Source of the DNA: Patescibacteria group bacterium
GTDB taxonomy: Bacteria; Patescibacteriota; JACPGU01
Reading direction: 5' to 3'
DNA length: 64,000 bases
NCBI GenBank assembly: GCA_028718745.1
Contig: JAQULF010000003.1
Span: 160-64,159 of the forward strand
In this document: piece after piece, positions 1 to 64,000 of the stretch
How the letters are laid out: every line of letters starts with the position of its first letter
Position numbering within the stretch: position 1 is the first letter of the stretch
Notes under the pieces: generated by a model
Told to the model about the DNA's origin: nothing
What the model saw: the letters and a program-made list of their open reading frames with translations, nothing else
Database searches by the model: none
Program-made: the position numbers and the translations under genes

Positions 1-177
1 AAAGTAAAAAAATTGAGATTGGAATTGGGTTTTACTCAAGAAAAACTGAGCGAAGTTTGCGGGCTTCATCGCACTTATATTGCTGGTATTGAAAAAGGAA
101 GAAGGAATATTTCAATAAAAAATCTTGAAAAAATCGCCAAGGCATTGAAAGTAAAGCCCGATGAATTATTAAAATAA
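1..177 (+). CDS. C-terminal fragment of XRE-family helix-turn-helix transcriptional regulator (5' end outside window)
   Basis: Frame-1 translation ...LSEVCGLHRTYIAGIEKGRRNISIKNLEKIAKALKVKPDELLK* is a classic HTH_3/XRE DNA-binding helix pattern; stop TAA at 175-177; next gene starts 10 nt later. Confidence 0.5.
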   Translation, partial: KVKKLRLELGFTQEKLSEVCGLHRTYIAGIEKGRRNISIKNLEKIAKALKVKPDELLK

Positions 178-186
178 CTTCCATAA

Positions 187-1023
187 ATGAATAACGATAA
201 TATTGTAAAAATTTTTGAAACAAAAGTTCCTGGTATTTTAAAAAAAGCAGGAGCATATTCTCTGGAGATTAGGCGTAATGGTCTTAAAATATCTCACAAG
301 ACAAATACTGGAGAAGAAAAAAGCGACATTTTAACCAACGCCGATCTTAAAGTGCAAGAAGTTATTCTCAATGAGCTTCTAAAAACACACCTCAGGAAAT
401 GTATGTTGGTAAGCGAAGAGAACACCAGATATATTGATAGATTTGCAAAGAAGAGCAACTATTTATTAAGTATTGATCCGATAGATGGTACATTGGCTTA
501 CGCTAAAAAACCAAGATCAAAAAAATTTCAAATAATAATCCAACTCAAAAATCAGTATGAAATATTAATAACTGCTATTTACTATCCGGCATATGATGAA
601 TTGTTATATATTGCCAATGATAAAGTAATGCTTAATGGTAAAAAGTTAAAATTGGGGAAAAATAAATCTAGGAGTGATATCGCGACAAAAGATGATTTAT
701 CGATCAGGGCACGAAGATTTTTTAGCAAGAATGGCTTGAACCCAATTGACTATAAAAGCCATCCGAAAATTCCTGGGTACATATATTTGGTAAAAAGCAA
801 GTATGGTGGATTTTATAAAAAAAATATCAATGCTTATGATGGATTGGTTTGGGCACATCTAGTCAATGCTATGGGTGGCAGAACAATCGAAATAGTTTCC
901 GGAAAAGAAATCGGCAAGGATTATAATTTCTTTAATATAAAAAGAGAGACATTAAGAGGAAGAAATAGATTAGTGCATCCAGGAGAATATATGGCAATAT
1001 TTAATATTGATAAACAAATATGA
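187..1023 (+). CDS. Inositol-monophosphatase/CysQ-family phosphatase
   Basis: VSEEN metal-binding Glu pair and SIDPIDGT signature (DPxDGT motif of IMPase/FBPase/CysQ superfamily); 4-nt ATGA overlap with next gene suggests an operon. Confidence 0.55.
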   Translation: MNNDNIVKIFETKVPGILKKAGAYSLEIRRNGLKISHKTNTGEEKSDILTNADLKVQEVILNELLKTHLRKCMLVSEENTRYIDRFAKKSNYLLSIDPIDGTLAYAKKPRSKKFQIIIQLKNQYEILITAIYYPAYDELLYIANDKVMLNGKKLKLGKNKSRSDIATKDDLSIRARRFFSKNGLNPIDYKSHPKIPGYIYLVKSKYGGFYKKNINAYDGLVWAHLVNAMGGRTIEIVSGKEIGKDYNFFNIKRETLRGRNRLVHPGEYMAIFNIDKQI

Positions 1024-1688
1024 ATATGAAAAAAATAATTATAAATGCTGACGATTTTGGAATGAGCAGAATCTTTAATAATGCAATATTAGAATTGCTA
1101 GAAATGGATTTTATAAAATCAACCTCCGTTTTAGTTACAAGAGGTATTGAGAATCAACTAGATCAGGTAGAGAAGCTAAAAGATCTAAAAAACCAAAAAG
1201 ATATTTCAATCGGTCTTCATTTCGAATCGGACAAAAATGATCAAGATTATAATAATCTGATACAAAACATCGATAACCAAAACGATATATTTATCAAATA
1301 CTTGGGAACTAAGCCAACCCATATTGATAAACATAAACAGGTTTATTCCAAAGAAGAAGCAAAAGCAATGGTTGATTTTGCTGTTAGAAACAATATTTTT
1401 ATCCGCAATAGCTCCTCTGGGCTTATCCAAGAATATAAAAAAAGAGTTAAAACGAGCGATCGTATCATATTCTTATTGGAAGAATCAATGGATGATATAA
1501 AAAGTAAATTGCTGAACAAAGTAAATGAAAACGAGATTATGGAGATAATCGCTCATCCCAGAAGGTTTGACCCTGCTTGCAAATCATCCCTTAATAAGGA
1601 TCGAGAAAAAGATTATAATAACATATTAGAATTGGTTCCATTCTTAGAAAAAAATAATATAGCAATTATAAATCAAAAAGATATTTGA
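1020..1688 (+). CDS. YdjC/ChbG-like carbohydrate deacetylase family protein
   Basis: N-terminus MKKIIINADDFGMS matches the conserved NADDFG start of the YdjC family; TGA stop. Confidence 0.5.
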   Translation: MNMKKIIINADDFGMSRIFNNAILELLEMDFIKSTSVLVTRGIENQLDQVEKLKDLKNQKDISIGLHFESDKNDQDYNNLIQNIDNQNDIFIKYLGTKPTHIDKHKQVYSKEEAKAMVDFAVRNNIFIRNSSSGLIQEYKKRVKTSDRIIFLLEESMDDIKSKLLNKVNENEIMEIIAHPRRFDPACKSSLNKDREKDYNNILELVPFLEKNNIAIINQKDI

Positions 1689-1790
1689 TATTTTTGCTTT
1701 TATGTTTTTCCAATAACCACTGTTCTTCTTTACTTTTCTCCTTATTTTTGCTATATTGTAAGGAGTAAAAAAATCGAAATTCAAAATAGC

Positions 1791-1925
1791 GTGCCGACGA
1801 GAGTTGGCACGCAAGAAACACCGGCGGAAATTTTGGAATTCGGCGGCGGCATTCGGGCGGAGCAATCCTGCCCCCCCATCAGGATGCTCCGCCCGAGGAT
1901 TCAAATTCGGGATTCGAAGATTTTT
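1791..1925. ncRNA. GC-rich highly structured element (candidate small RNA, or a terminator complex) in a convergent intergenic gap
   Basis: About 135 nt at ~65% GC embedded in ~30% GC sequence. A 7-bp hairpin GCGTGCC-N10-GGCACGC (1790-1813) is followed on the minus strand by a T-run. A long bulged hairpin GGGCGGAGCAATCCTG-CCCCCCCAT-CAGGATGCTCCGCCC lies at 1855-1893. The overlapping ORFs 1644..1904 and 1791..1973 are likely artefacts of the GC tract. Confidence 0.3.
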
Positions 1926-2072
1926 CGCGCAGTGTTTAATAATTTCGATTTAACGAGATTTTTTAATTTTTGAACATATATTCAGCGCAATTAAAACCGA
2001 CAGTAAGAGTCGGCTTTTAAGGTTTAAAACTTTACTTTATCTAATATCAGAATTTGACGATCATAAACATTC

Positions 2073-3083
2073 TTACGCAATCTGCAATTGTTCCTGAAAA
2101 CTTCTTTTCTCCCGTTTTTCTATATCCATAACAGTTATAAATAAATCGGGCTTCTCATCTATTTCCCTCAATCTCTTCTCGGAAATCTTTACATATTTTT
2201 CATTTACATCAATGCCAATATAATTTTTCCCTAATTTCTTCGCCGCCATAGCGGTCGTCCCACTACCGACAAAAGGATCTAGCACAACTGCATTCTTTGA
2301 AAAAACCGACAATTTAATTAAATATTCGCAAATTGCTAATGGCTTAACAGTTTTGTGATCATTATATTCTCCTTTTTCTTTTTTGGTTGGTTTCGGCAAT
2401 AAAAAAGTTTTATCTATCAACTCATTGATGCTTTCAACAGTAAATACATTAGCAGGATACATATTATCATCGCCAATCCTTACATTAGTATTGAATAATC
2501 CCACTTCATATTTGAGCATATTATTGAGATATGTTTGACTAGTAGGTTTTTGCGCCATTGCTATAGGTTCGAAACATGATTTTATCTGCGGCGTTTTCCA
2601 GCCACTTAACTTTTCTTTAATTTCTTCTTTATCTTTTTCATCAGCATTCATTTTATTAATGAAATGGTCAACTCCCATCGCCTTAGCTTGATTTTGAGTG
2701 TAAAGCCACATGAAAGAGTCTCTGATTTCAAAACCGGCATCATCAATCGCTGAGGCCATTCTGTGATATAACCTTGGACTAGAAAATGAAAAGAAAAAAC
2801 CTCCGGGCTTTAGAACTCGGAAAATTTCTTCCGAGATTTTTAAATACCAAGTGTAAAATTTTCTACCCTGTTCTCGATCAAATTTCATGCCAGCCGGAAG
2901 CGATGTTACAACTTGCTGATTATTTTGATTCGACACTTCGTCATAATCCCAATTATTATCCAGTTTATCTAAAAAATATGGGGGGTCTGTCAAAACAACA
3001 TCGATAGAATCATTTTCAATTTGAGATAATAATTCCAAGGCATCACTGCAAATTATATTGTTTAAAAATTTACTGTTTTTCAT
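2073..3083 (-). CDS. Type II DNA methyltransferase, beta-class (N6-adenine or N4-cytosine)
   Basis: Motif IV VVLTDPPYF near the N-terminus and motif I VVLDPFVGSGTTAMAA near the C-terminus (IV-before-I order = beta-class amino-MTase); overlaps the upstream ORF by ATGA. Confidence 0.8.
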   Translation of the reverse strand: MKNSKFLNNIICSDALELLSQIENDSIDVVLTDPPYFLDKLDNNWDYDEVSNQNNQQVVTSLPAGMKFDREQGRKFYTWYLKISEEIFRVLKPGGFFFSFSSPRLYHRMASAIDDAGFEIRDSFMWLYTQNQAKAMGVDHFINKMNADEKDKEEIKEKLSGWKTPQIKSCFEPIAMAQKPTSQTYLNNMLKYEVGLFNTNVRIGDDNMYPANVFTVESINELIDKTFLLPKPTKKEKGEYNDHKTVKPLAICEYLIKLSVFSKNAVVLDPFVGSGTTAMAAKKLGKNYIGIDVNEKYVKISEKRLREIDEKPDLFITVMDIEKREKRSFQEQLQIA

Positions 3084-3826
3084 TTTTTGTTTTTAGAATC
3101 AGGATTTTTACCATTAAATTCTTTATAAAGAATTCTATAAATTATTTTTCTCACATCCTTGTCAAAATTTTTAACAAAATTCGCATCTGCTAATTTTATA
3201 ACCCTGCCTTTTTCGTCATAAACCCACCTGTTTCTGTCGGCTCTATTGCATTTTTGACATTGAGGAATAATGTTTCCGGGAACAAGCGACTTATTTGGAT
3301 CCATATGTGATTTTTGCAAAATCGTTTTTGTCGCCGGCCAATGAAAATGCGGTTTTCCCTCTTGTGAACCACAAGTGGCACAACGGTAGTTGTACTTTTC
3401 TTTTATTGTATCCCAATTGTCAGTTTCAGCAATTCTGTGTCCCTTTTTAAATCCGGGATAAGGTTGTTCTAAAGTATAAAGTTGATACGATCCTCTTTCT
3501 ACTTTTAGTACAATGTTGTCTCGTCCACCTGCGATTATCCACCAACCGGCTTGCGCGCCCAAATGCCTAGCTTGCTGGACATCGTTTGTATTTGGATAGT
3601 AGCTGCGAACAAATTTAGTGAGTTCTTCTTTGCTGACTTTTCTGGTTTTTGGATAATCATAAGCCAGATAGACTAAAACCAGTGCATCTTTTGTAAATTT
3701 GTGCTTCGAACCATAGAGTTTTGGCAATTTGACTCCAAATTGATTCAGATATTTTTTATGGTATTCACCAATTGTTTTGTAAATACTCTCTATAGATTTT
3801 TTGTTTAAAACAAGACTATCTAGCAT
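3080..3826 (-). CDS. Putative Type II restriction endonuclease, HNH (beta-beta-alpha-Me) family
   Basis: Translationally coupled (4-nt overlap) to the MTase. C-terminal Cys4/HNH pattern YRCATCG...HFHWP...N...PQCQKCNRADRN resembles KpnI/Hpy99I-type HNH REases. Specificity unknown. Confidence 0.5.
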   Translation of the reverse strand: MLDSLVLNKKSIESIYKTIGEYHKKYLNQFGVKLPKLYGSKHKFTKDALVLVYLAYDYPKTRKVSKEELTKFVRSYYPNTNDVQQARHLGAQAGWWIIAGGRDNIVLKVERGSYQLYTLEQPYPGFKKGHRIAETDNWDTIKEKYNYRCATCGSQEGKPHFHWPATKTILQKSHMDPNKSLVPGNIIPQCQKCNRADRNRWVYDEKGRVIKLADANFVKNFDKDVRKIIYRILYKEFNGKNPDSKNKK

Positions 3827-3975
3827 ATTTGCTTGATTATTGTTTTTATTATTATTTGATTCTACTTTACTCTATTCCCCTTTCTTGTAAAGAGTTTTTT
3901 ACTTTGTTTGCTTTGTTTATTTTTCCACCAAAATCCCCTATTGCAAAAAATATACTTCATAATAAAATGAATGTA

Positions 3976-4061
3976 ACGATGCTAATCCGCTAATGAATGC
4001 GAATGACGCTAAAAAATTCCTCTATTCGCTATATTCGCGTTAATTCGCATATTAGCATCGT
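3976..4061. promoter_or_regulatory. Imperfect ~86-bp palindrome with ATTCGC/GCGAAT hexamer repeats in the divergent promoter region between the REase gene and gene 4093
   Basis: acgatgctaat (3976-3986) is the exact reverse complement of attagcatcgt (4051-4061). Inner arms atgcgaat / attcgcat (3997-4004, 4043-4050) also pair. ATTCGC recurs at 4025, 4033 and 4043. Confidence 0.4.
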
Positions 4062-4092
4062 CTTAAAATAACTAGGATTAAATTGATATCAG

Positions 4093-6336
4093 ATGTTTAT
4101 AACCAAAGTTGGTAAAATCTTATCGCGCCAAAAAAATCCCGACCGCTATACTTTGGTCTCTATTTTTAAACCCGATTCGCAGCAGCAGAAAGATCACGGT
4201 ACGATCTATATGATTATCGAAATCCTCTCTTCCGACCCTACTATGGGCCGAGTGGCTAAAGTGATTGAGAAGATTTTGATTGAGAAGTATTATGAAAATT
4301 TGGAAGATGGGTTAACTAGTTTTGAAGCGACTTTGAAAATTATCAACGAGAAACTAGCCTCGCTGGCTGATGAGGGTGAAATCGGCTGGATTGGCAAAAT
4401 CAATGCCGTCATCGCAATTTTGGAAAAAAACATTTTGCATGTTACTCAAACCGGCACTACCGAAGCTTATATGGTTCGGGGAAGCACAATTACCCACATT
4501 ACCGAGAACCTTTCGTCAGCGAGTGAAAAACCAAATCCTCTAAAAACTTTTATCAACATTGCTTCCGGCGAACTTGATCTTGGGGATAAAGTTATTATTT
4601 CAACCTCGGAGCTTTTTTACCATTTCTCGCTGGATGATTTGCGAAGAATCAACGCTAAATTTCCTCCAGCCATCGCCGCTGCTTATATTGTCAAAATGTT
4701 AAGGAAAGAGGAAATTGAATCCATTAATACTTTGATTTTGGAATTGGATGAATCCGATTCTGAAACGGAAGGAAATATCGGTAAAAAGATTTTTACCCAA
4801 GGCGAGCAAAAAATAGTTGAACAATATGAGAAAAAGTTTATCCCTTTTTGGAAGTTCTTTTTGAGATTTTCCAAAAAAGGATTGGAAAGGTCTAAAGAAG
4901 TTTATGGTAATAAGGTTGTCCCGGGAATCTCCCGTTTTGCCCAGGAAGCCAATAAGAAAGTGAATGAAAAACTGGAGAAAAAAGACATTCCCCTTTTGAG
5001 GAAAAGCAAAGCGGATCGAGAACTTTTTGGTTTGGTACCGGAATTAGTAAAGTCGGCTAAAACAAACAAAGATAAAAAGTCCGAGAGGAGCGATGAGCCT
5101 GAAGTAAATCTTTTTCAATTGCAAAGAAAGACTGCTCCTTCATTCATTTCAAAGATATTTAAATTTATCGCTCGCCAGGCCAAAGAAAAAAATCAAGTTT
5201 TCATTATCGCCGGCATCCTACTTTTAGTACTATTGGCAACCTCCGGATTAATTTCTTATCAAAAAAGATCGGCTGCAGCCAAGAAAACGCAAATCGAACA
5301 GGCTTATAATTCTTTGAAAACCAAGGTGGAAAGCGCCATTAAAGCCAATGAACTGGGAGACTCCAAAAAAGCTCAATCGCTTCTGACAGAAGCGCAGAGC
5401 GATGCTGCCAATTTCCCCTCTTCTTCATATTTAAAGACCGAAGTTCTCGCTTTGGAAAAAGAAATCAATGATTCCATGGAAAAGATATTTAATATCCAGC
5501 GCTTTGATTCAACAAATTCCCTTATTAACTTTACCGCACTTGATCCGACTATTAAGCTGACTAATGTCATGAGAATTGGAAATACTGTTTATGTAATTGA
5601 CAAAGAAAGACATAAGGCCGCGACCTACAATTTGGAAGCAAAAACAACCGAATCATTGCAAAATCTTTCTTATGATGGTGTGATTGAAAAAATAGCGCTT
5701 CTAAGCGACAAATCCAGTGCGGCTTTGCTCGCTTCAGGGCCTGCTAACCTTTATATATACAATTCCAAAACCAATTCCACCCAGCAAGCTACTCAAATCG
5801 GCGGGACTGCTTGGCCGGAAGCTGTAGCCATCGCCAGCTATATGAACAATATCTACTTGCTCGCACCGAACGATAATCAGATTTTCAAATATACTTCTTT
5901 GGTCGGAAGTTATTCTACTCGCAATAATTATATTTTAGACACCATCTCCTTGGATTTGAAAGATGCGGTTGATTTGGCTATAGATGGAAGCGTCTACATT
6001 TTAATGAAAAACGGAGACGCACTGAAGTTTATTTCCGGACAAAAAATGGAATTTGGCTTTACCGGATTACCAAACAATGTTAATGCCGACCAGAAGGATC
6101 CGAATGCCAAAATGGTTAATCCGATTCGAATTATCACAAATGTCGATATGGCCAATCTTTATGTCGCTGACGCAGGCGCGAAAAGAGTCGTGGTTTTTGA
6201 TAAAGACGGCAAATACAAAACCCAATTCGTATCTAACCAATGGAATGATATGAAAGACATCGCCGTTTCATGGGAGAACAAAAAACTCTATGTGCTATCC
6301 GGAACAGAAGTATTTGAAGTAGATATTTCTAAATAA
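4093..6336 (+). CDS. Membrane protein: cytoplasmic N-domain (possible degenerate PP2C/SpoIIE-like fold), single TM, extracellular NHL/beta-propeller-like C-domain
   Basis: TM helix FIIAGILLLVLLATSGLISY mid-protein; C-terminal NLYVADAGAKRVVVFDKDGKY resembles an NHL repeat; N-domain has PP2C-like spacing (ILHVTQTGTTEAYMVRG...DLGDKVIISTSELF) but lacks the catalytic Asp residues. Confidence 0.4.
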   Translation: MFITKVGKILSRQKNPDRYTLVSIFKPDSQQQKDHGTIYMIIEILSSDPTMGRVAKVIEKILIEKYYENLEDGLTSFEATLKIINEKLASLADEGEIGWIGKINAVIAILEKNILHVTQTGTTEAYMVRGSTITHITENLSSASEKPNPLKTFINIASGELDLGDKVIISTSELFYHFSLDDLRRINAKFPPAIAAAYIVKMLRKEEIESINTLILELDESDSETEGNIGKKIFTQGEQKIVEQYEKKFIPFWKFFLRFSKKGLERSKEVYGNKVVPGISRFAQEANKKVNEKLEKKDIPLLRKSKADRELFGLVPELVKSAKTNKDKKSERSDEPEVNLFQLQRKTAPSFISKIFKFIARQAKEKNQVFIIAGILLLVLLATSGLISYQKRSAAAKKTQIEQAYNSLKTKVESAIKANELGDSKKAQSLLTEAQSDAANFPSSSYLKTEVLALEKEINDSMEKIFNIQRFDSTNSLINFTALDPTIKLTNVMRIGNTVYVIDKERHKAATYNLEAKTTESLQNLSYDGVIEKIALLSDKSSAALLASGPANLYIYNSKTNSTQQATQIGGTAWPEAVAIASYMNNIYLLAPNDNQIFKYTSLVGSYSTRNNYILDTISLDLKDAVDLAIDGSVYILMKNGDALKFISGQKMEFGFTGLPNNVNADQKDPNAKMVNPIRIITNVDMANLYVADAGAKRVVVFDKDGKYKTQFVSNQWNDMKDIAVSWENKKLYVLSGTEVFEVDISK

Positions 6337-6337
6337 A

Positions 6338-8026
6338 TTACATTTTTTCTCTCGCTTCGATTCCCATCAAAGCAAGGCAATCTTTTAAAACGACCTCGGT
6401 CGCTTTTATTATTTTAAGGCGAATAGCTTCTCTCTCATCGCCGATAATTCGGCAATTATCATAAAATTTATGAAATTCAGTCGCAATCTCATGCGCGAAA
6501 AATGGGATTTTATAAACCTGATAATTCTCACCCACTTCTTTAATTAACTCCGGGTATTGGGAAAGTTTTTTAATTAAATTAATTTCGTATTTAAAATTTT
6601 GATTTTGGAGTGACGGACGATAGTCCGTTATCTTTCCTGTGACAGACTTTCGTCTGTCATTCCGATTAATCTTCGAGAGTACGCTATGTATCCTAGCTGA
6701 CGCATACTGAACATAAAATACCGGGTTCCTCGAGCTCTGCTCTTTTGCCAAATCCAAATCTATATCAATATGATGCCCATAATCTTTTGAAATGAAAAAG
6801 TAGCGGGCTGATTCTAAACTCATCTCCTCCGCTGCTTCGCGAAGAGTGATGAAATTCCCCTTTCTCTTGCTCATCCTGACTTCCTTGCCGCCCTGCATGA
6901 GATGAACCAGTTGAAAAATGATTAAATCCAGTTTGCCTTCATGCTTTAAAATTTTTGCGACAGCTTGCAATCTCCCCACATAACCATGATGATCGGCTCC
7001 GAGAAAAATAATAATTTTACCAAATTTTCGTTGTGAGAACCTTTCATAAAGATAAGCGACATCCGACATTAAATAAGTGAAATTACCATCGGTCGTTTTT
7101 ACTACGCGATCTTTTTCGTCGCCATATTCGGAAGTTTTCAACCAATAAGCTCCTTCGTTTTCATAAACCAGATTCTTGGCTTTAAAAAAATCCCACATTT
7201 TATAAACCAGTTTCTCTTTGAAAAGGATTGATTCGGTAAACCAGCGATCAAACTTGATCCCGAGAAACTTTACATCTTTTTTTATAAATTCATCGAGAAT
7301 TATTTTCGCCGCCATCTCTCCTGTTCTCTCATAGTTTCGCCTGATCCATTCAATTCCTTTTTGCTTTTTTATTTTTCGCGCCACTACATCAATATATTCT
7401 CCGCCATAAATGTCTTCGCCTTCCACTGTTTCGATTTCTAAATCCAAATTTTTATAAACTGACTTAGCTAAAATTTTAACCTGATTTCCGGCATCATTCA
7501 CATAATACTCGCGTTTAATATTATAGCCGTTTTTTGCCAAAACATTCGAAAGCGTATCACCGGAAAATCCTCCCCTGCCGTTTCCAAGAGTTAATGGTCC
7601 GGTGGGATTGGCGGAAATGAATTCAACTTGAATTTTCTTCTCCTTGCCGGAATTATTTGAACCATACTTGCTTTTTTCTTTTAAAATGTTGCTTAATTCT
7701 TTCAAATAAACTGATGAATTTAAAAAGAAATTGACATATCCGTCGCAAGCCTCAACTTTTGCGATTTCTTTGGCGGGCGTTAAATTTAACGCCCCTACGA
7801 TTTCGCCGGCGATATCTCTTGGATTTCTTTTTAACTGTTTAGCGAGAATGAACGATATATTCGTCGCAAAATCTCCATACCCCTCCCTCTCCGGCACAGA
7901 AATATCGTATTGATCAATTTCAACTTTGAAAAGTTTTTTGACAACCTTATCGATTTGTTTGCGAAGTAATTCTTTCATGGTATTTTTATAGAGGATCCTT
8001 TCTCCACTTGTCTTTAGCAAATTCAT
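6338..8026 (-). CDS. argS: Arginine--tRNA ligase
   Basis: Class I HIGH-like region SANPTGPLTLGNGRG, Arg-tRNA synthetase core FLGADHHGYVGRL, MSKRKGN (KMSK-like), C-terminal DALR-type anticodon-binding region; contains a 23-aa in-frame insertion encoded by a REPIN-like repeat (see findings). Confidence 0.9.
   Translation of the reverse strand: MNLLKTSGERILYKNTMKELLRKQIDKVVKKLFKVEIDQYDISVPEREGYGDFATNISFILAKQLKRNPRDIAGEIVGALNLTPAKEIAKVEACDGYVNFFLNSSVYLKELSNILKEKSKYGSNNSGKEKKIQVEFISANPTGPLTLGNGRGGFSGDTLSNVLAKNGYNIKREYYVNDAGNQVKILAKSVYKNLDLEIETVEGEDIYGGEYIDVVARKIKKQKGIEWIRRNYERTGEMAAKIILDEFIKKDVKFLGIKFDRWFTESILFKEKLVYKMWDFFKAKNLVYENEGAYWLKTSEYGDEKDRVVKTTDGNFTYLMSDVAYLYERFSQRKFGKIIIFLGADHHGYVGRLQAVAKILKHEGKLDLIIFQLVHLMQGGKEVRMSKRKGNFITLREAAEEMSLESARYFFISKDYGHHIDIDLDLAKEQSSRNPVFYVQYASARIHSVLSKINRNDRRKSVTGKITDYRPSLQNQNFKYEINLIKKLSQYPELIKEVGENYQVYKIPFFAHEIATEFHKFYDNCRIIGDEREAIRLKIIKATEVVLKDCLALMGIEAREKM
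6604..6665. repeat. REPIN-like paired-hairpin palindromic element, copy 1 (inside argS coding sequence, in-frame)
   Basis: tttggagtGACGGACgataGTCCGTta ... tGACAGACtttcGTCTGTCattcc: two hairpins in inverted orientation, same family as copies at 27936, 36685, 37084 and 43165. Confidence 0.7.
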
Positions 8027-8534
8027 TTTGTATTATTACATCTGCATATATTTGGTCGCCATTCTCTATTTTTACATCTGGTCTGGAAATAAGGACATGA
8101 AGATCAACCTTAGAAAGTGGGAGACCGACTAAACTGGCCGCTTTTTGTAATTGATAATTCTCATTATCACGATATCTTTTTATTGCTCCCTCTAACTTAT
8201 CGGTTGGCATATCACCAGGGCTTGAGCCTGCCCCAAAAATCACAACGCCACCGTCTTTTATTTCATCTGGAACAGAAAAGCGCTGGAGCGAATCATAATC
8301 ACTAATCAAGTATCGAGGAATTTTTTGTTGTGAGTATTCCCTGCTCAATCTTTGGCTAAGAGTGGTTTTGCCTACATCCCAATCATGCGATGCCGGTCCC
8401 GCAATAGTAACTACAACAAAGTCTCGCTCGGCAAGAAGTGCTTCGGTTTTTTTAATTATTTGTTCTACGCCCTTTTCAAAAGGATATTCCCTCTTTTCTA
8501 CTATAGGTGTTATTTTTTCTTGAAATTCTTTCAT
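7986..8534 (-). CDS. Hypothetical protein with degenerate P-loop (possible nucleotide kinase-like)
   Basis: VVVTIAGPASHDWDVGKTTL resembles a Walker A with an insertion; overlaps the argS start by 41 nt; no confident family assignment. Confidence 0.35.
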   Translation of the reverse strand: MKEFQEKITPIVEKREYPFEKGVEQIIKKTEALLAERDFVVVTIAGPASHDWDVGKTTLSQRLSREYSQQKIPRYLISDYDSLQRFSVPDEIKDGGVVIFGAGSSPGDMPTDKLEGAIKRYRDNENYQLQKAASLVGLPLSKVDLHVLISRPDVKIENGDQIYADVIIQNEFAKDKWRKDPL

Positions 8535-8815
8535 AAAAAAATTTATTTTTCAAAAACCAATTCTCTCCTTTTGTCATCCTCGAACTCTATTTCGTGATTA
8601 CAAAATTATATATAAGAATCACGAAGAGAATATCGGGGATCTATAATTAATTTGTGATAAATTATTTAAAAGCATCTCCCATATTCTATTAAAAGATCCT
8701 TGATTTTCTGTTGATCCGCCAGTTGGCGGACATCAGAAGCTCGAGGATGACAGATTAAGGATGGTTTTCGCGCTTAATTTTAAAACTCTAAAGAATTAAT
8801 TCCGGAATTCAGTCT

Positions 8816-10015
8816 TTAGACTTTTATTTTTACAAACTTCCTCTTCCCCACCTGCACAATCATCCCATCATGAATCCCCAGAACTTCTTTCGAATCTTCT
8901 ATTCTCAAATCGTCAATCCTTACCGCACCTTGTTCAACCAATCTTCTGGCTTCGCTTTTGCTAGTGGCTAATTCCAATTTAAAAACTAAATCTACTATAT
9001 TTATATTTTTATCTGAAATCTTTTTTTCTTCCATATCTTGCGGTTTTTCATGCTCTTGGAATTGTTTGTTGAACACTTCGCCGGCTTTTTCGGCTTTATT
9101 ATGATCATAAAATGCCTCGACAACTTCATGGGCCAATTTGAATTTGATATTGCGCGGATTTTCTCCTTTTTTCATAGCATCCGCAAACATTTTTATTCCT
9201 CCGTCCGGAATATCGGTCAAAAGCTCAAGGCCGGGCAAAATCATTCCATCCGTCCAGCTCATTACCTTGCCAAACATTTCCTCGGGTGAATCAGAAAGCG
9301 CAATAATGTTTCCTTCGGTCTTACCCATTTTCTTTCCTGTCGGATCTTCCAGAAGTTTTGTCGTTATTACAAACTTTTCTTTGTTCAGCATTTTTTTCAT
9401 CAAGGTTCTGCCGGCCAACATGTTGAACATCTGATCATTGCCACCAATTTCACCATCAACATCCATGGTGACAGAATCGTAAGCCTGAAAAACCGGATAT
9501 ACAAATTCATGAAGATAAATTTCTTTTCCTTGCTTGATCCTTTCCTGAAACATATCCCGCTCCAACAATCTTGAAACTGTAAAATGAGACATTAACTCCA
9601 ACATGTCTACCGGCTTTAATTTATTGGTCCATTTCTCGTTATGCAAAAAACGAATATTCGTTTTTTTAAAATCCAAAATCCGGCCGATTAGCTTTTTATA
9701 ATCCTTGGCATTTTCCAAAACCTGTTTTCGGGTTAATTTGACCCTGGTGGCCGTTTTATCCGTTGGATCACCTATTTGGGCGGTAAAATCCCCAATCAAA
9801 ACGATAACTTTGTGTCCGAGATCTTGAAATTCTTTTAACTTTCGCAAAGGAATGGAGTGCCCAATATGAATATCTCCCGTCGGATCAATCCCCATATATA
9901 TGGTTAGTTTTTTCCCAGATCTTAATTTCTCCTCCAAAAACTCTCGGGTGGGAAATATATTTTCCACTCCCCTATTTAATAAATGCTGAATTTTCGCCTC
10001 ATCAATTTTTGCCAT
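8816..10015 (-). CDS. tyrS: Tyrosine--tRNA ligase
   Basis: HIGH motif GIDPTGDIHIGH, KMSKS-like KMGKT, C-terminal S4 domain (RRLVEQGAVRIDD). Confidence 0.9.
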   Translation of the reverse strand: MAKIDEAKIQHLLNRGVENIFPTREFLEEKLRSGKKLTIYMGIDPTGDIHIGHSIPLRKLKEFQDLGHKVIVLIGDFTAQIGDPTDKTATRVKLTRKQVLENAKDYKKLIGRILDFKKTNIRFLHNEKWTNKLKPVDMLELMSHFTVSRLLERDMFQERIKQGKEIYLHEFVYPVFQAYDSVTMDVDGEIGGNDQMFNMLAGRTLMKKMLNKEKFVITTKLLEDPTGKKMGKTEGNIIALSDSPEEMFGKVMSWTDGMILPGLELLTDIPDGGIKMFADAMKKGENPRNIKFKLAHEVVEAFYDHNKAEKAGEVFNKQFQEHEKPQDMEEKKISDKNINIVDLVFKLELATSKSEARRLVEQGAVRIDDLRIEDSKEVLGIHDGMIVQVGKRKFVKIKV

Positions 10016-10090
10016 AAAAATAGTTATTGGTATCTAGAAGTATAATACAATGAAGAACATTTTTATTCAACAAAAATAAATCTCTCGGCT

Positions 10091-10118
10091 TTGACATTTG
10101 AAATTTGACATTTGAGAT
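10091..10118 (+). promoter_or_regulatory. Tandem 14-bp direct repeat TTGACATTTGA(A/G)AT x2 upstream of PBP1A
   Basis: ttgacatttgaaat / ttgacatttgagat at 10091-10118; the motif recurs in the GT4/PEGA divergent region (20602-20657). Confidence 0.4.
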
Positions 10119-10129
10119 TTCTATCATAC

Positions 10130-10158
10130 TTGCCACAAATCTCGGGTTCTGGTATTAT
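10130..10158 (+). promoter_or_regulatory. Sigma70-type promoter for PBP1A (-35 TTGCCA, 17-bp spacer, extended -10 TGgTATTAT)
   Basis: TTGCCA 10130-10135; TG at 10150-10151; TATTAT 10153-10158; ~35 nt upstream of ATG 10193. Confidence 0.45.
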
Positions 10159-10192
10159 ATTCATTGTCACATCAAAGTAATTAACCTAAACA

Positions 10193-12790
10193 ATGTATAT
10201 TCCTTCAAAAAAATCCCGTCTTTTTAAACGAAGAAATAATATGGTTTCCGGAGAACACTATAGTTTTTCATCTTCGAGTAGTTCCGGTCCCTTGGGAAGA
10301 TATTCACCCGAAACCAGAAGGAAAATTTTAAAATATCTTCTCTATGGAGCGGGAATTTTTGTATTTCTTATCATTACCCTTTTTGTCTGGTACTCTCGCG
10401 ACCTGCCCAATCCGTATAAAATTAATGGCCGAGATATTGCTCAATCGACCCAGATTCTCGATCGCAACGGCAAACTACTCTACGACATTCATGGCGAAGA
10501 AAACCGAACTTTGATGAAAATCGACGATATTCCCGAGAATATAAAAAAGGCTACGGTCGCCATAGAGGATCAGGATTTTTACAAGCACATGGGGATTGAT
10601 CTGAAAGGTGTAGCCAGAGCTTTCTTTTACGACATCGTCCATCGCAACGCTACTCAAGGAGGATCCACGATTACCCAGCAATTTGTCAAAAATGCGCTTT
10701 TGACTTCAGACAAGAGTGTAGCTCGAAAAATCAAAGAGCTTATTTTGTCTATTGAAATTGAAAAAGTCTATTCCAAAAATGAAATTCTGGGAATGTATCT
10801 GAATGAAATTCCTTACGGTAATAATGCCTATGGAATCTATTCCGCTTCCAAAACCTATTTTGGCAAAGAACCAAAAGATCTGACATTAGCCGAATCGGCA
10901 CTTCTAGCTTCTGTTCCGCAAGCACCAACCTATTACAATCCTTACGGATCTAATACCGATGTTTTGATGGCCCGAAAAGATTATACACTGGATAAAATGG
11001 TTGAATTGGGATTGACCACCAAGGCGGATGCTGATGTTGCGAAGAAAGAAGAAATAAAATTTGTCCAGCAAGATCAAGGAATTTTGGCGCCTCATTTTGT
11101 TATGTATATCAAAGATCTGTTGGCGCAAAAATACGGCGAAGATCGGCTTCAGCAAGGCGGATTGATTGTAACCACTTCCCTTGATTTGGACAAGCAAAAG
11201 ATCGCTGAAGATGTCCTAACCAACAGCAAAGCAAATTTGAAAGCTAGCGGCGCTTCAAACGCGTCTCTGGTTTCAATGGATCCAAAAACCGGTGAGATAT
11301 TGGCAATGGTGGGAAGCGTTGATTATTTTGATACTGCTAATGATGGCAATGTTAATGTGTCCATTCGTCCTCGGCAACCGGGGTCGAGCCTAAAACCTTT
11401 TATTTATGGTTTGGCTTTTAATAATCTGGGCTATGCTCCTTCCACTATGATGATGGATGTACAAACCGATTTCGGCCAAGGCTACAAGCCGGGTAACTAT
11501 GATGGCCAATTCCGCGGCCCAGTTTCTATTCGAAAATCTCTCGGCAATTCATTGAATATTCCGGCTGTCGAAACATTAGCCATGGTGGGCGTAAAAAACG
11601 CCACTGACTTTGCTCAAAAAATGGGGTTGACTACTTTGACAGATCCGGATCGTTACGGATTGTCTCTGGTTCTTGGAGGCGGAGAAGTAAAACTTTTGGA
11701 AGAAGTAAATGCTTACTCTGTCCTTGCCAATGGTGGTATAAAACACGATATTCATTCAATTTTAAAAATTACCGATAGCTCCGGAAAAGTTTTGGAAGAA
11801 TACAAATCCAGTGAAGATAAGGGTACAAGAATTCTTGACGAAAATCCGAATTACTTGGTAACCAATATCTTATCCGATGATAATGCCCGTGCCGAAATAT
11901 TCGGTATGGGCGGAGTTCTGACGCTTCCGGGACGGCCTGTCGCCGCAAAAACCGGAACGACTGATGAATATCGCGATGCTTGGACATTTGGCTATACCCC
12001 ATCGGTTGTTACAGGGGTCTGGGCGGGAAACAATAATAATGCCGAAATGAATCATGGATCCGGCGCTATGGTAGCCGCTCCAATTTGGAATAGTTATATG
12101 AAACAAATTCTATCCGGAACACCGGTAGAACAATTTGCCGTTCCATCCGGAATAGTTCATGTTCCGGTGGATGCTTTGACCGGTATGCTGCCGCTTTCTA
12201 ATCTTTCTCCGGAGACAGCTCAAAAATTGCCTACCGCTGACGGAATTTTCTGGAGCAAATTCCAGCCTCAAGCGACAGATAGTGTTCACAAAGTAATAAA
12301 AGTCGTCAAGGGCGGTGATAAATTAGCCGATTCAGATTGCCCGGACAGCATGACTGAAGAAAAAGTATTTTTGGAATTTCATTCAATTAACCCTTCCAAT
12401 CCGAATTGGGAAAATGCGGTTGTGGCTTGGGCCAAAGCAGCCGGGCATAACAATGTCCCAACCGAAAAAGAAAGCTGTAAAGACGCGGTCAAAGAAAATC
12501 AGCCGACAATTACTATCAACTCCCCTCTTGCCAATGCCGATATCAGCGGAAAATTAACCATCATCATCTCCTATATCGCAAAAAAAGATGTTGATAAAAT
12601 CGAGTATTATATTGATGATGAAAAAATCGCCGAGAAAAAATCCGGCGATCCTACCAATGCCGGAAATAATTTCAATCTTGAAGACTTTGCTCTGCCGGCA
12701 ACTCTTTCCGGAAAAGCTAATATCAAAGTAGTTTTGACCGATAAGCTCGGTTTGAAAGCGACCGATGAGGTCTCGGTGAATATCAAGTAG
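10193..12790 (+). CDS. mrcA: Class A penicillin-binding protein 1A (bifunctional glycosyltransferase/transpeptidase)
   Basis: GT51 motifs (AIEDQDFYKHMGID, GGSTITQQ), transpeptidase SSLKPF (SxxK) and KTGTT (KTG); N-terminal TM anchor; alternative start possible at M17. Confidence 0.85.
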   Translation: MYIPSKKSRLFKRRNNMVSGEHYSFSSSSSSGPLGRYSPETRRKILKYLLYGAGIFVFLIITLFVWYSRDLPNPYKINGRDIAQSTQILDRNGKLLYDIHGEENRTLMKIDDIPENIKKATVAIEDQDFYKHMGIDLKGVARAFFYDIVHRNATQGGSTITQQFVKNALLTSDKSVARKIKELILSIEIEKVYSKNEILGMYLNEIPYGNNAYGIYSASKTYFGKEPKDLTLAESALLASVPQAPTYYNPYGSNTDVLMARKDYTLDKMVELGLTTKADADVAKKEEIKFVQQDQGILAPHFVMYIKDLLAQKYGEDRLQQGGLIVTTSLDLDKQKIAEDVLTNSKANLKASGASNASLVSMDPKTGEILAMVGSVDYFDTANDGNVNVSIRPRQPGSSLKPFIYGLAFNNLGYAPSTMMMDVQTDFGQGYKPGNYDGQFRGPVSIRKSLGNSLNIPAVETLAMVGVKNATDFAQKMGLTTLTDPDRYGLSLVLGGGEVKLLEEVNAYSVLANGGIKHDIHSILKITDSSGKVLEEYKSSEDKGTRILDENPNYLVTNILSDDNARAEIFGMGGVLTLPGRPVAAKTGTTDEYRDAWTFGYTPSVVTGVWAGNNNNAEMNHGSGAMVAAPIWNSYMKQILSGTPVEQFAVPSGIVHVPVDALTGMLPLSNLSPETAQKLPTADGIFWSKFQPQATDSVHKVIKVVKGGDKLADSDCPDSMTEEKVFLEFHSINPSNPNWENAVVAWAKAAGHNNVPTEKESCKDAVKENQPTITINSPLANADISGKLTIIISYIAKKDVDKIEYYIDDEKIAEKKSGDPTNAGNNFNLEDFALPATLSGKANIKVVLTDKLGLKATDEVSVNIK

Positions 12791-12800
12791 AAAAATTCAA

Positions 12801-12832
12801 GGGGACTCCACAGGAGTCCCCTTTTTGTTATA
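12801..12832. terminator. Bidirectional intrinsic terminator between PBP1A (+) and the secreted-protein gene (-)
   Basis: GGGGACTCC-acag-GAGTCCCC followed by TTTTTGTT on plus and by a T-run on minus. Confidence 0.6.
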
Positions 12833-12858
12833 TTTTCAAGAGGTGAAGTGATAAAGAT

Positions 12859-13716
12859 TCACTTCTTTTTTTTGGTTGTGGCGGTTTTGACGGGAATCTT
12901 CACTTTAACCATAGCCAGAGTGTTGGACCATTCCTGACCGCTCATCGTTCCCATCATGTGCGGCCGTCCATTGGCATTGAGTTTGGGCGAGTTTTTGTCT
13001 GGCACATCTTCGCCATTAATATCATACCTCATGGTACCGCGAAGATATGTGCCCCCTTTTTGAACATCCACAACAGTGAGTTGTGCAATCCGCCCAAAAT
13101 GTCCCAACCTCTCACTTCCCAACCGTTTTATTCCCTTACTGCAATCGCACCGGTTCCCAGCCTTATCGACAGGCCACGATGCCATACTAGCAATACGGAT
13201 ATCACAGGCGATGAACTTGTCGCCGACTTTTACATCGACATCCGGCGGGTAAAGTTTGCAGAGCGGTGCCTCCGTGTTGGCATAAACGCAGAAAAAAATA
13301 TCCGGCGATGTTTCCATTACATAGTAATAAGGTAGATGCCGCATTCCGTTCGGAGATGGAAGCCGCGGATTATCTATGCGGCTGTAAATCGTAACGCTCT
13401 CATTTTCTCCTCCCCAGGTCTTCTGGAAATCCGCCACGATGCCGCCCCTTTTCATAAAAACGAAGGGTGCTTGGCAAACGGTTCCTTCTTTGTGTTCGTA
13501 GTATTGCGAGTATTCGCACAACACCGGCCGCTCAAATTCCTCAAAAAGCGACGGGTATTCCGGTGAGACAGCGACCATCTCCCCATTCACTTCTTCGAAG
13601 TTAAGCTGGCCGATAGCGACCGGCGGATGAAGCGTTTTGGCGGTCGAGACCGCCGGGATTGCAAACAGAGCCGACAGCACTGCCACAACGATCAAGCTGA
13701 TCTTTGCGTTTTTCAT
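12859..13716 (-). CDS. Secreted Cys-rich hypothetical protein (start re-called at MKNAKISL...)
   Basis: Signal peptide MKNAKISLIVVAVLSALFAIPAVSTA preceded by GGAGG RBS; 8 Cys; lies in GC-rich (~50%) island; the tracked ORF start at 13863 is probably an upstream extension. Confidence 0.45.
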   Translation of the reverse strand: MKNAKISLIVVAVLSALFAIPAVSTAKTLHPPVAIGQLNFEEVNGEMVAVSPEYPSLFEEFERPVLCEYSQYYEHKEGTVCQAPFVFMKRGGIVADFQKTWGGENESVTIYSRIDNPRLPSPNGMRHLPYYYVMETSPDIFFCVYANTEAPLCKLYPPDVDVKVGDKFIACDIRIASMASWPVDKAGNRCDCSKGIKRLGSERLGHFGRIAQLTVVDVQKGGTYLRGTMRYDINGEDVPDKNSPKLNANGRPHMMGTMSGQEWSNTLAMVKVKIPVKTATTKKKK

Positions 13717-13932
13717 GAGTTGACCTCTTCCTCCGGGCTCGCCGGATATTTTGTTTTGATTGGTAAGATGCTTTATCTCACGGGCGTATTGCCATACGCC
13801 CCTACAAAGTATATTTTGGCTTATTATACAAGGTTTTTTGAAAGAATGCAAGAGAGAAATCAAATAGTTATATACTAAGAAAAAAATTATAAAAACCTTA
13901 CTAAGAGTTTTTATTTATAAAAAACACCTCTA

Positions 13933-13960
13933 TTGACACAATTTTTAAAAAGAGTACTAT
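13933..13960 (+). promoter_or_regulatory. Promoter for rSAM operon (-35 TTGACA, 16-nt spacer, -10 TACTAT) in the AT-rich gap
   Basis: TTGACA 13933-13938; TACTAT 13955-13960; GGGAGG RBS 14011-14016, 7 nt before ATG 14024. Confidence 0.4.
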
Positions 13961-14023
13961 TTAATCAGTGCCATTTATTAGATGGTCGGCACATTTAAAA
14001 TCTAAACGCGAGGGAGGCCTGCG

Positions 14024-15427
14024 ATGATATTCAACTCTAGTGTTGCCTACATGAAATCGCCATTCATGCAGGTCGTCCGAGACGGAGACTTCGCTATAAT
14101 CTGGCACTCGTTGTTTGGCTATCCGCGAATTGTTCCTATCGAGACGCTCAAGTTTCTTGAATCGTTGTCGGAACCGACAATGATTCAGTCACAGCTCGGT
14201 AATGAACTAGATAAGGAAAGCCGAGAAACAATCGAGGAATTCGCGCACTGTTATTTCCTCATTCCAAAAGGTTTTAACGATCGAGCTTTCCTCGAAGAAA
14301 AGATGAGGGAAAGAGAAAAAGAAATTAGCAGTGGTTCACTGATTGACCATCTCGAGCTTATCATGAGCGAGGTGTGCAATTTTCGTTGTACCTACTGCAT
14401 CCATTTCAATAATCTGGAAACCTCCGACCGCATCAATAATCCCGAGAAATTCATGCGGTTTGAGATGGCCAAGGAGGCTGTAGATCAGTACTTCGAAATT
14501 CTCCGTGAACATGGAAAGCATACCATCGAAATCAATTTTGGCGGAGGCGAACCGCTGATGGCATGGTCGGTTATCAAGCAAGTGCTTGAATACTGCCGCG
14601 CCACCTATGGTTCGGAGTTCGAATTGCAATTCTCGATCAACACAAATGCTTCCTTTATCACGCAGGAGATCGCTGAAACTCTGAAGAAATATCGGGTTGG
14701 AATCGCTTCCAGCCTCGATGGCTTGCAGGAAGAAAATGACCGCGTTCGGCTAACAAAGTCCGGTGGCGGAACATTTTCCCAAATCCTGCTGGGATTCGAT
14801 AAGCTAGTGCAAGTGGAATACCCACTTGAAGGAATTGCCGTAACAGTAACCGAGAAGAATTTCCGCGGACTGAACGAGTCGATTGTTGACTGGGTGATAG
14901 CTCGCGGAATGAAAGACATTAGGATTGATATCGATGTTCTCGATATGGTAGAAATACCAGTTGAGGATATCGTCGCGAAACTAATGCGCATTCGGAGCTA
15001 TGCGATGAAACAAGGCATCGATGCTCCCGGTTTCTGGTCGCGGCCAGCCGAGAATCTCAATGAGTCAACGCTCGAAAGCCGCGTCGCGTTCTGCGGCGGG
15101 GTTCGCGGCAACAGCATCTGCATAGATCCATCCGGAGATATTTACGGATGCGGCTACAGCACAACTCTACTCGGGAATCTCTCGGAAATTCGATCGCTTC
15201 ATGCGCCCAACTCTGCCTACTATCGCTTCGTGAAAAGCCGTCTTACTGGAGCGATGGAGATGTGCAAGGGATGTATGATCGAGGGGCAATGCGGCGGCGG
15301 CTGCAATATCACGCAGGAATTCGTTCGAGCCACTAAAACTGCTAAAATCGAGCGGATGTGCGACCTTTACCGCCGAATGACTCAAGAAATTCTCCGAGAA
15401 CAACTGCGAGAAGCAACGGCATCATAG
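14024..15427 (+). CDS. Radical SAM / SPASM-domain peptide-modifying enzyme with N-terminal RRE-like extension
   Basis: CX3CX2C (EVCNFRCTYCIHF) at ~aa 117 after a ~115-aa N-terminal extension, GGGEPLM SAM-binding motif, C-terminal SPASM signature CKGCMIEGQCGGGC (Cx2Cx5Cx3C) plus additional Cys (CGGVRGNSIC...GCGYS). Confidence 0.8.
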   Translation: MIFNSSVAYMKSPFMQVVRDGDFAIIWHSLFGYPRIVPIETLKFLESLSEPTMIQSQLGNELDKESRETIEEFAHCYFLIPKGFNDRAFLEEKMREREKEISSGSLIDHLELIMSEVCNFRCTYCIHFNNLETSDRINNPEKFMRFEMAKEAVDQYFEILREHGKHTIEINFGGGEPLMAWSVIKQVLEYCRATYGSEFELQFSINTNASFITQEIAETLKKYRVGIASSLDGLQEENDRVRLTKSGGGTFSQILLGFDKLVQVEYPLEGIAVTVTEKNFRGLNESIVDWVIARGMKDIRIDIDVLDMVEIPVEDIVAKLMRIRSYAMKQGIDAPGFWSRPAENLNESTLESRVAFCGGVRGNSICIDPSGDIYGCGYSTTLLGNLSEIRSLHAPNSAYYRFVKSRLTGAMEMCKGCMIEGQCGGGCNITQEFVRATKTAKIERMCDLYRRMTQEILREQLREATAS

Positions 15428-15469
15428 CCAAAAATTTCCCAGGCCACAACCAGGGGGAGGTGAAAGCTA

Positions 15470-15562
15470 ATGAAAACAAAGGGACGGCCGACCCTCCAAG
15501 TCAGGAGGCTGCCGAGTCTGAAGGTGTGCAACACCTGCCGACAACAAAGCAACTGCCACTGA
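15470..15562 (+). CDS. Candidate 30-aa precursor peptide MKTKGRPTLQVRRLPSLKVCNTCRQQSNCH (three Cys in C-terminal core)
   Basis: ATG 42 nt after the rSAM stop, preceded by GGGGGAGG (15453-15460) at 9-nt spacing; same strand; followed by an intrinsic terminator; not in the ORF track (too short). Confidence 0.35.
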   Translation: MKTKGRPTLQVRRLPSLKVCNTCRQQSNCH

Positions 15563-15596
15563 TCGTGGTGGCGAACAACGATTTACCGGTCTGTAC

Positions 15597-15642
15597 GGGA
15601 CTAAGGGAAAATGCTATACTCCCCTTAGTCCTGTTTTTATTT
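15597..15642 (+). terminator. Intrinsic terminator ending the rSAM-peptide transcription unit
   Basis: GGACTAAGGG (15598-15607) / CCCTTAGTCC (15622-15631), 14-nt loop, then TGTTTTTATTT. Confidence 0.6.
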
Positions 15643-15656
15643 ACTATATTAAACTT

Positions 15657-16172
15657 ATGCCAAAGCTTTCTTTAAGAAAAACTACAAATTTTGACAAAAA
15701 ATACTTTGCCAAATGGTGGAGAGATGAAGATCTGATTAAATTAACCAGTGGCGTTTTGGAACCCATTTCTGAAAAAGAAATAGAAAAATATTTGTCCGCA
15801 ATGGTGAAAAGCCGAACTGACTATCATTTTATGATTGTTTTTGATAAAAAAGTCATTGGCCATATTGCTTTGGCCAAAAGAAGAAGTGGTTGGTATGAAA
15901 CACAAATCGTAATTGGCGAAAAAGCATATTGGGGAAAGGGACATGGCGCAAAAGCGGTTCAATCACTGCTTAAAAAGGCTAAACGATTGAGTATCTCAAA
16001 AATCTATTTGGAAGTTAGACCGGACAATCTTAGAGCGATTCGCGCTTATGAAAAATGCGGTTTCAAAAAAATAAAAACGATGTACTATCCAAAAAATAAG
16101 TATCTGCCAAAAACATTGAGAATGGAATTGAAATCGGAGCTCTTGACCCCCTCTCCCAAAGTGCTAGAATGA
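15657..16172 (+). CDS. GNAT-family N-acetyltransferase
   Basis: Acetyl-CoA binding motif region YWGKGHGAKAV, typical GNAT length; AT-rich host-like composition. Confidence 0.65.
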   Translation: MPKLSLRKTTNFDKKYFAKWWRDEDLIKLTSGVLEPISEKEIEKYLSAMVKSRTDYHFMIVFDKKVIGHIALAKRRSGWYETQIVIGEKAYWGKGHGAKAVQSLLKKAKRLSISKIYLEVRPDNLRAIRAYEKCGFKKIKTMYYPKNKYLPKTLRMELKSELLTPSPKVLE

Positions 16173-17137
16173 AAACAAATAAGAACTTTCGAGTTTTAAA
16201 TAATTTTTTTATGCGAAACAAAAATAAAAACCAATCCGGAATCGCTCTCATCACCACGATAATTTTGACTTCGATAATGTTATCTTCGATGGTTTTGATT
16301 ACCAAAGAAATGACTGATGAAGCCAGGAATTCCATTCGCATCGATAACTCCATGATCGCCTACTACGCCGCCGAAGCGGGGGTGGAAGATGCGCTGCTGG
16401 AATTTCGGTACGATCATAGCGCGGAGATATCAAAGGAAAACGATGCCAACCCAGCCATTGTTGATGTTGCCTGCACGCCGCCGGATAATTTCAACTGCAC
16501 CCCCAGAACCGTAAATCTTAGCACCAATGCACGAGATTATAATGCGAAATCTTTTAATACATCCTACTATGATGTTCTTATGTGGAACAGGGTCAAAAGC
16601 ATTTTGAACCAAAAAATTTTGCGTGACGATACGGCAGAGTTTGTGGTGCCAAATATGGTAGATAATGTTATTTTAGATTGGAGTTGGGATTCGGAAATAG
16701 ATACTCAAAACAGTGGTTTTAGGGTAGAAATAACTGTATATAATGAGGATGGAAGTATGGTACCTATAGAAAAGGATGGGAAAAAATTTACTGATCCAAG
16801 CACAAAATCGATAAAACTATATAGTTCACTTTTGGGTTCTGGTAAAAAAATAATTAGAATAAAGCCGGCTTATGTAGATAAAGGAAGTTATGACCCAATC
16901 ACAGAATCTTATTCGGAAGGAAAATCTCTTCCAAGTGGGATCACACCTTCTATAAATTTAAACATAAACCAGACACCTAATTCAAATTTTATAGCCGGCA
17001 CAATCACAAAAATTGAATCGGTTGGATATTATGGTGGGGTGGCTAGAAAAATCAGCGCTACAGTAGATCGCCCATCAGGAAATATCTTAAATATCTTTGA
17101 TTATGTTATTTATAGTGGAGGTGACCTAATAAAATAG
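16169..17137 (+). CDS. PilX-like type IV pilus minor pilin / pseudopilin
   Basis: N-terminal QSGIALITTIILTSIMLSSMVLI hydrophobic segment followed by IAYYAAEAGVEDAL matches the PilX_N pattern (QRG-aLi...AfqAAEAGl). Confidence 0.5.
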   Translation: MKTNKNFRVLNNFFMRNKNKNQSGIALITTIILTSIMLSSMVLITKEMTDEARNSIRIDNSMIAYYAAEAGVEDALLEFRYDHSAEISKENDANPAIVDVACTPPDNFNCTPRTVNLSTNARDYNAKSFNTSYYDVLMWNRVKSILNQKILRDDTAEFVVPNMVDNVILDWSWDSEIDTQNSGFRVEITVYNEDGSMVPIEKDGKKFTDPSTKSIKLYSSLLGSGKKIIRIKPAYVDKGSYDPITESYSEGKSLPSGITPSINLNINQTPNSNFIAGTITKIESVGYYGGVARKISATVDRPSGNILNIFDYVIYSGGDLIK

Positions 17138-17150
17138 ATTAAGAAATTCA

Positions 17151-17182
17151 AGAGCCCCCGGGTTCCGGGGGCTCTCTTTATG
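17151..17182. terminator. Bidirectional intrinsic terminator between convergent genes
   Basis: AGAGCCCCCGG-gtt-CCGGGGGCTCT perfect 11-bp stem, followed by CTCTTTAT on plus and by a T-rich run on minus. Confidence 0.6.
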
Positions 17183-17200
17183 TGGAAGGTTTTTAACCTG

Positions 17201-19231
17201 TTAGTAGGTGAATTTCTGGACATTGTTCTTTGCGGTAGAACCATCGCTAACATAAACAATGCCACCAGAAGTTATTGTGATGCCAACCGCAGCCAGAAAT
17301 TGGCCATCAGCCGATCCGAGAGATCCGATGGAATACAGAAATGTTCCAGTATTTGTAAAAACCTGAACTCGGTTGTTCCCGAAATCCATCACATATATAT
17401 GGTTTGAAGAATCAGAACCCATATATGACGGAAGACTGAAACAACCATTACCGGAACCACTGCATCCCCATTTCGCCACAAAAGCACCATCAGAGGTAAA
17501 CTTCTGTATGCGATTTCCACCGCTTTCCGATACATAGATGTTATTTTGACTATCAACAGTTATTCCCCATGGCTTGTTAAACTGGCCGTCGCCAGTTCCT
17601 TTTGAGCCCCATTTTAGTAGGAAGTTCCCATTGATGTCAAATTTTTCTATGCGGTGATTTACTGTATTGCCAACTGTGGATGTATCATCAACCACATAGA
17701 TATTGTTCAGCAAATCGAAGGCACATCCCTTCGGCTCATTAAACTGACCATCCCCCATGCCAATGCCCCCGAACCGCCGTAGAAAGACATGAGATGAGTC
17801 GAGCAAGATTACTCCTTCTTCTACAATTGCGATTGTGCCGTCCACCTTGCTGACGCAGACCGCCTCGGGAACGCTCAAATTCGTGGTTCCCAAAATTGCC
17901 GGTCCGATGTAGGCGATGTGAGCACCGTTGGCATCGGTCACATCCACGCGGTTATTGTTCTGATCAACCACATAGACATTGCCCGAATTATCAACAGCCA
18001 GACCGCGCGGATTGTTGTATTGCCCGTTTCCCGATCCGGTTGTCCCCCACTTGCTCACGAAATGCTGCTGCGGGATGGTTGTCGTGCACCCCGTAGTGTT
18101 GAAACTACACGCGGAGCACGAAAGCGTTCCGTCGGTAAATCCCCGACTAGCGCAGGTCGCGCCGTTCAGATTCGCGCCGTCACACTGCTCGGAACCATTG
18201 ATCACGCTGTCTCCACAGTAGGCGCCGATTACCGTGTGCGGTTGACAGGAAGTGTCACAGTAAAAACACTCCGTCCCGTATTCCGACACACAGGCTGTGT
18301 TTGTATTATTCGCACCGTTGTCGCAAGTTTCGAGTCCATTGATGGTGCCGTCTCCGCAATAATTGCCGGAGGCAGTGTGAATGGACTGTTCGAGATTCGC
18401 GATCAGCGTGCTATTGTTTGACAGCGTCGTCATCGCCTCGGAAATCGAGGTCGCCGTTGACAAATCCAACGATGCCGCGGTCGCGTCAGTCTGAACTTGC
18501 GCCGTCATGGCCGCAATTTGTTCATCCGTATAGGATGTTGACAGAGGTTGCGCATTCGCGATGATTTCTTGCGTCACCAGTTCGCTGAATGGGTTTATAT
18601 CGACCACATTCCGCGTGATGCGCGTGCCTCGCGATTTGATCATGGCCCGCATTTTATTCGGGCCGCCACCGACCACGAAGACAAAGATGCTGTCCGGGTC
18701 GATGTTTGTTGGGATGTCTACGGAAAAGTTCCCGTTTTCATCCGTCCTTCCGTGGGCAACCTCATTTCCCCTCTGTTCTCCTCTTTCATTAACCATGATT
18801 ATTGTAACGGTAACGCCGCTCTTCCCTCTCAAGCCGTTATTCGGTGTTGCTGCCAAGCGCCCCGAAACGCGTCCCAGCGAAACTCCTTCAGGTGCCAGGA
18901 CGAGCCCCGTAATTGTTGTTCCCTCCACGCAGTTGAGCGTGGGAATCATCCCGACGCTGTTTCGCGAAATCATGAGCAGATCATTCGAGAGAACTTTTCC
19001 GTCCGGCGCGTTGGGAGGAATAGCCACATCGGCGCGGCTTTTTTGCGCATCCGAAAGCGGCAAGACATCCAAACTGGCGCGAGCCGTCATAAGCACATCA
19101 TTGGAACGGATGTACCCATCCCCCGAAACATCCCCGCATAAAGCCGAAGCTGCCCGAGGATTAGCGGCCAGAAGAATAGCCGCAGCAATCACAGTCAGTA
19201 ACCACTTTGTCCAGATTTTCATATCCCGCAC
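17201..19231 (-). CDS. Secreted protein with dockerin-like N-terminal repeats, Cys-rich EGF-like region and NHL beta-propeller repeats
   Basis: Signal peptide; dockerin duplicated motif DVSGDGYIRSNDVLM / NAPDGKVLSNDLLMI; Cys-rich CGDGTINGLETCDNG...; NHL repeats (YVVDQNNNRVDVTD, YVSESGGNRIQKFTSDG); GC ~50%, unlike flanks. Confidence 0.6.
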   Translation of the reverse strand: MRDMKIWTKWLLTVIAAAILLAANPRAASALCGDVSGDGYIRSNDVLMTARASLDVLPLSDAQKSRADVAIPPNAPDGKVLSNDLLMISRNSVGMIPTLNCVEGTTITGLVLAPEGVSLGRVSGRLAATPNNGLRGKSGVTVTIIMVNERGEQRGNEVAHGRTDENGNFSVDIPTNIDPDSIFVFVVGGGPNKMRAMIKSRGTRITRNVVDINPFSELVTQEIIANAQPLSTSYTDEQIAAMTAQVQTDATAASLDLSTATSISEAMTTLSNNSTLIANLEQSIHTASGNYCGDGTINGLETCDNGANNTNTACVSEYGTECFYCDTSCQPHTVIGAYCGDSVINGSEQCDGANLNGATCASRGFTDGTLSCSACSFNTTGCTTTIPQQHFVSKWGTTGSGNGQYNNPRGLAVDNSGNVYVVDQNNNRVDVTDANGAHIAYIGPAILGTTNLSVPEAVCVSKVDGTIAIVEEGVILLDSSHVFLRRFGGIGMGDGQFNEPKGCAFDLLNNIYVVDDTSTVGNTVNHRIEKFDINGNFLLKWGSKGTGDGQFNKPWGITVDSQNNIYVSESGGNRIQKFTSDGAFVAKWGCSGSGNGCFSLPSYMGSDSSNHIYVMDFGNNRVQVFTNTGTFLYSIGSLGSADGQFLAAVGITITSGGIVYVSDGSTAKNNVQKFTY

Positions 19232-19411
19232 CTCTTTCTGTTTTTCGATTTTTGTTTATTTCAACCAAAGCCATTGGCTTGGTTTAACAATATGTGAGTT
19301 GTTAATGTGCCAAATCATACCCATTCGTGGTATCCGGATGATAATTATATTATTTGGGTCGTAATTAAAAAATAGCACTATTAAGCTAAAAAGTCAAGGG
19401 TTTTTGGGATA

Positions 19412-20557
19412 TTACCTATCGCTAAGTTCGTTAAGAGCTTCCAAAGTTTCCTTCGCGCACTTTTCCCACGAAAACTCCTCCGCTAGTTCATAGCCACGCC
19501 GCACCATTCCCTCTCGTTTTCTTTTATCTTTGAGAACTTTGGTAATTGCCAGACATATTTCATCTGTTTTATTTGGATTAACAAGTACGGCTGCATCTTT
19601 AAATAGTTCCTGAAAAACCGGAATATCAGAAGCCACCACCGGCAAGCCCGCTAAAAAAGCTTCTACTACCGGAATTCCAAAACCTTCATAGCTGGAAATA
19701 AAAGTGAAAAGCTTGGCATTATGCAGTAAATAATCTTTTTCTTCTTCCTTCACATATCCGGTAAAAACCACCCTTCCCTGCAAATTATATTTGGCAATTA
19801 ATTCATCTACCAATTCATAATCCTTATTTTTACTGCCAGCCAAAACTAACTGTAAATCGGCTCCAGTTGATAAAACCTCATAAAAAGCTTTGATTAGATT
19901 GGCGATATTTTTCTTTTTTTCAACCCGGCCGATAAATAAAAGAAAAGGTTTGGTAATTTTAAATTTCTCCGCAATCACTTCCCATTTGACATCCTGATAA
20001 TTTTCCTTTTTATTAATCGGAGCGTCGTAGCCCAAATAAATCACTTTAATCTTATCTTCGCGCGCTCCATAAAATTTTATCAGATCATCTTTAGTGGTTT
20101 GCGATATGGTAATTATCTTGTCGGCAATCATCAGCGAATAGCGGGTCGAGAAATCCAGATAATATCGATCAAAAGCCGAATAGCTTTCCGGAAAATACTT
20201 GAAGGCCAAATCGTGAATAGTAGCCACCTTTTTCCCCGGAAATGGAAGCAGCGGCAAAACATGGGCCGGAATAAACATTAGATCCAACCGATCTTTCCAT
20301 AATTGAGCCGGCAAGCGAATCTGCGACCATAATCTGGGGAAAGGAATCTCTTTCAAACGAAAATTAGCCGGTAATTCCAAAAGCTCCAAGTCATTAGCTT
20401 TGGGCGTGTATAAAACATAAGCGTTATGCCCGGGATCATTTGGCCCATCTATTTTTTTTAGCCAATGAATCAGTTTGGAAGAATAGATTTCTATTCCCGT
20501 TTTATTTTTCAAATTTTGCCTGACATCGATGCCGATTAACATTTTTTTATTATACAA
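19412..20557 (-). CDS. Glycosyltransferase family 4 (GT-B, RfaB-like)
   Basis: C-terminal EGFGIPVVEAFLAGLPVV (E-x7-E region) and FIGRVEKKKNI typical of GT4. Confidence 0.8.
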   Translation of the reverse strand: MYNKKMLIGIDVRQNLKNKTGIEIYSSKLIHWLKKIDGPNDPGHNAYVLYTPKANDLELLELPANFRLKEIPFPRLWSQIRLPAQLWKDRLDLMFIPAHVLPLLPFPGKKVATIHDLAFKYFPESYSAFDRYYLDFSTRYSLMIADKIITISQTTKDDLIKFYGAREDKIKVIYLGYDAPINKKENYQDVKWEVIAEKFKITKPFLLFIGRVEKKKNIANLIKAFYEVLSTGADLQLVLAGSKNKDYELVDELIAKYNLQGRVVFTGYVKEEEKDYLLHNAKLFTFISSYEGFGIPVVEAFLAGLPVVASDIPVFQELFKDAAVLVNPNKTDEICLAITKVLKDKRKREGMVRRGYELAEEFSWEKCAKETLEALNELSDR

Positions 20558-20601
20558 TAAAAAAATAAAATTCTAAATCCCAATTTCTAAATTCTAAATA
20601 A

Positions 20602-20657
20602 TGTCAAATTTCAAATCTTTGATTCTATATTTTTTGAATTTTGTATTTGAGATTTGT
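20602..20657. promoter_or_regulatory. Inverted plus direct copies of the PBP1A-upstream motif in the GT4/PEGA divergent intergenic region
   Basis: tgtcaaatttcaaatc (20602-20617) is the reverse complement of the 10091 motif; tttgaattttgtatttgagattt (20633-20657) is a near-direct copy of tttgaaatttgacatttgagattt. Confidence 0.35.
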
Positions 20658-20678
20658 TTAGGATCTAGTGCTTAGAAT

Positions 20679-22082
20679 TTGGAATTTACTTATTTTTATG
20701 ATAAAATAAGTTTTATGAGCAAAAAGAGGAAGTTATTCCTAAAATTTTTATATTACTTTTTTATTTCCCTAGTTTTATTAGCCTTAGCCGCCGTATGCTT
20801 GGGTATTATTTTTTATGCCTCGGGATACCAATTCAACTGGAAAGCCAGGAAGATAGAAAAAACCGGTATGTTGATGATCAATTCCCAAGAAGATAGTCTG
20901 AAAATTTTTATTGATAAAAAACAAGTCGAGGCTGTTCAAAGCCGATCGGTTGTAGTTCTTTCTTCCAGTTACACTTTGACTATCCTTCCGGGAGAATATG
21001 ATTTGGAAATTCAAAAAGACGGTCGCATACCTTATGATGAACGAATTAAAATAGAACCCGAACTGGTAACTAAAATCAGTGATGTCCTGCTGCTGCCGGA
21101 CAAAATCTCTGACGAAAATATCTTAACTCGTGAAATGACTAGTTATTCTTTTTCTCCGGATAATAAAAAAATTGTTTATCAAACTCCGGATAATAAAGTT
21201 TTGACCTACAACATTAATACAGCCGGAGAAAAAATGCTGGATGAGAAAACTATTCCGGAAAAAATTGCCTCCTATACTTGGGAGGTGAATAGTGGTAGAG
21301 TGGCTTTGAAAATTAATAAAAAAGAAGGAAATTATTATTATATTTTGGATCCGGAAAACCTGCAAAATTCTTTCTTTTTACAGGATAAAGTGTCTTCTTC
21401 GCTTTTTTTTGATAGTATCTATTTTTCTAATTTTAATCCTGATGAATTTTTTGGAATTAATAAAAACACTCTTTATAAAATTAATACCCATTCATCACAG
21501 ACGGAAAAAATAGCTGATGATATCAGTCATTTTATCCAAAAGAAAAGTTTCTTCTATTTTTTGGATAAAGATGCTTCACTAATTCAGTATGATCCGAGAA
21601 GTTATAGAGCCACTATCATTTTGGAAAAGTTTGAACTGTCCGATGATTTTGACCTTGTAGAATTAAATAATGCGGGCGATATTTTTATCAAAAACAAAGG
21701 CACCCTCTATAAGATTAATGACAAAAATGACCTGGCGCTAATAGATAAAGCCGTAGAAGATCTAGTCGCCGCGGAGAGTCAAAACCAATTTTTATATACC
21801 AGAGAGTTTGAAATTTGGATTTATGATAGCAACACCAAACAGAGCAAAATGGTCACCCGTTTCAGTAAAAAAATTGAAAATTTGCAAGAATTTTTTAACA
21901 GCCGCTACCTTATCTATCAGCAAGGCAAAGATATCGAGGCGATAAAAAAGGACGGCAAAAATAATCAGACCGTTCATAATGATGTGGAAAATGTTAGAGT
22001 CTTTGACAAGAATAAAATTATCGTGGTAGAGCAGAAAGACAATCAAAAGGTTTTTAAGATTATTGACCTAACAGTGAAGTAG
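20679..22082 (+). CDS. Membrane-anchored PEGA-domain protein with C-terminal beta-rich domain
   Basis: N-terminal TM (FLYYFFISLVLLALAAVCLGIIF); PEGA-like segment (KIFIDKKQVEAV...YTLTILPGEYDLEIQKDGRIPYDERIKIEP). Confidence 0.4.
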   Translation: MEFTYFYDKISFMSKKRKLFLKFLYYFFISLVLLALAAVCLGIIFYASGYQFNWKARKIEKTGMLMINSQEDSLKIFIDKKQVEAVQSRSVVVLSSSYTLTILPGEYDLEIQKDGRIPYDERIKIEPELVTKISDVLLLPDKISDENILTREMTSYSFSPDNKKIVYQTPDNKVLTYNINTAGEKMLDEKTIPEKIASYTWEVNSGRVALKINKKEGNYYYILDPENLQNSFFLQDKVSSSLFFDSIYFSNFNPDEFFGINKNTLYKINTHSSQTEKIADDISHFIQKKSFFYFLDKDASLIQYDPRSYRATIILEKFELSDDFDLVELNNAGDIFIKNKGTLYKINDKNDLALIDKAVEDLVAAESQNQFLYTREFEIWIYDSNTKQSKMVTRFSKKIENLQEFFNSRYLIYQQGKDIEAIKKDGKNNQTVHNDVENVRVFDKNKIIVVEQKDNQKVFKIIDLTVK

Positions 22083-22797
22083 CAACTTTCTTTCTCAATT
22101 TATTATTTTTGGGATCAGGATCTACTTGAGAAGCTCGAACTACTAGCCGCTTATAATTGGTTCCCACCGGCGTACAGGTCATCAAAGATAAAATTGATTC
22201 ATTATCGTTTTGATTCAAAACGCTCAACTCTTTGGGTGAAACTACCTTCATATCAAAGACTTTGTATGTATATCGATTACCTCCATAATTTACATAAATA
22301 ATATCCCCTACAACTAATTTATCCAAAATACTGAAAATCGTATTAAATTTTCCATTGCTCCACCAATAATAAGATGAGTGTCCGGTAATAAAAACATTGC
22401 CCTCTTCTCCGGGAAAAGCTGTATCAAAATAATGCACTACGCCCTCTAAAAGCAATTTGTCAACCTCGGATTGAGCGCGAGTTTTGGCAAAAACTATAGG
22501 GGCTTGTACGCCGATTTTGGGTATCATCAGCGTATTATCAGGTCCGATATCTACTCCTATCTCGGGAAATTGGACTCCCCACCATTTGCCGGAGTGGTCA
22601 TCAACATAATTAACATACCACCACCATTTTACATTGTTCCAAGCCGCCGGACCATTGATAACAGCGTAGACTGCAGTAAATACAAGAATAGCGACTATAA
22701 TAAATTTCAGACTCTCAAAAACCATTCCTCCAAAAACCGCCAGTTCGCGCTTTAGCCAACGAGGAATGATGCTTTTTTTGTTTTCGTTTTGAAACAT
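22060..22797 (-). CDS. Sortase (class A/E-like transpeptidase)
   Basis: N-terminal TM, catalytic His in FITGHSS, catalytic Cys in LMTCTP (TLxTC-like), conserved Arg downstream (RLVVRA). Confidence 0.6.
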   Translation of the reverse strand: MFQNENKKSIIPRWLKRELAVFGGMVFESLKFIIVAILVFTAVYAVINGPAAWNNVKWWWYVNYVDDHSGKWWGVQFPEIGVDIGPDNTLMIPKIGVQAPIVFAKTRAQSEVDKLLLEGVVHYFDTAFPGEEGNVFITGHSSYYWWSNGKFNTIFSILDKLVVGDIIYVNYGGNRYTYKVFDMKVVSPKELSVLNQNDNESILSLMTCTPVGTNYKRLVVRASQVDPDPKNNKLRKKVATSLLGQ

Positions 22798-22839
22798 AAA
22801 AAAATTTAAAAAGTAATGAATTTCGTCAATAGACCATGA

Positions 22840-23202
22840 TTAGCGTCGTAATAGTATCATTATACCAATAACTACTATGGCTATAGCTAGAAATACAATA
22901 GCTAAAATCCAACCTGTTTTAATTTCTTTAGCACTTTTATCCTTTCTGTAAGAAGGTACCAATAAACAAACTAGACCGGCTATAAACCATAAAAAAGAGA
23001 GTGGGAGTAATATAACTGAACCCTGTGCATGATATGTTGTTGGTGCTTTTGACCCAATCAAGACTACTCCTATTAATTCAATTATAACCGCTATTAACAT
23101 AGTCAATCTAATATCCATGTCTTTCAGGCGCACATATCTTTTCTCTCTTCTCTTTTCTACAGACCCGTTAGTATTATTTACTGGCAATTCTGGTTCTATC
23201 AT
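22840..23202 (-). CDS. Small polytopic membrane protein, hypothetical
   Basis: Three predicted TM helices; no recognisable motif. Confidence 0.3.
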   Translation of the reverse strand: MIEPELPVNNTNGSVEKRREKRYVRLKDMDIRLTMLIAVIIELIGVVLIGSKAPTTYHAQGSVILLPLSFLWFIAGLVCLLVPSYRKDKSAKEIKTGWILAIVFLAIAIVVIGIMILLRR

Positions 23203-23251
23203 AGTTTTTATTTTAATTGTATTTTATTTTATTGGTATAACAACATATTAA

Positions 23252-23314
23252 TGCCGTCGGTGGGAGTTGAACCCACATGGTATTGCTACCACACGATTTT
23301 GAGTCGTGCGCGTC
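23252..23314 (-). repeat. Diverged duplicate of the 3' ~63 nt of tRNA-Leu (anticodon stem-loop, variable arm, T-arm, acceptor 3' strand), lacking acceptor 5' strand and D-arm
   Basis: 46 nt (23269-23314) identical to 23343-23388 of the intact tRNA; T-loop (TTCAACT vs TTCGACC) and acceptor 3' strand (CGACGGC vs TTCGGCC) differ; no complementary 5' acceptor strand upstream. Confidence 0.6.
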
Positions 23315-23326
23315 CTGTATAAGAAA

Positions 23327-23410
23327 TGGCCGAAGTGGGGGTCGAACCCACATGGTATTGCTACCACACGATTTTGAGTCGTGCGCGTCTGCCAGTTCCG
23401 CCATTCGGCC
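23327..23410 (-). tRNA. tRNA-Leu (anticodon CAA), class II with long variable arm
   Basis: Minus strand GGCCGAA-TG-GCG-GAACTGGCAGA-CGC-G-CACGA-CTCAAAA-TCGTG-TGGTAGCAATACCAT-GTGGG-TTCGACC-CCCAC-TTCGGCC-A; 7-bp acceptor, 3-bp D-stem, U33, anticodon CAA, 15-nt variable arm; CCA not encoded. Confidence 0.75.
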
Positions 23411-23648
23411 ATTTTCTATACAGGATAAATCTGCCAGCCTGCCCGTCCGAAACTCGCACTGGCAATAACAGAATGTAATTCGTTTTGCCAGTAAGAGTGT
23501 AGGCGGGTTCCGCTATCTCGGCCGAAAACTAATTCAAAAACTATTATACTATAAAGTAAATCTTTTTCCAATAAAATATCCTTCTTTCCCTCTTGCCCTC
23601 TACTCTTTTCTAATATAAGATAAGATTATATCAAACAAAAACAAACTT

Positions 23649-25277
23649 ATGTTTTCTTTATTTGCAAAAAAAGCAATACCGGTTAAAGAAAGAATCACCA
23701 AAAAACCGCATCCGGTTGTTCTAATTATTTTGGACGGTTATGGTATCTCTCCTATTCGCGAAGGAAATGCAGTCTGGAATGCCAATACACCCAATCTGGA
23801 TTCTTACGAAAAAAAATACCCAAAAGCGCTTTTGCATACGGCTGGAAATGAAGTTGGCCTTCCTTATGGTGAATTTGGCAATAGCGAAGTTGGACATTTA
23901 AATATTGGTTCGGGTCGAGTAGTTTATCAGCCATTGCTGCGAGTTTCCAATGAAATTGAAGCTGGAAATTTATATAACAACGAGGCGATGGACGGCATCA
24001 AAAAACATCTTAAAAAAACCGGGGGTGCATTGCATCTGATGGGACTTCTCTCCCCCGGCGGCGTTCATTCTCATATTGAACATCTTTTTGCAATTCTTGA
24101 TTGGTGCAAAGATAACAAAATCAAGAAAATATTTATTCATGTTTTTACCGACGGAAGGGATGCCCCGCAAAAATCCGGCGCGGAATACATAGAAGATTTA
24201 ATTAAAAAAATTGAAGAGCTAAATATCAATGCTCAAATAGCCTCTCTCTCCGGACGATATTTTGCTATGGATAGAGATCGCCACTGGGATAGATTAAAAA
24301 AGGCTTATCAGGCCTGGATTGGAACGGGGAAAAATAGAAACGATAATCCTTCCGATGCAATCACTGAAAGCTACAAAGAGAAAAAAACGGATGAATTTCT
24401 AGATCCCGTTGTTATAACCGATAAAGATGGCAAACCACTGGGGCCAATATCTGGCGGGAATGCTTTATTAATGTTCAACCTTCGTCCGGACAGATCTCGC
24501 CAAACCTTAATGTCTTTTGTAAGCAACTCATTTGGCAGTTTCAAAACTAAAAAAATTGACGATCTTTTTGTGGCAACCTTGACCGAATATGATCCAAAGC
24601 TAAAAGCAAAAGTGGTATTCCCGGAAAAAGATATTAAAAATCCCTTGGGCGAGATATTATCAAAAAAAGGTCTGAAACAATTTCATATTGCCGAAACAGA
24701 AAAATACGCGCATGTCACTTATTTCTTTAACGGCGGCCGAGAAAAACCTTTCAAGGGAGAAACCAGAGTTATAGTCCCTTCGCCTTCTGTTCCAACTTAT
24801 GATAAAAAACCGGAAATGAGCTGTGAAAAAATTGCTATCAGAGTTTTGGAAGAATTGGAAAAAGGAAAAGAAGATTTTTTCGTAATTAATTTTGCCAATG
24901 CCGATATGGTCGGACATACCGGAAATTATAAAGCGATTCTAAAAGCCGTGGAAGCGGTTGATCAATGTGTTGGAAAAATAGTCGAAAAAACTTTGATCCT
25001 TGGCGGAGCAGCAATAATCACAGCCGATCATGGCAATGCCGAAGAAACTATTAATTCTCAATCGAGCGAAAAAGACACGGAACATAATATCTATCCGGCT
25101 CCTTTTATTGTCATCAGCCACGATTTGGAAAATAAAAAAGAAACCTTGAACTTCAAAGAAGCTATTTCCGAACCGATTGGTTCGCTAGCTGACATAGCAC
25201 CAACTATTTTGGATTTAATGGGAATAGAACAACCTACGGATATGACGGGGATAAGTTTGTTGAACAGCTTGAAATAA
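23649..25277 (+). CDS. gpmI: 2,3-bisphosphoglycerate-independent phosphoglycerate mutase
   Basis: HPVVLIILDGYG, GNSEVGHLNIGSGR, LSPGGVHSH, FTDGRD - canonical iPGM motifs. Confidence 0.9.
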   Translation: MFSLFAKKAIPVKERITKKPHPVVLIILDGYGISPIREGNAVWNANTPNLDSYEKKYPKALLHTAGNEVGLPYGEFGNSEVGHLNIGSGRVVYQPLLRVSNEIEAGNLYNNEAMDGIKKHLKKTGGALHLMGLLSPGGVHSHIEHLFAILDWCKDNKIKKIFIHVFTDGRDAPQKSGAEYIEDLIKKIEELNINAQIASLSGRYFAMDRDRHWDRLKKAYQAWIGTGKNRNDNPSDAITESYKEKKTDEFLDPVVITDKDGKPLGPISGGNALLMFNLRPDRSRQTLMSFVSNSFGSFKTKKIDDLFVATLTEYDPKLKAKVVFPEKDIKNPLGEILSKKGLKQFHIAETEKYAHVTYFFNGGREKPFKGETRVIVPSPSVPTYDKKPEMSCEKIAIRVLEELEKGKEDFFVINFANADMVGHTGNYKAILKAVEAVDQCVGKIVEKTLILGGAAIITADHGNAEETINSQSSEKDTEHNIYPAPFIVISHDLENKKETLNFKEAISEPIGSLADIAPTILDLMGIEQPTDMTGISLLNSLK

Positions 25278-25389
25278 AAGATAAAATATAAAAAATAAAA
25301 AACAAGAATTAAAAACTTAAAAATAGATTTATTTTTGCATATTTAAGTATTTGTTTTTTATCTTTTATTTTTAATTTTTTATATTTCTA

Positions 25390-27516
25390 ATGAAATCCAA
25401 CATTTTCTCTCCCAAAAGTATCGCCATCATCGGTGCTTCTCCTCACAAAAAGAAGCTTGGTTTTCAAGTTTTAAAAAATGTTATCGATGGCGGATACAAA
25501 GGGAAAATTTATCCAATTAACATTGATCCATCTATCCGTCATATTCAGTCTCATAAATCTTATTCTTCTGTCCTAAAAGTCCCAGGCAAAATCGACATGG
25601 CAGTATTTGTCATCCCGGCCAAATTTGTTCCCCAAGCTCTACAAGAATGTGGGAAGAAAAAAATAAAATTGGCTGTAATAATTTCTGCAGGTTTCAAAGA
25701 AGTTGGCGGTGAGGGCGTTGAACTTGAAAAACAGATTTTGAAAATCGCCAAAAAATCCGGAATAAGAATATTGGGGCCGAATTGCCTTGGTTTTATAAAT
25801 ACTAAAATAAAATTGAACGCTTCTTTTGCCCCTTCAATGCCTTCTGATGGAAATGTTGCAGTGGTATCCCAATCAGGTGCAATTTGTACTGCGATTCTGG
25901 ATTGGGCAAGCAAAAACCACATTGGTTTCTCAAAATTTTTCTCTTTGGGCAATAAATCTGATATCACAGAATTAGACCTTCTCCCCTATTTGGCCTCCGA
26001 CAAACAAACGAGCGTGATAACATCTTATCTTGAAAATGTTGCCGGAAATAATGGCGGTGATGATTTTCGAGGAGTAGCCGAAAAAACTACCCTCAAAAAA
26101 CCAGTCGTAATTTTGAAGGCTGGAATCAGCGAGAAGGGTGCCGCCGCAATTTCATCGCACACTGGATCGCTTGCCGGATCAAATCAAGCTATCTCATCTC
26201 TTTTTAAGCAGAGTGGGGTTATTCGCGCTAATTCTCTTGAAGATCTTTTCGATTATGCAGAAGCTTTTTCTTTGTTGAAAGCTCCAACCGGAAATCGCGT
26301 TGCAATTATTACCAATGCCGGCGGACCGGGAGTTATGACTACGGATGCGATTGAGGGGACAAAATTAGAATTGGCAACTTTAACAAATGAAACCCAAGAG
26401 AAGCTAAAAAAAGTTTTGCCACCGGCGGCGAATATTCACAATCCTATTGACCTCGTTGGAGATGCTGATGATCTTCGCTACAAAAACGCTTTAAACATTA
26501 TTGAAACGGATAAAAATGTTGATTCAATTTTAGTTTTATTAACACCCCAGACTTCCACAAAAATAGAAGCTACCGCTGAATTAGTTTTAAAGAAAATAAA
26601 GAAAAGTAGTAAAACAATTATTCCAATTTTTATGGGAGGCAAAAGAGCTAATCATGGCATTGATATTTTTGAGAAAAATCATTCTGCAGTTTTCGAATAT
26701 CCCGAGCGCGCCGTTAAAGCTTTGGAAAAAATATCTTTCTGCCAATCGTGTGAGATGGGAATACGAAAAATCTACCCACCCAAGATTTTAAAAATAAAAA
26801 AATCAAGGAAAAATAAAGTTAACAAAATTATTGTAGGGGCACGGCGTGCCGTGCCCGAAAATCAACCCACCTTAATTGCTGGTTCAACCGCTGATGAGAT
26901 TTTAAAACAATATGATATTCCGATTTTGAAATCTTCTCTCGCAAAAGCGAGAAGTGAAGCAATCAAAAAAAGTAAAAAAATCGGCTTTCCCGTTGTTTTT
27001 AAAATTGATTCTCCCGATATCATCCATAAAAGCGATGTGGGCGGAGTAATCGTCGGAATAAAAAATGAAAAAGAAGCCGGCGTCGCTTTTTCAAAAATAA
27101 TGTCAAATATAAAAAGGAATGCTCCTCGCGCCAAAATCAATGGCATTATGATTTATGAAATGGTATCCCTTGGAATTGAATTTTTTATCGGAGCAAAAAG
27201 AGACCCGACTTATGGCCCTTTAGTTGGTTTTGGGTTGGGCGGTGTTTTCGTAGAGATTCTCAAAGATGTTTCTTTCCGCCTCGCTCCCCTATCTTACTTT
27301 GACATTGATAAAATGATTGGAGAATTAAAATCTGCAAAAATAATTTCCGGCGCTCGCGGTAAAGGTTCACTGGACAAAAAAGGTATCGTTGATGCGCTAA
27401 TTAAAGTTTCCAATCTCATGATCAACCACCCACAAATTTCTGAACTTGATATCAACCCCCTAGCAGTTTTTGAAAATCGCGTTGTGGCGGTAGATAATCG
27501 GTTAATTATTTTGTAG
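25390..27516 (+). CDS. Acetyl-CoA synthetase (ADP-forming), fused alpha/beta subunits
   Basis: N-terminal CoA-binding (SIAIIGASPHKKKLGFQV), succinyl-CoA-synthetase-like ligase-CoA domain, C-terminal ATP-grasp; ~700 aa as in archaeal/CPR Acd. Confidence 0.85.
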   Translation: MKSNIFSPKSIAIIGASPHKKKLGFQVLKNVIDGGYKGKIYPINIDPSIRHIQSHKSYSSVLKVPGKIDMAVFVIPAKFVPQALQECGKKKIKLAVIISAGFKEVGGEGVELEKQILKIAKKSGIRILGPNCLGFINTKIKLNASFAPSMPSDGNVAVVSQSGAICTAILDWASKNHIGFSKFFSLGNKSDITELDLLPYLASDKQTSVITSYLENVAGNNGGDDFRGVAEKTTLKKPVVILKAGISEKGAAAISSHTGSLAGSNQAISSLFKQSGVIRANSLEDLFDYAEAFSLLKAPTGNRVAIITNAGGPGVMTTDAIEGTKLELATLTNETQEKLKKVLPPAANIHNPIDLVGDADDLRYKNALNIIETDKNVDSILVLLTPQTSTKIEATAELVLKKIKKSSKTIIPIFMGGKRANHGIDIFEKNHSAVFEYPERAVKALEKISFCQSCEMGIRKIYPPKILKIKKSRKNKVNKIIVGARRAVPENQPTLIAGSTADEILKQYDIPILKSSLAKARSEAIKKSKKIGFPVVFKIDSPDIIHKSDVGGVIVGIKNEKEAGVAFSKIMSNIKRNAPRAKINGIMIYEMVSLGIEFFIGAKRDPTYGPLVGFGLGGVFVEILKDVSFRLAPLSYFDIDKMIGELKSAKIISGARGKGSLDKKGIVDALIKVSNLMINHPQISELDINPLAVFENRVVAVDNRLIIL

Positions 27517-27578
27517 AAAACAAAAGGCCCGACTTTTTTGTCGAGACCTTTCAGGAAAATTTATTGTTGAGAATTGCA

Positions 27579-27609
27579 ATCGGGTCACTAATACCCGATT
27601 TTTATTATT
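27579..27609 (+). terminator. Intrinsic terminator after acetyl-CoA synthetase gene
   Basis: ATCGGGT-cactaat-ACCCGAT followed by TTTTATTATT. Confidence 0.55.
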
Positions 27610-27935
27610 ACCCCCTCCCATTTTTTTTCTTCTTCTTTTCTTTTTTTCTCGATTCGGCGGATCCTATTTCCCCTTCTGCGCGCCGCTCTTATTTCTTCAT
27701 TTGTCAGAAGACGCCCCTTCCTTTTCACTTCTTCTTCCGGATACAGGCTTTTCGGTAAAAAAGATGCTCTTTCCACCGGAACCATTCTTCTCCATGAGCG
27801 CTGGTATCTGTTTATTTCTGCCGCTCTCATTTCCCCTGCTTTTGCAAGTGCAGAATTTCTCTTCAAATCACTCACCTCCTTTGTTAAATGACATTTTTTC
27901 TTATTCTATCAAAAAAATATATTTATATCAAATCT

Positions 27936-27997
27936 TTGGAATGACGAACGATAGTTCGTTAATTTGAAAATGACAGACTATCGTCTGTCACTCCAAA
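27936..27997. repeat. REPIN-like paired-hairpin palindromic element, copy 2 (intergenic, downstream of recJ)
   Basis: tttggaatGACGAACgataGTTCGTtaa ... aaTGACAGACtatcGTCTGTCActccaaa. Confidence 0.7.
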
Positions 27998-28049
27998 CTC
28001 AAATAAAAAAACATTTGCTATTTGACATTATAATTTAAAACTTAGAAAT

Positions 28050-29621
28050 TTATTTTAGGTCTTCTATTTTCAATTCCAGCGTCCGCCTGCTCCCCCAAAC
28101 ATTCTCCGTAATTTTATAGACCACATCTATATCTTTTCCGTAATAAAATTGGTCCCCCATTTCTCCGTGGTTGAAAAGGATGGCGGAAAATTCTACACCG
28201 TCTTTAATTAATTTTAATTTTGTATGAGTATTTTCTTTGCCCACTTTTTTCGCTTCTTTTACTTTGACGCCATGAGTAATGAATATCGGTTCGGGATTTT
28301 TATCACCGAATGGCTCGAATTTTTTAATCTCATCAAATAATTTTTTTGTAATATCCTTAAATTCAATTTCTTTTTCTATATTGAGAAATGAAATCAGATC
28401 TTCGTCCTTTAATTTTCCCTCTCCATATTGAGATACCTGCGTTTGGAAAAGTTCATAGTCCTCTGTTTTCAAAGAAAATCCGCCCGCACCTTTGTGTCCA
28501 CCATAATTAATAAATATCTTTTCAAAAATCGAGAGCGTTTCTATGACATTAAATTCTACATCTGAACGAACCGAACCTTTAATTAGATCTTTATCTTGAG
28601 ACATGGCAAATACCGGCCGGGAAAATTCCCCTGAAATTCTTCCGGCAATTAATCCGATAATCCCCGAAGACCATTTTTCATCTTTTAATAAAATTATTTT
28701 TTCAATTTCTTTTTTCTTATATTCCGATTTAATGCTATCAACTATTTTTGAAACCACTTCTTGCCTTTCGCGATTTAGTTTTTCCAGCCGCATCGCCAAC
28801 ACTCCCGCTTCCCCCTCATCACGAGTTAAAAGTAATTCAAGGGCGAGGGCCGCGTGCGCCATTCTACCGGCAGCGTTAAGCCGGGGGGCGATTTGGTAAC
28901 CAATCATGTAGGGATTAGAGTTTTTTAAATCTACCTCGGCAACTTTTTCCAAAGCCTTTAATCCGGTATTGCGAGTCTTGGCCAAAACCACCAAACCAAA
29001 ATGCGCGATGATTCTGTTTTCGCCAAGCAACGGAACAATATCGGAAACTGTTCCCAAAGCAACCAGATCCAAATACCATTTTAAATATCCTTCTGAAATA
29101 ACCTCTTTTTTTCTTTTTTTATTTATCGCGATCACCAATGCATGAGCGAGTTTGAAAGCCACCCCTACTCCGGCCAGATCCCTAAAGGAATATGTATCGT
29201 CGCTTCTTTTAGGATTTATCACAGCCACCGCATTGGGCAAAACCTTTGGCGCCTCATGATGATCGGTAACAATAATATCAATCCCTTTTTTCTTGGCGTA
29301 AACTATTTCGTCTTTATTGCTAATGCCATTATCAACTGTAATAATTAAACCTGTTTTTTTGTTGGCAAGAAAATCAATTGCTTTTTTATTTAATCCATAG
29401 CCTTCCTGCATTCTGTGGGGAATATAGAAGCTGACATTCGCTCTCGCCCCGCCTCTTGCAGGCGGGGTTAACTTTTCCAAAATTCCATAGACAACTGCAG
29501 TAGCGGTAATGCCGTCCACATCATAGTCGCCAAAGACTACGATATTTTCTTCTTTTTCAATTGCTTGGAGAATGCGTTTAACCGCTTTATCCATATCTTT
29601 GAGTAAATACGGATCCCCCAT
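28050..29621 (-). CDS. recJ: Single-stranded-DNA-specific exonuclease RecJ (DHH family)
   Basis: DHH motifs FGDYDVDGITA and IVTDHHEAP, DHHA1 region with GGHKGAGG. Confidence 0.85.
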   Translation of the reverse strand: MGDPYLLKDMDKAVKRILQAIEKEENIVVFGDYDVDGITATAVVYGILEKLTPPARGGARANVSFYIPHRMQEGYGLNKKAIDFLANKKTGLIITVDNGISNKDEIVYAKKKGIDIIVTDHHEAPKVLPNAVAVINPKRSDDTYSFRDLAGVGVAFKLAHALVIAINKKRKKEVISEGYLKWYLDLVALGTVSDIVPLLGENRIIAHFGLVVLAKTRNTGLKALEKVAEVDLKNSNPYMIGYQIAPRLNAAGRMAHAALALELLLTRDEGEAGVLAMRLEKLNRERQEVVSKIVDSIKSEYKKKEIEKIILLKDEKWSSGIIGLIAGRISGEFSRPVFAMSQDKDLIKGSVRSDVEFNVIETLSIFEKIFINYGGHKGAGGFSLKTEDYELFQTQVSQYGEGKLKDEDLISFLNIEKEIEFKDITKKLFDEIKKFEPFGDKNPEPIFITHGVKVKEAKKVGKENTHTKLKLIKDGVEFSAILFNHGEMGDQFYYGKDIDVVYKITENVWGSRRTLELKIEDLK

Positions 29622-29845
29622 TTTTTCATAATCCGGTGAGAAAAATTCCTCCGCTTCTTTTTTATTTTTGATATCGCGATTATAAATAAGCTGAATTATA
29701 ACATCGTCCCAATCCTTGAATTGCTTTTTAAGTTCTTCATCAAATGTTTTAGCAACTTTCTAACTTTTATGCATAGCTATATAATAACAAAAAAACAAGA
29801 ATTAATAACTCTTGCTTTTTACCAAAAAAAATGTTTTGGCTTAAT

Positions 29846-29900
29846 TACTTACTACTTACTACTTACTACTTACTACTTACTACTTACTATTTACTACTTC
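29846..29900. repeat. Heptanucleotide satellite (TACTTAC)x6 + 2 degenerate units abutting the ftsQ stop codon
   Basis: tacttac x6 (29846-29887), then tatttac tacttc; on the mRNA strand this is (GTAAGTA)n beginning with the TAG stop. Confidence 0.8.
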
Positions 29901-30790
29901 ACTATCACTCTTCCATTCACCGACAAGATCACATATTCCGTAATCTTTTCTCCTTGTTGAAAAACTTTGGATAACTTATCCAATTGCTCAACTACATCAG
30001 CTCCGGTATCAAAAACTATATAGAAGCCGCTATTTACATGCGCTTTCAATTCGAAGGTTGTTTGGTTGATGCTGTAGATTGTAATCCCAAGGCCAAATCT
30101 TTTTTTCAAACTCTCATCTACTACATTAACGAAATCGATAAATTCTTTGGTAACAATGCGATCTCCAACTTTTACAGGTAATCCCGCCTGATCAATTATG
30201 GTGGGCATTTTTAAATCTTCCTTCATGTCAGACATAACATAACCATTATTGTCTAGAAGATATTTGCTTTCCCCCACTTGCCAAATAATAGTACTGGGTT
30301 TTTCTTGTATTTTGATTTTTAATTTCGATGGAAACACTTTGTAAACTCTGACATCATCTATTCTTTTGTAATAATCCAGCAATACATTTTTTACCTGGCT
30401 GGTATTAAGCAAAAAAAGATTTTTATTGTTGATGTTTCTTTCTTCAAGAAACTTAACTATATCTCCCTCCAATAATATCTGATTATTTACCACGACTATC
30501 TTTTTTATCTTAAAAACTTCCGAGAAAAGCAAAACATAAGCGATACCGGCTAAGCAAAGTAAAACAAAAAGTATTTTCCAGTATGGAATGTAAAGTTTTT
30601 TTTCTGGTCGGCCAAAAACCTCGTTGGCATAATGTTTGGGAACGCTTTTACCTTTGCGAGATTTGAGATGAAAAGATAATCCAAATCTTTTTTGTTTGGC
30701 ACCCTTGTAAATATCTACTCGCTGTTTTCTGGTAATCTGGTTTTTGTTTCTCCGTCGGAACATTTTATTATCCCTCCAAAAACTTTTCAC
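29894..30790 (-). CDS. ftsQ: Cell division protein FtsQ/DivIB-like (TM + POTRA)
   Basis: Basic N-tail, single TM (ILFVLLCLAGIAYVLLF), POTRA-like region, position at end of dcw cluster after murC. Confidence 0.6.
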   Translation of the reverse strand: MKSFWRDNKMFRRRNKNQITRKQRVDIYKGAKQKRFGLSFHLKSRKGKSVPKHYANEVFGRPEKKLYIPYWKILFVLLCLAGIAYVLLFSEVFKIKKIVVVNNQILLEGDIVKFLEERNINNKNLFLLNTSQVKNVLLDYYKRIDDVRVYKVFPSKLKIKIQEKPSTIIWQVGESKYLLDNNGYVMSDMKEDLKMPTIIDQAGLPVKVGDRIVTKEFIDFVNVVDESLKKRFGLGITIYSINQTTFELKAHVNSGFYIVFDTGADVVEQLDKLSKVFQQGEKITEYVILSVNGRVIVK

Positions 30791-32234
30791 CTATTTTATA
30801 CACACTTCCCGCACCGATTGTTAAAACCACCCATTCACCTTTCTTCAGATTTTTATTCATGTATTCAACTACCTTATCGTAACTGTGAATGTAAAGAGCC
30901 TCTACACCATTACTTTTTATTTCTTCTACAACATCCTCTGCGCTAATCCTCTTTTTGTCTTCTTCGGTATCGCGAGTCTCATAAATGCCGGGAACAATCA
31001 CAAGATCGGCATTGCCAAATGAATAGCCAAATTCTTTTTTGAGCAAATATGTCCGACTATATTGATGTGGTTCAAAAATCGCCAAAATCTTTTTGGTTTT
31101 GAAAAACTTTTTTGTTCCCTCGAGTGCATATTTTATTTCGGTAGGATGATGCGAATAATCATCTATAACAATGATTCCATTTTTCTCGCCTTTTATTTGG
31201 AATCTTCGATTGGTGCCGCGAAAATCAGACAATACCTCGCGAACAACATCCATGTCTATTTTCAAATGATTGGCTACAATTATCGCCGCGCAGGCATTGG
31301 CGATATTGTGTTTTCCGGGAATGTGCAAATGAAAAGACCCCAGATCGGTTCCATCACTCAAGCTAAAAAGAGTTTCGCCTTCTTTCTGGCGAACTTCTTC
31401 GACTTCCCAATATTGGTCTAAGCTTTCTCCCTGCATCCTGTTTTTGCTGCCGAAACCAAAACCAACGACTTTGCATTTAGCTTCTTTGGCGACTTCTAAA
31501 CAATTGTTATCATCCGCAGAAATGATTAATAATCCATTCTCTGGAATATGACTCACAAATTTTTTGAAGGCCTTCTTTATATCTTCAATATCTTTGTAGC
31601 AATCCAAGTGGTCTGCCTCGACATTTGTAATTACCGTGATTTCCGGATAAAGGTCTAGAAACGAACGGTCATATTCGCAGGCTTCGGCTACAAAATATTC
31701 GCCTTTCCCGGATAAAAAATTTCCTCCGATGTTTTTTACTTCTCCGCCAATCATAGCAGTGGGATCTAATCCCGCATCTTTTAAAATCAACGAGATCATT
31801 GTGGTGGTGGTGGTTTTACCATGCGTCCCCGCAATTGCAATTCCTCTTTTTCTTTTCATCATCTGACCCAAAACGAAGGATCTTTTTACAATCGGTATTC
31901 CATATTCCAAAGCTTTTTCCAGCTCGGGATTGTTTTTGGGAATAGCCGAAGAAACTACCATTACATTAATGTCCCTGGAAATGTTCTGCTTCTTTTGCCC
32001 TATAAAGACTTTGATCCCAGCATCTTCCAGTTTCTTGGTTATTGACGACTCTTTCATATCGGAACCGGAAACTTTAAATCCCAAATCTTTCATGATGAAG
32101 GCCAGTGCGCTCATACCAATACCGCCTATCCCGATGAAATAGCAGTTAGCGCTCGATCCGGAAAATATTTTATCATAAGGGCGAAAAAGAAGCCTGACTC
32201 TCCTTCTGATCCCCCAGAGTAATTTTCTTAACAT
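30768..32234 (-). CDS. murC: UDP-N-acetylmuramate--L-alanine ligase
   Basis: GIGGIGMSALA nucleotide-binding start, Mur ligase middle GTHGKTTTT, C-terminal domain; dcw synteny. Confidence 0.9.
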   Translation of the reverse strand: MLRKLLWGIRRRVRLLFRPYDKIFSGSSANCYFIGIGGIGMSALAFIMKDLGFKVSGSDMKESSITKKLEDAGIKVFIGQKKQNISRDINVMVVSSAIPKNNPELEKALEYGIPIVKRSFVLGQMMKRKRGIAIAGTHGKTTTTTMISLILKDAGLDPTAMIGGEVKNIGGNFLSGKGEYFVAEACEYDRSFLDLYPEITVITNVEADHLDCYKDIEDIKKAFKKFVSHIPENGLLIISADDNNCLEVAKEAKCKVVGFGFGSKNRMQGESLDQYWEVEEVRQKEGETLFSLSDGTDLGSFHLHIPGKHNIANACAAIIVANHLKIDMDVVREVLSDFRGTNRRFQIKGEKNGIIVIDDYSHHPTEIKYALEGTKKFFKTKKILAIFEPHQYSRTYLLKKEFGYSFGNADLVIVPGIYETRDTEEDKKRISAEDVVEEIKSNGVEALYIHSYDKVVEYMNKNLKKGEWVVLTIGAGSVYKIGEKFLEG

Positions 32235-32310
32235 AGATAAAAAATTAGTTTTAAAACCAATAGCTATTTTAGCATAAAAAGGGCTTATCTCAAAACTTAA
32301 ATCTTTCCCA

Positions 32311-32345
32311 TACTTACTACTTACTACTTACTACTTACTACTTAC
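32311..32345. repeat. Heptanucleotide satellite (TACTTAC)x5 overlapping the murG stop and last codons
   Basis: tacttac x5 at 32311-32345; encodes ...SK* of MurG then continues into the murG-murC spacer. Confidence 0.8.
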
Positions 32346-33480
32346 TACCCGCTACCATTCCCAATATCTCCTCGGCTATAATATGCGCGCTATTTTCCGG
32401 AAAAATGTTTTTCATATTTTTTACCATAGAGTCTCTCGTTTTCTTGTCTTTCATCAAAAAATCTATTTCTTCATATAGTTTTTCAGCGGTTAAAAGATTT
32501 TCGTCCAATACTGATGCGATTTCATTTTTCTGTAGAAATTTTGCATTCTTGTTTTGATGATCGGCAGCGGCAGATGATAAGGGAATCAAAATCGCCGGTT
32601 TTTTTAAAGCAACAATCTCTGCAATTGAATTTGCCCCGGCGCGACTTACAACCAAATCGGTATTATTCAAAAAATCTTTTAGCTCTTCTTTCGCGTAACC
32701 AAACTCCAAATATCTTTCTCGTTCCGGCTTGCTTAATAATGAACGCTTATCCCTGAAGTATTCTTCATTATTTTTTCCGGTTTGGTGAATAAGATTGTAG
32801 TTGGCAAGAATTTTATTTAACAATTCATCGATCAATTCATTAATTCTTCCCGAACCTTGGCTTCCTCCCAAAACAAAAATAATTTTTTTTGTTTTATCTA
32901 AACCGTATTGTTGAAAAAAGTTTTTCTTATCGCTTTTTATATTCAGAAGTTCTTTTCTTACCGGATTTCCGCTAAAATAAGTTTTCTTTATAGAAATTCC
33001 CTTGTAGATATCAACCGGAAAACCAAGATAGACTTTCTTAGCAAATGGCAAAAGTATTTTATTGGATAATCCTATTACAGAATCCGATTCATGAATAACA
33101 AAAGGTATTCGCAATAATGCAGCTGCCAAGCAAAAAGGTACAGTGACAAACCCTCCCTTGGCAAAAATAATATCTGGTCGATTAAATAACAAGATAAAAA
33201 AAGATTGAACAAATCCAATCAACATCAAAAAAATATCGCTGAAGTTTTTTATGTCAAAATATCTTCGAAGCTTTCCCGTAAAAATGCCCTTATATCTCAA
33301 GCCGTATGTCCCGATCAATTCTTGCTCAATGCCATGTCGGCGGCCTATATACAAAAAATCAACGCTAACATTTTTAGCTTTGGATATTTTTACCAGCTCA
33401 TCAATGATCGCAAGATTGGGAGCCACATGACCGGCCGTCCCACCACCTACGAAGATTATTTTAAAATGTTTTTCTTCCAT
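32338..33480 (-). CDS. murG: UDP-N-acetylglucosamine--N-acetylmuramyl-(pentapeptide) pyrophosphoryl-undecaprenol N-acetylglucosamine transferase
   Basis: FVGGGTAGHVAPNLAI (G-loop), GT28 C-terminal GGSQGS. Confidence 0.9.
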   Translation of the reverse strand: MEEKHFKIIFVGGGTAGHVAPNLAIIDELVKISKAKNVSVDFLYIGRRHGIEQELIGTYGLRYKGIFTGKLRRYFDIKNFSDIFLMLIGFVQSFFILLFNRPDIIFAKGGFVTVPFCLAAALLRIPFVIHESDSVIGLSNKILLPFAKKVYLGFPVDIYKGISIKKTYFSGNPVRKELLNIKSDKKNFFQQYGLDKTKKIIFVLGGSQGSGRINELIDELLNKILANYNLIHQTGKNNEEYFRDKRSLLSKPERERYLEFGYAKEELKDFLNNTDLVVSRAGANSIAEIVALKKPAILIPLSSAAADHQNKNAKFLQKNEIASVLDENLLTAEKLYEEIDFLMKDKKTRDSMVKNMKNIFPENSAHIIAEEILGMVAGSK

Positions 33481-33488
33481 AAATTGTT

Positions 33489-34607
33489 CTACCTACTCTG
33501 CCCTTTTGATATATTCAACAATATGCCCGATGCCAGCAACACCATAATCAGTGAAGTTCCCCCGTAACTGATAAACGGCAATGGAACACCGGTTAATGGC
33601 ACTAAGGCTACCATCGTACAGATATTTAATATAGCTTGAAAAATTATCCAGCTGGTTAGGCCAAAGGCCAACATCTTTCCAAAAAAATCCGGACTATTAC
33701 GAGCAATCAAATATCCTCTCCAAGCAAAAACTACAAATAAGGCTATGGGGAAAATCATAACTTTTATAAACCCCAATTCTTCCGCAATAATTGCAAAAGC
33801 CGAATCGCCTACCGCTTCGGGAATATACCCGGTATATTTTTGGCCTGACTTTCCAAAACCTCTCCCCCACCATCCTCCGGAACCGACTGCTATCAAGGCT
33901 TGATTAACATGAAATCCCATGCCAAGTGGATCCTTTTCCGGATCGAGAAACACTAATAGCCTTTGCATTCTATATGGCGCTGCCTTAATCAAGGTGGCAA
34001 TTGCAAGTGTTGCCCCTCCCAAAATAGTTCCCATAAAAACAAGTCTGGCACCAGCTATAAAATACATTGCGATAGAAACAGAGGCAATTACCAAAAAAGT
34101 TCCCAGATCGGGTTGTTTGACTAACATTGCTCCTACAAAAAGAATTATTCCGCAAAAAGGTAAAAATACTCTTTTGAAAACATTAATATTTTTTCTGTTG
34201 TCCTCAAACCAGCTTGCCCAAAAAATAATTAAAGCTAGTTTTAATATCTCTGATGGCTGAAAAGGAAAGCCGATATTAATCCAGCGAGTAGCCCCATTAT
34301 AGCTAAACCCAACTCCCGGAATAAAAACTATAGCTGTCAAAACAACGCTGATTATTAATAGAGGAAGAGCTATTTTTTTGTAAATATGATAATCTATTTT
34401 CTGCGCTAAAAACCAAACTACTATCCCGCCTCCCGCAAAAGCCAATTGTTTATAAAGATAAAAATTGGTGTAACCGAAATTCTCAAAACTAATTACTGAA
34501 GAAACCGAGGATAACATTATCAAACCAAAAGCCAACAACACAAAAGTTGTTAACGCCAAAATAATATCTATCTTTGGTTTTTTGAATCGTGAACTAAGTA
34601 TAGCCAT
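33489..34607 (-). CDS. ftsW: SEDS-family peptidoglycan glycosyltransferase FtsW/RodA
   Basis: 10-TM SEDS topology, conserved PEAVGDSAFAIIAEELGF and PLPFISYGGTSL motifs; dcw synteny. Confidence 0.85.
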   Translation of the reverse strand: MAILSSRFKKPKIDIILALTTFVLLAFGLIMLSSVSSVISFENFGYTNFYLYKQLAFAGGGIVVWFLAQKIDYHIYKKIALPLLIISVVLTAIVFIPGVGFSYNGATRWINIGFPFQPSEILKLALIIFWASWFEDNRKNINVFKRVFLPFCGIILFVGAMLVKQPDLGTFLVIASVSIAMYFIAGARLVFMGTILGGATLAIATLIKAAPYRMQRLLVFLDPEKDPLGMGFHVNQALIAVGSGGWWGRGFGKSGQKYTGYIPEAVGDSAFAIIAEELGFIKVMIFPIALFVVFAWRGYLIARNSPDFFGKMLAFGLTSWIIFQAILNICTMVALVPLTGVPLPFISYGGTSLIMVLLASGILLNISKGQSR

Positions 34608-34708
34608 AAAGTTGTCATCCTCGAGCTTCTGTTGTACTCAACAGAAAATCAAGGATCTAATTTTTTATTTGTATTATTCGTATATTCGTACCGATTTGTA
34701 ATTCGTAG

Positions 34709-36064
34709 TTATTTCAACTTGTTAACCTCTTTGATAAACCTCTTACCTCGATCAAACTCATTGATAAATAAATTGAAACTTGCTCCTCCGGGAGAGAGTA
34801 GTATCGTATCTCCTTTTTTACTTAAAGAATAAGCTTTTTTAACCGCTTCTTTCATATTTTCAACTTCAAAAATATTTTCCGCCTTATAATCAAAACTAAA
34901 TTTCTCTTTTATTTTATCAGAAAATGATCCCGGAAGCAGCACTGTTTTTAGATTGCGCGTCTCAATTTTTTCTGCCAACTCATCTACATCCCCCCCAAAC
35001 ATTTTGTCCACTCCGCCCAAAATCAAAATCGGTTTTTTGAATTCTTCCAAAGCAAAGTTAACTGCGGAAGGATGAGTAGCGGTTGTATCATTTATAAAAG
35101 TTCTACCTTTAATTTTTGCGACTGACTCTTTCCTACCTTCTAGTCCCTTAAAATCTCTAATCACTTTTTTGATATCGGCATTTTCTATCCCAAATATTTT
35201 GGCGAATTTAAACAAAGCGTCATCATTCGTTCCGTCAAAAAATACTTTTTTGCTTTTTGCGTCCTTAATGATCTTCTGTAGTTTCTTGTTAGTAATTAAA
35301 ATATCATTCTTTTTTTGGAATCGATAAATATCTCTTTTTGCTTCAATATAGTTTTCGTATGAAAAATGGAAAGAAATATGTTCCGGATAGATATTTGTAA
35401 TCACTGCGACATCCGGACTTCGCTTTGCATATCTCGCGTGGTGAAGTTGAGCCGATGATAATTCCAAAACCACGATTGATTTCTCATCCGCTTCTTCCAA
35501 ACAATCAAAAACTGATTTGCGTATATTTCCTCCAAAAAAAACTTTGTTAAAAATTGTTGGTTCGGTGGCTTTGTCCCCGAACCTTACCAAAAGTCCGCCT
35601 TTTTTATCAATCCGACTTTTTATCAAATCAAAAATCATCGCTGTCACGGTCGACTTGCCTTTGGTCCCTGTAATTCCAATTTTAAATGAAGGTGAATTTT
35701 CAAAAAATATCCCAATATCATTTTCTACCTTTACTCCGGCTTTCTGCGCAACGCGTAAAAAATCGCTATCGTCTTTTACTCCCGGATTGCGAATAACAAA
35801 ATTGGAATTGGTAAAATATTTTTCCAAATGCTCGCCCAATCGAAATGTAATTTTTTTACCCCGCCCTGGCGGGGTTAACTTTGCAACCGAGCTTTTTAAT
35901 TCCTTTTCACTTTTTGTATCAGTAACTAAAACCTTGGCGCCTAGTTTTGCAAAAAACTTCGCCGTTCCAACTCCCCCTCCATGCAAACCCAAACCCCAGA
36001 CCAAAACTTTTTTGCCTTTATACTTTTTTTCTAGGTTTTTTGTAATATCATTTTTTGATTTCAT
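34709..36064 (-). CDS. murD: UDP-N-acetylmuramoylalanine--D-glutamate ligase
   Basis: KVLVWGLGLHGGGVGTAKFFAKLGAKVLVTD Rossmann N-terminus, GTKGKST P-loop; contains GC-palindrome-encoded KLTPPGRG insertion. Confidence 0.9.
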   Translation of the reverse strand: MKSKNDITKNLEKKYKGKKVLVWGLGLHGGGVGTAKFFAKLGAKVLVTDTKSEKELKSSVAKLTPPGRGKKITFRLGEHLEKYFTNSNFVIRNPGVKDDSDFLRVAQKAGVKVENDIGIFFENSPSFKIGITGTKGKSTVTAMIFDLIKSRIDKKGGLLVRFGDKATEPTIFNKVFFGGNIRKSVFDCLEEADEKSIVVLELSSAQLHHARYAKRSPDVAVITNIYPEHISFHFSYENYIEAKRDIYRFQKKNDILITNKKLQKIIKDAKSKKVFFDGTNDDALFKFAKIFGIENADIKKVIRDFKGLEGRKESVAKIKGRTFINDTTATHPSAVNFALEEFKKPILILGGVDKMFGGDVDELAEKIETRNLKTVLLPGSFSDKIKEKFSFDYKAENIFEVENMKEAVKKAYSLSKKGDTILLSPGGASFNLFINEFDRGKRFIKEVNKLK

Positions 36065-36124
36065 ACATTAACTTTTTATTTAGTAAAAATGAAATCATCC
36101 CGAGTACTCGAGGAACTACATTAT

Positions 36125-36652
36125 TTATAACTTATATTTTTCTTTTATCATTTTTGCAACTTTCTTTGCGGAAATCTTAGTATTATCTATATTTAAGTTT
36201 TTAACAAAAGGAATCGGTAAAAATAAATTAAATTCTTTCAAACAACTATTTAGTTTTTTGGCTGTTCTTATTTTGCCATGATATTTTCTGGATTCCCCAA
36301 CAACTCTTTTGCATAACTCTTTTTTATCGCTATAAAGCTGGGCGAAACAAATTTTCCCATTATATTTTTTAACCTTTCTTATAACATCCTTCACAAATTT
36401 GTCATCATGATCGCGCACATAACAAAAAGTAAAAATCAGATTAACATTGTTCTTAGCTGCTAACTCTATCATCTCTAATCGAAGTCGCGAGGAAATTTCA
36501 AAAAAGTTTTTTTCGCCAAATTTAAGTACAGAGGTTATTAGATCTACTGTTAGGTGATTATGAAAAACCTTATAACCAGTAAGCTTTGCTAACTCCTTTG
36601 CGACTGTTAATTTTCCCGTTGCCGGCGGTCCATAAATAAAAACTAAGTTCAT
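36125..36652 (-). CDS. P-loop kinase-like protein (AAA_33/CPT-like)
   Basis: Walker A IYGPPATGKLTVA at N-terminus; ~175 aa; inserted within the dcw cluster. Confidence 0.4.
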   Translation of the reverse strand: MNLVFIYGPPATGKLTVAKELAKLTGYKVFHNHLTVDLITSVLKFGEKNFFEISSRLRLEMIELAAKNNVNLIFTFCYVRDHDDKFVKDVIRKVKKYNGKICFAQLYSDKKELCKRVVGESRKYHGKIRTAKKLNSCLKEFNLFLPIPFVKNLNIDNTKISAKKVAKMIKEKYKL

Positions 36653-36684
36653 AAATTTTATTTTAATTCTTTTTTCATTTTATT

Positions 36685-36756
36685 TGACAAACTATCGTTT
36701 GTCACTCCAAAATTCATGATTATCGCATTTGGAATGACGGACGACAGTCCGTTATC
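36685..36756. repeat. REPIN-like paired-hairpin palindromic element, copy 3 (intergenic, immediately downstream of RAYT gene)
   Basis: tGACAAACtatcGTTTGTCActccaaa - 16-nt spacer - tttggaatGACGGACgacaGTCCGTtatc. Confidence 0.7.
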
Positions 36757-36767
36757 TTTTCTTAATT

Positions 36768-37394
36768 TTAATCTTCTATATTTATATCATTCGCGGGATA
36801 ATAATAAAAGCAATCAAACAAAAAATCTTTTCCTCTTTTTGTTAGCCAATGCTTGTAACTGCAAAAATTAAAATTTTCCAATTCCTCAAAATTTTTTACC
36901 AAACCGTGCTTTATTGGATTTTGGTGAATATAATTGAATATCTTAAAGAAATCTCGTTCGCCTCTTATGCAATAATCCCAATACTGATAAAATACTTTTC
37001 TTCCCTCACAATCGTCCATCTTATTTAAAACTCTCGCAATCGAAGAATTCAAACGATTTGCGAAATAGGAAATCTTTTTTTGTTTGACAGCCTTACGGCT
37101 GTCATTCCAAGGATTTTCTAAAAAATCTAGCATACCACTGTTTGTATTTGGAGTGACACCCGTGAGGGTGTCGTCCTCAATAGAGTTTAACTTTAGCAAC
37201 AAATGATAATGGTTTTTCATTATCGCAAAAGCATAAAGTGAAATTCCTAATTCTTTAATTAAGTTGTTAATTATGTTTAAAATTATTCCCTCTCTTCCGG
37301 AAAAATAATTTTTCTTTTCAAAACACCTTGTTGTTAAAAAATAAACTTCATTTTCTAATTCTAAATGAAACGGCCTGTGCTTATTTGATTTCAT
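36768..37394 (-). CDS. IS200/IS605-family Y1 (HUH) transposase, REP-associated tyrosine transposase (RAYT)-like
   Basis: HUH motif NHYHLLL; C-terminal catalytic-Tyr motif NYIHQNPIKHGLV (YIxxNPVkaGLV of Y1_Tnp); HUH-to-Tyr spacing inflated by ~33 aa that are encoded by a REPIN-like element (37084-37176). Confidence 0.7.
   Translation of the reverse strand: MKSNKHRPFHLELENEVYFLTTRCFEKKNYFSGREGIILNIINNLIKELGISLYAFAIMKNHYHLLLKLNSIEDDTLTGVTPNTNSGMLDFLENPWNDSRKAVKQKKISYFANRLNSSIARVLNKMDDCEGRKVFYQYWDYCIRGERDFFKIFNYIHQNPIKHGLVKNFEELENFNFCSYKHWLTKRGKDFLFDCFYYYPANDINIED
37084..37176. repeat. REPIN-like paired-hairpin element, copy 4 (variant with compensatory stem changes), in-frame inside the RAYT gene
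   Basis: ttGACAGCCttacGGCTGTCattccaagg ... tttggagtGACACCCgtgaGGGTGTCgtc; conserved flanks TTGACAG...GTCATTCCAA and TTTGGAGTGAC...GTC. Confidence 0.55.
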
Positions 37395-37395
37395 T

Positions 37396-37755
37396 TTATT
37401 TCCTAAAATCTATCCCACCTGCTTTTTTATTGGTATGCCCGACGCGCTTAACATCCTCAACCGGAAATCTTGTTTCGTATTCTTCCAAAACATCATCGAT
37501 AGCCTTCTGGGAATCGACTCCGCAAATGTGGGCTATTTTTAAAGCAAGAAAAGTAATATCACCAATAAAGTTTTCTACTTCACCCATATTTTCTTTTATT
37601 AACTTTTCCTGTTCTTTAGCGTCCACCCATTTAATTATATTCCAAAATTCTCCAATCTCCTCGCTCATATTAAGCAGGAGATCCTTTACTTCGCTGACAT
37701 TCCCCCATCCCCTTTCCTTATTAAATTTTTCGATTTTGTCCTGTGTTTTTTTCAT
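37396..37755 (-). CDS. MazG-like nucleotide pyrophosphohydrolase domain protein
   Basis: EEIGEFW...DAKEQE...GDITFLALKIAH pattern typical of small MazG/NTP-PPase all-alpha proteins. Confidence 0.55.
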   Translation of the reverse strand: MKKTQDKIEKFNKERGWGNVSEVKDLLLNMSEEIGEFWNIIKWVDAKEQEKLIKENMGEVENFIGDITFLALKIAHICGVDSQKAIDDVLEEYETRFPVEDVKRVGHTNKKAGGIDFRK

Positions 37756-37759
37756 AAAT

Positions 37760-38431
37760 TTATTTTAAGCTTTCTAATATCTTTTCAAATTCTTCTCCAT
37801 ATTTTATTTCAAATTTTTCTAATCTTCCGGTTGCGGGATGGGTGAACTCAATCCGTTTTGCGATGAGCGCAAATCCATTGGTCTTCAATCCTTCAACTCT
37901 ACCGTTATAAAGTTTATCGCCTACAATCGGATGACCGATATAAGCCATGTGAACGCGAAGTTGATGTGTGCGGCCAGTTATTGGTTCTAATTTAACTAAA
38001 GTGTATTCATCCGCAATTCTTTTTAAAGTTTCAAAGTTTGTTACCGCCTTCTCTCCATTTTTTACTACCCATCTTTTTTGGCGAATTTTATAATCTAATC
38101 CAATCGGCGCATCGATGGTTCCTTTTTTCTTATCAAATATCCCGATCACAATCGCATGATAAATTTTTTTAACTTTCTTTTCGCGAAATTGTTGCTCAAG
38201 ATTTTTCTGCGCCTTTTCATTCTTGGCAATTATAACTAGTCCCGAAGTGAATTTATCTAAACGGTGCACCAATCGTAGGGGCACGGCGCGCCGTGCCCCT
38301 ACATTGTTCAAATAATTAATTATATTGTTAGGATTATTGTCCCGCGGCGCATCCACCTCAATCCCCGCCTCTTTGTTTACAACCAAAATGTCAGCGTCCT
38401 CAAAAACTATTTTAACTAAATTATTAATCAT
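37760..38431 (-). CDS. RluA-family 23S rRNA/tRNA pseudouridine synthase
   Basis: Catalytic motif HRLDKFTSGLVIIAKN; contains the perfect 24-bp palindrome encoding GARRAVP. Confidence 0.8.
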   Translation of the reverse strand: MINNLVKIVFEDADILVVNKEAGIEVDAPRDNNPNNIINYLNNVGARRAVPLRLVHRLDKFTSGLVIIAKNEKAQKNLEQQFREKKVKKIYHAIVIGIFDKKKGTIDAPIGLDYKIRQKRWVVKNGEKAVTNFETLKRIADEYTLVKLEPITGRTHQLRVHMAYIGHPIVGDKLYNGRVEGLKTNGFALIAKRIEFTHPATGRLEKFEIKYGEEFEKILESLK

Positions 38432-38548
38432 AGTATAAAAAATTAAAAATAAAATATAAAAAATAAATATTTAAATACATAAAAACAAAAATATTTTTAA
38501 ATTTTTAATTTGTGTTTTTTATTTTTGATATTTTATTTTTTTATATTC

Positions 38549-39577
38549 CTATCTTACTCCTCCTCCCATAATCCCAATCACAATTCCCAAAACAGCAGCA
38601 ACTGCACCGATTACCCAAAACCGCATCGTAATCTTCGTTTCCGGCCAACCGATAGCTTGCAAGTGATGATGAACAGGAGCTGATAAAAATATCTTTCTTT
38701 TAAAAAACTTTTTTGAAAATATCTGAATTAAGCTTGATCCTGCTTCTACGACAAAAACTATCCCGATAATTGGTAAAACAAAAACAGAGTCCGTCAGCAT
38801 AGCCACTACGCCCAGTGCCGTACCCAGAGCAAACGCTCCTGAATCCCCCATTAGAAACCGAGCCGGGAAGATATTAAACCAAGTGTAGGCCAGCGTCGCC
38901 CCGATCATCGCCGCGCAAAAACCTGCTATGCCATAGTTACCTTGTACCATAGCGATTACGGCAAAAGCGCCAAACGCAAGGCTCAAAAGGCCTCCTGCAA
39001 GCCCATCCAGCCCATCCGTAATATTAACGGCATTGGCGGTCGAGATAACAACCAGCGCAAACAGCGGTATGTAGAAAAACCCAATATTAAAATCACCCAC
39101 GGCGGGAACATGGAGCATACTATAATCAAGTTTGAAGTAGAAATAAAGCGCGCCAATTACAGCAATGCCCAATATCAGCATAAATTTCAGCCCTGACCTT
39201 AAGCCCCCAGCCCGATTGCTGGATCCTCGGATATTGAGGTAGTCATCGACTAATCCCACCATACCCGCACCAAAGAAGGCAAATAGCGGCAACCAGGTTT
39301 GGTTACGGCTTAGATTAAGGATGAGTGTCACAATGACGACGGTAGCAATAGCAACAATGCCTGCCATAGTTGGAAAATCCCGCGCGTGTTTCGCGGCCTG
39401 TAAGCTATGAACTATGGGAGTTGCCTCGCCGCTTGTAGACGAATGAGTACGAGCCTTCTTCCACCACTTATACTTGAATGCGAAGTGAGTATAGATGGGA
39501 GTAAAAGCCATTGCTAAAAGAAAAGATGTTACTGTCAAAACTAGAATTCTAATAATATCACTTGATTGAAATTGCAT
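38549..39577 (-). CDS. mraY: Phospho-N-acetylmuramoyl-pentapeptide transferase
   Basis: NAVNITDGLDGLAGG and polytopic topology; dcw synteny. Confidence 0.9.
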   Translation of the reverse strand: MQFQSSDIIRILVLTVTSFLLAMAFTPIYTHFAFKYKWWKKARTHSSTSGEATPIVHSLQAAKHARDFPTMAGIVAIATVVIVTLILNLSRNQTWLPLFAFFGAGMVGLVDDYLNIRGSSNRAGGLRSGLKFMLILGIAVIGALYFYFKLDYSMLHVPAVGDFNIGFFYIPLFALVVISTANAVNITDGLDGLAGGLLSLAFGAFAVIAMVQGNYGIAGFCAAMIGATLAYTWFNIFPARFLMGDSGAFALGTALGVVAMLTDSVFVLPIIGIVFVVEAGSSLIQIFSKKFFKRKIFLSAPVHHHLQAIGWPETKITMRFWVIGAVAAVLGIVIGIMGGGVR

Positions 39578-39598
39578 TTTTCTCTCCTTTTATATTAA

Positions 39599-40798
39599 TT
39601 ATTTTTTTATAACTTCCACTATTTTCTCCATATGCATTCCATGCGATCCTTTTACTAAAATAATATCTCCGCTTTTTATATTTTCTTTGACTGAACTGAT
39701 TGCTGATTGAAAATCCGGAAACCAAAATACTTTTCCTTCCATTTTCTTTTCCGCTTCTTGAAAAATGAATTTGGATTCTTCGCCAACCGCAAAAACTAGA
39801 TCAACCTTACCAACCAGCATCTTTCCAATTTCCCGATGAAATTCTTGTGATTTTTCACCTAGCTCTAGCATATCGCCAAGTACCGCGATCTTTCTTTTCT
39901 TATCGCCCAAATTATTCAATGTCTGAATTGCGGCTTTCATGCTCTCCGGGTTTGCATTGTAACTATCATCTATAATCATTGAATCATTTATTCCTTTAAT
40001 CATATTTAATCTTCCTTTTTCCATCTGAAATCCTTCCGCTGCCCAAATACAATCTTCCAGGCTCATTTCACAAATCAATCCGCAGGCAATTCCCGCCAAA
40101 ACAGAATAAATCAGATGTTCGCCAATTATATTCAGATGAATTTTTTTGGATTCTTTTTTATAATGAACAGTAAAATCGATTCCATGAATATCGGATTTAA
40201 TTCCGTCAGCATATAAATCGGCTTTCTTGTTTAATCCAAAGAAAAAGGTCTTTCCTTTATTTCTCTTTTCCATCTCTCTAACATTGGGATCGTCGTAATT
40301 GAGAATCGCCCAACCATTACTATCTAACGCTTCAATCAACATTCCTTTTTCTTGCGCGACATTTTCTAGTGAATGAAAAAATTCAAGGTGCGAACTGGCA
40401 ACACGGGTGATAACAGCGATTTTTGGTTTTATAAATGAAGTCAGGTATTTAATATCGCCAAACCGATCTGCCCCCATTTCCAAAATAGCTTTCTCAAAAT
40501 GAGTTTTTTGAAACACTGATTTTAAAAAACCCAATGAGATATTTTTTATCCAGCCCAAAGGAAACTTTTCAACCTTCAGTCCCAAAAGAGCCGTCGGAAC
40601 GCCAACTTCTTCATTCTGGTTCGCCCTGGTCTTACCAACAGAAAATTTGGAAGATAAAACCTGATAAATCGCTTCTTTGGTGGAGGTTTTTCCAATACTT
40701 CCCGTAATAGCAATGATATCAATTTTATTTCTTTTCAAATATCTGGTCGCAAAACTTTTTAAAATCAATTGATATGCTTTTTTTAATCTTTTCTTCAT
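39599..40798 (-). CDS. murF: UDP-N-acetylmuramoyl-tripeptide--D-alanyl-D-alanine ligase (start re-called at ATG MKKRLKK; track ORF extends to a TTG at 40834)
   Basis: IAITGSIGKTSTKEAI P-loop, Mur ligase domains; TGGTATAAT-like -10 element just upstream of the ATG. Confidence 0.85.
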   Translation of the reverse strand: MKKRLKKAYQLILKSFATRYLKRNKIDIIAITGSIGKTSTKEAIYQVLSSKFSVGKTRANQNEEVGVPTALLGLKVEKFPLGWIKNISLGFLKSVFQKTHFEKAILEMGADRFGDIKYLTSFIKPKIAVITRVASSHLEFFHSLENVAQEKGMLIEALDSNGWAILNYDDPNVREMEKRNKGKTFFFGLNKKADLYADGIKSDIHGIDFTVHYKKESKKIHLNIIGEHLIYSVLAGIACGLICEMSLEDCIWAAEGFQMEKGRLNMIKGINDSMIIDDSYNANPESMKAAIQTLNNLGDKKRKIAVLGDMLELGEKSQEFHREIGKMLVGKVDLVFAVGEESKFIFQEAEKKMEGKVFWFPDFQSAISSVKENIKSGDIILVKGSHGMHMEKIVEVIKK

Positions 40799-40861
40799 AT
40801 CTATATTATACCAAGAAAATGAACTATTCGCCAATTTCCGGGCGCGGGCACCGCGCCCCTA

Positions 40862-40896
40862 CTTAATACTTAATACTTACTACTTACTACTTAACC
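40862..40896. repeat. Heptanucleotide satellite (CTTAATA)x2-(CTTACTA)x2-CTTAACC abutting the ftsI stop
   Basis: Same unit family (phase-shifted TACTTAC) as at 29846 and 32311. Confidence 0.75.
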
Positions 40897-42665
40897 AAAC
40901 CCTTCTCTCTTTTTATCTGCTCTTCCTTCCAAACATCATCCGGTGGTATCTGGTAATAATTCAAAATATTCGCCGCTAATTCTCCGAATATAGGAGCTGC
41001 CGTAGATTCCGCCCAGATTACATCGCGAGGTACATTAATTCTGGTTACAATCACAAAAAGCGGATTATCGGTCGGGCCAAAACCAATAAAGGAACCGATA
41101 AATTTATCTGTTTCGTATCCTCGAAAATCTTTCTTGGGAATCTGCGCCGTACCGGTTTTACCACCAATTCTGTAGCCCTTTACTCGAGCTTGTTTCCCAT
41201 GGCCTCTCTCGGCAACACTAATCATCATATCCGTTATTTCATGGGCTGACTTTTCGCTTAAAACTCTGCCGATCACTTGCGGCTCTACTTTTTCTACTTT
41301 ACCATTTTTATCAATATATTCTTTTACAATATGTGGTTTTACCATCAACCCCCCATTTGCCACCGCGCCCATAGATTGCGCCAACTGAACCTCGGTTGTG
41401 TTAATACCCTGGCCAAAAGACATTGTCGCCAAATCAACCGGTATAGCATCTTCTTGAGGCTTCACGGCGCCCGGAGATTCACCGTCAATTTCAATCCCCG
41501 TTCTTTTGCCAAAACCAAAATTATTTATATATTTATAAAAATTATCCGTACCGGTTTTTTGCGTCATCCAAACCATTCCCACATTATCAGAGTTTTCCAA
41601 AACTTGAGTCATAGTCTCATAACCATAGGGTCTCTTGACACTATTCCAAATAACCGCATCCTGAACCTGAACTTTGGCATCAAAATATTCTCCCGTATCC
41701 GGCGTTACCGCTCCGCTATCGATACCGGCTGTCATCGCGATTAATTTAAAAACCGATCCCGGTTCATAAGCATCGGCTGTCGCCATACATTGGAAAACGC
41801 TATAATCTTTAACTTCCGTATATTTTGCCGGTTCATAAGTTGGAAATTCGGCTAGAGCCAGGATTCCGCCGCTTTTGGGGTCCATCACCACGATTGAGCC
41901 GCTATCCGCTTTATGCTGTTCAACCGCTCTGGCAATAATATCTTCTGCGTAATACTGAATTACATGGTCAATCGTAAGAACTACATCTTTACCATTTTTA
42001 GGTAGCACAACTTTACTATCAGCCACTGTTATCTGGCGACCCAAAATATCTCTTTCGGAAATCAATTTGCCCTGCTCTCCCTTGAGAACATCATTCAAAT
42101 ATCCCTCAACTCCATATTGTCCCTCTCCTTGATTATCGACAAAACCAAGAAACTTTGCCCCCATACTCCCTTCCGGGTAATCCCTGTAGGTTTCGGGAAT
42201 CAAAACAACTCCAGGCAGCTTCAAATCCTCAATCTTTTTGCTAATCTCATCGCTTAGCTTCCTTTTTAAGGGCGGAATATAAACTTTTTTTTCAGAGAGT
42301 AATTGATTGATTTCTCCGGCTGGCATGTCAATTATCGGACCCAGCTTACTAGCTAAGTCAGCCGCATCTTCCACTTGATTAGGAATTATCATTACCGACC
42401 AGAGAGTTTTATTAGTTACTAGGGGAAATTTGGTATCGCTATATATATCGGTAACAAATATCTCCCCTCTGGCCGGCATTATCTTTTCTTCTTTGTATCT
42501 TTGATTGTAGGCTAGCTCTTGGTAGTGGGAATATTTGATAATTTGTTTTTCAAAAAGACGAACTCCGATTATCCCAAAAAGCCCCATCACAACAATAAAA
42601 ACGATAAATATTCTCGCTTTTATATTCCCCTGCTCTTCAATTCTTATATTATTACTCCCCCACAT
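40887..42665 (-). CDS. ftsI: Class B penicillin-binding protein (FtsI/PBP2-type transpeptidase)
   Basis: N-terminal TM, SxxK (GSVFKL), SDN (ENSDNVG), KTGT; dcw synteny. Confidence 0.85.
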   Translation of the reverse strand: MWGSNNIRIEEQGNIKARIFIVFIVVMGLFGIIGVRLFEKQIIKYSHYQELAYNQRYKEEKIMPARGEIFVTDIYSDTKFPLVTNKTLWSVMIIPNQVEDAADLASKLGPIIDMPAGEINQLLSEKKVYIPPLKRKLSDEISKKIEDLKLPGVVLIPETYRDYPEGSMGAKFLGFVDNQGEGQYGVEGYLNDVLKGEQGKLISERDILGRQITVADSKVVLPKNGKDVVLTIDHVIQYYAEDIIARAVEQHKADSGSIVVMDPKSGGILALAEFPTYEPAKYTEVKDYSVFQCMATADAYEPGSVFKLIAMTAGIDSGAVTPDTGEYFDAKVQVQDAVIWNSVKRPYGYETMTQVLENSDNVGMVWMTQKTGTDNFYKYINNFGFGKRTGIEIDGESPGAVKPQEDAIPVDLATMSFGQGINTTEVQLAQSMGAVANGGLMVKPHIVKEYIDKNGKVEKVEPQVIGRVLSEKSAHEITDMMISVAERGHGKQARVKGYRIGGKTGTAQIPKKDFRGYETDKFIGSFIGFGPTDNPLFVIVTRINVPRDVIWAESTAAPIFGELAANILNYYQIPPDDVWKEEQIKREKGLVK

Positions 42666-42789
42666 ATATTTTTATTATAACCTTTTTATCTCTTATTAAA
42701 ATAAAATAAACATAGGCAAAAATCACCCTATGTTTTTAAAAAGCTTTTTTCTCCCGAAAGGATCCCTTTGGGATTTTTGTTAAAATAAA

Positions 42790-43149
42790 TTATTTCTTGG
42801 CCAACGCTCCTCCATTGCCGCTAAAATATTTTAAGTCTTTAACCGGTACCATTGATAATCCTCCCGCTTTCTCCTTGGCCTTGTTTAGCGATTCCAATCT
42901 CGCCGCCTCTACCTGCAATCTCTCATTTTCCGAAACAACCTTGTCTTCTTGTTGTTGAAGTTCCTGCAAGGCATATCCTTTGGTCGTAATCTGATTGGAT
43001 TGAGCCAAGTAAAATAGACTGATCAATGAAAATATAAGAACTGTCACAAATCCCAAGGCAACCGGGCCAAGTCTTAATCCCTTTCTGGAATAGGTAGAAT
43101 TATATCTGCCAATCCCGCTCTTTTTTCTTTTAAATCTTATAAATTTCAT
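42790..43149 (-). CDS. ftsL: FtsL/DivIC-like septum formation protein
   Basis: Single TM then coiled coil (QELQQQEDKVVSENERLQVEAARLESLNKAKEK); positioned between rsmH and ftsI. Confidence 0.5.
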   Translation of the reverse strand: MKFIRFKRKKSGIGRYNSTYSRKGLRLGPVALGFVTVLIFSLISLFYLAQSNQITTKGYALQELQQQEDKVVSENERLQVEAARLESLNKAKEKAGGLSMVPVKDLKYFSGNGGALAKK

Positions 43150-43164
43150 TTTTGTTTTTTATTT

Positions 43165-43235
43165 TAGACAGACTGTCGTCTGTCATTCCAAAATTCAGGA
43201 TTAGCATTTGGAGTGACGGACGATAGTCCGTTATG
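43165..43235. repeat. REPIN-like paired-hairpin palindromic element, copy 5 (ftsL-rsmH spacer)
   Basis: taGACAGACtgtcGTCTGTCattccaaa - 12-nt spacer - tttggagtGACGGACgataGTCCGTtatg. Confidence 0.7.
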
Positions 43236-43248
43236 TTTTTAAAATTTC

Positions 43249-44124
43249 TTACCCTCTTTCTGCAATACGCATCTTCGCGCTCCTACTCATCGGATTGGTA
43301 ACCTCTTCAGCTCTTCCCGCTATAATCACTTTTTTGTTTATAATTTTTAATAATCCTTGTCTCGCGCTTTCTCTCAAAAAGTTTTTTACAATCCTATCTT
43401 CTCCGGAATGAAATGATATGACTACTAATCTTCCGCCTTTTTCTAAAATCTTTAAACTGTTTGTTAATGCTTTCTTTAAATTTTCCAGCTCATTATTTAC
43501 TTCTATTCGCAAAGCCATGAAGGTTAAAGTTGCCGGATGGATTTTGCCTCTTTGAAACTTTACTGATTTAACTATGTCGGCAAGCTCCATAGTGGTCTCT
43601 ATTCTTTTTTTCCTGCGCGCTTCCGTAATTGCCTTAGCGATTACCCGGGCAAATCTCTCATCTACGGTTTTAAGTATTTTCTCAAGCTCTTCTCTGGTAT
43701 ATGAATTGACCACTTTCTCTGCCGTCAAACTACCGTTTAAGTCTAACCGCATATCCAATTTCTCATTTTTTAAAAAGGAAAAACCTCTCCCACTTTCCTT
43801 TATTTGAAATAAATTCGTCCCCAAGTCGAATACAATTCCAGCGACTTGGTCCAACTTAAATGAAAGAGCGATGCGATCAACATCGACGAAATTACCGTTA
43901 TATAAAGATAGGTTTTTATAAGATTTAAATGTATTCTTTGCGTGATCATATATCCCCTTGTCTACTTCTATGCCAATTATCTGACCCTTGAAGTTTTTTT
44001 TATTTAATATCTCTTTCGTATGCCCCCCGAAACCAAATGTGGCATCTATGTAGGTACCGCCTTCTTTTACATTCAATGCGTCAACGGCTTCCTGAAGCAA
44101 TACGGTTTTATGAAGTGCTTCCAT
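43249..44124 (-). CDS. rsmH: 16S rRNA (cytosine1402-N4)-methyltransferase RsmH (MraW)
   Basis: YIDATFGFGGHTKEIL SAM-binding motif, SFHSGEDRIVK; dcw synteny after mraZ. Confidence 0.9.
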   Translation of the reverse strand: MEALHKTVLLQEAVDALNVKEGGTYIDATFGFGGHTKEILNKKNFKGQIIGIEVDKGIYDHAKNTFKSYKNLSLYNGNFVDVDRIALSFKLDQVAGIVFDLGTNLFQIKESGRGFSFLKNEKLDMRLDLNGSLTAEKVVNSYTREELEKILKTVDERFARVIAKAITEARRKKRIETTMELADIVKSVKFQRGKIHPATLTFMALRIEVNNELENLKKALTNSLKILEKGGRLVVISFHSGEDRIVKNFLRESARQGLLKIINKKVIIAGRAEEVTNPMSRSAKMRIAERG

Positions 44125-44163
44125 TAGTTTTATTTATATGTTAAGTGAAACTGGAATAATCTT

Positions 44164-44318
44164 GGTCTGAAGTCATTTTTTGTTTTTATCTAAATTTTAG
44201 GATGGAGGTGCTCTCTCGAACATAAATGCTCAAAAGAGAAATTTTGTTTTTGTTTTAAAGGGTTTATCCCGCCAAAGGCGGGATTTTCCCGCCGAAGCGA
44301 GGTTTATGACTTCAGACC
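44164..44318. repeat. 155-bp segment bounded by perfect 13-bp inverted repeats (GGTCTGAAGTCAT / ATGACTTCAGACC) containing GGCGGG/CCCGCC/GGCGGG alternative-pairing hairpins, in the mraZ-rsmH spacer
   Basis: 13-bp IRs at 44164-44176 and 44306-44318; internal cccgccaaaggcgggattttcccgcc allows mutually exclusive 6-bp stems. Confidence 0.4.
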
Positions 44319-44368
44319 TTTTAAACAAACCTTGAAACCCTCCTAAAAGGTTTAACTAAATTATTAAA

Positions 44369-44800
44369 CTATACGCCGAATTCTCTTAGCTTATCTGCAA
44401 TATCTGAAGAATTTTTCTCTATATTGGCTTCATATTTCTTCCAGTCGGATTCGTTCCAGATTTCAATCCGGTTATAAAGTCCTGCCGCAACGATATTCTT
44501 TTTTAATGAAGCAAAATCCCTTAGATATTGAGGTAATACGATTCTCCCCGCTTTATCGGGAGTTATTTCCATGGCTCCGGCTAACATGATACGGCCATAA
44601 TCTCGCGCTGATTTGTCGGTAGTTGGCATACTGCTGATTCTTTCAGCAATCGTTTCCCACTCTTTTTTAGGGTACATGAATAAGCAATTTTCCAATCCTT
44701 TTGTAACCACAACTCCATCTGCAAGCTGGGCTCGGTATTTTGGCGGGGTGATTATTCTTCCCTTTTCATCAATTGTGTATGAATACTCTCCTATGAACAT
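44369..44800 (-). CDS. mraZ: Transcriptional regulator MraZ
   Basis: Duplicated SpoVT/AbrB-like halves with DEKGR and DKAGR (DXXXR) motifs; first gene of dcw cluster. Confidence 0.85.
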   Translation of the reverse strand: MFIGEYSYTIDEKGRIITPPKYRAQLADGVVVTKGLENCLFMYPKKEWETIAERISSMPTTDKSARDYGRIMLAGAMEITPDKAGRIVLPQYLRDFASLKKNIVAAGLYNRIEIWNESDWKKYEANIEKNSSDIADKLREFGV

Positions 44801-44869
44801 GCTTTTCTGGTTATTAACCCTCCTATTTGTAATAATTCTTCCTAAATTCGTAGCGATTTGTGTTTATTA

Positions 44870-44910
44870 GTTATCCACTTTTCCCCACTCTTATCCACAA
44901 TTCCCCACTC
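44870..44910 (-). promoter_or_regulatory. Candidate MraZ operator: four GTGG(G/A) repeats at 10-bp periodicity upstream of mraZ
   Basis: Minus strand GTGGGGAATT GTGGATAAGA GTGGGGAAAA GTGGATAA; matches the known MraZ-box architecture (direct GTGGG repeats spaced one helical turn apart). Confidence 0.5.
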
Positions 44911-45063
44911 GATGGATATATTCTAATCCTTTTTTAACGATTTTGCAAGCATAATCAAGCATAAAAAAAATGACTATTTCTAGTCATTTTTTGTTTTTAG
45001 CAGTCAATTTGTGGATAATTTAATGAGAATAATTATCAAAATGCCCATTCCCCACTTCTCCCC

Positions 45064-45561
45064 CTAAACCTTCTTCCTTCTCATCAAAACAAATACTTCA
45101 ATAACAATAAAAATCATAAATGCGCCCAGTATTCCGGCGATAATAAATAGATATGTCATAATGTTGCTGCCGGCGCTCGTCACATTAAAACTAGCCGCGA
45201 CATCTTGATTGAGATCTTTATAATCGCTGATTGTCGCGTAAAGCTTATATAATCCGGGTTTGGTGACTTCGGGAATCGCAATGGAATCCATAAAAGAAGC
45301 TTGAGTTTCAATCGCTTTTAGAACTTTTGAATAGGCTATTTCCGTACCGGCAGAATCTTTCACGGAATATTCTATCTTTAAATCTTGCCTGGTCGTATTT
45401 TCCGGCCATTTAATATCTGTTTCAAAATAAACCGGCGTGCCGGCTTTAACTGTAGAATATTGCGCCGGTATGCTAATAGTTGCGGCCATAGCCGACGCAA
45501 AACCCGGCAGTAACAATGCCGCCAGAAACAAAAGTGTAAATAGTATTGTTTTGAATTTCAT
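45064..45561 (-). CDS. Small secreted surface protein with C-terminal TM anchor and RRKK tail
   Basis: Signal peptide MKFKTILFTLLFLAALLLPGFASA; C-terminal hydrophobic helix + MRRKKV. Confidence 0.4.
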   Translation of the reverse strand: MKFKTILFTLLFLAALLLPGFASAMAATISIPAQYSTVKAGTPVYFETDIKWPENTTRQDLKIEYSVKDSAGTEIAYSKVLKAIETQASFMDSIAIPEVTKPGLYKLYATISDYKDLNQDVAASFNVTSAGSNIMTYLFIIAGILGAFMIFIVIEVFVLMRRKKV

Positions 45562-45562
45562 A

Positions 45563-46627
45563 TTATTTGATTTCTGAAAACATCCCCTGGCTATAAACTT
45601 TACCCCCTATTTTAACGGGTGAAGCATGTATTTTTACGGGAATTCTCTTTTTGTTTTTTGTTAAAACTTGTGTAACAATAAATTTAATTTTTCCTTCTGC
45701 TTGCTTTTGAAACCCCTCCATTGTTTTCTTTAATTTATCTTTTGGATGGAGATCGTCCGCTCGCATAGAAAGAAGTTTAGCTCGAGAATAACCCATAAGT
45801 TTTTCAGCCGCTTTATTGCAATCTACCAGCCGTCTCGTATCAGCATCCGCAATAAAAATAGCTTCCGTAGCATTTTCAAATAATGTACGATACTTCTGCT
45901 CCATATTATCTCTTATTCTCAATTCTTTTTCTTTTTTAAAAATTCCTTTTTCTTTTTCTAAAAAAAAGAAATACATTATTAATAAAACTATAATCGATAA
46001 AATAATTAATATAATCGGAATAATAAGATTGAAATAAATTACCTGTTGAGACCGTTGAATAATGTTCTTTTCAACACTAAGGGTCATTTCTTTTTCAATA
46101 TCCCCCCAAGCCATGCAGTCTTGATAAAGTTCATTTTTATATTGGTGATAGCTTCCCGCAACTATCAGAGAGTAGGCCGTATTAATATCTTTTTTATCCA
46201 TCGAATCAAACGCCCTCGCCTCTAAGTCAAATAATAAGAGATTAATCCTGTCTAAGTCCTTCAAAAGATCGTCAACTTTGTCTTTTACTTCTTGCGATCT
46301 TTGGCTTTGATTTAAAAGAATTCTTGCATCTCTTGTGAGAAGATTATCCAGCTTAATCCTTGTAGCATCATATTTGGCTTTATGGTCCTGTAATCCCTTA
46401 ACATCCTCTTTTTGCGCATGAAGTAATGCCGAATGAGCTTGATCTGTTAATATAGAATCATAGTTAACCACTTGTTCTACCATCAAGCTTAACGGTGCTT
46501 CAATATCTTTTATCTGCCGAGTATTATCAAGGGTATTGCCTAGCATCTTATAGGTAACGCCCATTTGAACCATACCCAAAATAATAATCGCCAAAAAACC
46601 AAATAAAATTTTTGTACTTGTCTTCAA
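45563..46627 (-). CDS. Membrane protein with C-terminal PAS domain (no output domain)
   Basis: N-terminal TM, second TM, C-terminal PAS fold (QKYRTLFENATEAIFIADADTRRLVDCNKAAEKLMGYSRAKLL...). Confidence 0.5.
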   Translation of the reverse strand: MKTSTKILFGFLAIIILGMVQMGVTYKMLGNTLDNTRQIKDIEAPLSLMVEQVVNYDSILTDQAHSALLHAQKEDVKGLQDHKAKYDATRIKLDNLLTRDARILLNQSQRSQEVKDKVDDLLKDLDRINLLLFDLEARAFDSMDKKDINTAYSLIVAGSYHQYKNELYQDCMAWGDIEKEMTLSVEKNIIQRSQQVIYFNLIIPIILIILSIIVLLIMYFFFLEKEKGIFKKEKELRIRDNMEQKYRTLFENATEAIFIADADTRRLVDCNKAAEKLMGYSRAKLLSMRADDLHPKDKLKKTMEGFQKQAEGKIKFIVTQVLTKNKKRIPVKIHASPVKIGGKVYSQGMFSEIK

Positions 46628-46775
46628 AATCGCCTCCTTCTAAATATAAATAATAGTTGGTTCCAAGCTCCTGCTTGGAACCTTAATGTACATCTGGAAG
46701 TTTTAAAATTATTTTTTGAATACATTATTGTACATTCATGGTTCAACGCGGGAGCATTGAACCAACACTATGTTT

Positions 46776-47690
46776 TTATTTTTTACTGAATATATTAAAA
46801 ATAGAATCCAACATTGAAACCCCCAAAATCTCATCTGCGTTCTCTTCAGCTATCACGCATCCCATAATAGCGGGTGCATAGGCATGCGCCCCAAAAACTT
46901 TATTACCCATATAATTTAGATATTCGGGCACCTCTTCCACATGTTCTTCCACAAAACCATTCTTACCATATAGCTTCAAATGATCCAGACATTCCTTGGC
47001 TGCTTCGCTTTTTATTTCTTGAATTAATACGCCCTTTTTATTATCTTGACCGATAAATTCCGAGCGACTAAGCAGCAACCCCTTTTCATCAATAAGATAA
47101 ACTTCGTTGGTCGGGCTTTCTATGGTTTCTTGCATGATACTGCTTATTTTATCCAATTCTATATCAAAAGCAATTCTTCCAATTATCTTAGTTGTGTCCG
47201 CGCTATCATAAATCGGACCGATGATAGCATAATAATCATTTTTTCTTAGAGGATCATAATATTGCGTAAATGTGGTGTCTTCTCTTTTTGCTACAAAATA
47301 AGGATGCTGACCATAATCTGTATTGGGGAGATCTATGTCTCCAACAATCACGATCCCCTCTTTAGTTAGAACACTTATCCCCGAAATTGTACTTTTGAGA
47401 TCATTTATCGTTTTTTTCGCAGCTTCTATTTTGGAAGTATCATTGGGATTTAGAGCCACCTCTTTAAAAACAATCATTGAGCTTAGATTTAATAGCCTTT
47501 CTTTTTGAAATTCAAGAAACATATTGATCTGCGCGGCTTTTTCATTTGCCAGCATCTGCAGATTTTGTTTATGAGTATCAATAAGCATCTGCTTTTGAAT
47601 ACGAGCCATATTAATACTAAACCCCGTAAGCGCAATAAAAACAACACAAAGACATAATACTATCCAATTTTTTTTAAAAAAAGCATTCAT
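46776..47690 (-). CDS. Membrane-anchored extracytoplasmic sensor-domain protein (Cache-like), hypothetical
   Basis: N-terminal TM followed by ~270-aa extracytoplasmic domain with Cache-like alternation; no output domain. Confidence 0.35.
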   Translation of the reverse strand: MNAFFKKNWIVLCLCVVFIALTGFSINMARIQKQMLIDTHKQNLQMLANEKAAQINMFLEFQKERLLNLSSMIVFKEVALNPNDTSKIEAAKKTINDLKSTISGISVLTKEGIVIVGDIDLPNTDYGQHPYFVAKREDTTFTQYYDPLRKNDYYAIIGPIYDSADTTKIIGRIAFDIELDKISSIMQETIESPTNEVYLIDEKGLLLSRSEFIGQDNKKGVLIQEIKSEAAKECLDHLKLYGKNGFVEEHVEEVPEYLNYMGNKVFGAHAYAPAIMGCVIAEENADEILGVSMLDSIFNIFSKK

Positions 47691-47737
47691 GATAATATCT
47701 TATTCCAAATACCTAATTCTAAAATAATTTAGAAATT

Positions 47738-48790
47738 TTATTTTTTCTTTCGTCTGATAATAAAATAGATAACAATCCCAATAGTAATAAGAACTACCCC
47801 CCCACCGATCAAAGCGATAGTAATGAGCTTTATACCGTAAATGGAAGACATTTTTACCTCAAATACTTGTTTGAAAATGTCATTTACATTGGCGCCATAC
47901 TTGGTCGCTACAATCAAAGTATATTTTCCGTTTTTTAAATTCAGGTTTGAAAAATCTTTAGTTACTACTTTCTCTGTCTCTACTACAACATTCCCTTTTT
48001 CATTATAGACTTCGTTGTTTTTAGAATCTAGTATCCTGTAACTTAATTCAACAGGAGTGGTCACGGTACCAAAATTTTCAAAAATCAACTGCGCCACCAA
48101 ATCGCTGGATTTGTTCAAGATAGCGTCATTGATATTTAATTTAATATCAAATAATTGCGCCGGAAGGATAATCGGTACTGCAACCGGAATTTCTGGCACC
48201 GGAACAGAAGCCGGAGCCGGCGTGGGAGTAACCACAGGAACAGGCACCGGATTGATTATGGGAGCGGAGACAGGGATAATAGCCGGAGCCAGATCTTGAG
48301 TTATGTTTATTATGGCTGGTGAACCAATAATAGCCGTATTGCTGCTCAACCCATCTAATGAAAAAGATTCGGCATCTATAAAAATAGATGTGACGCCGGT
48401 TTTTTTGGCAAGAAATGTTGCTGTCCCAAAATTGGTAACAGAATCAAATCCTCCCGGAAAACCTGCTGTACGAACCAGTACACCGGTATTATTATTTAGC
48501 TCTTCATAGCCGGGCTCATTGATTGAAATCCAAGTGTCGGCATAATTCCATCTTTGAACGCTAACCAATTCCGGTAAAAATTTGATTGAAAATCGCACCG
48601 TATAATTTTTGCCAGCCGTTGGTATAGCCTTTGTAGTAAGCGTAAATTGCTCCCCCGCTTTTACATTAACCACAACCGGGTTAATTTGTAAGGTTGTACT
48701 AGCGGCAGCGTTAACAGAAGCTGCATGTAAAAAAAGTGAACAGATGAAAATTGAAATTATTAGACTGGAAAAAAATTTTATTATTCGCAT
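47738..48790 (-). CDS. Secreted surface protein with Pro/Val-rich linker and C-terminal TM + RRKKK anchor
   Basis: Signal peptide, PVPVPVVTPTPAPASVPVPEIPVAVP linker, C-terminal hydrophobic helix + basic tail. Confidence 0.4.
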   Translation of the reverse strand: MRIIKFFSSLIISIFICSLFLHAASVNAAASTTLQINPVVVNVKAGEQFTLTTKAIPTAGKNYTVRFSIKFLPELVSVQRWNYADTWISINEPGYEELNNNTGVLVRTAGFPGGFDSVTNFGTATFLAKKTGVTSIFIDAESFSLDGLSSNTAIIGSPAIINITQDLAPAIIPVSAPIINPVPVPVVTPTPAPASVPVPEIPVAVPIILPAQLFDIKLNINDAILNKSSDLVAQLIFENFGTVTTPVELSYRILDSKNNEVYNEKGNVVVETEKVVTKDFSNLNLKNGKYTLIVATKYGANVNDIFKQVFEVKMSSIYGIKLITIALIGGGVVLITIGIVIYFIIRRKKK

Positions 48791-48800
48791 AGTTTTGTTT

Positions 48801-50483
48801 TTATGCTGCGGGTTCTATTTTACCCCAATTAACCATTAGTAAATTGAAATCAAAAATGTCTACTGATCCATCTCGATTAATATCGGCTGGATTGTCTGCC
48901 CCTATCTTGCCCCAATTCAATAGCAGGGCGTCCAAGTCCAAACTATCAATCTTTCCATCGCGAACGATGTCTGATCCATTCACCACATTCAAAAACCAAT
49001 TCGATTCTGCTTTGGGCTGGGTTGCTAGAGCGATCACCGCCGTAACTGTATAATTTTGGGTAGTTCCATCTGCGGCGGTAACAGTAAAAATTTGTGAAAT
49101 CGTAAAATTGCTGGATATAGCACTGGCCGGACTAACCAAAACACCCGTAAAAGTAATCGTCGGCACAAGCTCGGTAATGGCTTTGGCGGTGGTACCAAAA
49201 GGCATAGTTACAACAATTGTATGAATAGCTTCGTTGATTACTGTTTCGCCTAATTGTCCCGGAACGCTGAAACCGGTAATTGCCTTAGTCGAGCTTGCCG
49301 CCGGAGAATAGCTTCCCCCGCTAGAAGGCGATGCCGTAGGGTGGATAACCACGGTAACGGCATAATCTTGAGTTGTTTCGTCAACAGCGTTAACAGTATA
49401 AATTTGCGAAACTGTAAAATCAGTAACTGCCACACTGGCCGGATTAACCAAAGTACCGGTAAAAGTAATCGTTGGCACGAGTTCGGTAATAGCATGAGCC
49501 GTAGTGCCGGAAGGCATAGTAACAACAATCGTATGTGCATCCTCATTGATAATGGTTTCACCTAATTGGCTGGGAATAGCAAAAGCGGTGATCGCTTTAA
49601 GATCGCTTAAAACCGTCATCCCCGCATCAATATAATAAGGAGTAAAACTAACATTACCGGAAACACCTGTCTGAATATTTGTTTTAACAGCCGTCCCCCA
49701 CCAGTTCCTTGTAACATCCAGCATAGTGCTGCTTTGATTTGTTACCCCACCCGTGGCTAGACTTATATTTCCGATAAAATAATTACGATTAATCAATGGC
49801 GTAGTTCCCAGAATGTCTCCCGCAACTTTGATCGCAGCACTATTCGGAGATATTCCTAATGCATTAACCATAAATTGGTTAAGTCGGACAATCACCCCGC
49901 TATAATTGCTACCGGCTTCAAATAAAATTCCATTGCCCAAAGAAGCAAAAATATTATTTTGGATTAAACCACTGGGAACTGATGACAAAGATACTCCAGT
50001 GATGTGATTGGTAAGCTTGCAATTATCTAATGAGAGATAACCGACATTCTGCGCATTAATTGCCGTATTATTAGCATCCGCATCTATCGTTGAGTGAGGT
50101 GTTTGGTCAATGGTGAAACCATCAATTATAATTGAAGGAGCGATGGCATCTATTGTAGATAAAGACCCATCCGGAAGGCCTCTAATAATAGTGGAAGCGT
50201 AACCCGCCCCTTGAAGAGTTAAAGATTTATTTATCTGCAAATCTCCATCATATGTTCCTGCCGATACGCTAATCACATCACCACTACTAGCGGCATCAAT
50301 GGCTTCCTGAATAGTTAAATAATCATCCGGCACATTGATTGTCCCCGCTCTAGCGGGGTTTTTTGAGGCATTAAAAACAACAAAAATACTGGCTAGAACC
50401 ACGAATATAAATGCAAAAACCCATAAAAAAATCTTTGGTTTTCCCGAATATTTAGAATAAATGTCTAAAAAAAACTTTTTCAT
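48801..50483 (-). CDS. Secreted protein: parallel beta-helix (pectate-lyase/NosD-like) + two ~90-aa internal repeats + C-terminal dockerin
   Basis: Signal/TM N-terminus; beta-helix repeats (NNIFASLGNGILFEAGSNYSGVIV...); duplicated AITGF(S/A)VPGQLGET(V/I)INE...TITFTG module; dockerin DGKIDSLDLDALLLNWGK...DINRDGSVDIFDFNLLMVNWGK. Confidence 0.55.
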   Translation of the reverse strand: MKKFFLDIYSKYSGKPKIFLWVFAFIFVVLASIFVVFNASKNPARAGTINVPDDYLTIQEAIDAASSGDVISVSAGTYDGDLQINKSLTLQGAGYASTIIRGLPDGSLSTIDAIAPSIIIDGFTIDQTPHSTIDADANNTAINAQNVGYLSLDNCKLTNHITGVSLSSVPSGLIQNNIFASLGNGILFEAGSNYSGVIVRLNQFMVNALGISPNSAAIKVAGDILGTTPLINRNYFIGNISLATGGVTNQSSTMLDVTRNWWGTAVKTNIQTGVSGNVSFTPYYIDAGMTVLSDLKAITAFAIPSQLGETIINEDAHTIVVTMPSGTTAHAITELVPTITFTGTLVNPASVAVTDFTVSQIYTVNAVDETTQDYAVTVVIHPTASPSSGGSYSPAASSTKAITGFSVPGQLGETVINEAIHTIVVTMPFGTTAKAITELVPTITFTGVLVSPASAISSNFTISQIFTVTAADGTTQNYTVTAVIALATQPKAESNWFLNVVNGSDIVRDGKIDSLDLDALLLNWGKIGADNPADINRDGSVDIFDFNLLMVNWGKIEPAA

Positions 50484-50600
50484 TTTTGTTAATCCGTCTT
50501 ATCTGCTCATCTTGAGCGAAAGACAGACCCCCTCCTTCTTATCCACAAGTTTTACATCTATATTTTACAACTTAATAATTAAATTGTAAATGCAAGCAAA

Positions 50601-53600
50601 TTATTTTACGGTTATATCCCAATATAATCCTACATCTTTTAACCAAGTTAATCCTTCAACCACCGGTCGGAAATATTCTCTGATTGTGCCGCTGACATTT
50701 GGCGCTTTAATGGTGAAATTAAATTTGGCGGTTTCCCCGGGATTGACAGTTTCCTTATCAATTTTGGTAGGGCGATTATTTGACAGCCAATCGGTATTTT
50801 TAATAATTGAGTCTCTATCCAATGGATTGCTGGTTCCCAAATGTACCGGATTTGCACCGTTTTGATTCCAGACAGCCGTTCCGGTATTTTTATATTCAAC
50901 CCATAAATTAGCCGTTCCATTTTTATCTAAGGTAATGAATGGGCTTTGAGAGATATATTCAGTGTTATAAAAAGTTGAAACAGATCCTTTTTCTACGGTA
51001 ATATCCCAATAAATACCAATATCCTTCATCCAGGTTATTCCTTCTACGACCGGGGTAAAGTATTCTCTGAATTTGCCGGTTTTATCATTAAATCCGGTAA
51101 TGTTAACATTGAAAGTGCCTATTTCTCCGGGCCGGACAATGTCTTGGCTTAATTTTGCCGCTCTATTTACACTAATCCAAGATGAATTAGAGAAGGAACT
51201 TGGGCGATCAAAACCATTGGAAGTCCCAAGTCTTACCGGATTTGGTCCGTCTTTGTACCAAGTAGCCGAACCGGTATTTTTGATAGTTAGAATTAAACTG
51301 GTGTTTTCTCCGCTTTTGATTATAGGATAATTGCTTTGAGTAATAAATCCATAAGAGTAATTTCCCGGATTGGAATCTATGGAATAATTAAACCCGCCCG
51401 TATTATTGCCGGTATTATTATTGCCCGCAGTGGGAGTCCGATAAACAAGAGCATATTTATTGCCAATGGTCTTCGTACTTAAAATAATTTTATTAATAGA
51501 AGTATCATTGCTAAATCCGGCAGCCAGCAACCAAGCATTTTGCGCGGCGTCAAATTGATATAGAGAGATATCACTTTTGGCTACTCCGCTTGGAAGCGAG
51601 CTGGAATTGTAAGTGAATGATAACGAAACCGGTTGGCTAAATGCGGTAACATTAACACCATTAACAGTTGCTAAAACATTGTAAAGCTTATTGCCTAAAG
51701 TAGTGTAGCCGTCAATCGGACCACTAGCAACATCAGAAGTGGTTATCGTAATAGAAGTATTAGATGAAACCGCGCCGGATGGAACATTGATATTTAAAGA
51801 GCTTCCATCGGAATTTGTAAGAGTGGTCGCTCCGCCCAGACTAGCCGTAACCGTAACTTGACCATTGGTTGTATTTGGAATAACTGGGTTCGGATTGCCT
51901 CCACCGCCGCCTCCGCCGCCTCCGCCGCTACTATCATTATCCGTAATATGAGCGGTAACGCTAGCAATCGCAAAGCCATTGTAATTTAGATCGGCGCCGA
52001 CAACCGCGTGAGAAATAGTTCCCGTATGATTGCCTTGTACAATCGCGTCATCAACCGCTGTTACAGTAACTGTTTGAGGCGTATTCCAATTGGCGCTGGT
52101 AAAAGTTAAAACCGTTGGATTAACTGTTATTTCGGCATCGGGTGTTTCAGTAATAACCACATTGGCGGATGGCTGGGTATCCAAAACCAAAGTGTAACTG
52201 TCAGTCGTTCCGCTTTCAGAAACATTGGTAATGCCGCCGGATTCAAAAAGAGTAATGCCGGCAACATCATTATCAGCAATATTGGCGGTAACTGGAATTA
52301 CATCCAAACCGTTGTACGCAGCATCCAAGCTGACCGTGCTAAAAGTAAGACTGTCGTTATGCGCTCCTTCTACAACATTATCATTAACCGCGTTAACATT
52401 TATTGTTTGAGGTGTAGTGTAATTAGCCGGCGTGAAAACCAATGAATTATTATCTATGGAAATTTCAGTGCCGGTTATCGCGATATTAACAAGAACATTA
52501 TTGGTTGGAACCGGACCGGATAAAGAAATATCCAGAGTATCCCCCGCTCCGCCTTCGATAACATTAACGGTTTGAGTGGATAAAACTACTGTCGCGCCAT
52601 CATTGTCAATGATATTTGCGGTAACATTTGCCACCGCGATGCCATTAAATATCGGATCAGCGCTGGTGGCCGCGTGTGTAATTAGACTCGTATGAGTGCC
52701 TTCCACTATGGCATCATCCACCGCAGAAACCGTGAAGGTTTGAGGCGTATTCCAGTTATAGGGCGTGAAAACAATGTTAGCCGGGACAACATTGATTTGA
52801 GCGGCATCAAAACTTGGCGTGATCGTAACATTGCTAACCGGCTGATCGCCCAAAACTATGGTATATGTATCGGTAACTCCGGCTTCAGAAACCCATGTAG
52901 ATCCACCGCTTTGAGTTACGGTGGTAGTAATCGGAACAACATCATCGCCATTATCTGAAATAGTCGCGGTTATTTGCGCGGTGAGACCATCAAAAGCTAA
53001 ATCGGCGCTACTAGCGGTGTGATCCACAAACCCCGTCTGACCCGCGCTTTCATTGAAGGTATCATTAACCGCGCTGATATAAATGAATCTTGGAATATCC
53101 CAGGTTGCCGGAGTAAAGGTAACGCTGCTGGATGAAACGGTTAGATCATTATTTGGCGCGAGAGCGATAGTAACATTACTGGTTGGAATATCATTAAGAA
53201 CCACAGTGTACATATTGTCCGGAACGAACAAAGTTGCGAATCCATCAAAGGACCCGGCCGAAGTTTTATTATCATCTGGCGCGCTCGTAGGATCATTAAA
53301 ATCTGAAACCCCTGCAAAATACCCACCGGCAAAAATCTTTCCGGAATTATTAACAGCGATAGAATAGTAGTCACTATCGCCCGAATTGCCGCCAGCAGTT
53401 TTAGTAAATCCATAAGTTCCATTTGCATTTATTTTTGTTAAAAAGGCATGATAATTAACCGTATCATAACCGGCAATCACTTTAAAATCAACTCCGGCAG
53501 TAGGGTCAAAGTCAATCCCTTCCGCGCCATTGGAAGCGGTACCGGAAATATAAACATTATCAGATGAATCAACAGCTATTGCATTAGCTTCAACATCTCT

Positions 53601-54857
53601 TCCTACATCACCGATCTGAAGAACACTCTGATAAACACCGCTGAAATTATATTTAGCTAAAAAAGCGTCAAAATCACCCGTAGCGGTAAGGGAATTCGGT
53701 CCGCTTTCTGGGTTAAAGTCAGTAGTGCCAGTAAAATATCCTGCTAAATAGATATTTCCTAAACCATCAACTGCAATCCCCATTAACTGATCATAACCGG
53801 GGGCCGTTGCCTTTATTGTCTTACTAAAAACATAATTACCGGAAGAATTTATTTTGGTAAAAAAAGTTTCTCCAACTACGGCTGAATCTTTTATGTCAGT
53901 CCCAGCAGTTGGGTCCAAATCTACAGAACCAGCAAAAATTCCAGCGAGATAAACATTATTAGAGCTATCAACAAAAATTCTACTTCCAGAATCGGTTCCC
54001 GCCCCGCCAATCGTATAAGTATAGCCGTAAGATCCATTGGCATTTATTTTGGTAAAAAACGCGTCCAAACTAGCAGTATCTGAAGTTTTAGAATCAGCCG
54101 GTCCAGAGCCGGTTGTATTAAAATCAATCGTTCCTGAAAAATATCCCGAAAAATAGACTGAATCATCCGGACCAATTACTAATGAGTTCGGAAAAATCGA
54201 TCCTGCTACACCCGCGTCAAAAACATAGGTGTATCCATAAGATCCATTGGAATTAATTTTAGTTAAAAAGATATTGGTAACATTGGCCGGTGAAGAAGTT
54301 TTATTGTCTACTCCGGCGGTCGGATCAAAATCAACCGTGCCGGCAAAAAGACCTAACGCGTAAGCATTGCCGGAAGAATCTGACTTAATCCCCATCAAAT
54401 GTTCGCTTTTAATTCCGCCCATATTATAAGCATAAGCCAGCGTTCCGTCCGAATTAACTTTGGATATAAAAATATCACTGCCTGAAGCGCCTGCCCTATT
54501 CATTAAAGGAGTAGAAAATCCTCCATTAGAAACTACATCTTTTACACCAACCGTGGGGTCTATGTCAGCAGTGCCATTAAACCCCCCGCCAATGTACATA
54601 TTTCCATTATTATCTAAATCAACAGCTTCTAATGTATCCAATACCGTTCCTCCAACCTGAAAAGTATACCCGTATGAAGGAGCCAGATTCCCCCCTTCCC
54701 GAAGGTTGAGAGCGCCTCCTGAAGGAGTTAGTGTAATTCCGGCTAGCGCTTTAACACCTGATAAAGGAATTAAAATAAAAGACAGAGCCAAAACGGCTGC
54801 AATTATTACATTCCATTTATTACTTTTTTGAGAACTTCGGTTTGGGCTTTTTTTCAT
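50601..54857 (-). CDS. Giant secreted surface protein (1418 aa): SBBP-like beta-propeller repeats, ~5 tandem Calx-beta/cadherin-like domains, Gly11 linker, two C-terminal copies of a conserved ~110-aa module
   Basis: Signal peptide; repeated GT(V/I)DF(D/N)PT...; repeated ...VTA(N/H)I(A/T/I)DND... domains; SSGGGGGGGGGGNPNP; C-terminal modules ending ...EYF(T/R)PVVEG(I/L)TW(M/L)KD(I/V)G(I/L)YWDITV. Confidence 0.6.
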   Translation of the reverse strand: MKKSPNRSSQKSNKWNVIIAAVLALSFILIPLSGVKALAGITLTPSGGALNLREGGNLAPSYGYTFQVGGTVLDTLEAVDLDNNGNMYIGGGFNGTADIDPTVGVKDVVSNGGFSTPLMNRAGASGSDIFISKVNSDGTLAYAYNMGGIKSEHLMGIKSDSSGNAYALGLFAGTVDFDPTAGVDNKTSSPANVTNIFLTKINSNGSYGYTYVFDAGVAGSIFPNSLVIGPDDSVYFSGYFSGTIDFNTTGSGPADSKTSDTASLDAFFTKINANGSYGYTYTIGGAGTDSGSRIFVDSSNNVYLAGIFAGSVDLDPTAGTDIKDSAVVGETFFTKINSSGNYVFSKTIKATAPGYDQLMGIAVDGLGNIYLAGYFTGTTDFNPESGPNSLTATGDFDAFLAKYNFSGVYQSVLQIGDVGRDVEANAIAVDSSDNVYISGTASNGAEGIDFDPTAGVDFKVIAGYDTVNYHAFLTKINANGTYGFTKTAGGNSGDSDYYSIAVNNSGKIFAGGYFAGVSDFNDPTSAPDDNKTSAGSFDGFATLFVPDNMYTVVLNDIPTSNVTIALAPNNDLTVSSSSVTFTPATWDIPRFIYISAVNDTFNESAGQTGFVDHTASSADLAFDGLTAQITATISDNGDDVVPITTTVTQSGGSTWVSEAGVTDTYTIVLGDQPVSNVTITPSFDAAQINVVPANIVFTPYNWNTPQTFTVSAVDDAIVEGTHTSLITHAATSADPIFNGIAVANVTANIIDNDGATVVLSTQTVNVIEGGAGDTLDISLSGPVPTNNVLVNIAITGTEISIDNNSLVFTPANYTTPQTINVNAVNDNVVEGAHNDSLTFSTVSLDAAYNGLDVIPVTANIADNDVAGITLFESGGITNVSESGTTDSYTLVLDTQPSANVVITETPDAEITVNPTVLTFTSANWNTPQTVTVTAVDDAIVQGNHTGTISHAVVGADLNYNGFAIASVTAHITDNDSSGGGGGGGGGGNPNPVIPNTTNGQVTVTASLGGATTLTNSDGSSLNINVPSGAVSSNTSITITTSDVASGPIDGYTTLGNKLYNVLATVNGVNVTAFSQPVSLSFTYNSSSLPSGVAKSDISLYQFDAAQNAWLLAAGFSNDTSINKIILSTKTIGNKYALVYRTPTAGNNNTGNNTGGFNYSIDSNPGNYSYGFITQSNYPIIKSGENTSLILTIKNTGSATWYKDGPNPVRLGTSNGFDRPSSFSNSSWISVNRAAKLSQDIVRPGEIGTFNVNITGFNDKTGKFREYFTPVVEGITWMKDIGIYWDITVEKGSVSTFYNTEYISQSPFITLDKNGTANLWVEYKNTGTAVWNQNGANPVHLGTSNPLDRDSIIKNTDWLSNNRPTKIDKETVNPGETAKFNFTIKAPNVSGTIREYFRPVVEGLTWLKDVGLYWDITVK

Positions 54858-55038
54858 TTTTGAAAGATTAGTTATTAGTTATCATCATCCTACCACATTC
54901 TAAAAAGTTTGTCAATACAGCTATTTTTAAAATTTGAACCTTAAAGTAAAAATATAGAGAAAATTTCATCCAGAGCGAGTACACGAGCGTGGGATTACAT
55001 TAATTTCTTCTCACTTATTTTCTTAATTTTTTAATTTT

Positions 55039-57849
55039 TTATTTAACTATTATTTGCCAATATATTCCAATATCTTTCATCCATTTTACTCCATCCACAA
55101 CCGGTGTAAAGTAGGCTTTGTAAGTTCCGGGGGTTGCGGGAGCTTTAAGTTTAAACTGAAATCTAGTATTCCAACCTGGTCTGATCTCCGGATGCATTAT
55201 AGCAACCGCCCTATTTGCCGACAACCAATTGCTATTGGCAAATTCGCTAACATAATCTCTTTGCTGATTTATATTGCCATAAGAAGATCCGGAACCAAGA
55301 CGAACTACATTATTGCCATTATTAAACCAAGTGGCGGTGCCGGTATTTTTTACTTCAATCCAAACATCTATCAGATCTCCCGGATTTGCTTCGGCAGGAT
55401 ATGGAGACTGATATATCAATTGATAATCATAAGTCCCCAGCATTAGTTTCGCCCTGCGGGCTATTTCTTCCGGAGAAAGTTCCACTATGGGTTGAGTTTG
55501 AAATTGGATCTGTTCTATAATCTCTTCCCGTTGAGGTGTTGATGGCGGTTCCAACCCTTCTTCGTCATTTGGAACGGGGTTATAATATGCCGGCGGCGGA
55601 TTTGATGGGGCAGAAGAAGTATAAGTTGCAAAAGTCGTAAAATGTTTCGTCCAAACAGCAAGATTGCCATCATCAAGACTGATTTTACAATCTTCCGGAC
55701 TGCCATTTTCAATTAGGTTTGCTATCGCCCAACTCTGGCCATCGTCAAGGTTGTTAATGCATGCCGTTGTAATTTCTGTGAAAAGGCCCCCTCTTGAATA
55801 ACCAATTCTCTCTCCGGCCTTTCCTTCAAAAGTTAGTTTTACCGGATTATTAAAAGTTAATTTAGTATCTGCAAAACCAACATCTATCGCGGAATCAACT
55901 ACCGCGCCCGGCAATGATAAAGTTGTTACTTGGGGAACATCCATGGCCCCCGTCCAAGATGTATCACCGTCCGCTGTGATAGTGGTTCCGGAAGGAATAT
56001 TTACAGATACCGTCCCATCACTAAGAGTTTTGGTAATATTTATTTCCGGTATGGAAGAGGCTACGCCGCCAGAGGTAAATGCGCCCAAATCTATTTGAGA
56101 ATTATCAGAACCTAAATCTACATTTACATTAACTGTATCTGAAGTACCAAGAGAGCTTGAGACTAATAATGATTGGTTATCGCCTGAAATAGTTTGGGGA
56201 GTATCATTCGTTACTTCTGTCGTTAAACTGGTGCCGGTATTTATAAGCAATGTCCAACCTTTATTGCCGGAAACATCGCTAAGAAGAGCCCAAACATCAT
56301 TAGTAAAAGTCGCGGTATCCCCTTCTCCTACATCTCGGGATATTCTCAAATGATTATTCATCCAGTGAAAAGTTAATTCTTTATCAGCGCCATTACTCAA
56401 AGCATTTTGTACTGCTGTTATACTATCCTCGCTTAATTGTTCGCTAAAAATAAGAGCTGCGCCATATAAATTTGGTCTGCTGCCGCCTAAATATGGTAAT
56501 TCATAACCGGCATCTCCGCTGCCCAAAACTCCGCTTGTAATTCTTGGCGCGGCCTTATCTTCGGCCGTAACATTCATCATCGCTGTTTGTTCATTACCGG
56601 AAAGATCTTTTATACTCAAATGCCCCGCCGGATTTATCGTTACGATCGGGGTATCATTAGCCAAATCGCTATCAAGAAATAAAGTTACTTTTCCATTATC
56701 TTCACTTAAGCTACTAATGGAATAATCACCATATCCGTCTATTGAAACTTGAAAATCAGCGGTAGTTAACTGACTTTCATCTAAATCTTCATCAAAAAAC
56801 ACTTCCACTTCATTGCCGGATATTGTGCGAGCGCTTAATAATTGTGGCGGAGCAACATCTAAACTCGTAGTATTAACTCCAACCGGTAGTGTATTGGATA
56901 GCATCGCCTCATGCGGGTTAGAACTTCCCGGATCAAGTATTTCTACATTTACCGCCGAAAAAGGACTATCAGCTCCAACATTGATTCCTCCCGATAATGT
57001 ATCTACTTCTACCGTAAAGCTTTCGTTGAATGAACCAGTATCACTATCAGCGCATCCACCGGTAGTATAGTTAACACTTGCATAGCCCTCATTAACCGCG
57101 CCATAGCTTCCACTGCCGATACCGTATGATTGCAATCCGGCTTCAACCGCTATAATTGCGCAGCCGCCCGAGACATTAGTATAAGAAAAACTGCCGGACA
57201 AATTAATCTGATCTCCGCTATTTACTATTCCGTTTCCGTCTAGATCGGTATAGCCAAGAGTAACGCTATTGATAGTAATGGACGAAACCGGAGGTTCAGG
57301 AGGAACAGTATTAACCCCAACCGGCAGTGTATTGGATAGCATTGTCACGGGTGGGTTACCGCTTCCGGGATCAGATACGAGCACATCTACCGCCGAAAGT
57401 GGGCTATCAGCTCCAACATTGATTCCTCCATTAATTATGTCAGCTTCTACGGTAAAAAGTTCATTAAATGAAATGGTGCCGCTATCAGGACCGGAGCAAT
57501 CACCGGAGGCGCTTATTTCTGTATAGCCCTCATAATAGCTGCTATCGCCGCCAAGACCATAATTTCTCAAATCAGCATTAGGCGATATTAGCGCGCAACC
57601 ATCAACTATTCCTATATAAGAAGCTGATCCGGAAATATTGATTGAATCTCCAGCGTTCACTATTCCATTTCCGTCCACATCGGTATAGCCAAGAGTAACA
57701 CTATTGATTACGATAGCGCTACCAATTGCTTTTGTCGCAGACTGTTTGTTATTGGAAAAAATAAAATAAGAACTTAGGGAAATCAAAATAATAACCGCTA
57801 TTATAAAAATAAGTTTTTTTGCCCAATCTTTTTTTATCTTTGTTATCAT
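55039..57849 (-). CDS. Large surface protein (936 aa) with N-terminal TM anchor, tandem Ig-like repeats and the shared C-terminal ~110-aa module
   Basis: N-terminal TM LIFIIAVIILISLSSYFIF; duplicated ITINSVTLGYTD(V/L)DGNGIVN(A/S)GD module; C-terminus ...KAYFTPVVDGVKWMKDIGIYWQIIVK. Confidence 0.55.
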   Translation of the reverse strand: MITKIKKDWAKKLIFIIAVIILISLSSYFIFSNNKQSATKAIGSAIVINSVTLGYTDVDGNGIVNAGDSINISGSASYIGIVDGCALISPNADLRNYGLGGDSSYYEGYTEISASGDCSGPDSGTISFNELFTVEADIINGGINVGADSPLSAVDVLVSDPGSGNPPVTMLSNTLPVGVNTVPPEPPVSSITINSVTLGYTDLDGNGIVNSGDQINLSGSFSYTNVSGGCAIIAVEAGLQSYGIGSGSYGAVNEGYASVNYTTGGCADSDTGSFNESFTVEVDTLSGGINVGADSPFSAVNVEILDPGSSNPHEAMLSNTLPVGVNTTSLDVAPPQLLSARTISGNEVEVFFDEDLDESQLTTADFQVSIDGYGDYSISSLSEDNGKVTLFLDSDLANDTPIVTINPAGHLSIKDLSGNEQTAMMNVTAEDKAAPRITSGVLGSGDAGYELPYLGGSRPNLYGAALIFSEQLSEDSITAVQNALSNGADKELTFHWMNNHLRISRDVGEGDTATFTNDVWALLSDVSGNKGWTLLINTGTSLTTEVTNDTPQTISGDNQSLLVSSSLGTSDTVNVNVDLGSDNSQIDLGAFTSGGVASSIPEINITKTLSDGTVSVNIPSGTTITADGDTSWTGAMDVPQVTTLSLPGAVVDSAIDVGFADTKLTFNNPVKLTFEGKAGERIGYSRGGLFTEITTACINNLDDGQSWAIANLIENGSPEDCKISLDDGNLAVWTKHFTTFATYTSSAPSNPPPAYYNPVPNDEEGLEPPSTPQREEIIEQIQFQTQPIVELSPEEIARRAKLMLGTYDYQLIYQSPYPAEANPGDLIDVWIEVKNTGTATWFNNGNNVVRLGSGSSYGNINQQRDYVSEFANSNWLSANRAVAIMHPEIRPGWNTRFQFKLKAPATPGTYKAYFTPVVDGVKWMKDIGIYWQIIVK

Positions 57850-57880
57850 TTTAGTATTTTACCGCTTTATAACTTTATAA

Positions 57881-58954
57881 CTATTTAACCTTTATCTCCC
57901 AATATATTCCAATATCTTTCATCCAATTAATTCCATCAACAACGGGTGTAAAATAGGCTTTGTAAATACCCGGGGTTGCGGGAGCTTTAATATTAAATTG
58001 AAATTTGGTGCTTTGTCCCGGCTGAACTATCGAATCTAGCATGCCAACCGGTCTATTTGCCGATAACCAATCGCTATCTACAAATTCTGACGCGTAATCC
58101 AATTGTTGGTTTGAATTTCCGTAAGCGGAACCCGATCCTAATCTTACAGGGTTAGAGCCATCAGCCAGCCAAGTTTGATTGCCGGTATTTTTTAATTCCA
58201 CCCAAACATTAGCTGTCTCCCCGGAATTTAGTTCTGCCGGATAAGGAGATTGGCTGACTAATTCATAATCATAAGAATTTTGCGCGTCATATTTCAAAAT
58301 CCATCCCGAATAAATCGTATTGGCACCGCCATCATAAAGGCTGGGAAACTGATCTTGGTTCAGCTCTACCAATCTCGTCCATTTTTCAGCATCGCCATAG
58401 ATTTTTAAAGCGATCGCTTTTAGATCATCGCCGGGTTGGACTTCGTAATAACCGGAGGTAAATTGGTTTGTATTATTTTGATTTGGCGAAACGGGTGGAA
58501 CAAGTGGAACAACCGGAATGGGTTGAGCTATTTCCTGCGGTTTTTCCAAAATCGCTTCCCTTTCTGCCGAAGTTAAATTGAGACTATTGATATTAAGATC
58601 ATATTTCAAAACCCAATCGCTATAAATATTATTTGGCATTGTAACCAAACTGGGGTATCTATCTTGATTTAATTCCACCAATCTCGTCCATTTAGAGCTA
58701 TCGCCATAAAGATTTTGCGCGATATCCTTCATGGATTCCCCCGCTCCCACCACATATTCACCAAATAATTGATCAGCTAATCCTGCCGTAGCAATATTAT
58801 TGTCCGAAACATTGGTAATTGGTTGCGATAAACTGTTGTCCGCCATAACTTTGGAAAAAGGAGTAACCAAAAAAGCAAGTACAAAAAGACTTACTATTAT
58901 GAAAAGTGCTACTTGGATTTTTTTATTTTGTTTTGTGTTTTTGTACTTGATCAT
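57881..58954 (-). CDS. Surface protein with two LysM-like motifs and the shared C-terminal ~110-aa module
   Basis: N-terminal TM; two copies of ...GD(S/D)(M/L)K(D/A)IA...YGD(S/A)(S/E)KWTRLVELNQD(R/Q)(Y/F)PSL...(D/G)W(V/I)LKYD; C-terminus ...KAYFTPVVDGINWMKDIGIYWEIKVK. Confidence 0.5.
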   Translation of the reverse strand: MIKYKNTKQNKKIQVALFIIVSLFVLAFLVTPFSKVMADNSLSQPITNVSDNNIATAGLADQLFGEYVVGAGESMKDIAQNLYGDSSKWTRLVELNQDRYPSLVTMPNNIYSDWVLKYDLNINSLNLTSAEREAILEKPQEIAQPIPVVPLVPPVSPNQNNTNQFTSGYYEVQPGDDLKAIALKIYGDAEKWTRLVELNQDQFPSLYDGGANTIYSGWILKYDAQNSYDYELVSQSPYPAELNSGETANVWVELKNTGNQTWLADGSNPVRLGSGSAYGNSNQQLDYASEFVDSDWLSANRPVGMLDSIVQPGQSTKFQFNIKAPATPGIYKAYFTPVVDGINWMKDIGIYWEIKVK

Positions 58955-58979
58955 TTTTGTTTTTTAATTTTTTATTTTC

Positions 58980-61900
58980 TTAATATTTTAAAACCCACCC
59001 GGCATAAATAACATTGGCGCCGCCGGCATAGAGGCTTGGATATTGAGCTTGATTGAGTTCTACCAATTTCACCCATTGACTGCTATCGCCATAGAGTTTT
59101 TGAGCGATCCACTGTAAATCATCACCGGGTTGAACCGTATAAACTCCGTTGCTTGGCTGTTGGGAGGCGGGCTGCTCCGCGGGTGTTGTTGAGGGGGTTG
59201 GTTGGACCGGTTGAAATGTTCCGTCATTGACATTGATTTCCCAGTAAATACCAATATCTTTCATCCAGGTGATGCCGTCGGCAACAGGAGTAAAGTAGGC
59301 TTTGTAATTTCCATTTGTCATCGGCGCCTTAATCGTGAACTGGAATCTCGCGTTCCATCCCGAAATAATTCCAAGTGGTGAAATAGCAGTTGGTCTATTT
59401 TGAGATAACCAATCGGTATTTGCAAATTCACTATTGTAATCTTGCTGCTGATTGCTATTCCCATAGATTGAACCAGAACCAAGACGAACATTATTTTCCC
59501 AAGTAGCTGTGCCGGTATTTTTTACTTCAACCCAAACATTGGCTGTTTCCCCGGGTTTAAGAGTGGTCGGATATGGAGATTGATAAACCAACTCATAATC
59601 ATAAGTTCCTAGCTGTTCTGGCGGTATTGGAGCAAAACCAAGATCATATTTCAAAACCCAGCCTGAATAAAGCGTGTTGGCCCCCCCATCATAAAGACTT
59701 GGAAATTGAGCTTGGTTTAGTTCAACTAACCTCATCCATTTATTAGAATCACCATAAAGATTTTGCGCGATTGATTGCAAAGAATCTCCCGACTGGACTG
59801 TATATTCACCAAGTAAAGGAGTGACTGGCGGCGTAACCGGAGGAATTACCGGAGGAATTACCGGAGGAATAACAGCGCCGGTTTTTAATGTACCAAAAAC
59901 CGCAAAAGTAGAAAAGTGATTTATATGCGCGGTAATTGTATGCGCCACAGTATCCAAAACACTTGGCACCAAAATCCAAATTTTTGCGGTTTCATCCCAA
60001 TAATATAATTTCAATGAGCTTTCATCAAAACTGTTCAGTAATAAATTATTTCCATAAGGTATCGTGATTGTAATATTGCCGTTAAGACTGGTAACTTTTA
60101 CATTGTTTGAAACTAGAAATGCATTGATATCAAATGCGTTTAATAATGATAATCCTAAAGGTGAAGCTGGAGGATTGTTTTCATTGGTTAGCGTTATATT
60201 GATATTCCCATTGATTGTGCCGGCGGGAATATTTACACGAACAGAACCATCGGCTAGAGAAATCGTTCCCCCGCCGGCAGAAGTGATTACTCCTGAACCT
60301 ATAAGTGAAACCGGTTGAGGTGGCGGCGGAGTAGATCCTCCCCCACCTGATGGCGGAGCCGGAGCAATGGTTACTGTGACAGTATATGGCTGAATTGAAA
60401 GATCAGCAGCCGTAACCGTATATATTTGCGGAGTTACAAAGTTGTTAGCAACACCGGAAAGCGGGCTGACTGATGCACCGGTAATTGTGATGGTTGGAAC
60501 GAGTGCAGTTACATTGGTTCCATGAGGAACTGTCAACGCAATCGTATGAGCCGGTTCATTAATTGTAGTCCCACCCACTTGGCCGGGTACGGTAAATGCC
60601 GTAATCGCCTTGTCCGAACTTAAAGGAGGGGTGATTGTCCAAGCATAAGTAGCTGGAGTCGCATCAACATTTCCAAAAGCGTCAATTGCTCTTACATTAA
60701 AGGTATGAGCAGCAACTGATAAACCGGTATAGTTCTTTGGACTTGTACAAGGCGAATAACCACCGGAATCAATCTGACATTCAAAAGTACCTGCTTCGGT
60801 AGAATTAAACGAAAATGAAGCCGAAGTTGAAGAGGTGCTTAGTGGCGGATTGGTTAGAATCGTAGTATTCGGATTTAAAGTATCAATGGTAAATGTGCTT
60901 GCCGACTCAACAAAACTGCCTTGATTTTGAAAAACATCTTTTGCGCGTACGCGAACTTTCATGTTTATATTTTCTTGAAGATTAAAATCAGTTCCCGCAT
61001 CCCAAGAAATAGTCTTATTATTGCCAATAATTTGTCCGCTGCCAACATCTCCGGTCAAGGTAGTAATTGGCACAACCCAGCTAGATGTACCATCGTCTAT
61101 TTCGGCTTCAACCATTATAAAAGCAGTACTATCATCTGTTAAATCATAATAAATTGTAACTATTTTTGATCCATCAGTAGCCTGGGCGGCGGAAACATTT
61201 GAAACAACCGGTTTTTTCACATCAATGGTAATAGCGGAAGAAGTGAAATAACTGCTCGGGTCTACCCCATCGCTGGCTTTTCCTCGTATATAAACCGTCC
61301 CGTTAAAATCACCGAGATCAGCGGCGGCATTCCAAACGAAGGTATAATTATTTCCACTCGGCGAAGTTGCCAAACCGGTAATGCCACTATCATCAGGATC
61401 ACCGGTTGCTTCCGTCATGGTTAACTCTTCCCCCGCAAAAGCGCCGGTTAGAGAATATTGTCGCGAGATAATATCGCACGGGTCAGAATCTGCGTCTGAA
61501 AGAGTGTAAGTAACATCAAAGAAGCCATCATCTGTTTTTTGACTGCCTACAACATTGGTAATTAAAGGAGCTGAATTTCCGCTTGTTGTGGTAACTGGTC
61601 CTATTTCCGTCGCGTTTACCTTGTTTCCAGCCTTATCATATATCCAGATATTAAAGAAATATGGAGTTGAAGCCGTTAACCCTGTAACTGTTGTTGAAAC
61701 CGCTCCATTATAATTTTCAAAACCAAGATTTGCATCGTCTAATTTTGTCCAAGGAATATCTGATTCTGTAACTCCGGCGCTCGTTTTCCTAAATATCTTG
61801 TATTCTTTGAAATTAGTATCCGAGCCGGCTAATCCAAAAGTTAAGCTAGTAGAAACATTGGTAGTGGAATCAGAATCAACCAAATCGCCCGGTGCTATCG

Positions 61901-63821
61901 GATCGGTAGTATCTTTGGTTATATTCGGTTGGTTATCAGTTCCGACATTGCTAAATAGATCGGTATCTCTTAAATATAAAGTAAAGGTTGTTAAACCGGA
62001 ACCATCCAAAGCACCAAATCCCGTTAGATCGTTCATGGTCGTTACCCCACTGGCGCAAGAAACCCAGGAAGAATTATCTATCGAACATTCCAAATTGTTG
62101 AAATCATTAGCGGTAAATGAAATCACCTTCGATGCATTAACAAAATCACCCGATACCGGAGATACGATACTTACGATCGGCGCGACCACTTGCTTTAAGA
62201 TCGTATCCGTAGCGTTATTTCCTTGATTACCAAGAGCGTCAACCAGATAAACAGTCAGAGTAAGCGTGCCATTATCAAGACTGCTAACATCTATCGGAGA
62301 TATGGTATCTGTCCCCGTTGATATGAAACCGCTTCCCGTAACTGCAGGCGTAAGAACATTTGTATCGTCAATTGAATAATTGTAAGTTGTTCCTATTTCA
62401 GCAGCAGTAAAAGTAAACGAAGCGGTTGTTTGATTGATACTGTTAATAGAGACCTGGTCAAAAGCCACAGCATAGCCGCTTGGCGCTACATTATCTACCG
62501 TGAACGGCCCAGTTGATGCGGGATTGCTGTTCTCATCACCGTCCGTAACTATAAATTGGAAATAGACATCGTTGACAGAAGTAGTCGGAATCTCCACATG
62601 GCTTGACCAGGTTAATGTATATTCGGTGCCGGAAAAATCAGTGGCGGGAACAAATGTGGAGGCCGGAGAAAAAGTCATTGATCCATCAGCAACCGCTGTC
62701 CAGCTGCCACCAACTCCGATTTTATATTGAGCGCTTCCTGACTTGAAAGTAGAAGTATCAACTGCCCCATCCGGATCTTTGACGCGGAATTTAATATCTA
62801 CCTGCCCGCTTCCATCCGTTGTTTGCGTCGCGGATCCAAGTACATCATCAACCGTATGGCCGAGAACCGGGGGTTGGTCCGCGGCAAGCGTTGTTGTATT
62901 TATATCTGGGACCGTTTCTTCCAGGCCAACCTTATCTACTGCCCAGATTTTGAAATAATATGTAGTTGAATTGGAAAGCCCGGTTATGGTTGTGGTCGTC
63001 GTGGTTCGACTTAAAAGAGCCGCATCTTTGACAGCATCCCATTTCACTGCCAAACCTGACTTGCCCTGGACATCAGCTTGCGCTAAAGCGTCAGCTTGTA
63101 CCGGCAGACCGGTTGAATACCATATTTCATAATGATCAAAGTTTGCTTCGGTCACTGCTGTCCAATTCAAAACTTGCGAAGTTGAGCCGGTAGATCCGGC
63201 AACTAATGCGGTTAACCCTGTTGGGGCAGTAGTATCAATTATAATATTTTTATTAAATCCCAATGATCCCACGACTCCCGGGGTGGGAAGTGTTAGGATC
63301 GCATCATTTCCAACTGTATCTTTGATAGTGCCGCCATTTAGGACCAATGATGTAGTTGCGACATAATCCAGATCAGCCGAATTGTCGCTGGCTCCCACAG
63401 TATAATCAAAGGTTAAAGTATTGGTGCCGGTACCGGAACTGTAAGTTGCTGCTCCTCCACTATTTAGCGCTAAGGAAGGAGGTCCGCCCAATACATTGAC
63501 TATTTTTGAAAAAGTAACTTGAATAGAAACCGGAGCTCCCGTAGTATAAGCGCCATTAGCTGTAGAAGAAGTAACATTGGTAACACTGGCTTGAGCGGAG
63601 AAATCCCAATTGATATTATTTCCGCCATTAATATTTGTTCCCGCATCGGTTCCATTGACAACCGTTCCCCCGCTGGCATCTGAATATGAAGGTGAAACAT
63701 AGTTTATGGTTTGTGTTGCGGGCGCATGAATCAGCCAATGTGTTAATGGGGTAACCGGCGCCAAGGTCAAAATATTTCCTGACGCACCGGATAGAGTAAG
63801 CTGATTGGTTACATCTTGCAA
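58980..63821 (-). CDS. Giant surface protein (>=1613 aa; N-terminus probably beyond window end) with many Ig/fibronectin-like domains, the AITAFTVPGQ module, shared C-terminal ~110-aa module and two LysM-like motifs
   Basis: No signal peptide at tracked M (frame appears open to the window edge); KAITAFTVPGQVGGTTINEPAHTIALTVP module shared with 48801 ORF; PPVIPPVIPPVTPPV linker; C-terminal ...KAYFTPVADGITWMKDIGIYWEINV then LysM-like tail. Confidence 0.55.
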   Translation of the reverse strand: MQDVTNQLTLSGASGNILTLAPVTPLTHWLIHAPATQTINYVSPSYSDASGGTVVNGTDAGTNINGGNNINWDFSAQASVTNVTSSTANGAYTTGAPVSIQVTFSKIVNVLGGPPSLALNSGGAATYSSGTGTNTLTFDYTVGASDNSADLDYVATTSLVLNGGTIKDTVGNDAILTLPTPGVVGSLGFNKNIIIDTTAPTGLTALVAGSTGSTSQVLNWTAVTEANFDHYEIWYSTGLPVQADALAQADVQGKSGLAVKWDAVKDAALLSRTTTTTTITGLSNSTTYYFKIWAVDKVGLEETVPDINTTTLAADQPPVLGHTVDDVLGSATQTTDGSGQVDIKFRVKDPDGAVDTSTFKSGSAQYKIGVGGSWTAVADGSMTFSPASTFVPATDFSGTEYTLTWSSHVEIPTTSVNDVYFQFIVTDGDENSNPASTGPFTVDNVAPSGYAVAFDQVSINSINQTTASFTFTAAEIGTTYNYSIDDTNVLTPAVTGSGFISTGTDTISPIDVSSLDNGTLTLTVYLVDALGNQGNNATDTILKQVVAPIVSIVSPVSGDFVNASKVISFTANDFNNLECSIDNSSWVSCASGVTTMNDLTGFGALDGSGLTTFTLYLRDTDLFSNVGTDNQPNITKDTTDPIAPGDLVDSDSTTNVSTSLTFGLAGSDTNFKEYKIFRKTSAGVTESDIPWTKLDDANLGFENYNGAVSTTVTGLTASTPYFFNIWIYDKAGNKVNATEIGPVTTTSGNSAPLITNVVGSQKTDDGFFDVTYTLSDADSDPCDIISRQYSLTGAFAGEELTMTEATGDPDDSGITGLATSPSGNNYTFVWNAAADLGDFNGTVYIRGKASDGVDPSSYFTSSAITIDVKKPVVSNVSAAQATDGSKIVTIYYDLTDDSTAFIMVEAEIDDGTSSWVVPITTLTGDVGSGQIIGNNKTISWDAGTDFNLQENINMKVRVRAKDVFQNQGSFVESASTFTIDTLNPNTTILTNPPLSTSSTSASFSFNSTEAGTFECQIDSGGYSPCTSPKNYTGLSVAAHTFNVRAIDAFGNVDATPATYAWTITPPLSSDKAITAFTVPGQVGGTTINEPAHTIALTVPHGTNVTALVPTITITGASVSPLSGVANNFVTPQIYTVTAADLSIQPYTVTVTIAPAPPSGGGGSTPPPPQPVSLIGSGVITSAGGGTISLADGSVRVNIPAGTINGNINITLTNENNPPASPLGLSLLNAFDINAFLVSNNVKVTSLNGNITITIPYGNNLLLNSFDESSLKLYYWDETAKIWILVPSVLDTVAHTITAHINHFSTFAVFGTLKTGAVIPPVIPPVIPPVTPPVTPLLGEYTVQSGDSLQSIAQNLYGDSNKWMRLVELNQAQFPSLYDGGANTLYSGWVLKYDLGFAPIPPEQLGTYDYELVYQSPYPTTLKPGETANVWVEVKNTGTATWENNVRLGSGSIYGNSNQQQDYNSEFANTDWLSQNRPTAISPLGIISGWNARFQFTIKAPMTNGNYKAYFTPVADGITWMKDIGIYWEINVNDGTFQPVQPTPSTTPAEQPASQQPSNGVYTVQPGDDLQWIAQKLYGDSSQWVKLVELNQAQYPSLYAGGANVIYAGWVLKY

Positions 63822-64000
63822 AACAGAACTTTGGAAAGAAACTGTTCGCGCGGTTGTGCCGGTTATTGAAAGGTTATTCCAGATGTTAGCGCCACTAATA
63901 GTTTGCGCGCCAGTTCCATTGAAATCAATCGTGCTAGTACCGGCCGTAAAAGTCCCGCCATTATTAGTCCAGTTGCCCCCGACACTATGAGTAAATGTTG

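Follow-up and report, generated by a model that had tools for sequence, protein, structure and literature searches.

An in-frame REP doublet makes up most of an inter-domain linker of arginyl-tRNA synthetase in a Patescibacteria genome

The argS gene encoding arginine--tRNA ligase (ArgS) of a Patescibacteria group bacterium contains, in frame, an inverted doublet of short palindromic units of the REP type, which codes for 21 of the 28 residues of the linker in front of the anticodon-binding domain. This doublet belongs to a family of units that recurs in the 64-kb stretch of DNA analysed here (hereafter the window) and that is associated with a gene for a REP-associated tyrosine transposase (RAYT, HUH/Y1). 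We consider it very probable that the argS copy is a selfish REP passenger whose insertion was filtered by selection, with length, frame and site all being permissive.

Results

Positions 6604-6665, with the sequence TTTGGAGTGACGGACGATAGTCCGTTATCTTTCCTGTGACAGACTTTCGTCTGTCATTCCGA, form two hairpins, GACGGAC-gata-GTCCGT(T) and TGACAGAC-tttc-GTCTGTCA, both of which are still fully paired. The doublet runs from the second position of codon 454 to the first position of codon 475, that is exactly 21 codons, encoding R455-Q474 and parts of N454 and N475, and the resulting peptide is INRNDRRKSVTGKITDYRPSLQN. Unit 1 is read antisense by argS (...ITDYRPSLQ) and unit 2 in the sense direction (RNDRRKSV), the head of the latter having 2 mismatches. 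A run of 28 consecutive nucleotides of unit 1 is identical to the copy at 43207-43234, suggesting, as far as sequence tells, that this unit is a recent or homogenised copy, and 49 of the 63 positions of the whole doublet are identical to the intergenic doublet at 27935-27997. Alternative folds are available, either two hairpins (DNA) or one long hairpin (RNA). The mRNA strand of argS reaches -25.3 kcal/mol (z = -4.6 against shuffles) with a minimum-energy fold that pairs both units, and the DNA fold reaches -13.8 kcal/mol (z = -4.5 against shuffles). The architecture of a REPIN is thus found here, namely inverted REPs (6603-6633(+) and 6637-6667(-)), a short spacer and the possibility of one long hairpin. 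The original prediction had described a 62-nt pair of hairpins lying wholly inside the ArgS ORF, keeping its frame open and adding this same peptide. The sequence, the ORF list and Pfam bear this description out, location included, and only the length has to be changed, to 63 nt, by comparison with the other copies (Table 1).

Table 1. Coordinates of the argS and RAYT genes and of the REP doublets in the window.
Feature	Position	Strand	Basis or context
argS (arginine--tRNA ligase)	6338..8026	minus	ORF list, 562 aa as listed; Pfam
Whole REP doublet in argS, 63 nt	6604..6666	.	Tail-to-tail, heads outward; comparison with other copies
REP unit 1 of argS doublet (TTTGGAGTGAC-GGAC-GATA-GTCC-GTTA)	6603..6633	+	Covariance model 45.2 bits, E 8.6e-9
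REP unit 2 of argS doublet (aTCGGAATGAC-AGAC-GAAA-GTCT-GTCA)	6637..6667	-	Covariance model 36.4 bits, E about 1e-6
Intergenic REP doublet, tail-to-tail, 63 nt	27934..27998	.	Between convergent ORFs 25390..27516(+) and 28050..29621(-)
REP doublet, head-to-head	36682..36757	.	Directly downstream of RAYT gene
RAYT-type (HUH/Y1) gene	36768..37394	-	HUH motif NHYHLL, Tyr motif YIHQNP; Pfam Y1_Tnp PF01797
Second in-frame intragenic REP doublet, head-to-head	37082..37176	.	Inside RAYT gene; about 32 aa (DDTLTGVTPNTNSGMLDFLENPWNDSRKAVK) right after HUH strand
REP doublet, head-to-head	43163..43236	.	99-nt spacer between co-directional ORFs 42790..43149(-) and 43249..44124(-)

The argS gene itself, the copy seen in these 64 kb of the genome, appears to be intact. 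Its protein is 100% identical to an arginine--tRNA ligase at NCBI from a "Patescibacteria group bacterium" MAG and carries the three Pfam domains Arg_tRNA_synt_N, tRNA-synt_1d and DALR_1 in full, and an alignment with the 21 closest homologues showed that every invariant residue of the family is present. The true start is probably M17, as all orthologues start at the equivalent MKE/DLL. An AF2 model run on the orthologue alignment has the ArgRS fold (mean pLDDT 86.6), and its best 20 matches in the PDB are all ArgRS. The neighbouring gene is convergent and encodes about 750 aa, with the same synteny as in relatives.

We also looked at how the doublet is read and where it would lie in the protein. 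Only one of its six frames is open, and this is the frame used by argS. In that frame the commonest loop of the family, GATA (4 of the 9 other units of the window), would give CGA-TAG and thus a stop, whereas the GAAA loop of unit 2 gives CGA-AAG; family variants with a GACA loop would be open as well. In the intergenic doublet at 27935-27997, every one of the six frames is interrupted by stop codons. In the AF2 model, residues 456-475 are coil, with pLDDT below 50 for 459-474, flanked by helices 435-455 and 476-489, the latter opening the anticodon-binding domain. The loop that the original prediction had proposed to model is therefore seen as a low-confidence coil between two confident helices, and the 21-residue segment encoded by the doublet is predicted to be a disordered loop.

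To define the family, we used a covariance model of the unit, built from 31 units of the window and of metagenome contigs and run without filters. It returned exactly 10 units in the window, scoring 36-45 bits, the next match being at 13.8 bits; unit 1 of argS is the top-scoring and unit 2 the lowest-scoring of the 10. Searches of the window for the hairpin patterns gave 4-5 matches where 0.00 were expected, far beyond chance. The 10 units make up 5 inverted doublets at 5 sites in 64 kb, so that the REPIN-like family announced in the original prediction is indeed present elsewhere in the window. Two doublets are tail-to-tail, both of 63 nt (6604-6666 and 27935-27997), and three are head-to-head (36682-36757, 37082-37176 and 43163-43236). 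The layout of the unit, of about 28-31 nt, is TTTGGARTGAC, a variable stem of 3 nt, C, a GNNA loop, G, the complementary 3 nt and GTYA, where pairing of TGAC with GTYA completes an 8-bp stem around a loop of 4 nt. Within the conserved head TTTGGARTGAC, GGA and TGAC are invariant, TGAC being part of the stem. The unit is therefore a short imperfect palindrome in the 20-40 bp range that forms a stem-loop, as REPs are. The family lacks the unpaired GTAG or CGTC tag of the super-families of Di Nocera 2013, and it is not purely extragenic, considering that the argS copy and the copy at 37082-37176 lie inside genes and the other three doublets between genes.

Stems vary among copies yet stay complementary (GGAC, AGAC, GAAC, AAAC, AGCC, ACCC). 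In the alignment of the 31 units, 99% of the cells are paired, a count that is circular for the 3 variable pairs because the units had been pre-selected on complementarity at these pairs. A metagenome scan in which the six stem positions were left free gave 36 matches (35 loci), among which 22 had 3/3 complementary pairs, compared to a chance of 1 in 64. This unconstrained scan suggests that the hairpin has been kept through changes of its stem.

REP units were also found in many unrelated low-GC metagenome contigs, adjoining RAYT genes. The strict pattern of the unit had no match in GTDB representative genomes or JGI metagenome contigs, neither of which includes the source genome or its closest kin. 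The head-to-head doublet pattern matched 35 loci in GTDB, mostly in Hyphomicrobiales and gut Firmicutes/Bacteroidota and none in Patescibacteria, which we regard as unrelated or convergent. No Rfam family covers the element, the single Rfam match in the window being one tRNA. We also searched for other in-frame copies with a 53-aa concatenate of REP-encoded peptides against the protein database, and this gave no candidate. Long open frames running over REPs in loci L068, L073 and L077 turned out to be N-terminal extensions or spurious ORFs and not real intragenic cases.

We then asked how firmly the family is tied to the RAYT of the window. The encoded protein has a Y1_Tnp fold that bears both the HUH motif and the catalytic tyrosine, and 1279 homologues were found at E <= 0.001. 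Residues H62, Y63, H64 and Y155 are invariant in an alignment of 19 homologues (A4), and in a second alignment of 21 sequences (A3) H64 and Y155 are invariant and H62 and Y63 nearly so. The AF2 model has a mean pLDDT of 80. With its insert removed, the protein scores 77.8 bits (E 7e-22) against NCBIfam NF047646 (REP_Tyr_transpos), its only NCBIfam match, which is just below the cut-off of 80, the gene itself being interrupted by a REP doublet; the homologue at locus L077 scores 84 bits. One doublet lies just downstream of the stop codon of the window RAYT and one inside the gene. At L077, doublets with the same GGARTGAC head stand on both sides of the RAYT, at L080 GGARTGAC-tagged units flank it on both sides, and at L078 they are found on the downstream side. 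A cognate RAYT flanked by the same REPs, as expected of REPINs, is thus what we observed, and the RAYT association put forward in the original prediction is consolidated, so that the term RAYT-associated REP/REPIN-like element is justified by the RAYT of the window together with the flanking REPs of L077, L078 and L080. The RAYTs of L078 and L080 share 75% and 73% amino acid identity with that of the window (alignment A4). Downstream of the L078 RAYT there is a Mur ligase 70% identical to the window ORF 34709..36064, and this common neighbour indicates that the chromosomal position of the RAYT is conserved. L083, the locus of a related CPR RAYT, carries a REP of the GTAG type (GGAGTAGCGAAAT...), and the family of the window therefore looks like a divergent relative of GTAG-type REPs.

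The doublet inside the RAYT gene deserves a description of its own. When the window protein is aligned with the L077 RAYT, the insert stands against a 33-aa gap, and in the AF2 model the insert is a low-confidence loop (residues 72-89 with pLDDT < 50) between strand 62-68 and helix 107-126. In DNA, the same post-HUH site holds REP units in L078 (806-836 and 852-882) and in L080 (944-974), and the RAYT peptides of these two loci, ...SVTPN... and WND(G/K)(R/K)QSV, are the translated head and stem of the REP. The site is thus occupied in three lineages with the RAYT at the same locus; stem sequences differ among the homologues while keeping their pairing, and some units are decaying. The two anchor motifs could be placed in 190 homologues, and of these 41 (about 20%) have 15-70 extra residues between the HUH and YQYWD motifs, most of them directly after HUH. 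In L083 the insert consists of the same GTAG-type REPs (GGAGTAGCGAAAT...ATTTCGC) as those flanking that RAYT gene. The literature that could be searched yielded no account of RAYT genes with REPs inside them. The in-frame doublet in the RAYT indicates that this REP family is able to persist within reading frames.

We also compared the argS doublet with orthologous genes, using the alignment of the 21 closest ArgS homologues, the DNA of six orthologues (64-84% protein identity) and the linker length in 120 Patescibacteria ArgS. The protein is well conserved up to ...QYASARI(H/N)SVLSK and again from ...YE(I/L)xLIKKLSQYPE on, and what lies in between is unalignable and variable in length. The element is absent from the linker DNA of the six orthologues, its peptide from all 120 homologues, and the covariance model detected no REP unit in 66 kb around the six orthologue argS genes. 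The claim that the segment is derived and not ancestral protein sequence is therefore well founded. On the contrary, the claim that about 23 residues were added at a short linker does not stand, as the K452-E481 linker measures 15-39 aa in the 120 relatives (modes 18 and 22) and 28 aa here. Without the 21 residues encoded by the REPs, only 7 aa would be left, below the minimum of 15; the doublet has therefore replaced most of a hypervariable, low-complexity linker, whose ancestral sequence is largely lost. The closest solved structure, C. jejuni ArgRS (3FNR), has 9 fewer residues at the linker. Orthologues carry other low-complexity DNA at this place, a tandem duplication in L001 and AATCCCAAA-type repeats in L002, L004 and L006; a repeat family shared between the latter blocks and the window was not supported. 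The 3' junction CAAAAT(T/A)TTAAATACGAA is common to the window and L002. We found no allele of the same species with an empty site; the cluster to which this ArgS belongs has one member, and the next relative is 82-84% identical.

Discussion

Taken together, the data are best accounted for by the passenger reading, which we hold with considerable confidence. A non-autonomous, REPIN-like doublet of a Patescibacteria REP/RAYT system would have landed or recombined into the inter-domain linker of argS, which joins the final helix of the catalytic body to the opening helix of the DALR anticodon-binding domain, and the copy would persist there as a passenger. The RAYT presumably mobilised it, its HUH/Y1 activity cutting single-stranded DNA at the hairpin plus tag. 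The doublet would be tolerated because its 63 nt are 21 codons, because its sole open frame is that of argS, the GAAA loop avoiding TAG, and because the site is a structurally permissive surface loop of variable length. Such a combination of permissive length, frame and site is what selection would leave from random insertions in an essential gene. The ArgS protein is presumably made and active and the insertion neutral or nearly so. With 21 of 28 linker residues coming from the element, the ancestral linker must for the most part have disappeared when the element arrived or later. A linker of normal overall length is not what pure insertion would give, and an accompanying deletion or a recombinational replacement is therefore needed.

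This leads to a variant of the same explanation, different only in the route of arrival, in which the copy came by recombination or gene conversion and replaced low-complexity linker DNA. We see this route as possible, though somewhat doubtful. It would explain the normal total length of a linker that is too short, compared to all 120 relatives, once the element is taken away, and there are sequences on which recombination could have acted: the linker DNA of relatives ends in ...CCAATGAC|CAAAAT, resembling the REP head GGAATGAC, the repeats of L002, L004 and L006 end in C(C/T)AATGAC immediately in front of the conserved CAAAAT..TACGAA junction, and CGGAATGAC is found in the window at the other edge of the element. 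However, the shared motif is just 6-8 nt long in AT-rich low-complexity DNA and could be due to chance, the linker of L001, the closest orthologue, is different and lacks the motif, and we found no intermediate allele.

A tentative extension, to which we give a rather low probability, is that REP doublets are retained, and not merely tolerated, in genes of this Patescibacteria lineage, and that the REP in the RAYT could be a cis-acting device, serving for example self-recognition or autoregulation via its own gene or mRNA. For argS in particular, the doublet might serve a purpose and be kept for it: its peptide could be a selected linker, it could be bound by the RAYT, or its structure in mRNA or DNA could tune argS expression, by pausing translation between domains or by affecting mRNA stability. 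Both hairpins are indeed fully paired, unit 1 is the best-scoring of the window, the mRNA strand is predicted to fold stably (as given above), and three lineages with the RAYT at the same locus have retained a comparable REP within that gene. Nevertheless we judge usefulness in argS to be improbable, considering that the element is private to this one sequence and that relatives at 64-84% identity do without it, that the linker sequence is unconstrained across the ArgS family and the peptide predicted to be disordered, and that intact hairpins are equally expected of a young copy.

An artefact, either a mis-join of metagenome sequences at the repeat or a decaying argS pseudogene, would be in principle conceivable for a MAG contig, as repeats can confuse assemblers, and appears very improbable. 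A 63-nt repeat is shorter than typical reads, the argS sequence is colinear on both sides of it, in frame and without stops, the three domains and all invariant family residues are present in a protein that AF2 models confidently outside the loop, and synteny with the convergent gene is as in relatives. Finally, that the segment is ancestral ArgS sequence and the source of the repeat family is refuted by the orthologue comparison (peptide in 0/120 homologues, no REP unit in six orthologue DNAs) and by the presence of the unit in intergenic DNA of the window and, next to RAYT genes, in unrelated low-GC metagenome contigs.

Keeping the passenger reading for the argS doublet, we can place it among known systems. 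Intragenic GTAG/CGTC-tagged REPs have been reported in several species (Di Nocera, De Gregorio & Rocco 2013, PMC3733652), more than half of them being dimers or groups that encode 20-30 aa, with cases in tRNA-synthetase genes such as that of the glycyl-tRNA synthetase beta of X. oryzae, and the authors argue that such inserts are neutral since they fall in flexible linkers or loops. The argS doublet resembles them as a REP dimer in frame in a housekeeping gene and in the range of 20-30 aa, and differs in tag, phylum and gene, and also in that the inter-domain linker consists mostly of the REP and is not simply extended by it. With the REP/REPIN-RAYT systems, such as the REP/BIME of E. coli with TnpA-REP and the Pseudomonas REPINs (Bertels & Rainey 2011, PMC3116915), the family of the window shares palindromes with a conserved 5' tag, inverted doublets, the long hairpin and a location mainly between genes, as well as an HUH/Y1 RAYT flanked by the same units, with a match to NF047646 just under its cut-off. 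The RAYT found at one conserved locus in two lineages fits vertical inheritance, as in those systems. In contrast to them, the host is a member of the Patescibacteria, the tag is GGARTGAC instead of unpaired GTAG, and 2/5 doublets of the window are in frame inside genes, one of which is the RAYT itself.

Another point of comparison are the RPEs of Rickettsia, palindromic repeats of about 150 bp found in frame in essential genes at folding-compatible sites, each encoding a conserved peptide (review PMC10969869, 2024). The argS element is likewise palindromic and in frame in an essential gene. Unlike the RPEs, compared here by description only, it is not an element of about 150 bp with a conserved family peptide; it has 63 nt in two REP units of 28-31 nt, is RAYT-linked and comes from a Patescibacteria MAG. 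RPEs are not known to have a dedicated transposase. MITEs, for their part, are bounded by terminal inverted repeats, and their target-site duplications are the work of DDE transposases. The argS REP is, as they are, small, non-autonomous and located inside an ORF without breaking it, but it shows no evident duplication and is partnered by a tyrosine transposase of the HUH type. For intragenic MITEs such as ERIC, BOX and Correia, in-frame fusions are described as "not unusual", the Rickettsia RPEs being the extreme (PMC10969869).

In view of these precedents (PMC3733652 and PMC10969869), in-frame REP insertion is an established phenomenon, and the original prediction overstated the case in calling such behaviour unusual for a RAYT-associated element, intragenic REP dimers being known even from tRNA-synthetase genes. 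What is new here is the host phylum, the tag GGARTGAC (compared to unpaired GTAG) and the gene argS. We found no report in the literature of REP/RAYT in Patescibacteria or CPR, nor of a GGARTGAC tag.

In conclusion, the argS doublet offers a clean example of selfish palindromic DNA becoming protein-coding sequence in an essential enzyme, and it brings the reduced genomes of Patescibacteria into the range of REP/RAYT systems. The recurrent insertion of REPs in the RAYT gene provides a testable lead on the interaction of the transposase with its own locus, and if REPs were indeed retained in genes, the argS copy would be a further case of REP DNA recruited as a coding linker. Annotators should expect REP-derived peptides in CPR proteins.

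REP units within RAYT genes

Inside the RAYT (REP-associated tyrosine transposase) gene of the window, a REP doublet is carried in frame, and the same post-HUH site is occupied by REP units in two RAYT homologues from the loci L078 and L080 (73-75% amino acid identity), one of which was shown to lie at the chromosomal locus of the window RAYT. The stems of these REPs differ between the three genes, yet their pairing is kept. In 41 of 190 homologues of the RAYT clade (about 20%), the stretch from the HUH motif to the YQYWD motif contains 15-70 additional residues, which in most cases follow HUH directly. A CPR RAYT that is more distant from that of the window, P0290 at locus L083, has arrays of GTAG-type REPs (GGAGTAGCGAAAT...ATTTCGC) on both flanks, and its ORF also holds these flanking repeats in frame, at the post-HUH site as in the window RAYT.

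We also found many recurrences of the head-to-head pattern GTCAYTCCAAA...TTTGGARTGAC in GTDB genomes (loci L010-L012, L014, L018-L022, L027, L028, L030, L035, L038, L041 and L042). Its occurrence in several Hyphomicrobiales and Aestuariivirga MAGs suggests an unrelated or convergent alphaproteobacterial repeat family whose terminal motif is identical to that of the window REPs.

Repeat features of the window and of homologous loci
Feature	Location	Remarks
In-frame REP doublet in RAYT gene	window 37082-37176	within minus-strand ORF 36768..37394; directly after HUH motif
REP units in RAYT homologue	L078 806-882	post-HUH site
REP units in RAYT homologue	L080 944-1017	post-HUH site
GTAG-type REPs of RAYT P0290	L083 9790-9990, 10202-10351, 10660-10915	flanking arrays and in-ORF copies
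Low-complexity argS linker DNA of relatives	L002 6320-6380; L006 1355-1410	also in L004 and L001 linkers
Tandem TACTTAC heptamer arrays	window 29846-29904, 32311-32348, 40860-40894	GTAAGTA on minus strand
Inverted repeat pair	window 25276-25383 and 38434-38541	108 nt
Long diverged direct repeats, several families	window about 50600-59800	100-180 nt, 60-86% identity

Other repeats in the window

The TACTTAC arrays comprise 5-8 heptamer copies. Three minus-strand genes (29894..30790, 32338..33480 and 40887..42665) each have one such array at or slightly beyond their stop codon; read by eye on the minus strand, the heptamer provides TAA/TAG stops in the reading frames. The arms of the inverted repeat pair are very AT-rich, 87% complementary and separated by 13 kb, each being palindromic within itself with an A/T-rich 7-nt periodicity. 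The long direct repeats indicate a cluster of large genes, either paralogous or internally repetitive.

The ArgS start and linker

The ArgS ORF as listed (5' part at window 7976-8026) starts 16 codons upstream of the start of all orthologues (MKE/DLL...) and overlaps the upstream ORF 7986..8534. Residues 1-13 have pLDDT values below 50 in the AF2 model, and the true start is probably M17.

In relatives, the ArgS linker is made of low-complexity DNA, with AATCCCAAA-type repeats encoding KSQIPNPKQI...NDQN, and a tandem duplication of 14 nt is present in the L001 linker. Stretches resembling KFQIPNSK were found in further CPR proteins, namely the ArgS of L082 and an aminotransferase of the metagenome contig L077. 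Conversion of short repeats to coding sequence may be a general feature of these genomes.

What the first reader, a model, noticed from the sequence alone, without database searches (positions are those of the whole stretch)
12840..15645. GC-rich island encoding a radical-SAM/SPASM maturase with a downstream Cys-rich micro-ORF: candidate undescribed RiPP-like system
A ~2.8-kb block of ~50% GC sits in a ~35% GC genome, between the PBP1A terminator and a host-like AT-rich GNAT gene. It contains a divergently transcribed secreted 8-Cys protein and, on the plus strand, a tight unit of promoter (TTGACA-16-TACTAT), RBS and a 467-aa rSAM enzyme. That enzyme has a ~115-aa RRE-like N-extension before CX3CX2C, a GGE motif and a complete SPASM Cx2Cx5Cx3C signature. 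It is followed by a 30-aa three-Cys ORF with a strong RBS and then a strong intrinsic terminator. rSAM-SPASM enzymes with N-terminal recognition domains are the maturases of thioether-crosslinked RiPPs (sactipeptides, ranthipeptides, SCIFF and others), and precursor-immediately-downstream is the canonical arrangement. The architecture fits no named family I can place, and the compositional anomaly suggests horizontal acquisition into a CPR-like host.
Basis: partly seen in the sequence, partly recalled or inferred. Interest (0 to 1): 0.85.

Follow-up and report, generated by a model that had tools for sequence, protein, structure and literature searches.

The report
Undescribed radical-SAM peptide cassette of CPR bacteria
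A radical-SAM enzyme and the tiny cysteine-bearing peptide encoded just after it form a conserved, previously undescribed peptide-modification cassette that is widespread in ultra-small CPR/Patescibacteria and always travels with one of three small modifying enzymes.

Summary
Window 14024-15427 encodes a 467-aa RRE + radical-SAM + SPASM enzyme. It is followed by a 30-aa ORF (15470-15562) and a strong hairpin.

The enzyme scores below the cut-off of every named NCBIfam family; PapB is best, not anSME. The micro-ORF is present next to the enzyme in about 80 of 84 homologous loci, with invariant Cys-8, Asn-3 and Cys-2 encoded by alternating synonymous codons. The gene is GC-richer than its surroundings.

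Three corrections:
- The divergent secreted protein is an unrelated ORFan.
- The "host-like" GNAT is part of the conserved module. Nearly every locus has a GNAT, a nucleotidyltransferase or a methyltransferase right after the hairpin.
- The hairpin is a terminator with a conserved extended -10 promoter in its loop.

The GC-rich/AT-rich step is a property of the module in all hosts, not an island edge.

Most likely this is a new family of RiPP-type maturase plus precursor, restricted to CPR bacteria. The chemistry is untested; a Cys thioether is my best guess. The role of the accessory enzyme is also open (immunity or tailoring). I found no description in NCBIfam, Pfam, Rfam or the searched literature.

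The parts
13933..13960 (+). Sigma-70-type promoter TTGACA-16-TACTAT for the rSAM-peptide transcript.
   Evidence: Scores 10 of 12 in the pattern scan. A promoter-like TTGCAT-16/17-TATAAT sits at the equivalent place in the closest clade. This is consensus-level evidence only; the number of promoter-like sites in the region equals the shuffle expectation.
13961..14023 (+). 5' leader with a small hairpin (GTGCC...GGCAC), the motif ACATT, and the RBS GGGAGG.
   Evidence: Read from the sequence. A hairpin followed by (A/G)(G/T)xACATT recurs in the leaders of related loci. No Rfam match. Function unknown.
14024..15427 (+). 467-aa radical-SAM/SPASM enzyme with an N-terminal RRE-like domain. Approximate layout: RRE aa 1-100; CX3CX2C aa 118-125; GGE aa 174-176; SPASM Cys aa 357-446.
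   Evidence: Pfam Radical_SAM 59.5 bits. All named NCBIfam families fall below their cut-offs, with PapB best. 387 homologues, the listed ones 63-78% identical and almost all CPR. Motif cysteines are invariant. Full-length match to TigE 8VPO, E = 1.9e-36, and Foldseek TM 0.64. AF2 gives the N-terminal domain pLDDT 85-92 with a strands-then-helices order.
15453..15462 (+). Shine-Dalgarno sequence GGGGGAGGTG of the peptide gene.
   Evidence: Read from the sequence. In most homologues the equivalent AGGAGGTGA forms the last codons and the stop of a 479-aa rSAM.
15470..15562 (+). 30-aa precursor peptide with a basic leader (..LQVRRLPSLKV) and a C-terminal core (CNTCRQQSNCH).
   Evidence: Conserved downstream of the rSAM in about 80 of 84 loci. 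Logo of 63 unique sequences: C-8, N-3 and C-2 invariant; T-9, P-5, S-4 and P-16 near-invariant; leader LxVKxLPKxKVL. Invariant residues use 2-4 synonymous codons each. No Pfam or NCBIfam match.
15554..15573 (+). Small hairpin whose loop holds the peptide's stop codon.
   Evidence: RNAfold on 62 unique sequences gives a mean of -7.6 kcal/mol, against -4.0 when the downstream half is shuffled. The stop codon is enclosed in 43 of 62. The stem co-varies with the last codons. Function unknown.
15592..15642 (+). Bifunctional element: a 13-bp hairpin plus U-run (intrinsic terminator) that also contains a promoter for the next gene. The -35 TGTACG is at 15592-15597, TG at 15612-15613 and the -10 TATACT at 15615-15620.
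   Evidence: dG -21.2 kcal/mol, z = -3.7. Stem covariation in 30 loci: 89.6% of cells paired and 39 compensatory cells against 13 in shuffles; slid controls give 40-58% paired. The invariant and near-invariant loop positions are exactly the TG-n-TA-n-A-n-T of an extended -10. A TTCACG-like hexamer lies 17 nt upstream.
15657..16172 (+). 171-aa GNAT (Acetyltransf_3, RimJ/RimL type), the conserved accessory gene of the module.
   Evidence: Pfam. The same GNAT family follows the hairpin in 34 loci. An NTase follows in 36 and a SAM-MTase in 11. Four GNAT homologues on long contigs all sit beside the cassette or its decayed remains. 531 homologues; every source-named one is a CPR bacterium.

Best explanation
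This is a three-part module typical of CPR/Patescibacteria.

1. A radical-SAM/SPASM enzyme with an N-terminal RiPP-recognition-element (RRE) domain.
2. Its cognate ribosomal precursor, a 30-40-aa peptide encoded 40-80 nt downstream. The peptide has a lysine-rich leader (LxVKxLPKxKVL) and a 9-10-residue C-terminal core, (C/N)TC(Q/R)xPSNC(H/G).
3. After a hairpin that terminates this transcript and carries its own promoter, one accessory group-transfer enzyme. Here it is a GNAT. Elsewhere it is a nucleotidyltransferase, or a methyltransferase followed further downstream by a GNAT or an NTase.

Proposed mechanism, inferred from the families involved:
- The RRE binds the leader.
- The enzyme cleaves SAM reductively at the CX3CX2C cluster and abstracts a hydrogen atom from a core residue.
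- With the help of the SPASM auxiliary clusters it cross-links the core. Most probably this joins one or both invariant cysteines to a carbon of a neighbouring residue as a thioether, as in sacti- and ranthipeptides. The product would be a small, cyclised, strongly cationic peptide.

No protease or exporter is conserved in the module. The product may therefore stay full-length, or it may be handled by general machinery.

The accessory enzyme is functionally tied to the peptide. It either protects the producer (immunity) or tailors the product.

Shown here: the domain architecture, the conservation and translation of the peptide, the linkage of the three parts, and the hairpin structure. Inferred: the leader-RRE contact, the chemistry, the role of the accessory enzyme, and the activity of the terminator and promoter.

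The confidence of 0.75 is for the maturase-plus-cognate-precursor reading. The thioether step alone is about 0.5. A functional link to the accessory enzyme is about 0.7.
For: Enzyme:
- The rSAM, GGE and SPASM motifs are present and invariant.
- The closest NCBIfam families are all peptide maturases: PapB, QhpD, nif11, SCIFF, CcpM.
- There is full-length sequence and fold similarity to TigE, whose residues 3-85 are an RRE.
- AF2 models the N-terminal 100 residues confidently, with strands followed by helices.

Peptide:
- It is present downstream of the enzyme in about 80 of 84 loci.
- Its invariant Cys, Asn and Cys, and its conserved leader, are encoded by varying synonymous codons.
- A distant relative (28% identity, Verrucomicrobia) sits in a canonical RiPP cluster with a GG-leader Cys peptide, an HlyD-like protein and a C39-ABC exporter.

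Linkage of the third gene:
- The immediate same-strand neighbour is a GNAT, an NTase or an MTase in nearly all loci with enough sequence, while the upstream genes vary.
- GNAT homologues that appear to lack the rSAM still carry the peptide gene or rSAM pseudogene fragments upstream.

Hairpin:
- Covariation supports the stem.
- The conserved loop positions match an extended -10.
Against: - No experiment exists; the modification is unknown.
- The SPASM Pfam model scores 17.4 bits, below its gathering score of 21.5.
- The closest solved relative, TigE, forms C-C bonds rather than thioethers.
- The core has no acidic residue and so lacks PapB's CX3D/E sites.
- No protease or transporter is conserved within about 6 kb. 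That is unusual for secreted RiPPs.
- Two loci (L148, L151) have an apparently intact rSAM but no adjacent peptide.
- Two loci keep an intact peptide without the rSAM.
- The window's own peptide departs from the near-invariant Pro-5, carrying Gln instead.
- Core sequence does not co-vary with the accessory enzyme type. That gives no support to tailoring at a specific residue.
- The accessory genes differ sharply in GC from the rSAM and have their own promoter. Co-location could reflect a recombination hot spot rather than shared function.
Confidence: 0.75

Rival explanations
1. The pairing is the same, but the chemistry differs. The enzyme installs something other than a thioether. Options include a TigE/TvgB-like C-C bond on the conserved Val/Leu at -12/-11, oxidation of Cys in the manner of anSME, epimerisation, or another cross-link. 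The two cysteines might then serve as metal ligands or form a disulfide.
For: TigE, a methylcyclopropylglycine synthase, is by far the closest solved structure. anSME is also a detectable relative. K-V-L at -13 to -11 is well conserved. The core lacks the acceptor motifs of PapB (CX3D/E) and of NxxC-type peptides.
Against: Identity to TigE is only about 19-25%. TigE and TvgB substrates are repeats (TIGSVS, TVGG), which are absent here. The only fully invariant residues are Cys, Asn and Cys. The top-scoring sequence families are mostly Cys-thioether formers.
Confidence: 0.3
2. This is not a secreted natural product. It is an intracellular modified micro-protein or a cofactor precursor, in the manner of PqqA/PqqE or MftA/MftC. 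The module would be kept because CPR cells need the product.
For: Enzyme conservation is very high (63-78% identity across CPR lineages) and the core is almost invariant, unlike fast-evolving bacteriocins. No protease, leader-cleavage motif or exporter is present in the module. The peptide is short, with the conserved part at its extreme C-terminus, as in PqqA and MftA (established knowledge).
Against: The cassette is patchy. It decays to pseudogenes and sits in unrelated genomic contexts. Its composition is atypical. Serine recombinases are adjacent in a few loci. These are the marks of an accessory, mobile trait. No cofactor-using partner enzyme is conserved nearby. The core has no Tyr, Glu or Val-Tyr motifs.
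Confidence: 0.12
3. The accessory GNAT, NTase or MTase is functionally unrelated to the peptide system. The conserved adjacency would arise because the hairpin region is a recombination hot spot, or because resistance-like or toxin-like genes hitch-hike with a mobile cassette.
For: The accessory genes have their own promoter and lie behind a terminator. They are about 16 GC points lower than the rSAM in all hosts. The three types are interchanged even among rSAMs that are at least 88% identical, and without any change in the peptide core. CPR genomes are reported to be rich in divergent aminoglycoside-type acetyl- and adenylyl-transferases (PMC8651080).
Against: The adjacency holds in nearly all of about 75 informative loci, despite fully variable upstream and further-downstream genes. 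All four GNAT homologues checked independently carry the cassette or its remnants. The spacing from hairpin to ATG is tight and conserved.
Confidence: 0.25
4. The micro-ORF is a chance ORF or a purely regulatory leader, and the rSAM acts on another substrate.
For: The peptide is not annotated and has no family match. Two loci lack it.
Against: The ORF, its RBS and its amino-acid pattern are conserved in about 80 loci, with synonymous codon turnover at the invariant residues. The enzyme has an RRE-type domain.
Confidence: 0.03

Closest known systems
TigE / TvgB radical-SAM cyclopropylglycine synthases (TigE, PDB 8VPO; PMC10878394)
   Same: Same three-domain layout of RRE, rSAM and SPASM at nearly the same length (472 vs 467 aa). 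It is the best sequence match (E = 1.9e-36, residues 12-458) and the best fold match (TM 0.64) among solved structures. It also acts on a small ribosomal peptide.
   Different: Identity is only about 19-25%. TigE substrates are repeated TIGSVS motifs and the product is a C-C bond. Here the substrate is a single non-repetitive Cys-containing core.
PapB-family ranthipeptide maturases (NCBIfam NF047865) and SCIFF/CteB sactionine synthase (TIGR03974; PDB 5WGG)
   Same: PapB is the best-scoring NCBIfam family (151.8 bits). CteB is the second-best structure. Both are rSAM/SPASM enzymes that link Cys sulfur to a carbon of another residue in a short peptide encoded next to the enzyme.
   Different: Scores are far below the family cut-offs (340 and 425). 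The core has no CX3D/E sites and is not a six-Cys SCIFF peptide. The precursor lies downstream rather than upstream. The system is restricted to CPR bacteria.
Anaerobic sulfatase-maturating enzyme (anSME, TIGR03942; PDB 4K36-39)
   Same: Shares the rSAM/SPASM core and acts on a Cys in a short motif containing Pro-Ser.
   Different: Scores 97.7 bits against a cut-off of 349. anSME has no RRE domain, and its substrates are sulfatases with C/S-x-P-x-R. No sulfatase is nearby.
Microcin C-type self-immunity by acetylation (MccE/RimL GNATs), and orphan bacteriocin immunity genes (from my own knowledge; not tested here)
   Same: A RimJ/RimL-type GNAT is encoded beside a small-peptide biosynthetic gene. 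The GNAT persists where the biosynthetic gene has decayed, as orphan immunity genes do.
   Different: There is no specific sequence relationship to MccE. The alternative partners are an NTase or an MTase. No activity data exist.

Membership tests
Radical SAM superfamily (PF04055) | CX3CX2C cluster motif, the GGE SAM-binding motif, and an HMM score above the gathering score. | tested here: met
   C118-X3-C122-X2-C125. G174-G175-E176 lies within the invariant block N171-P177. PF04055 scores 59.5 bits against 29.5.
SPASM subfamily (PF13186 / TIGR04085) | C-terminal CX9-15GX4C ... CX2CX5CX3C ... C motif for two auxiliary [4Fe-4S] clusters. | tested here: met
   C357..G371-X4-C376, C414-X2-C417-X5-C423-X3-C427 and C446 are all invariant in 25 homologues. 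The alignment to the SPASM enzymes TigE and CteB runs through to the C-terminus. Caveat: the Pfam SPASM HMM scores 17.4 bits, below its gathering score of 21.5.
RRE-dependent RiPP maturases | An N-terminal winged-helix RiPP recognition element (three strands plus three helices) that binds the leader of an adjacent precursor. | tested here: inconclusive
   Fold and homology criterion met. Residues 12 to about 100 align to the TigE N-terminus, whose residues 3-85 are a crystallographic RRE. AF2 gives strands 8-38 and then helices 39-75, with pLDDT 85-92. A conserved leader motif exists. Actual leader binding cannot be tested with these tools, and the PqqD Pfam model did not hit.
RiPP precursor-enzyme pair (general) | A short ORF is conserved next to the enzyme, is translated, and has a leader/core organisation. 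| tested here: met
   Present in about 80 of 84 loci. Synonymous codon turnover occurs at invariant residues. A conserved leader block and an invariant C-terminal core are both present.
PapB-type ranthipeptides (NF047865) | HMM score at or above 340 bits, and a precursor with CX3(D/E) cross-link sites. | tested here: not met
   Scores 151.8 bits. The core has no Asp or Glu.
SCIFF system (TIGR03974 plus the six-Cys peptide) | HMM score at or above 425 bits, and a roughly 45-aa precursor with six Cys. | tested here: not met
   Scores 101.2 bits. The peptide has two conserved Cys.
Anaerobic sulfatase maturase (TIGR03942) | HMM score at or above 349 bits, no RRE, and a sulfatase substrate with C/S-x-P-x-R. 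| tested here: not met
   Scores 97.7 bits. An RRE-like domain is present. No sulfatase lies in the neighbourhood.
Sactipeptide / ranthipeptide (by chemistry) | A Cys-S to C-alpha bond (sacti) or a Cys-S to C-beta/gamma bond (ranthi) in the mature peptide. | not testable with these tools
   Needs MS/NMR of the modified peptide. Only the presence of invariant Cys and the enzyme's relatives point this way.
Intrinsic (Rho-independent) terminator | A GC-rich stem followed directly by a U-run, with the stem maintained by covariation. | tested here: met
   13-bp stem, dG -21.2 kcal/mol, then UUUUAUUU. 89.6% of cells are paired with compensatory changes. Atypical point: the 14-nt loop caused the simple scanner to miss it. 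Termination itself is untested.
Sigma-70 promoter with extended -10 | A TTGACA-like -35, a 17-nt spacer, and TGnTATAAT. | tested here: inconclusive
   The conserved positions in 30 loci are T23 (G24), T26, A27, A29 and T31, which is TG-n-TA-n-A-n-T. TTCACG, TTTACA or TGCACA lies 17 nt upstream. The sequence criterion is met, but the transcription start is untested.

The most novel reading that the evidence does not exclude
The module is a mobile, CPR-wide peptide toxin-plus-immunity unit of a new type.

The rSAM-cross-linked cationic peptide would be the active agent, directed against hosts or competing CPR cells. The interchangeable GNAT, nucleotidyltransferase or methyltransferase, expressed from a promoter hidden in the loop of the peptide operon's terminator, would be the producer's self-protection. 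It would inactivate the peptide or modify its target by acetylation, nucleotidylylation or methylation.

This reading would explain three observations:
- Three chemically different enzymes occupy the same slot next to identical peptide cores.
- The accessory gene, and sometimes the peptide gene, outlives the rSAM, as orphan immunity genes do.
- The module keeps the same two-part composition in every host.
Probability: 0.25. Interest if true: 0.8.

Novelty: new member of a known kind. Interest (0 to 1): 0.65.

Why it matters
CPR/Patescibacteria make up a large share of bacterial diversity. They have tiny genomes, and almost nothing is known about any specialised peptide chemistry they may have.

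This cassette is strongly conserved: 63-78% enzyme identity, and a nearly invariant peptide core. It is found across many CPR lineages, mostly in groundwater metagenomes. That makes it a good candidate for a molecule with a role in the episymbiotic lifestyle, whether in signalling, competition or host interaction.

The system is very small. One enzyme and one peptide of about 33 aa give a directly testable heterologous-expression target for new rSAM chemistry.

The tight coupling to three alternative "resistance-like" enzymes matters for a second reason. Some of the many divergent acetyl- and adenylyl-transferases counted as antibiotic-resistance genes in CPR genomes may instead belong to peptide systems.

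The terminator with a promoter in its loop is a compact regulatory design worth testing by transcript mapping.

Tried and rejected
- **Rfam.** A search of 12700-16300 at E <= 1 found nothing. The 5' leader and the hairpins are therefore not known RNA families.
- **Viral contigs.** IMG/VR holds no relatives, so nothing suggests phage carriage.
- **Genome-collection scan.** I repaired this by scanning metagenomes with a C-terminal sub-alignment. Prevalence across CPR genomes could therefore not be measured.
- **PADLOC.** Only fold-level hits appeared: the viperin rSAM core, the PDC-S09 minimal NTase, and the mad2 MTase. I rejected these as evidence for a defence system.
- **Tailoring test.** I tested whether core residues at -10, -7, -6 and -1 correlate with the accessory enzyme type. 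They do not.
- **Co-evolution test.** I tested whether accessory types follow the rSAM phylogeny. They are interspersed.
- **Integron idea.** I considered an integron-attC-like role for the conserved hairpin. I set it aside because the conserved loop positions are fully explained by an extended -10 promoter, and no integrase is nearby. Serine recombinases occur in only 4-5 loci.
- **Secreted protein.** I considered the divergent secreted protein as a module member and rejected it.
- **Literature.** Searches on CPR + rSAM/SPASM/RiPP/ranthipeptide and on the core motif strings found no description.
- **Solved structures for the accessory enzymes.** Only weak, generic hits appeared: AAC(6'), spermidine acetyltransferases and a lincosamide NTase. 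They do not indicate a substrate.

Full report
**Observation.**
- ORF listing and direct reading confirm a 467-aa ORF at 14024..15427 (+). It is preceded by TTGACA-16-TACTAT (13933..13960) and a GGGAGG RBS.
- It is followed by a 30-aa ORF at 15470..15562 (MKTKGRPTLQVRRLPSLKVCNTCRQQSNCH) with the RBS GGGGGAGGTG, and then by a hairpin plus U-run.
- The hairpin has 13 bp, a 14-nt loop, dG -21.2 kcal/mol and z = -3.7.
- The block 12840-15645 is 47.4% GC against 38.8% for the window. It is the richest 2.8-kb stretch, but nearly tied with 16.3-19.1 kb.
- GC3 is 0.54 for the rSAM gene, against 0.34-0.41 for PBP1A, TyrRS and the GNAT.
- The divergent secreted ORF, read from MKNAK (12859..13716, -), has 7 Cys, not 8.

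**The enzyme.**
- Pfam finds Radical_SAM (59.5 bits), Fer4_12 and a sub-threshold SPASM hit.
- NCBIfam gives 67 hits, all below their curated cut-offs. The best is the PapB ranthipeptide maturase (151.8 bits vs 340). QhpD, nif11-peptide, ScfB-related, SCIFF, CcpM, anSME and HxsB maturases follow.
- In an alignment of 25 homologues, C357, C366, C376, C414, C417, C423, C427, C446 and the N171-P177 (FGGGEP) block are invariant. C118, C122 and C125 are at least 90% conserved; the exception is one fragmentary sequence.
- The closest solved structure is TigE (8VPO). It aligns over residues 12-458 at E = 1.9e-36, or 2.5e-45 with the family profile.
- TigE is a methylcyclopropylglycine synthase with an N-terminal RRE (residues 3-85), an rSAM barrel and a SPASM domain (PMC10878394).
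- An AF2 model (mean pLDDT 69.9) has low confidence only around the cluster-binding loops. Its N-terminal domain is confident (pLDDT 85-92) and has strands followed by helices.
- Foldseek returns TigE first (TM 0.64-0.66), then CteB, ChlB and anSME.
- The RRE-rSAM-SPASM architecture is therefore established by homology. The enzyme belongs to no named family.
- The NCBI record annotates a 415-aa product (P0001, 89% coverage). Homologues align from residue 1, including the invariant I26-W27-H28-S29-L30-F31. The deposited start therefore truncates the RRE.

**Distribution.**
- The protein search found 387 relatives. The best 120 are 63-78% identical.
- Where a source names them, nearly all are CPR taxa: Patescibacteria group, Brenner-, Magasanik-, Uhr-, Portnoy-, Peregrini- and Saccharibacteria. 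The exceptions are labelled only '[bacterium]' or 'uncultured bacterium'.
- Locus retrieval gave Ryanbacteria, Azambacteria and one MAG labelled Gammaproteobacteria.
- It also gave 80 metagenomic loci, largely from groundwater. None came from viral contigs.

**The micro-ORF is real and cognate.**
- In about 80 of 84 loci a short ORF follows the rSAM gene. The exceptions are one contig end (L087) and two loci without it (L148, L151). In most homologues its RBS is embedded in the last codons of a 479-aa enzyme.
- Sixty-three unique peptide sequences give this logo:
  - Cys-8, Asn-3 and Cys-2 are invariant.
  - Thr-9, Pro-5, Ser-4 and Pro-16 are near-invariant.
  - The leader block is L-x-V-K-x-L-P-K-x-K-V-L.
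  - Position -10 is Cys or Asn, and position -1 is mostly His.
- The invariant residues are written with 2-4 synonymous codons each, for example TGT 43 / TGC 21 at Cys-8 and four codons at Pro-5. This shows selection on the protein.
- The window's copy is atypical. It has Gln at -5 and its third Cys at -11.
- A 28%-identical relative in a Verrucomicrobia MAG lies in a canonical RiPP cluster with an upstream GG-leader Cys peptide, an HlyD-like protein and a C39-ABC exporter.
- A 30%-identical Gracilibacteria pair flanks a short ORF ending ...QNCC.
- The wider clade is therefore made up of Cys-peptide maturases.

**What else belongs to the unit.**
- I clustered all ORFs in the 84 loci. Upstream genes are unrelated from locus to locus, and the window's secreted protein occurs nowhere else.
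- That protein is an ORFan. The word-based search finds only itself, and full HMMER over 1.84 billion representatives finds five remote homologues.
- The gene directly after the hairpin on the same strand is almost always one of three:
  - a GNAT of about 160 aa (34 loci, including window 15657..16172);
  - a Pol-beta-type nucleotidyltransferase of about 239 aa (36 loci);
  - a class-I SAM methyltransferase of about 212 aa (11 loci), itself followed by the GNAT or by a second methyltransferase plus the NTase.
- As an independent check I took four GNAT homologues on long contigs that did not obviously match rSAM contigs:
  - One has the full cassette.
  - Two have an intact peptide gene and hairpin, but the rSAM is deleted.
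  - One has rSAM pseudogene fragments running into the promoter, and the peptide is gone.
- The GNAT is thus always found with the cassette or its wreck, and it outlives the rSAM.
- No protease or exporter is conserved.

**The hairpin.**
- Two forms exist.
- Before the MTase it is a plain terminator followed by an SD sequence.
- Before the GNAT or NTase it is TTCACG-[GGGGCTAAGG-AAAAGTGaTAtACT-tACCTTAGCCCC]-U-run. The ATG usually follows within about 5-15 nt (22 nt in this window), with no SD.
- The stem is supported by covariation: 89.6% of cells paired, 39 compensatory cells against 13 in shuffles, and 40-58% paired when slid.
- The loop is conserved in sequence. The invariant or near-invariant positions are exactly T-G-n-T-A-n-A-n-T, and a TTGACA-like hexamer lies 17 nt upstream.
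- The simplest reading is a terminator for the rSAM-peptide transcript whose loop doubles as an extended -10 promoter for the accessory gene. Transcripts started there would lack the 5' arm and so escape termination. This is inferred from sequence only.
- In the window the parts are: -35 at 15592-15597, TG at 15612-15613, -10 at 15615-15620, and arms at 15595-15607 and 15622-15634.

**Composition.**
- Across 49 distinct loci the rSAM gene averages 47.7% GC against 41.5% for the flanks, and is higher in 43 of 49.
- The GNAT and NTase average 32% GC, below the flanks. The MTase averages 45%.
- The GC step at the hairpin is therefore a conserved internal mosaic of the module, not the edge of an island in this genome.
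- Four observations point to lateral spread within the CPR, though without proof:
  - enzyme identity is high across named CPR lineages;
  - genomic contexts are unrelated;
  - the cassette decays in places;
  - serine recombinases are occasionally adjacent.
- I have no evidence for acquisition from outside the CPR.

**Mechanism and rivals.**
- The best-supported model is a RiPP-type maturase-precursor pair. The RRE recognises the leader, and a radical-mediated cross-link forms in the C-terminal core.
- A Cys thioether is the most likely product. The only invariant side chains are Cys, Asn and Cys, and the nearest sequence families are mostly thioether formers.
- That step is a guess at roughly even odds. 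The nearest structure (TigE) makes C-C bonds, and the PapB and NxxC acceptor motifs are absent.
- The accessory enzyme is probably functionally linked. Three observations bear on its role:
  - Identical cores pair with all three enzyme types.
  - The types swap among rSAMs that are at least 88% identical.
  - The accessory gene survives loss of the rSAM.
- These fit interchangeable self-protection somewhat better than site-specific tailoring. A non-functional, hot-spot association is not excluded.

**Novelty.**
- Neither the enzyme nor the peptide reaches any NCBIfam (June 2026) or Pfam family. Rfam has nothing for the RNA elements.
- Full-text searches combining CPR names with rSAM, SPASM, RiPP or ranthipeptide terms, and searches on the core motif, returned no description.
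- A survey of CPR "resistance-like" genes reports many divergent acetyl- and adenylyl-transferases without this context (PMC8651080).
- I therefore file it as a new member (family) of a known kind, the rSAM/SPASM-RRE peptide maturation systems.
- Its architectural features could make it more than that if the immunity reading proves right. Those features are: CPR restriction, a minimal gene set, three alternative accessory enzymes, and a terminator that carries a promoter.

Noticed in passing
window 12859..13716 (-): This is a divergently transcribed, signal-peptide-bearing 285-aa protein with 7 Cys and 48.7% GC. It has no Pfam, NCBIfam or PADLOC match. Apart from itself, only five remote homologues (30-41% identity) turn up among 1.84 billion representatives. 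It is not found next to the rSAM in any other locus. Function unknown.
   Followed up: yes
window 15554..15573, and the equivalent place in about 43 of 62 unique loci: A small hairpin is formed by the last two or three codons of the peptide gene and the sequence just after it, so that the stop codon sits in the loop. The stem co-varies with the final codons, for example TGCCAC/GTGGCA, TGTCAC/GTGAC, TGCCAT/ATGGC and CTGCG/CGCAG. Mean MFE is -7.6 kcal/mol against -4.0 for shuffles. Purpose unknown; it may stabilise the 3' end or affect termination or translation.
   Followed up: partly
window 14024..15427 vs 15657..16172; 49 related loci: The module has a conserved compositional mosaic. The rSAM (+ peptide, + MTase) is about 6 GC points above the local flanks. 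The GNAT or NTase is about 10 points below them, in every host background. Neither half matches its host, and I have no explanation.
   Followed up: partly
L161/L162, L163/L164, L167/L168: These are decayed cassettes. Two loci keep an intact peptide gene, hairpin and GNAT but have lost the rSAM. One keeps rSAM pseudogene fragments, the promoter and the GNAT but has lost the peptide. Whether a second rSAM copy acts in trans in those genomes is unknown.
   Followed up: partly
window 14024..14179: The public annotation of this contig gives a 415-aa product (P0001, 89% of the ORF). Homologues align from residue 1, including the invariant IWHSLF motif. The deposited start codon therefore cuts off about half of the RRE-like domain. 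The micro-ORF appears not to be annotated.
   Followed up: partly
window 13961..14023; leaders of related loci (e.g. L085, L091, L100): The 5' leader of the rSAM mRNA carries a hairpin placed right after the predicted start. It is followed by a short conserved string, (A/G)(G/T)xACATT then CACAA or TAAAA, ahead of the RBS. No Rfam match. It could be a stabilising 5' stem-loop or an operator.
   Followed up: no
window 17201..19231 (-): A second GC-rich gene (51% GC, GC3 0.55) encodes a 676-aa secreted protein with a dockerin-like N-terminal segment, Cys-rich DUF4215-like repeats and NHL beta-propeller repeats. Its best NCBIfam hit is ScyF-like, below the cut-off. It lies two genes from the module and is compositionally as unusual as the rSAM.
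   Followed up: no
window 16169..17137 (+): A 322-aa ORF overlaps the GNAT stop by 4 nt. It has an N-terminal hydrophobic segment (GIALITTIILTSIMLSSMVLI) reminiscent of a pilin or pseudopilin-like protein. No family match. It is not conserved next to the module elsewhere.
   Followed up: no
L004 5950..8814; L005 5630..11879: These are distant relatives (28-30% identity). A Gracilibacteria locus has two tandem rSAM/SPASM genes separated by a short ORF ending ...KRQNCC. A Verrucomicrobia locus has a GG-leader peptide (…IKGGAVLVLGCAHCPAPLQRK) upstream, plus HlyD and C39-ABC exporter genes. Both may be further undescribed peptide families.
   Followed up: no
L091, L095, L100, L107: Large serine recombinase genes lie directly beside the module in four or five loci. 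This hints at one route of mobility. No repeats or att sites were looked for.
   Followed up: no
L003, L119, L125, L148, L157: Several CPR loci carry additional, different rSAM/SPASM genes within a few kb of this cassette. This suggests local clustering of peptide-modifying systems.
   Followed up: no

What the first reader, a model, noticed from the sequence alone, without database searches (positions are those of the whole stretch)
15453..15562. 30-aa peptide MKTKGRPTLQVRRLPSLKVCNTCRQQSNCH as putative precursor; competing 72-aa frame noted
ATG at 15470 is in the same phase as the rSAM gene, 42 nt downstream, with GGGGGAGG at optimal spacing. The product has a basic/hydrophobic leader-like half and a C-terminal core VCNTCRQQSNCH with Cys at 20, 23 and 30, flanked by Asn/Thr/Gln/Ser acceptor-type residues. 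The ORF track instead shows a 105-aa ORF in another frame (15358..15675). That ORF overlaps the rSAM 3' end, has no sensible start/RBS combination (the GTG at 15460 lies inside the SD), and would read through the terminator hairpin into the GNAT gene.
Basis: seen in the sequence. Interest (0 to 1): 0.7.

Follow-up and report, generated by a model that had tools for sequence, protein, structure and literature searches.

The report
Unannotated radical-SAM peptide precursor, CPR bacteria
The 30-codon reading frame is a real, unannotated gene for a small peptide that the neighbouring radical SAM enzyme almost certainly modifies; it belongs to an undescribed peptide family carried on a small gene cassette in many ultra-small groundwater (CPR) bacteria.

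Summary
The third Cys is residue 29, not 30. Cys20 is not conserved.

ORF 15470-15562 lies 42 nt after a radical SAM/SPASM gene, behind one of the strongest Shine-Dalgarno sites in the window, and before a strong terminator.

In 18 of 19 genomes found through the enzyme alone, the same small ORF is present. The consensus is MQKAQQKQPRPxLKVKxLPKLKVLxTCQRPSNCH. Only this frame is open in all 18 loci. Its pN/pS is 0.36, against 1.2-1.6 in the other frames. The rival 105-aa frame is interrupted by stops in seven loci.

A core-motif scan found 103 more metagenome loci. Sixty-five of 72 have the enzyme directly upstream. Seventy-six of 83 have a GNAT acetyltransferase or a Pol-beta nucleotidyltransferase directly downstream.

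The enzyme has an N-terminal peptide-recognition (RRE) domain that diverges in step with the leader, while the core TCxxPSNC stays fixed.

No Pfam or NCBIfam model, and no paper in the library searched, covers the peptide. The enzyme fails the cut-offs of every named family: PapB, SCIFF, anSME, and TigE (GFW in place of GYW).

The chemistry is inferred, not shown. Thioether cross-links from the two conserved Cys are most likely.

Verdict: a new family of a known kind of system. Interest is moderate to high.

The parts
13933..13960 (+). Sigma-70-like promoter candidate (TTGACA-16-TACTAT) for the two-gene operon
   Evidence: Consensus scan, 10 of 12 matches. It lies in the 25%-GC spacer upstream of the rSAM gene. 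Function is not shown.
14024..15427 (+). Radical SAM/SPASM peptide maturase (467 aa). Approximate layout: RRE-like domain in residues 1-105, CNFRCTYC SAM cluster at 118-125, SPASM Cys at 357/366/376/414/417/423/427/446
   Evidence: Pfam Radical_SAM and a weak SPASM hit (17.4 bits, below the 21.5 gathering score); NCBIfam best hit PapB family, 151.8 bits against a cut-off of 340. phmmer to TigE 8VPO gives E 1.9e-36 over residues 12-458. AF2 model plus Foldseek gives TM 0.73/0.76 to TigE and 0.53-0.63 to CteB. All listed Cys are invariant in 25-29 homologs. NCBI calls it from Met53 (415 aa), which cuts the RRE.
15453..15463 (+). Shine-Dalgarno site GGGGGAGGTGA of the peptide gene. In relatives the rSAM stop codon is the TGA inside it
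   Evidence: Duplex dG -12.2 kcal/mol, top 0.04% in the window. GGAGGTGA is conserved at the same place in the related loci.
15470..15532 (+). Leader part of the precursor (residues 1-21, MKTKGRPTLQVRRLPSLKVCN). It contains the family motif h-x-V-[KR]-x-L-P-x-[LR]-K-V
   Evidence: The motif is conserved in 73 distinct peptides. It changes to KMPxxSM in the subgroup whose RRE domain is only 20-27% identical.
15533..15562 (+). Core of the precursor (residues 22-30, TCRQQSNCH) plus the stop codon. Family consensus is TC[QRK]xPSNC followed by 1-2 residues and the stop
   Evidence: Nearly invariant in the loci fetched through the enzyme only. Codon diversity at positions 1/2/3 is 0.085/0.134/0.368. 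The same C-terminal core appears in 21 clusters of the 1.84-billion representative library.
15595..15645 (+). Intrinsic terminator: 13-bp stem 15595-15607 / 15622-15634, 14-nt loop, U-run 15635-15645
   Evidence: dG -21.2 kcal/mol, z -4.7, 0 of 200 shuffles as stable. A hairpin at median 13 nt after the stop, with arm sequences that differ between loci yet stay complementary, is followed by a T-run in 64 of 90 loci.
15612..15620 (+). Extended -10-like motif TGCTATACT in the terminator loop; candidate promoter of the downstream GNAT gene
   Evidence: TGnTAnA[ACT]T is present at this position in 45 of 93 distinct loci, against 3.5 expected from shuffles. The next ATG lies 18-25 nt downstream in most loci. 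Function is inferred.
15657..16172 (+). GNAT N-acetyltransferase (171 aa, Acetyltransf_3/RimI/AAC(6')-like); conserved companion of the cassette
   Evidence: Pfam and NCBIfam hits. PDB relatives are AAC(6') and diamine acetyltransferases. A GNAT (50-73% identical between loci) or a Pol-beta nucleotidyltransferase follows the peptide in 76 of 83 metagenome loci and in 18 of the 19 genome loci (all but the disrupted L019).

Best explanation
ORF 15470-15562 is translated into a 30-residue precursor peptide of a ribosomally synthesised, post-translationally modified peptide (RiPP). It is co-transcribed with the radical SAM/SPASM enzyme upstream and translated from its own strong SD.

Proposed mechanism:
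1. The basic leader (residues about 1-21, motif LxVRRLPSLKV) is bound by the enzyme's N-terminal RRE domain.
2. The C-terminal core TCRQQSNCH is presented to the radical SAM active site.
3. The enzyme most probably makes one or two intramolecular sulfur-to-carbon (thioether) cross-links from the two conserved cysteines, Cys23 and Cys29. This would give a small constrained C-terminal knot on a cationic peptide.
4. The downstream GNAT (a nucleotidyltransferase in other genomes) most likely acetylates or nucleotidylates the product, either as self-protection or as tailoring.

The unit (rSAM, peptide, terminator, GNAT or NTase) is a horizontally spread cassette in CPR/Patescibacteria.

Shown: the gene is real, under purifying selection in this frame, tightly linked to the enzyme and to GNAT/NTase, and the leader co-varies with the RRE. 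Inferred: translation in vivo, the type and sites of modification, and the role of GNAT/NTase.
For: Anatomy:
- The SD is in the top 0.04% of start-like triplets.
- A terminator follows directly.
- In relatives the rSAM stop lies inside the peptide's SD, which suggests translational coupling.

Conservation:
- The ORF is present in 18 of 19 enzyme-seeded loci.
- It is the only frame open in 18 of 18.
- pN/pS is 0.36, against 1.56 and 1.17 in the other frames.
- Core codons vary mainly at third positions.

Linkage:
- In 103 loci found through the core motif, 65 of 72 have the rSAM directly upstream.
- 76 of 83 have GNAT or NTase downstream.

Enzyme:
- It has CxxxCxxC and SPASM cysteines and an RRE-like N-terminal domain, and its best structural matches are the RiPP maturases TigE and CteB.
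- RRE identity falls to 20-27% where the leader motif changes, while the catalytic part stays at 44-48% and the core is unchanged.

Thioether chemistry:
- Apart from TIGR04064 (nif11-like maturase), whose chemistry was not checked here, the top NCBIfam neighbours are Cys-directed maturases. PapB, QhpD, SCIFF/CteB, CcpM and RumMC form thioethers, and anSME oxidises Cys.
- The only invariant reactive side chains in the core are two Cys.
Against: - There is no expression or mass-spectrometry evidence.
- No family cut-off is reached: PapB 152 against 340 bits, SCIFF maturase 101 against 425.
- The closest solved structure is a C-C bond-forming cyclopropyl synthase, not a thioether synthase.
- The core has no Asp or Glu, which PapB requires as acceptor.
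- No protease or exporter is conserved in the cassette.
- A few loci keep the peptide and GNAT without this rSAM, or next to an unrelated rSAM (L069, L073, L074).
- This window's copy is atypical: the core Pro is Gln, and the enzyme lacks the last 12 residues found in relatives.
Confidence: 0.8

Rival explanations
1. Same precursor-enzyme pair, but the chemistry is not thioether formation. Alternatives are oxidation of a Cys to formylglycine (anSME-like), a C-C cross-link or cyclopropanation (TigE-like), epimerisation, or a C-terminal reaction that depends on the free carboxylate one or two residues after Cys29.
For: - TigE, a C-C bond former, is the best sequence and fold match among solved structures.
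- anSME models score 98 bits.
- The stop codon always follows 1-2 residues after the second Cys.
- PapB has been shown to use a C-terminal carboxylate as recognition handle (PMC12373016).
- rSAM function cannot be predicted at about 20-25% identity (PMC10288494).
Against: - The GYW motif whose Tyr is essential in TigE is GFW here and in 97+ of 120 relatives.
- The core has no Val/Ile repeat.
- The sulfatase motif C-x-P/A-x-R (from my own knowledge of anSME substrates, not a tool result) is absent.
- The last residue is variable (H, K, Q, R, A), so a His-specific reaction is unlikely.
Confidence: 0.3
2. The small ORF is a regulatory leader peptide. Ribosome behaviour at its conserved C-terminal codons would control the terminator hairpin, and so control expression of the resistance-like GNAT/NTase gene downstream (translation attenuation).
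For: - The hairpin starts a median of 13 nt after the stop codon.
- The downstream genes resemble antibiotic-modifying enzymes.
- The peptide stays with GNAT in a few loci that lack the rSAM.
Against: - In this window the hairpin starts 32 nt after the stop, beyond the reach of a terminating ribosome.
- An extended -10 motif inside the hairpin suggests the downstream gene has its own promoter.
- In L015 and L071 the peptide is on the opposite strand from the NTase.
- Linkage to an RRE-bearing maturase and leader-RRE co-variation are not explained.
- No alternative anti-terminator pairing was sought or seen.
Confidence: 0.05
3. The peptide is made but not modified. It would be a small cationic Cys/His peptide, for example a metal-binding or nucleic-acid-binding factor, or a helper of the enzyme, that merely shares an operon with the rSAM gene.
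For: - The C-x5-C-H ending could bind a metal.
- The sequence is very basic.
- No protease or exporter is present in the cassette.
Against: - The enzyme has a dedicated peptide-recognition domain that co-varies with the leader.
- The architecture and neighbours are those of RiPP maturases.
Confidence: 0.05
4. The real gene is the 105-aa (or 72-codon) frame 15358/15460-15675, or the region is non-coding.
For: An ORF of that length exists in this window.
Against: - Stops interrupt that frame in 7 of 18 related loci.
- pN/pS is 1.17.
- SD energy or spacing is poor.
- The frame crosses a strong terminator and overlaps two genes.
- Rfam finds no RNA family in 13000-17000.
Confidence: 0.01

Closest known systems
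Ranthipeptides of the PapA/PapB (freyrasin) type
   Same: The catalytic domain is the best NCBIfam match (NF047865, 151.8 bits, residues 109-434). Both are an RRE-rSAM-SPASM enzyme next to a short Cys-containing precursor. PapB's reliance on a carboxylate, including the C-terminal one (PMC12373016), parallels the strictly C-terminal position of the core here.
   Different: The score is far below the 340-bit cut-off. PapA has six C-x3-D motifs, whereas this core has two Cys and no Asp or Glu. PapB does not process C-terminal L-residues other than Gly.
SCIFF peptides and their maturase (CteA/CteB, TIGR03974)
   Same: Both are minimal two-gene systems (peptide plus rSAM/SPASM with RRE) without a dedicated protease or exporter, and both are widely conserved within a lineage. 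CteB is the second-best structural match.
   Different: The score is 101 bits against a cut-off of 425. SCIFF peptides have six Cys in about 45 residues, whereas these have two conserved Cys in about 30-34 residues. Distribution is CPR rather than Clostridia. The GNAT/NTase companion is not, to my knowledge, part of SCIFF loci (not checked here).
Cyclopropylglycine synthases TigE/TvgB
   Same: TigE is the closest solved structure over the full length, including the RRE (E 1.9e-36; TM 0.73/0.76).
   Different: The defining GYW motif (Tyr ligand of auxiliary cluster I; the Y339F variant is inactive) is GFW here. The substrate has no TIGSVS/TVGG-type repeats.
Anaerobic sulfatase-maturating enzyme (anSME)
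   Same: It is a SPASM enzyme acting on a Cys in a short motif that contains Pro. It scores 98 bits, and it has an additional Cys between the first SPASM cysteines, as here (Cys366).
   Different: It has no RRE. Its substrates are whole sulfatases with C/S-x-P/A-x-R, a motif absent here. The score is below the cut-off of 349.

Membership tests
RiPP cassette: precursor peptide + RRE-containing radical SAM/SPASM maturase (class level) | Short ORF adjacent to, and on the same strand as, the maturase, conserved across genomes | tested here: met
   Present in 18 of 19 enzyme-seeded loci. The enzyme lies directly upstream in 65 of 72 motif-seeded loci.
RiPP cassette: precursor peptide + RRE-containing radical SAM/SPASM maturase (class level) | Enzyme has the CxxxCxxC SAM-cluster motif and the SPASM cysteine set | tested here: met
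   CNFRCTYC at 118-125 in 110 of 120 relatives. C357-x13-G371-x4-C376, C414-x2-C417-x5-C423-x3-C427 and C446 are all invariant. The Pfam SPASM hit itself is weak (17.4 bits against 21.5).
RiPP cassette: precursor peptide + RRE-containing radical SAM/SPASM maturase (class level) | RiPP recognition element (winged helix-turn-helix) in the enzyme | tested here: met
   Residues 12-105 align to the TigE RRE region (RRE is residues 3-85 in TigE). The AF2 N-terminal domain is confident, with three to four strands followed by three helices. The full-length fold match to TigE has TM 0.73. Peptide binding itself was not tested.
RiPP cassette: precursor peptide + RRE-containing radical SAM/SPASM maturase (class level) | Bipartite precursor: variable leader, conserved core; leader co-varies with the recognition domain | tested here: met
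RiPP cassette: precursor peptide + RRE-containing radical SAM/SPASM maturase (class level) | Peptide is actually modified by the enzyme | not testable with these tools
   Needs co-expression and mass spectrometry.
PapB-family ranthipeptide maturase (NF047865) | Score above the curated cut-off (340 bits) | tested here: not met
   151.8 bits.
PapB-family ranthipeptide maturase (NF047865) | Substrate with Cys-x3-Asp/Glu acceptor motifs | tested here: not met
   There is no Asp or Glu in the core of this window's peptide or in the family consensus core; isolated relatives have one at a variable core position. The only carboxylate in this core is the C-terminus.
SCIFF system (TIGR03974 maturase) | Score above the cut-off (425 bits); six-Cys precursor of about 45 residues | tested here: not met
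   101.2 bits. There are two conserved Cys, and peptides are 24-46 aa.
Cyclopropyl synthases (TigE/TvgB cluster) | GYW motif with Tyr ligating auxiliary cluster I | tested here: not met
   The aligned position reads GFW in the window and in at least 97 of 120 relatives. Y339F TigE is inactive (PMC10878394).
Cyclopropyl synthases (TigE/TvgB cluster) | Precursor with repeated Val/Ile-containing motifs | tested here: not met
   There is a single C-terminal core without repeats.
anSME (TIGR03942) | Score above 349 bits; substrate motif C/S-x-P/A-x-R | tested here: not met
   97.7 bits. The core is C-[QRK]-x-P-S.
Sactipeptides / ranthipeptides in the chemical sense (S-C alpha or S-C beta/gamma thioether) | Thioether bond between Cys sulfur and a carbon of an acceptor residue | not testable with these tools
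   Only indirect support: two invariant Cys, and the nearest HMM neighbours are mostly thioether-forming.

The most novel reading that the evidence does not exclude
The cassette encodes a new structural class of radical-SAM peptide. A C-x5-C core is fixed at the very C-terminus, and its cross-links use acceptors other than Asp/Glu, possibly directed by the free C-terminal carboxylate, as PapB can do in vitro. The product would be a toxin or signal of episymbiotic CPR bacteria. The interchangeable GNAT and nucleotidyltransferase genes would be alternative self-immunity enzymes that inactivate it. Together they would form a horizontally mobile toxin-immunity module in organisms thought to have almost no secondary metabolism.
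Probability: 0.25. Interest if true: 0.75.

Novelty: new variant of a known kind. Interest (0 to 1): 0.6.

Why it matters
CPR/Patescibacteria have tiny genomes and live attached to other microbes. Few biosynthetic clusters have been reported in them (for example PMC7298704), and one survey found none in its Patescibacteria MAGs (PMC11613949).

Here a compact two-gene peptide-modification cassette, with a companion group-transfer enzyme, recurs in over a hundred loci. The MAGs carry labels from several CPR candidate phyla: Ryan-, Brenner-, Magasanikii- and Saccharibacteria for the fetched loci, and Uhr-, Peregrini- and Portnoybacteria among named enzyme homologs. A few loci carry non-CPR labels. 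The cassette keeps its own base composition and ribosome-binding sites, which is a sign of recent horizontal spread and therefore of a selectable function.

The peptide gene is missed by public annotation: this exact sequence is absent from a 15-billion-protein collection, and only a few dozen relatives have been called. The enzyme's start is mis-called at NCBI.

The system is small enough (one enzyme, a 30-34-aa peptide) to reconstitute directly. It could reveal a new cross-link type or a new mode of interaction between CPR cells and their hosts.

Tried and rejected
- Rfam scan of 13000-17000 at E<=1 found nothing, so no known RNA element explains the conservation.
- Pfam and NCBIfam scans of five family peptides at E<=10 found no model.
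- PADLOC gave only generic rSAM (viperin) and minimal-NTase hits. It is not a known defence system.
- Viral contigs gave no relative of the enzyme with window-derived patterns and no core-motif match, so there is no sign of phage carriage.
- The search for related loci with the peptide alignment failed because no stretch was conserved enough, so a hand-made degenerate DNA pattern was used instead.
The alignment query worked.
- A repeat search around the cassette found only AT-rich chance matches. No terminal repeats or target duplications were seen.
- I considered an integron attC-like reading of the hairpin. I compared it by eye with the attC consensus recalled from memory; the arms differ from it and no integrase was looked for, so I dropped the idea without a test.
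- I first inferred an open coordination site on auxiliary cluster I from GFW replacing GYW. I withdrew that claim because an extra invariant Cys366 could be the fourth ligand, as in anSME.
- Four literature searches (radical SAM + Patescibacteria + RiPP; ranthipeptide + candidate phyla radiation; SPASM + CPR + precursor peptide + Parcubacteria; Patescibacteria + ranthipeptide) returned no description of this family.

Full report
1. What is in the sequence

The + strand carries, in order, the following features:
- a promoter-like site at 13933-13960;
- a 467-codon radical SAM gene at 14024-15427;
- a 42-nt spacer containing GGGGGAGGTGA (15453-15463);
- the 30-codon ORF at 15470-15562, MKTKGRPTLQVRRLPSLKVCNTCRQQSNCH;
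- a 13-bp hairpin at 15595-15634 with a U-run (dG -21.2 kcal/mol, z -4.7);
- a GNAT gene at 15657-16172.

Two details need amending: the third cysteine is residue 29, not 30, and Cys20 is not conserved.

The anti-Shine-Dalgarno duplex for ATG 15470 is -12.2 kcal/mol at 7 nt spacing. That puts it in the top 0.04% of all start-like triplets on this strand. The rival starts are poorer: GTG 15460 scores -8.8 with 2 nt spacing, and GTG 15358 scores -2.6.

2. Is the small ORF a gene?

I fetched loci using the enzyme only, so the set is not biased toward the peptide. This gave 19 genome loci with 42-80% identical enzymes. Seventeen have a small ORF at the same position behind GGAGGTGA. L015 has it on the opposite strand after the next gene. 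L019 is a disrupted fragment.

The consensus is MQKAQQKQPRPxLKVKxLPKLKVL[C/N/A/M][T/V]C[Q/R/K]xPSNC[H/K], followed by the stop.

Frame comparison over the enzyme-seeded loci:

| Test | Peptide frame | Frame +1 | Frame +2 (105-aa ORF) |
|---|---|---|---|
| Open in how many of 18 loci | 18 | 0 | 11 |
| pN/pS, last 22 codons, 17 loci | 0.36 | 1.56 | 1.17 |

Frame +2 has stop codons in L001, L004, L007, L009, L010, L016 and L018. Minus-strand frames are open in at most 12 of 18 loci. In the nine core codons, diversity at codon positions 1, 2 and 3 is 0.085, 0.134 and 0.368.

3. Linkage

A degenerate DNA pattern for T-C-x-x-P-S-N-C-H-stop found 103 metagenome stretches, many from groundwater assemblies, and none in viral contigs.
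- Of 72 loci with at least 1.5 kb upstream, 65 have a homolog of the enzyme (38-81% identity) ending just before the peptide on the same strand.
- Of 83 loci with at least 700 nt downstream, 33 continue with a GNAT and 43 with a Pol-beta-type nucleotidyltransferase.

The exceptions are informative:
- L090 has a frameshifted enzyme.
- L098 has only an enzyme remnant.
- L015 and L071 are rearranged.
- L073 and L074 carry the peptide and GNAT beside unrelated rSAM/SPASM genes.
- L069 carries the peptide and GNAT alone.

GNAT and NTase look interchangeable. In L031 a GNAT sits in front of an NTase remnant that lacks its first 115 residues. L012 and L026 show the same GNAT-then-NTase-fragment order, although the L026 fragment runs into the contig end.

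4. The enzyme

It has the CNFRCTYC SAM-cluster motif and a full SPASM cysteine set, all invariant in relatives.

| Family or structure | Result | Cut-off or note |
|---|---|---|
| PapB family (NCBIfam) | 151.8 bits | cut-off 340 |
| QhpD | 106 bits | below cut-off |
| nif11 maturase | 106 bits | below cut-off |
| SCIFF maturase | 101 bits | cut-off 425 |
| CcpM | 100 bits | below cut-off |
| anSME | 98 bits | cut-off 349 |
| RumMC | 92 bits | below cut-off |
| TigE, PDB 8VPO | E 1.9e-36 over residues 12-458 | closest solved structure |
| CteB, PDB 5WGG | E 4e-20 | second closest |

The NCBIfam values are and the PDB values.

An AlphaFold2 model has mean pLDDT 74.6. It is low only in the cluster-binding loops and confident in residues 1-103. 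It matches TigE with TM 0.73/0.76 and CteB with TM 0.53-0.63. This supports an RRE, radical SAM and SPASM layout.

TigE's defining GYW motif is GFW here and in nearly all relatives. Its Tyr ligates auxiliary cluster I, and the Y339F variant is inactive (PMC10878394). So this is not a cyclopropyl synthase by that criterion. I do not claim an open cluster site, because an extra invariant Cys366 lies between the first SPASM cysteines.

5. Leader-RRE co-variation

In the distant subgroup the enzyme's catalytic part is 44-48% identical to the window's, but the RRE part is only 20-27% identical. The leader motif there changes from LPKLKVL to KMPxxSM, while the core stays TC[QRK]xPSNCH. This pattern is expected for a leader-guided RiPP enzyme and hard to explain otherwise.

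6. Breadth and annotation status

A profile of the family against 1.84 billion representative proteins found 21 clusters. All are 29-46 aa, and all have the core at the C-terminus followed by only 1-2 residues: H, K, Q, R, A, NK, HQ or RH. In the 5.8-billion-cluster collection only 29 members were found, all unnamed or called hypothetical.

The window's peptide is not in the 15-billion-protein collection. NCBI calls the enzyme from Met53, which cuts the RRE. No Pfam or NCBIfam model matches the peptide. Four literature searches found no description of the family.

7. A horizontally spread cassette

The rSAM-peptide unit has 48-54% GC in most loci, while the flanks range from 37 to 50%. In the window it is 48.8% against 38.6% for the rest. 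Its two genes have strong SD sites, whereas the host's PBP gene and the GNAT gene have none. Enzymes about 75% identical occur in MAGs labelled as different CPR candidate phyla and a few non-CPR taxa. Conserved DNA starts about 60-100 nt upstream of the enzyme and includes the terminator.

8. Mechanism

Shown: a real gene, its operon anatomy, its linkage, the enzyme's domain layout, and leader-RRE co-variation.

Inferred: the RRE binds the leader, and the radical SAM site abstracts a hydrogen from the core. The two invariant cysteines most likely become thioether donors. The main support is that, apart from the nif11-like maturase whose chemistry I did not check, the nearest HMM neighbours act on substrate Cys, most by forming thioethers. 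The two Cys are also the only invariant reactive residues.

The acceptors are unknown; Thr22, Ser27, Asn28 and the C-terminal residue are candidates. PapB needs a carboxylate next to the C-H it attacks, and it can use the C-terminal carboxylate of Gly, D- or beta-residues (PMC12373016). The strict C-terminal placement of this core makes a carboxylate-guided reaction worth testing. The variable last residue argues against a His-specific reaction.

GNAT and NTase resemble antibiotic-modifying enzymes, substitute for one another, and appear to have their own promoter. I read them as self-protection or tailoring enzymes. This is the weakest link in the argument.

9. Rivals

- A translation-attenuation leader for the GNAT/NTase gene. 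This is unlikely, because the hairpin is 32 nt from the stop in this window, a promoter motif sits inside the hairpin, the peptide is on the opposite strand in L015 and L071, and the RRE co-variation is left unexplained.
- An unmodified small metal-binding peptide. It cannot be excluded, but it does not explain the RRE.
- The 105-aa frame. It is refuted by the comparative data.
- A different chemistry. This remains a serious alternative, at about 0.3.

10. Verdict

The finding is correct and extends well beyond the window. It is an undescribed family within the known class of RRE-dependent radical SAM/SPASM RiPP systems, with a distinctive C-terminal C-x5-C core and a conserved GNAT or NTase partner, spread horizontally in CPR bacteria. 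Novelty: new variant of a known kind. Interest: 0.6.

Noticed in passing
window 15608-15621 (loop of the terminator); same position in L002-L012, L020-L077 and others: The apex of the terminator hairpin carries an extended -10-like motif (TGCTATACT here; TGATATACT, TGTTATACT or TGTTATAAT elsewhere). It is present in 45 of 93 distinct loci against 3.5 expected. The next gene's ATG lies 18-25 nt downstream in most loci, and that gene has no SD. This looks like a terminator with a promoter for the downstream GNAT/NTase built into it.
   Followed up: partly
window 15657-16172; L001-L018 and L020-L122 downstream of the peptide: Either a GNAT (33 loci) or a Pol-beta nucleotidyltransferase (43 loci) follows the peptide. 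In L031 a GNAT precedes an NTase remnant that lacks its catalytic N-terminal 115 residues; L012 and L026 show a similar GNAT-then-NTase-fragment order (the L026 fragment reaches the contig end). This suggests gene replacement at one site. These genes are much more AT-rich (31-37% GC) than the rSAM-peptide unit they accompany.
   Followed up: partly
window 14024-15562 compared with the rest of the window: The cassette is a compositional island: 48.8% GC against 38.6%. Its genes have strong GGAGG ribosome-binding sites, whereas the neighbouring host genes tested (PBP1A at 10193, GNAT at 15657) have none.
   Followed up: partly
window 15425-15463: The rSAM gene stops at TAG, 12 codons earlier than in most relatives (479 aa). 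In those relatives the stop is the TGA inside the peptide's SD (GGAGGTGA). The 12 codons are still recognisable in frame here. L013 also stops earlier than most relatives, at a TAA. In TigE the C-terminal tail occupies the RRE groove (PMC10878394), so the tail may be regulatory.
   Followed up: no
window 14024-14180: The NCBI record (MDD5731574.1) starts the rSAM protein at Met53 (415 aa), which removes half of the RRE domain. Homolog alignment and a GAGGGAGG SD support the start at 14024. The small peptide gene was not found in a 15-billion-protein public collection.
   Followed up: yes
window 13968-13992; L002, L004, L006 and L008 about 30-60 nt upstream of the rSAM start: A short hairpin lies between the promoter-like site and the rSAM SD. 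It reads AGAAACTCATGGTGAGTTTCT in several relatives and GTGCCAT...ATGGTCGGCAC here, followed by a conserved AGTACATT/GCACATT. It may be a 5'-UTR regulatory element. In the window the fold is not better than shuffles (z -1.0).
   Followed up: partly
L073 (original coordinates 6194-7684, minus strand) and L074 (6702-8141, plus strand): In two metagenome loci the same peptide plus GNAT lies next to unrelated rSAM/SPASM enzymes. Their best hits are MftC, AhbD, NirJ, AlbA and StsB-like models, and they are about 24% identical to the window enzyme or not detectably similar to it. This could mean an alternative maturase, or clustering of several RiPP cassettes.
   Followed up: partly
L015 7284-7310 (minus strand); L071: A rearranged version of the cassette: the rSAM gene is followed directly by the NTase gene, and the peptide gene lies after it on the opposite strand, convergent.
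   Followed up: partly
L014 (contig DATATE010000211.1, 128 kb, flanks about 60% GC, labelled Pseudonocardiaceae): The cassette (enzyme 67% identical, peptide MDAKVTPRKRPLIQVKPFPQVKVLATCQRPSNCH, NTase downstream) also sits in a high-GC contig assigned outside the CPR. Other loci carry Omnitrophica or Gammaproteobacteria labels. These are either cross-phylum transfers or mis-binned contigs.
   Followed up: no
L002-L012, starting 5 nt upstream of the peptide ATG: Many relatives have a 21-22-codon out-of-frame ORF (MLCRRRS.../MPCRRRS...) that starts at the ATG in GGTGAATGC and overlaps the peptide gene. It is absent from the window, and its frame has pN/pS 1.56. It is most likely a by-product of the sequence.
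   Followed up: yes
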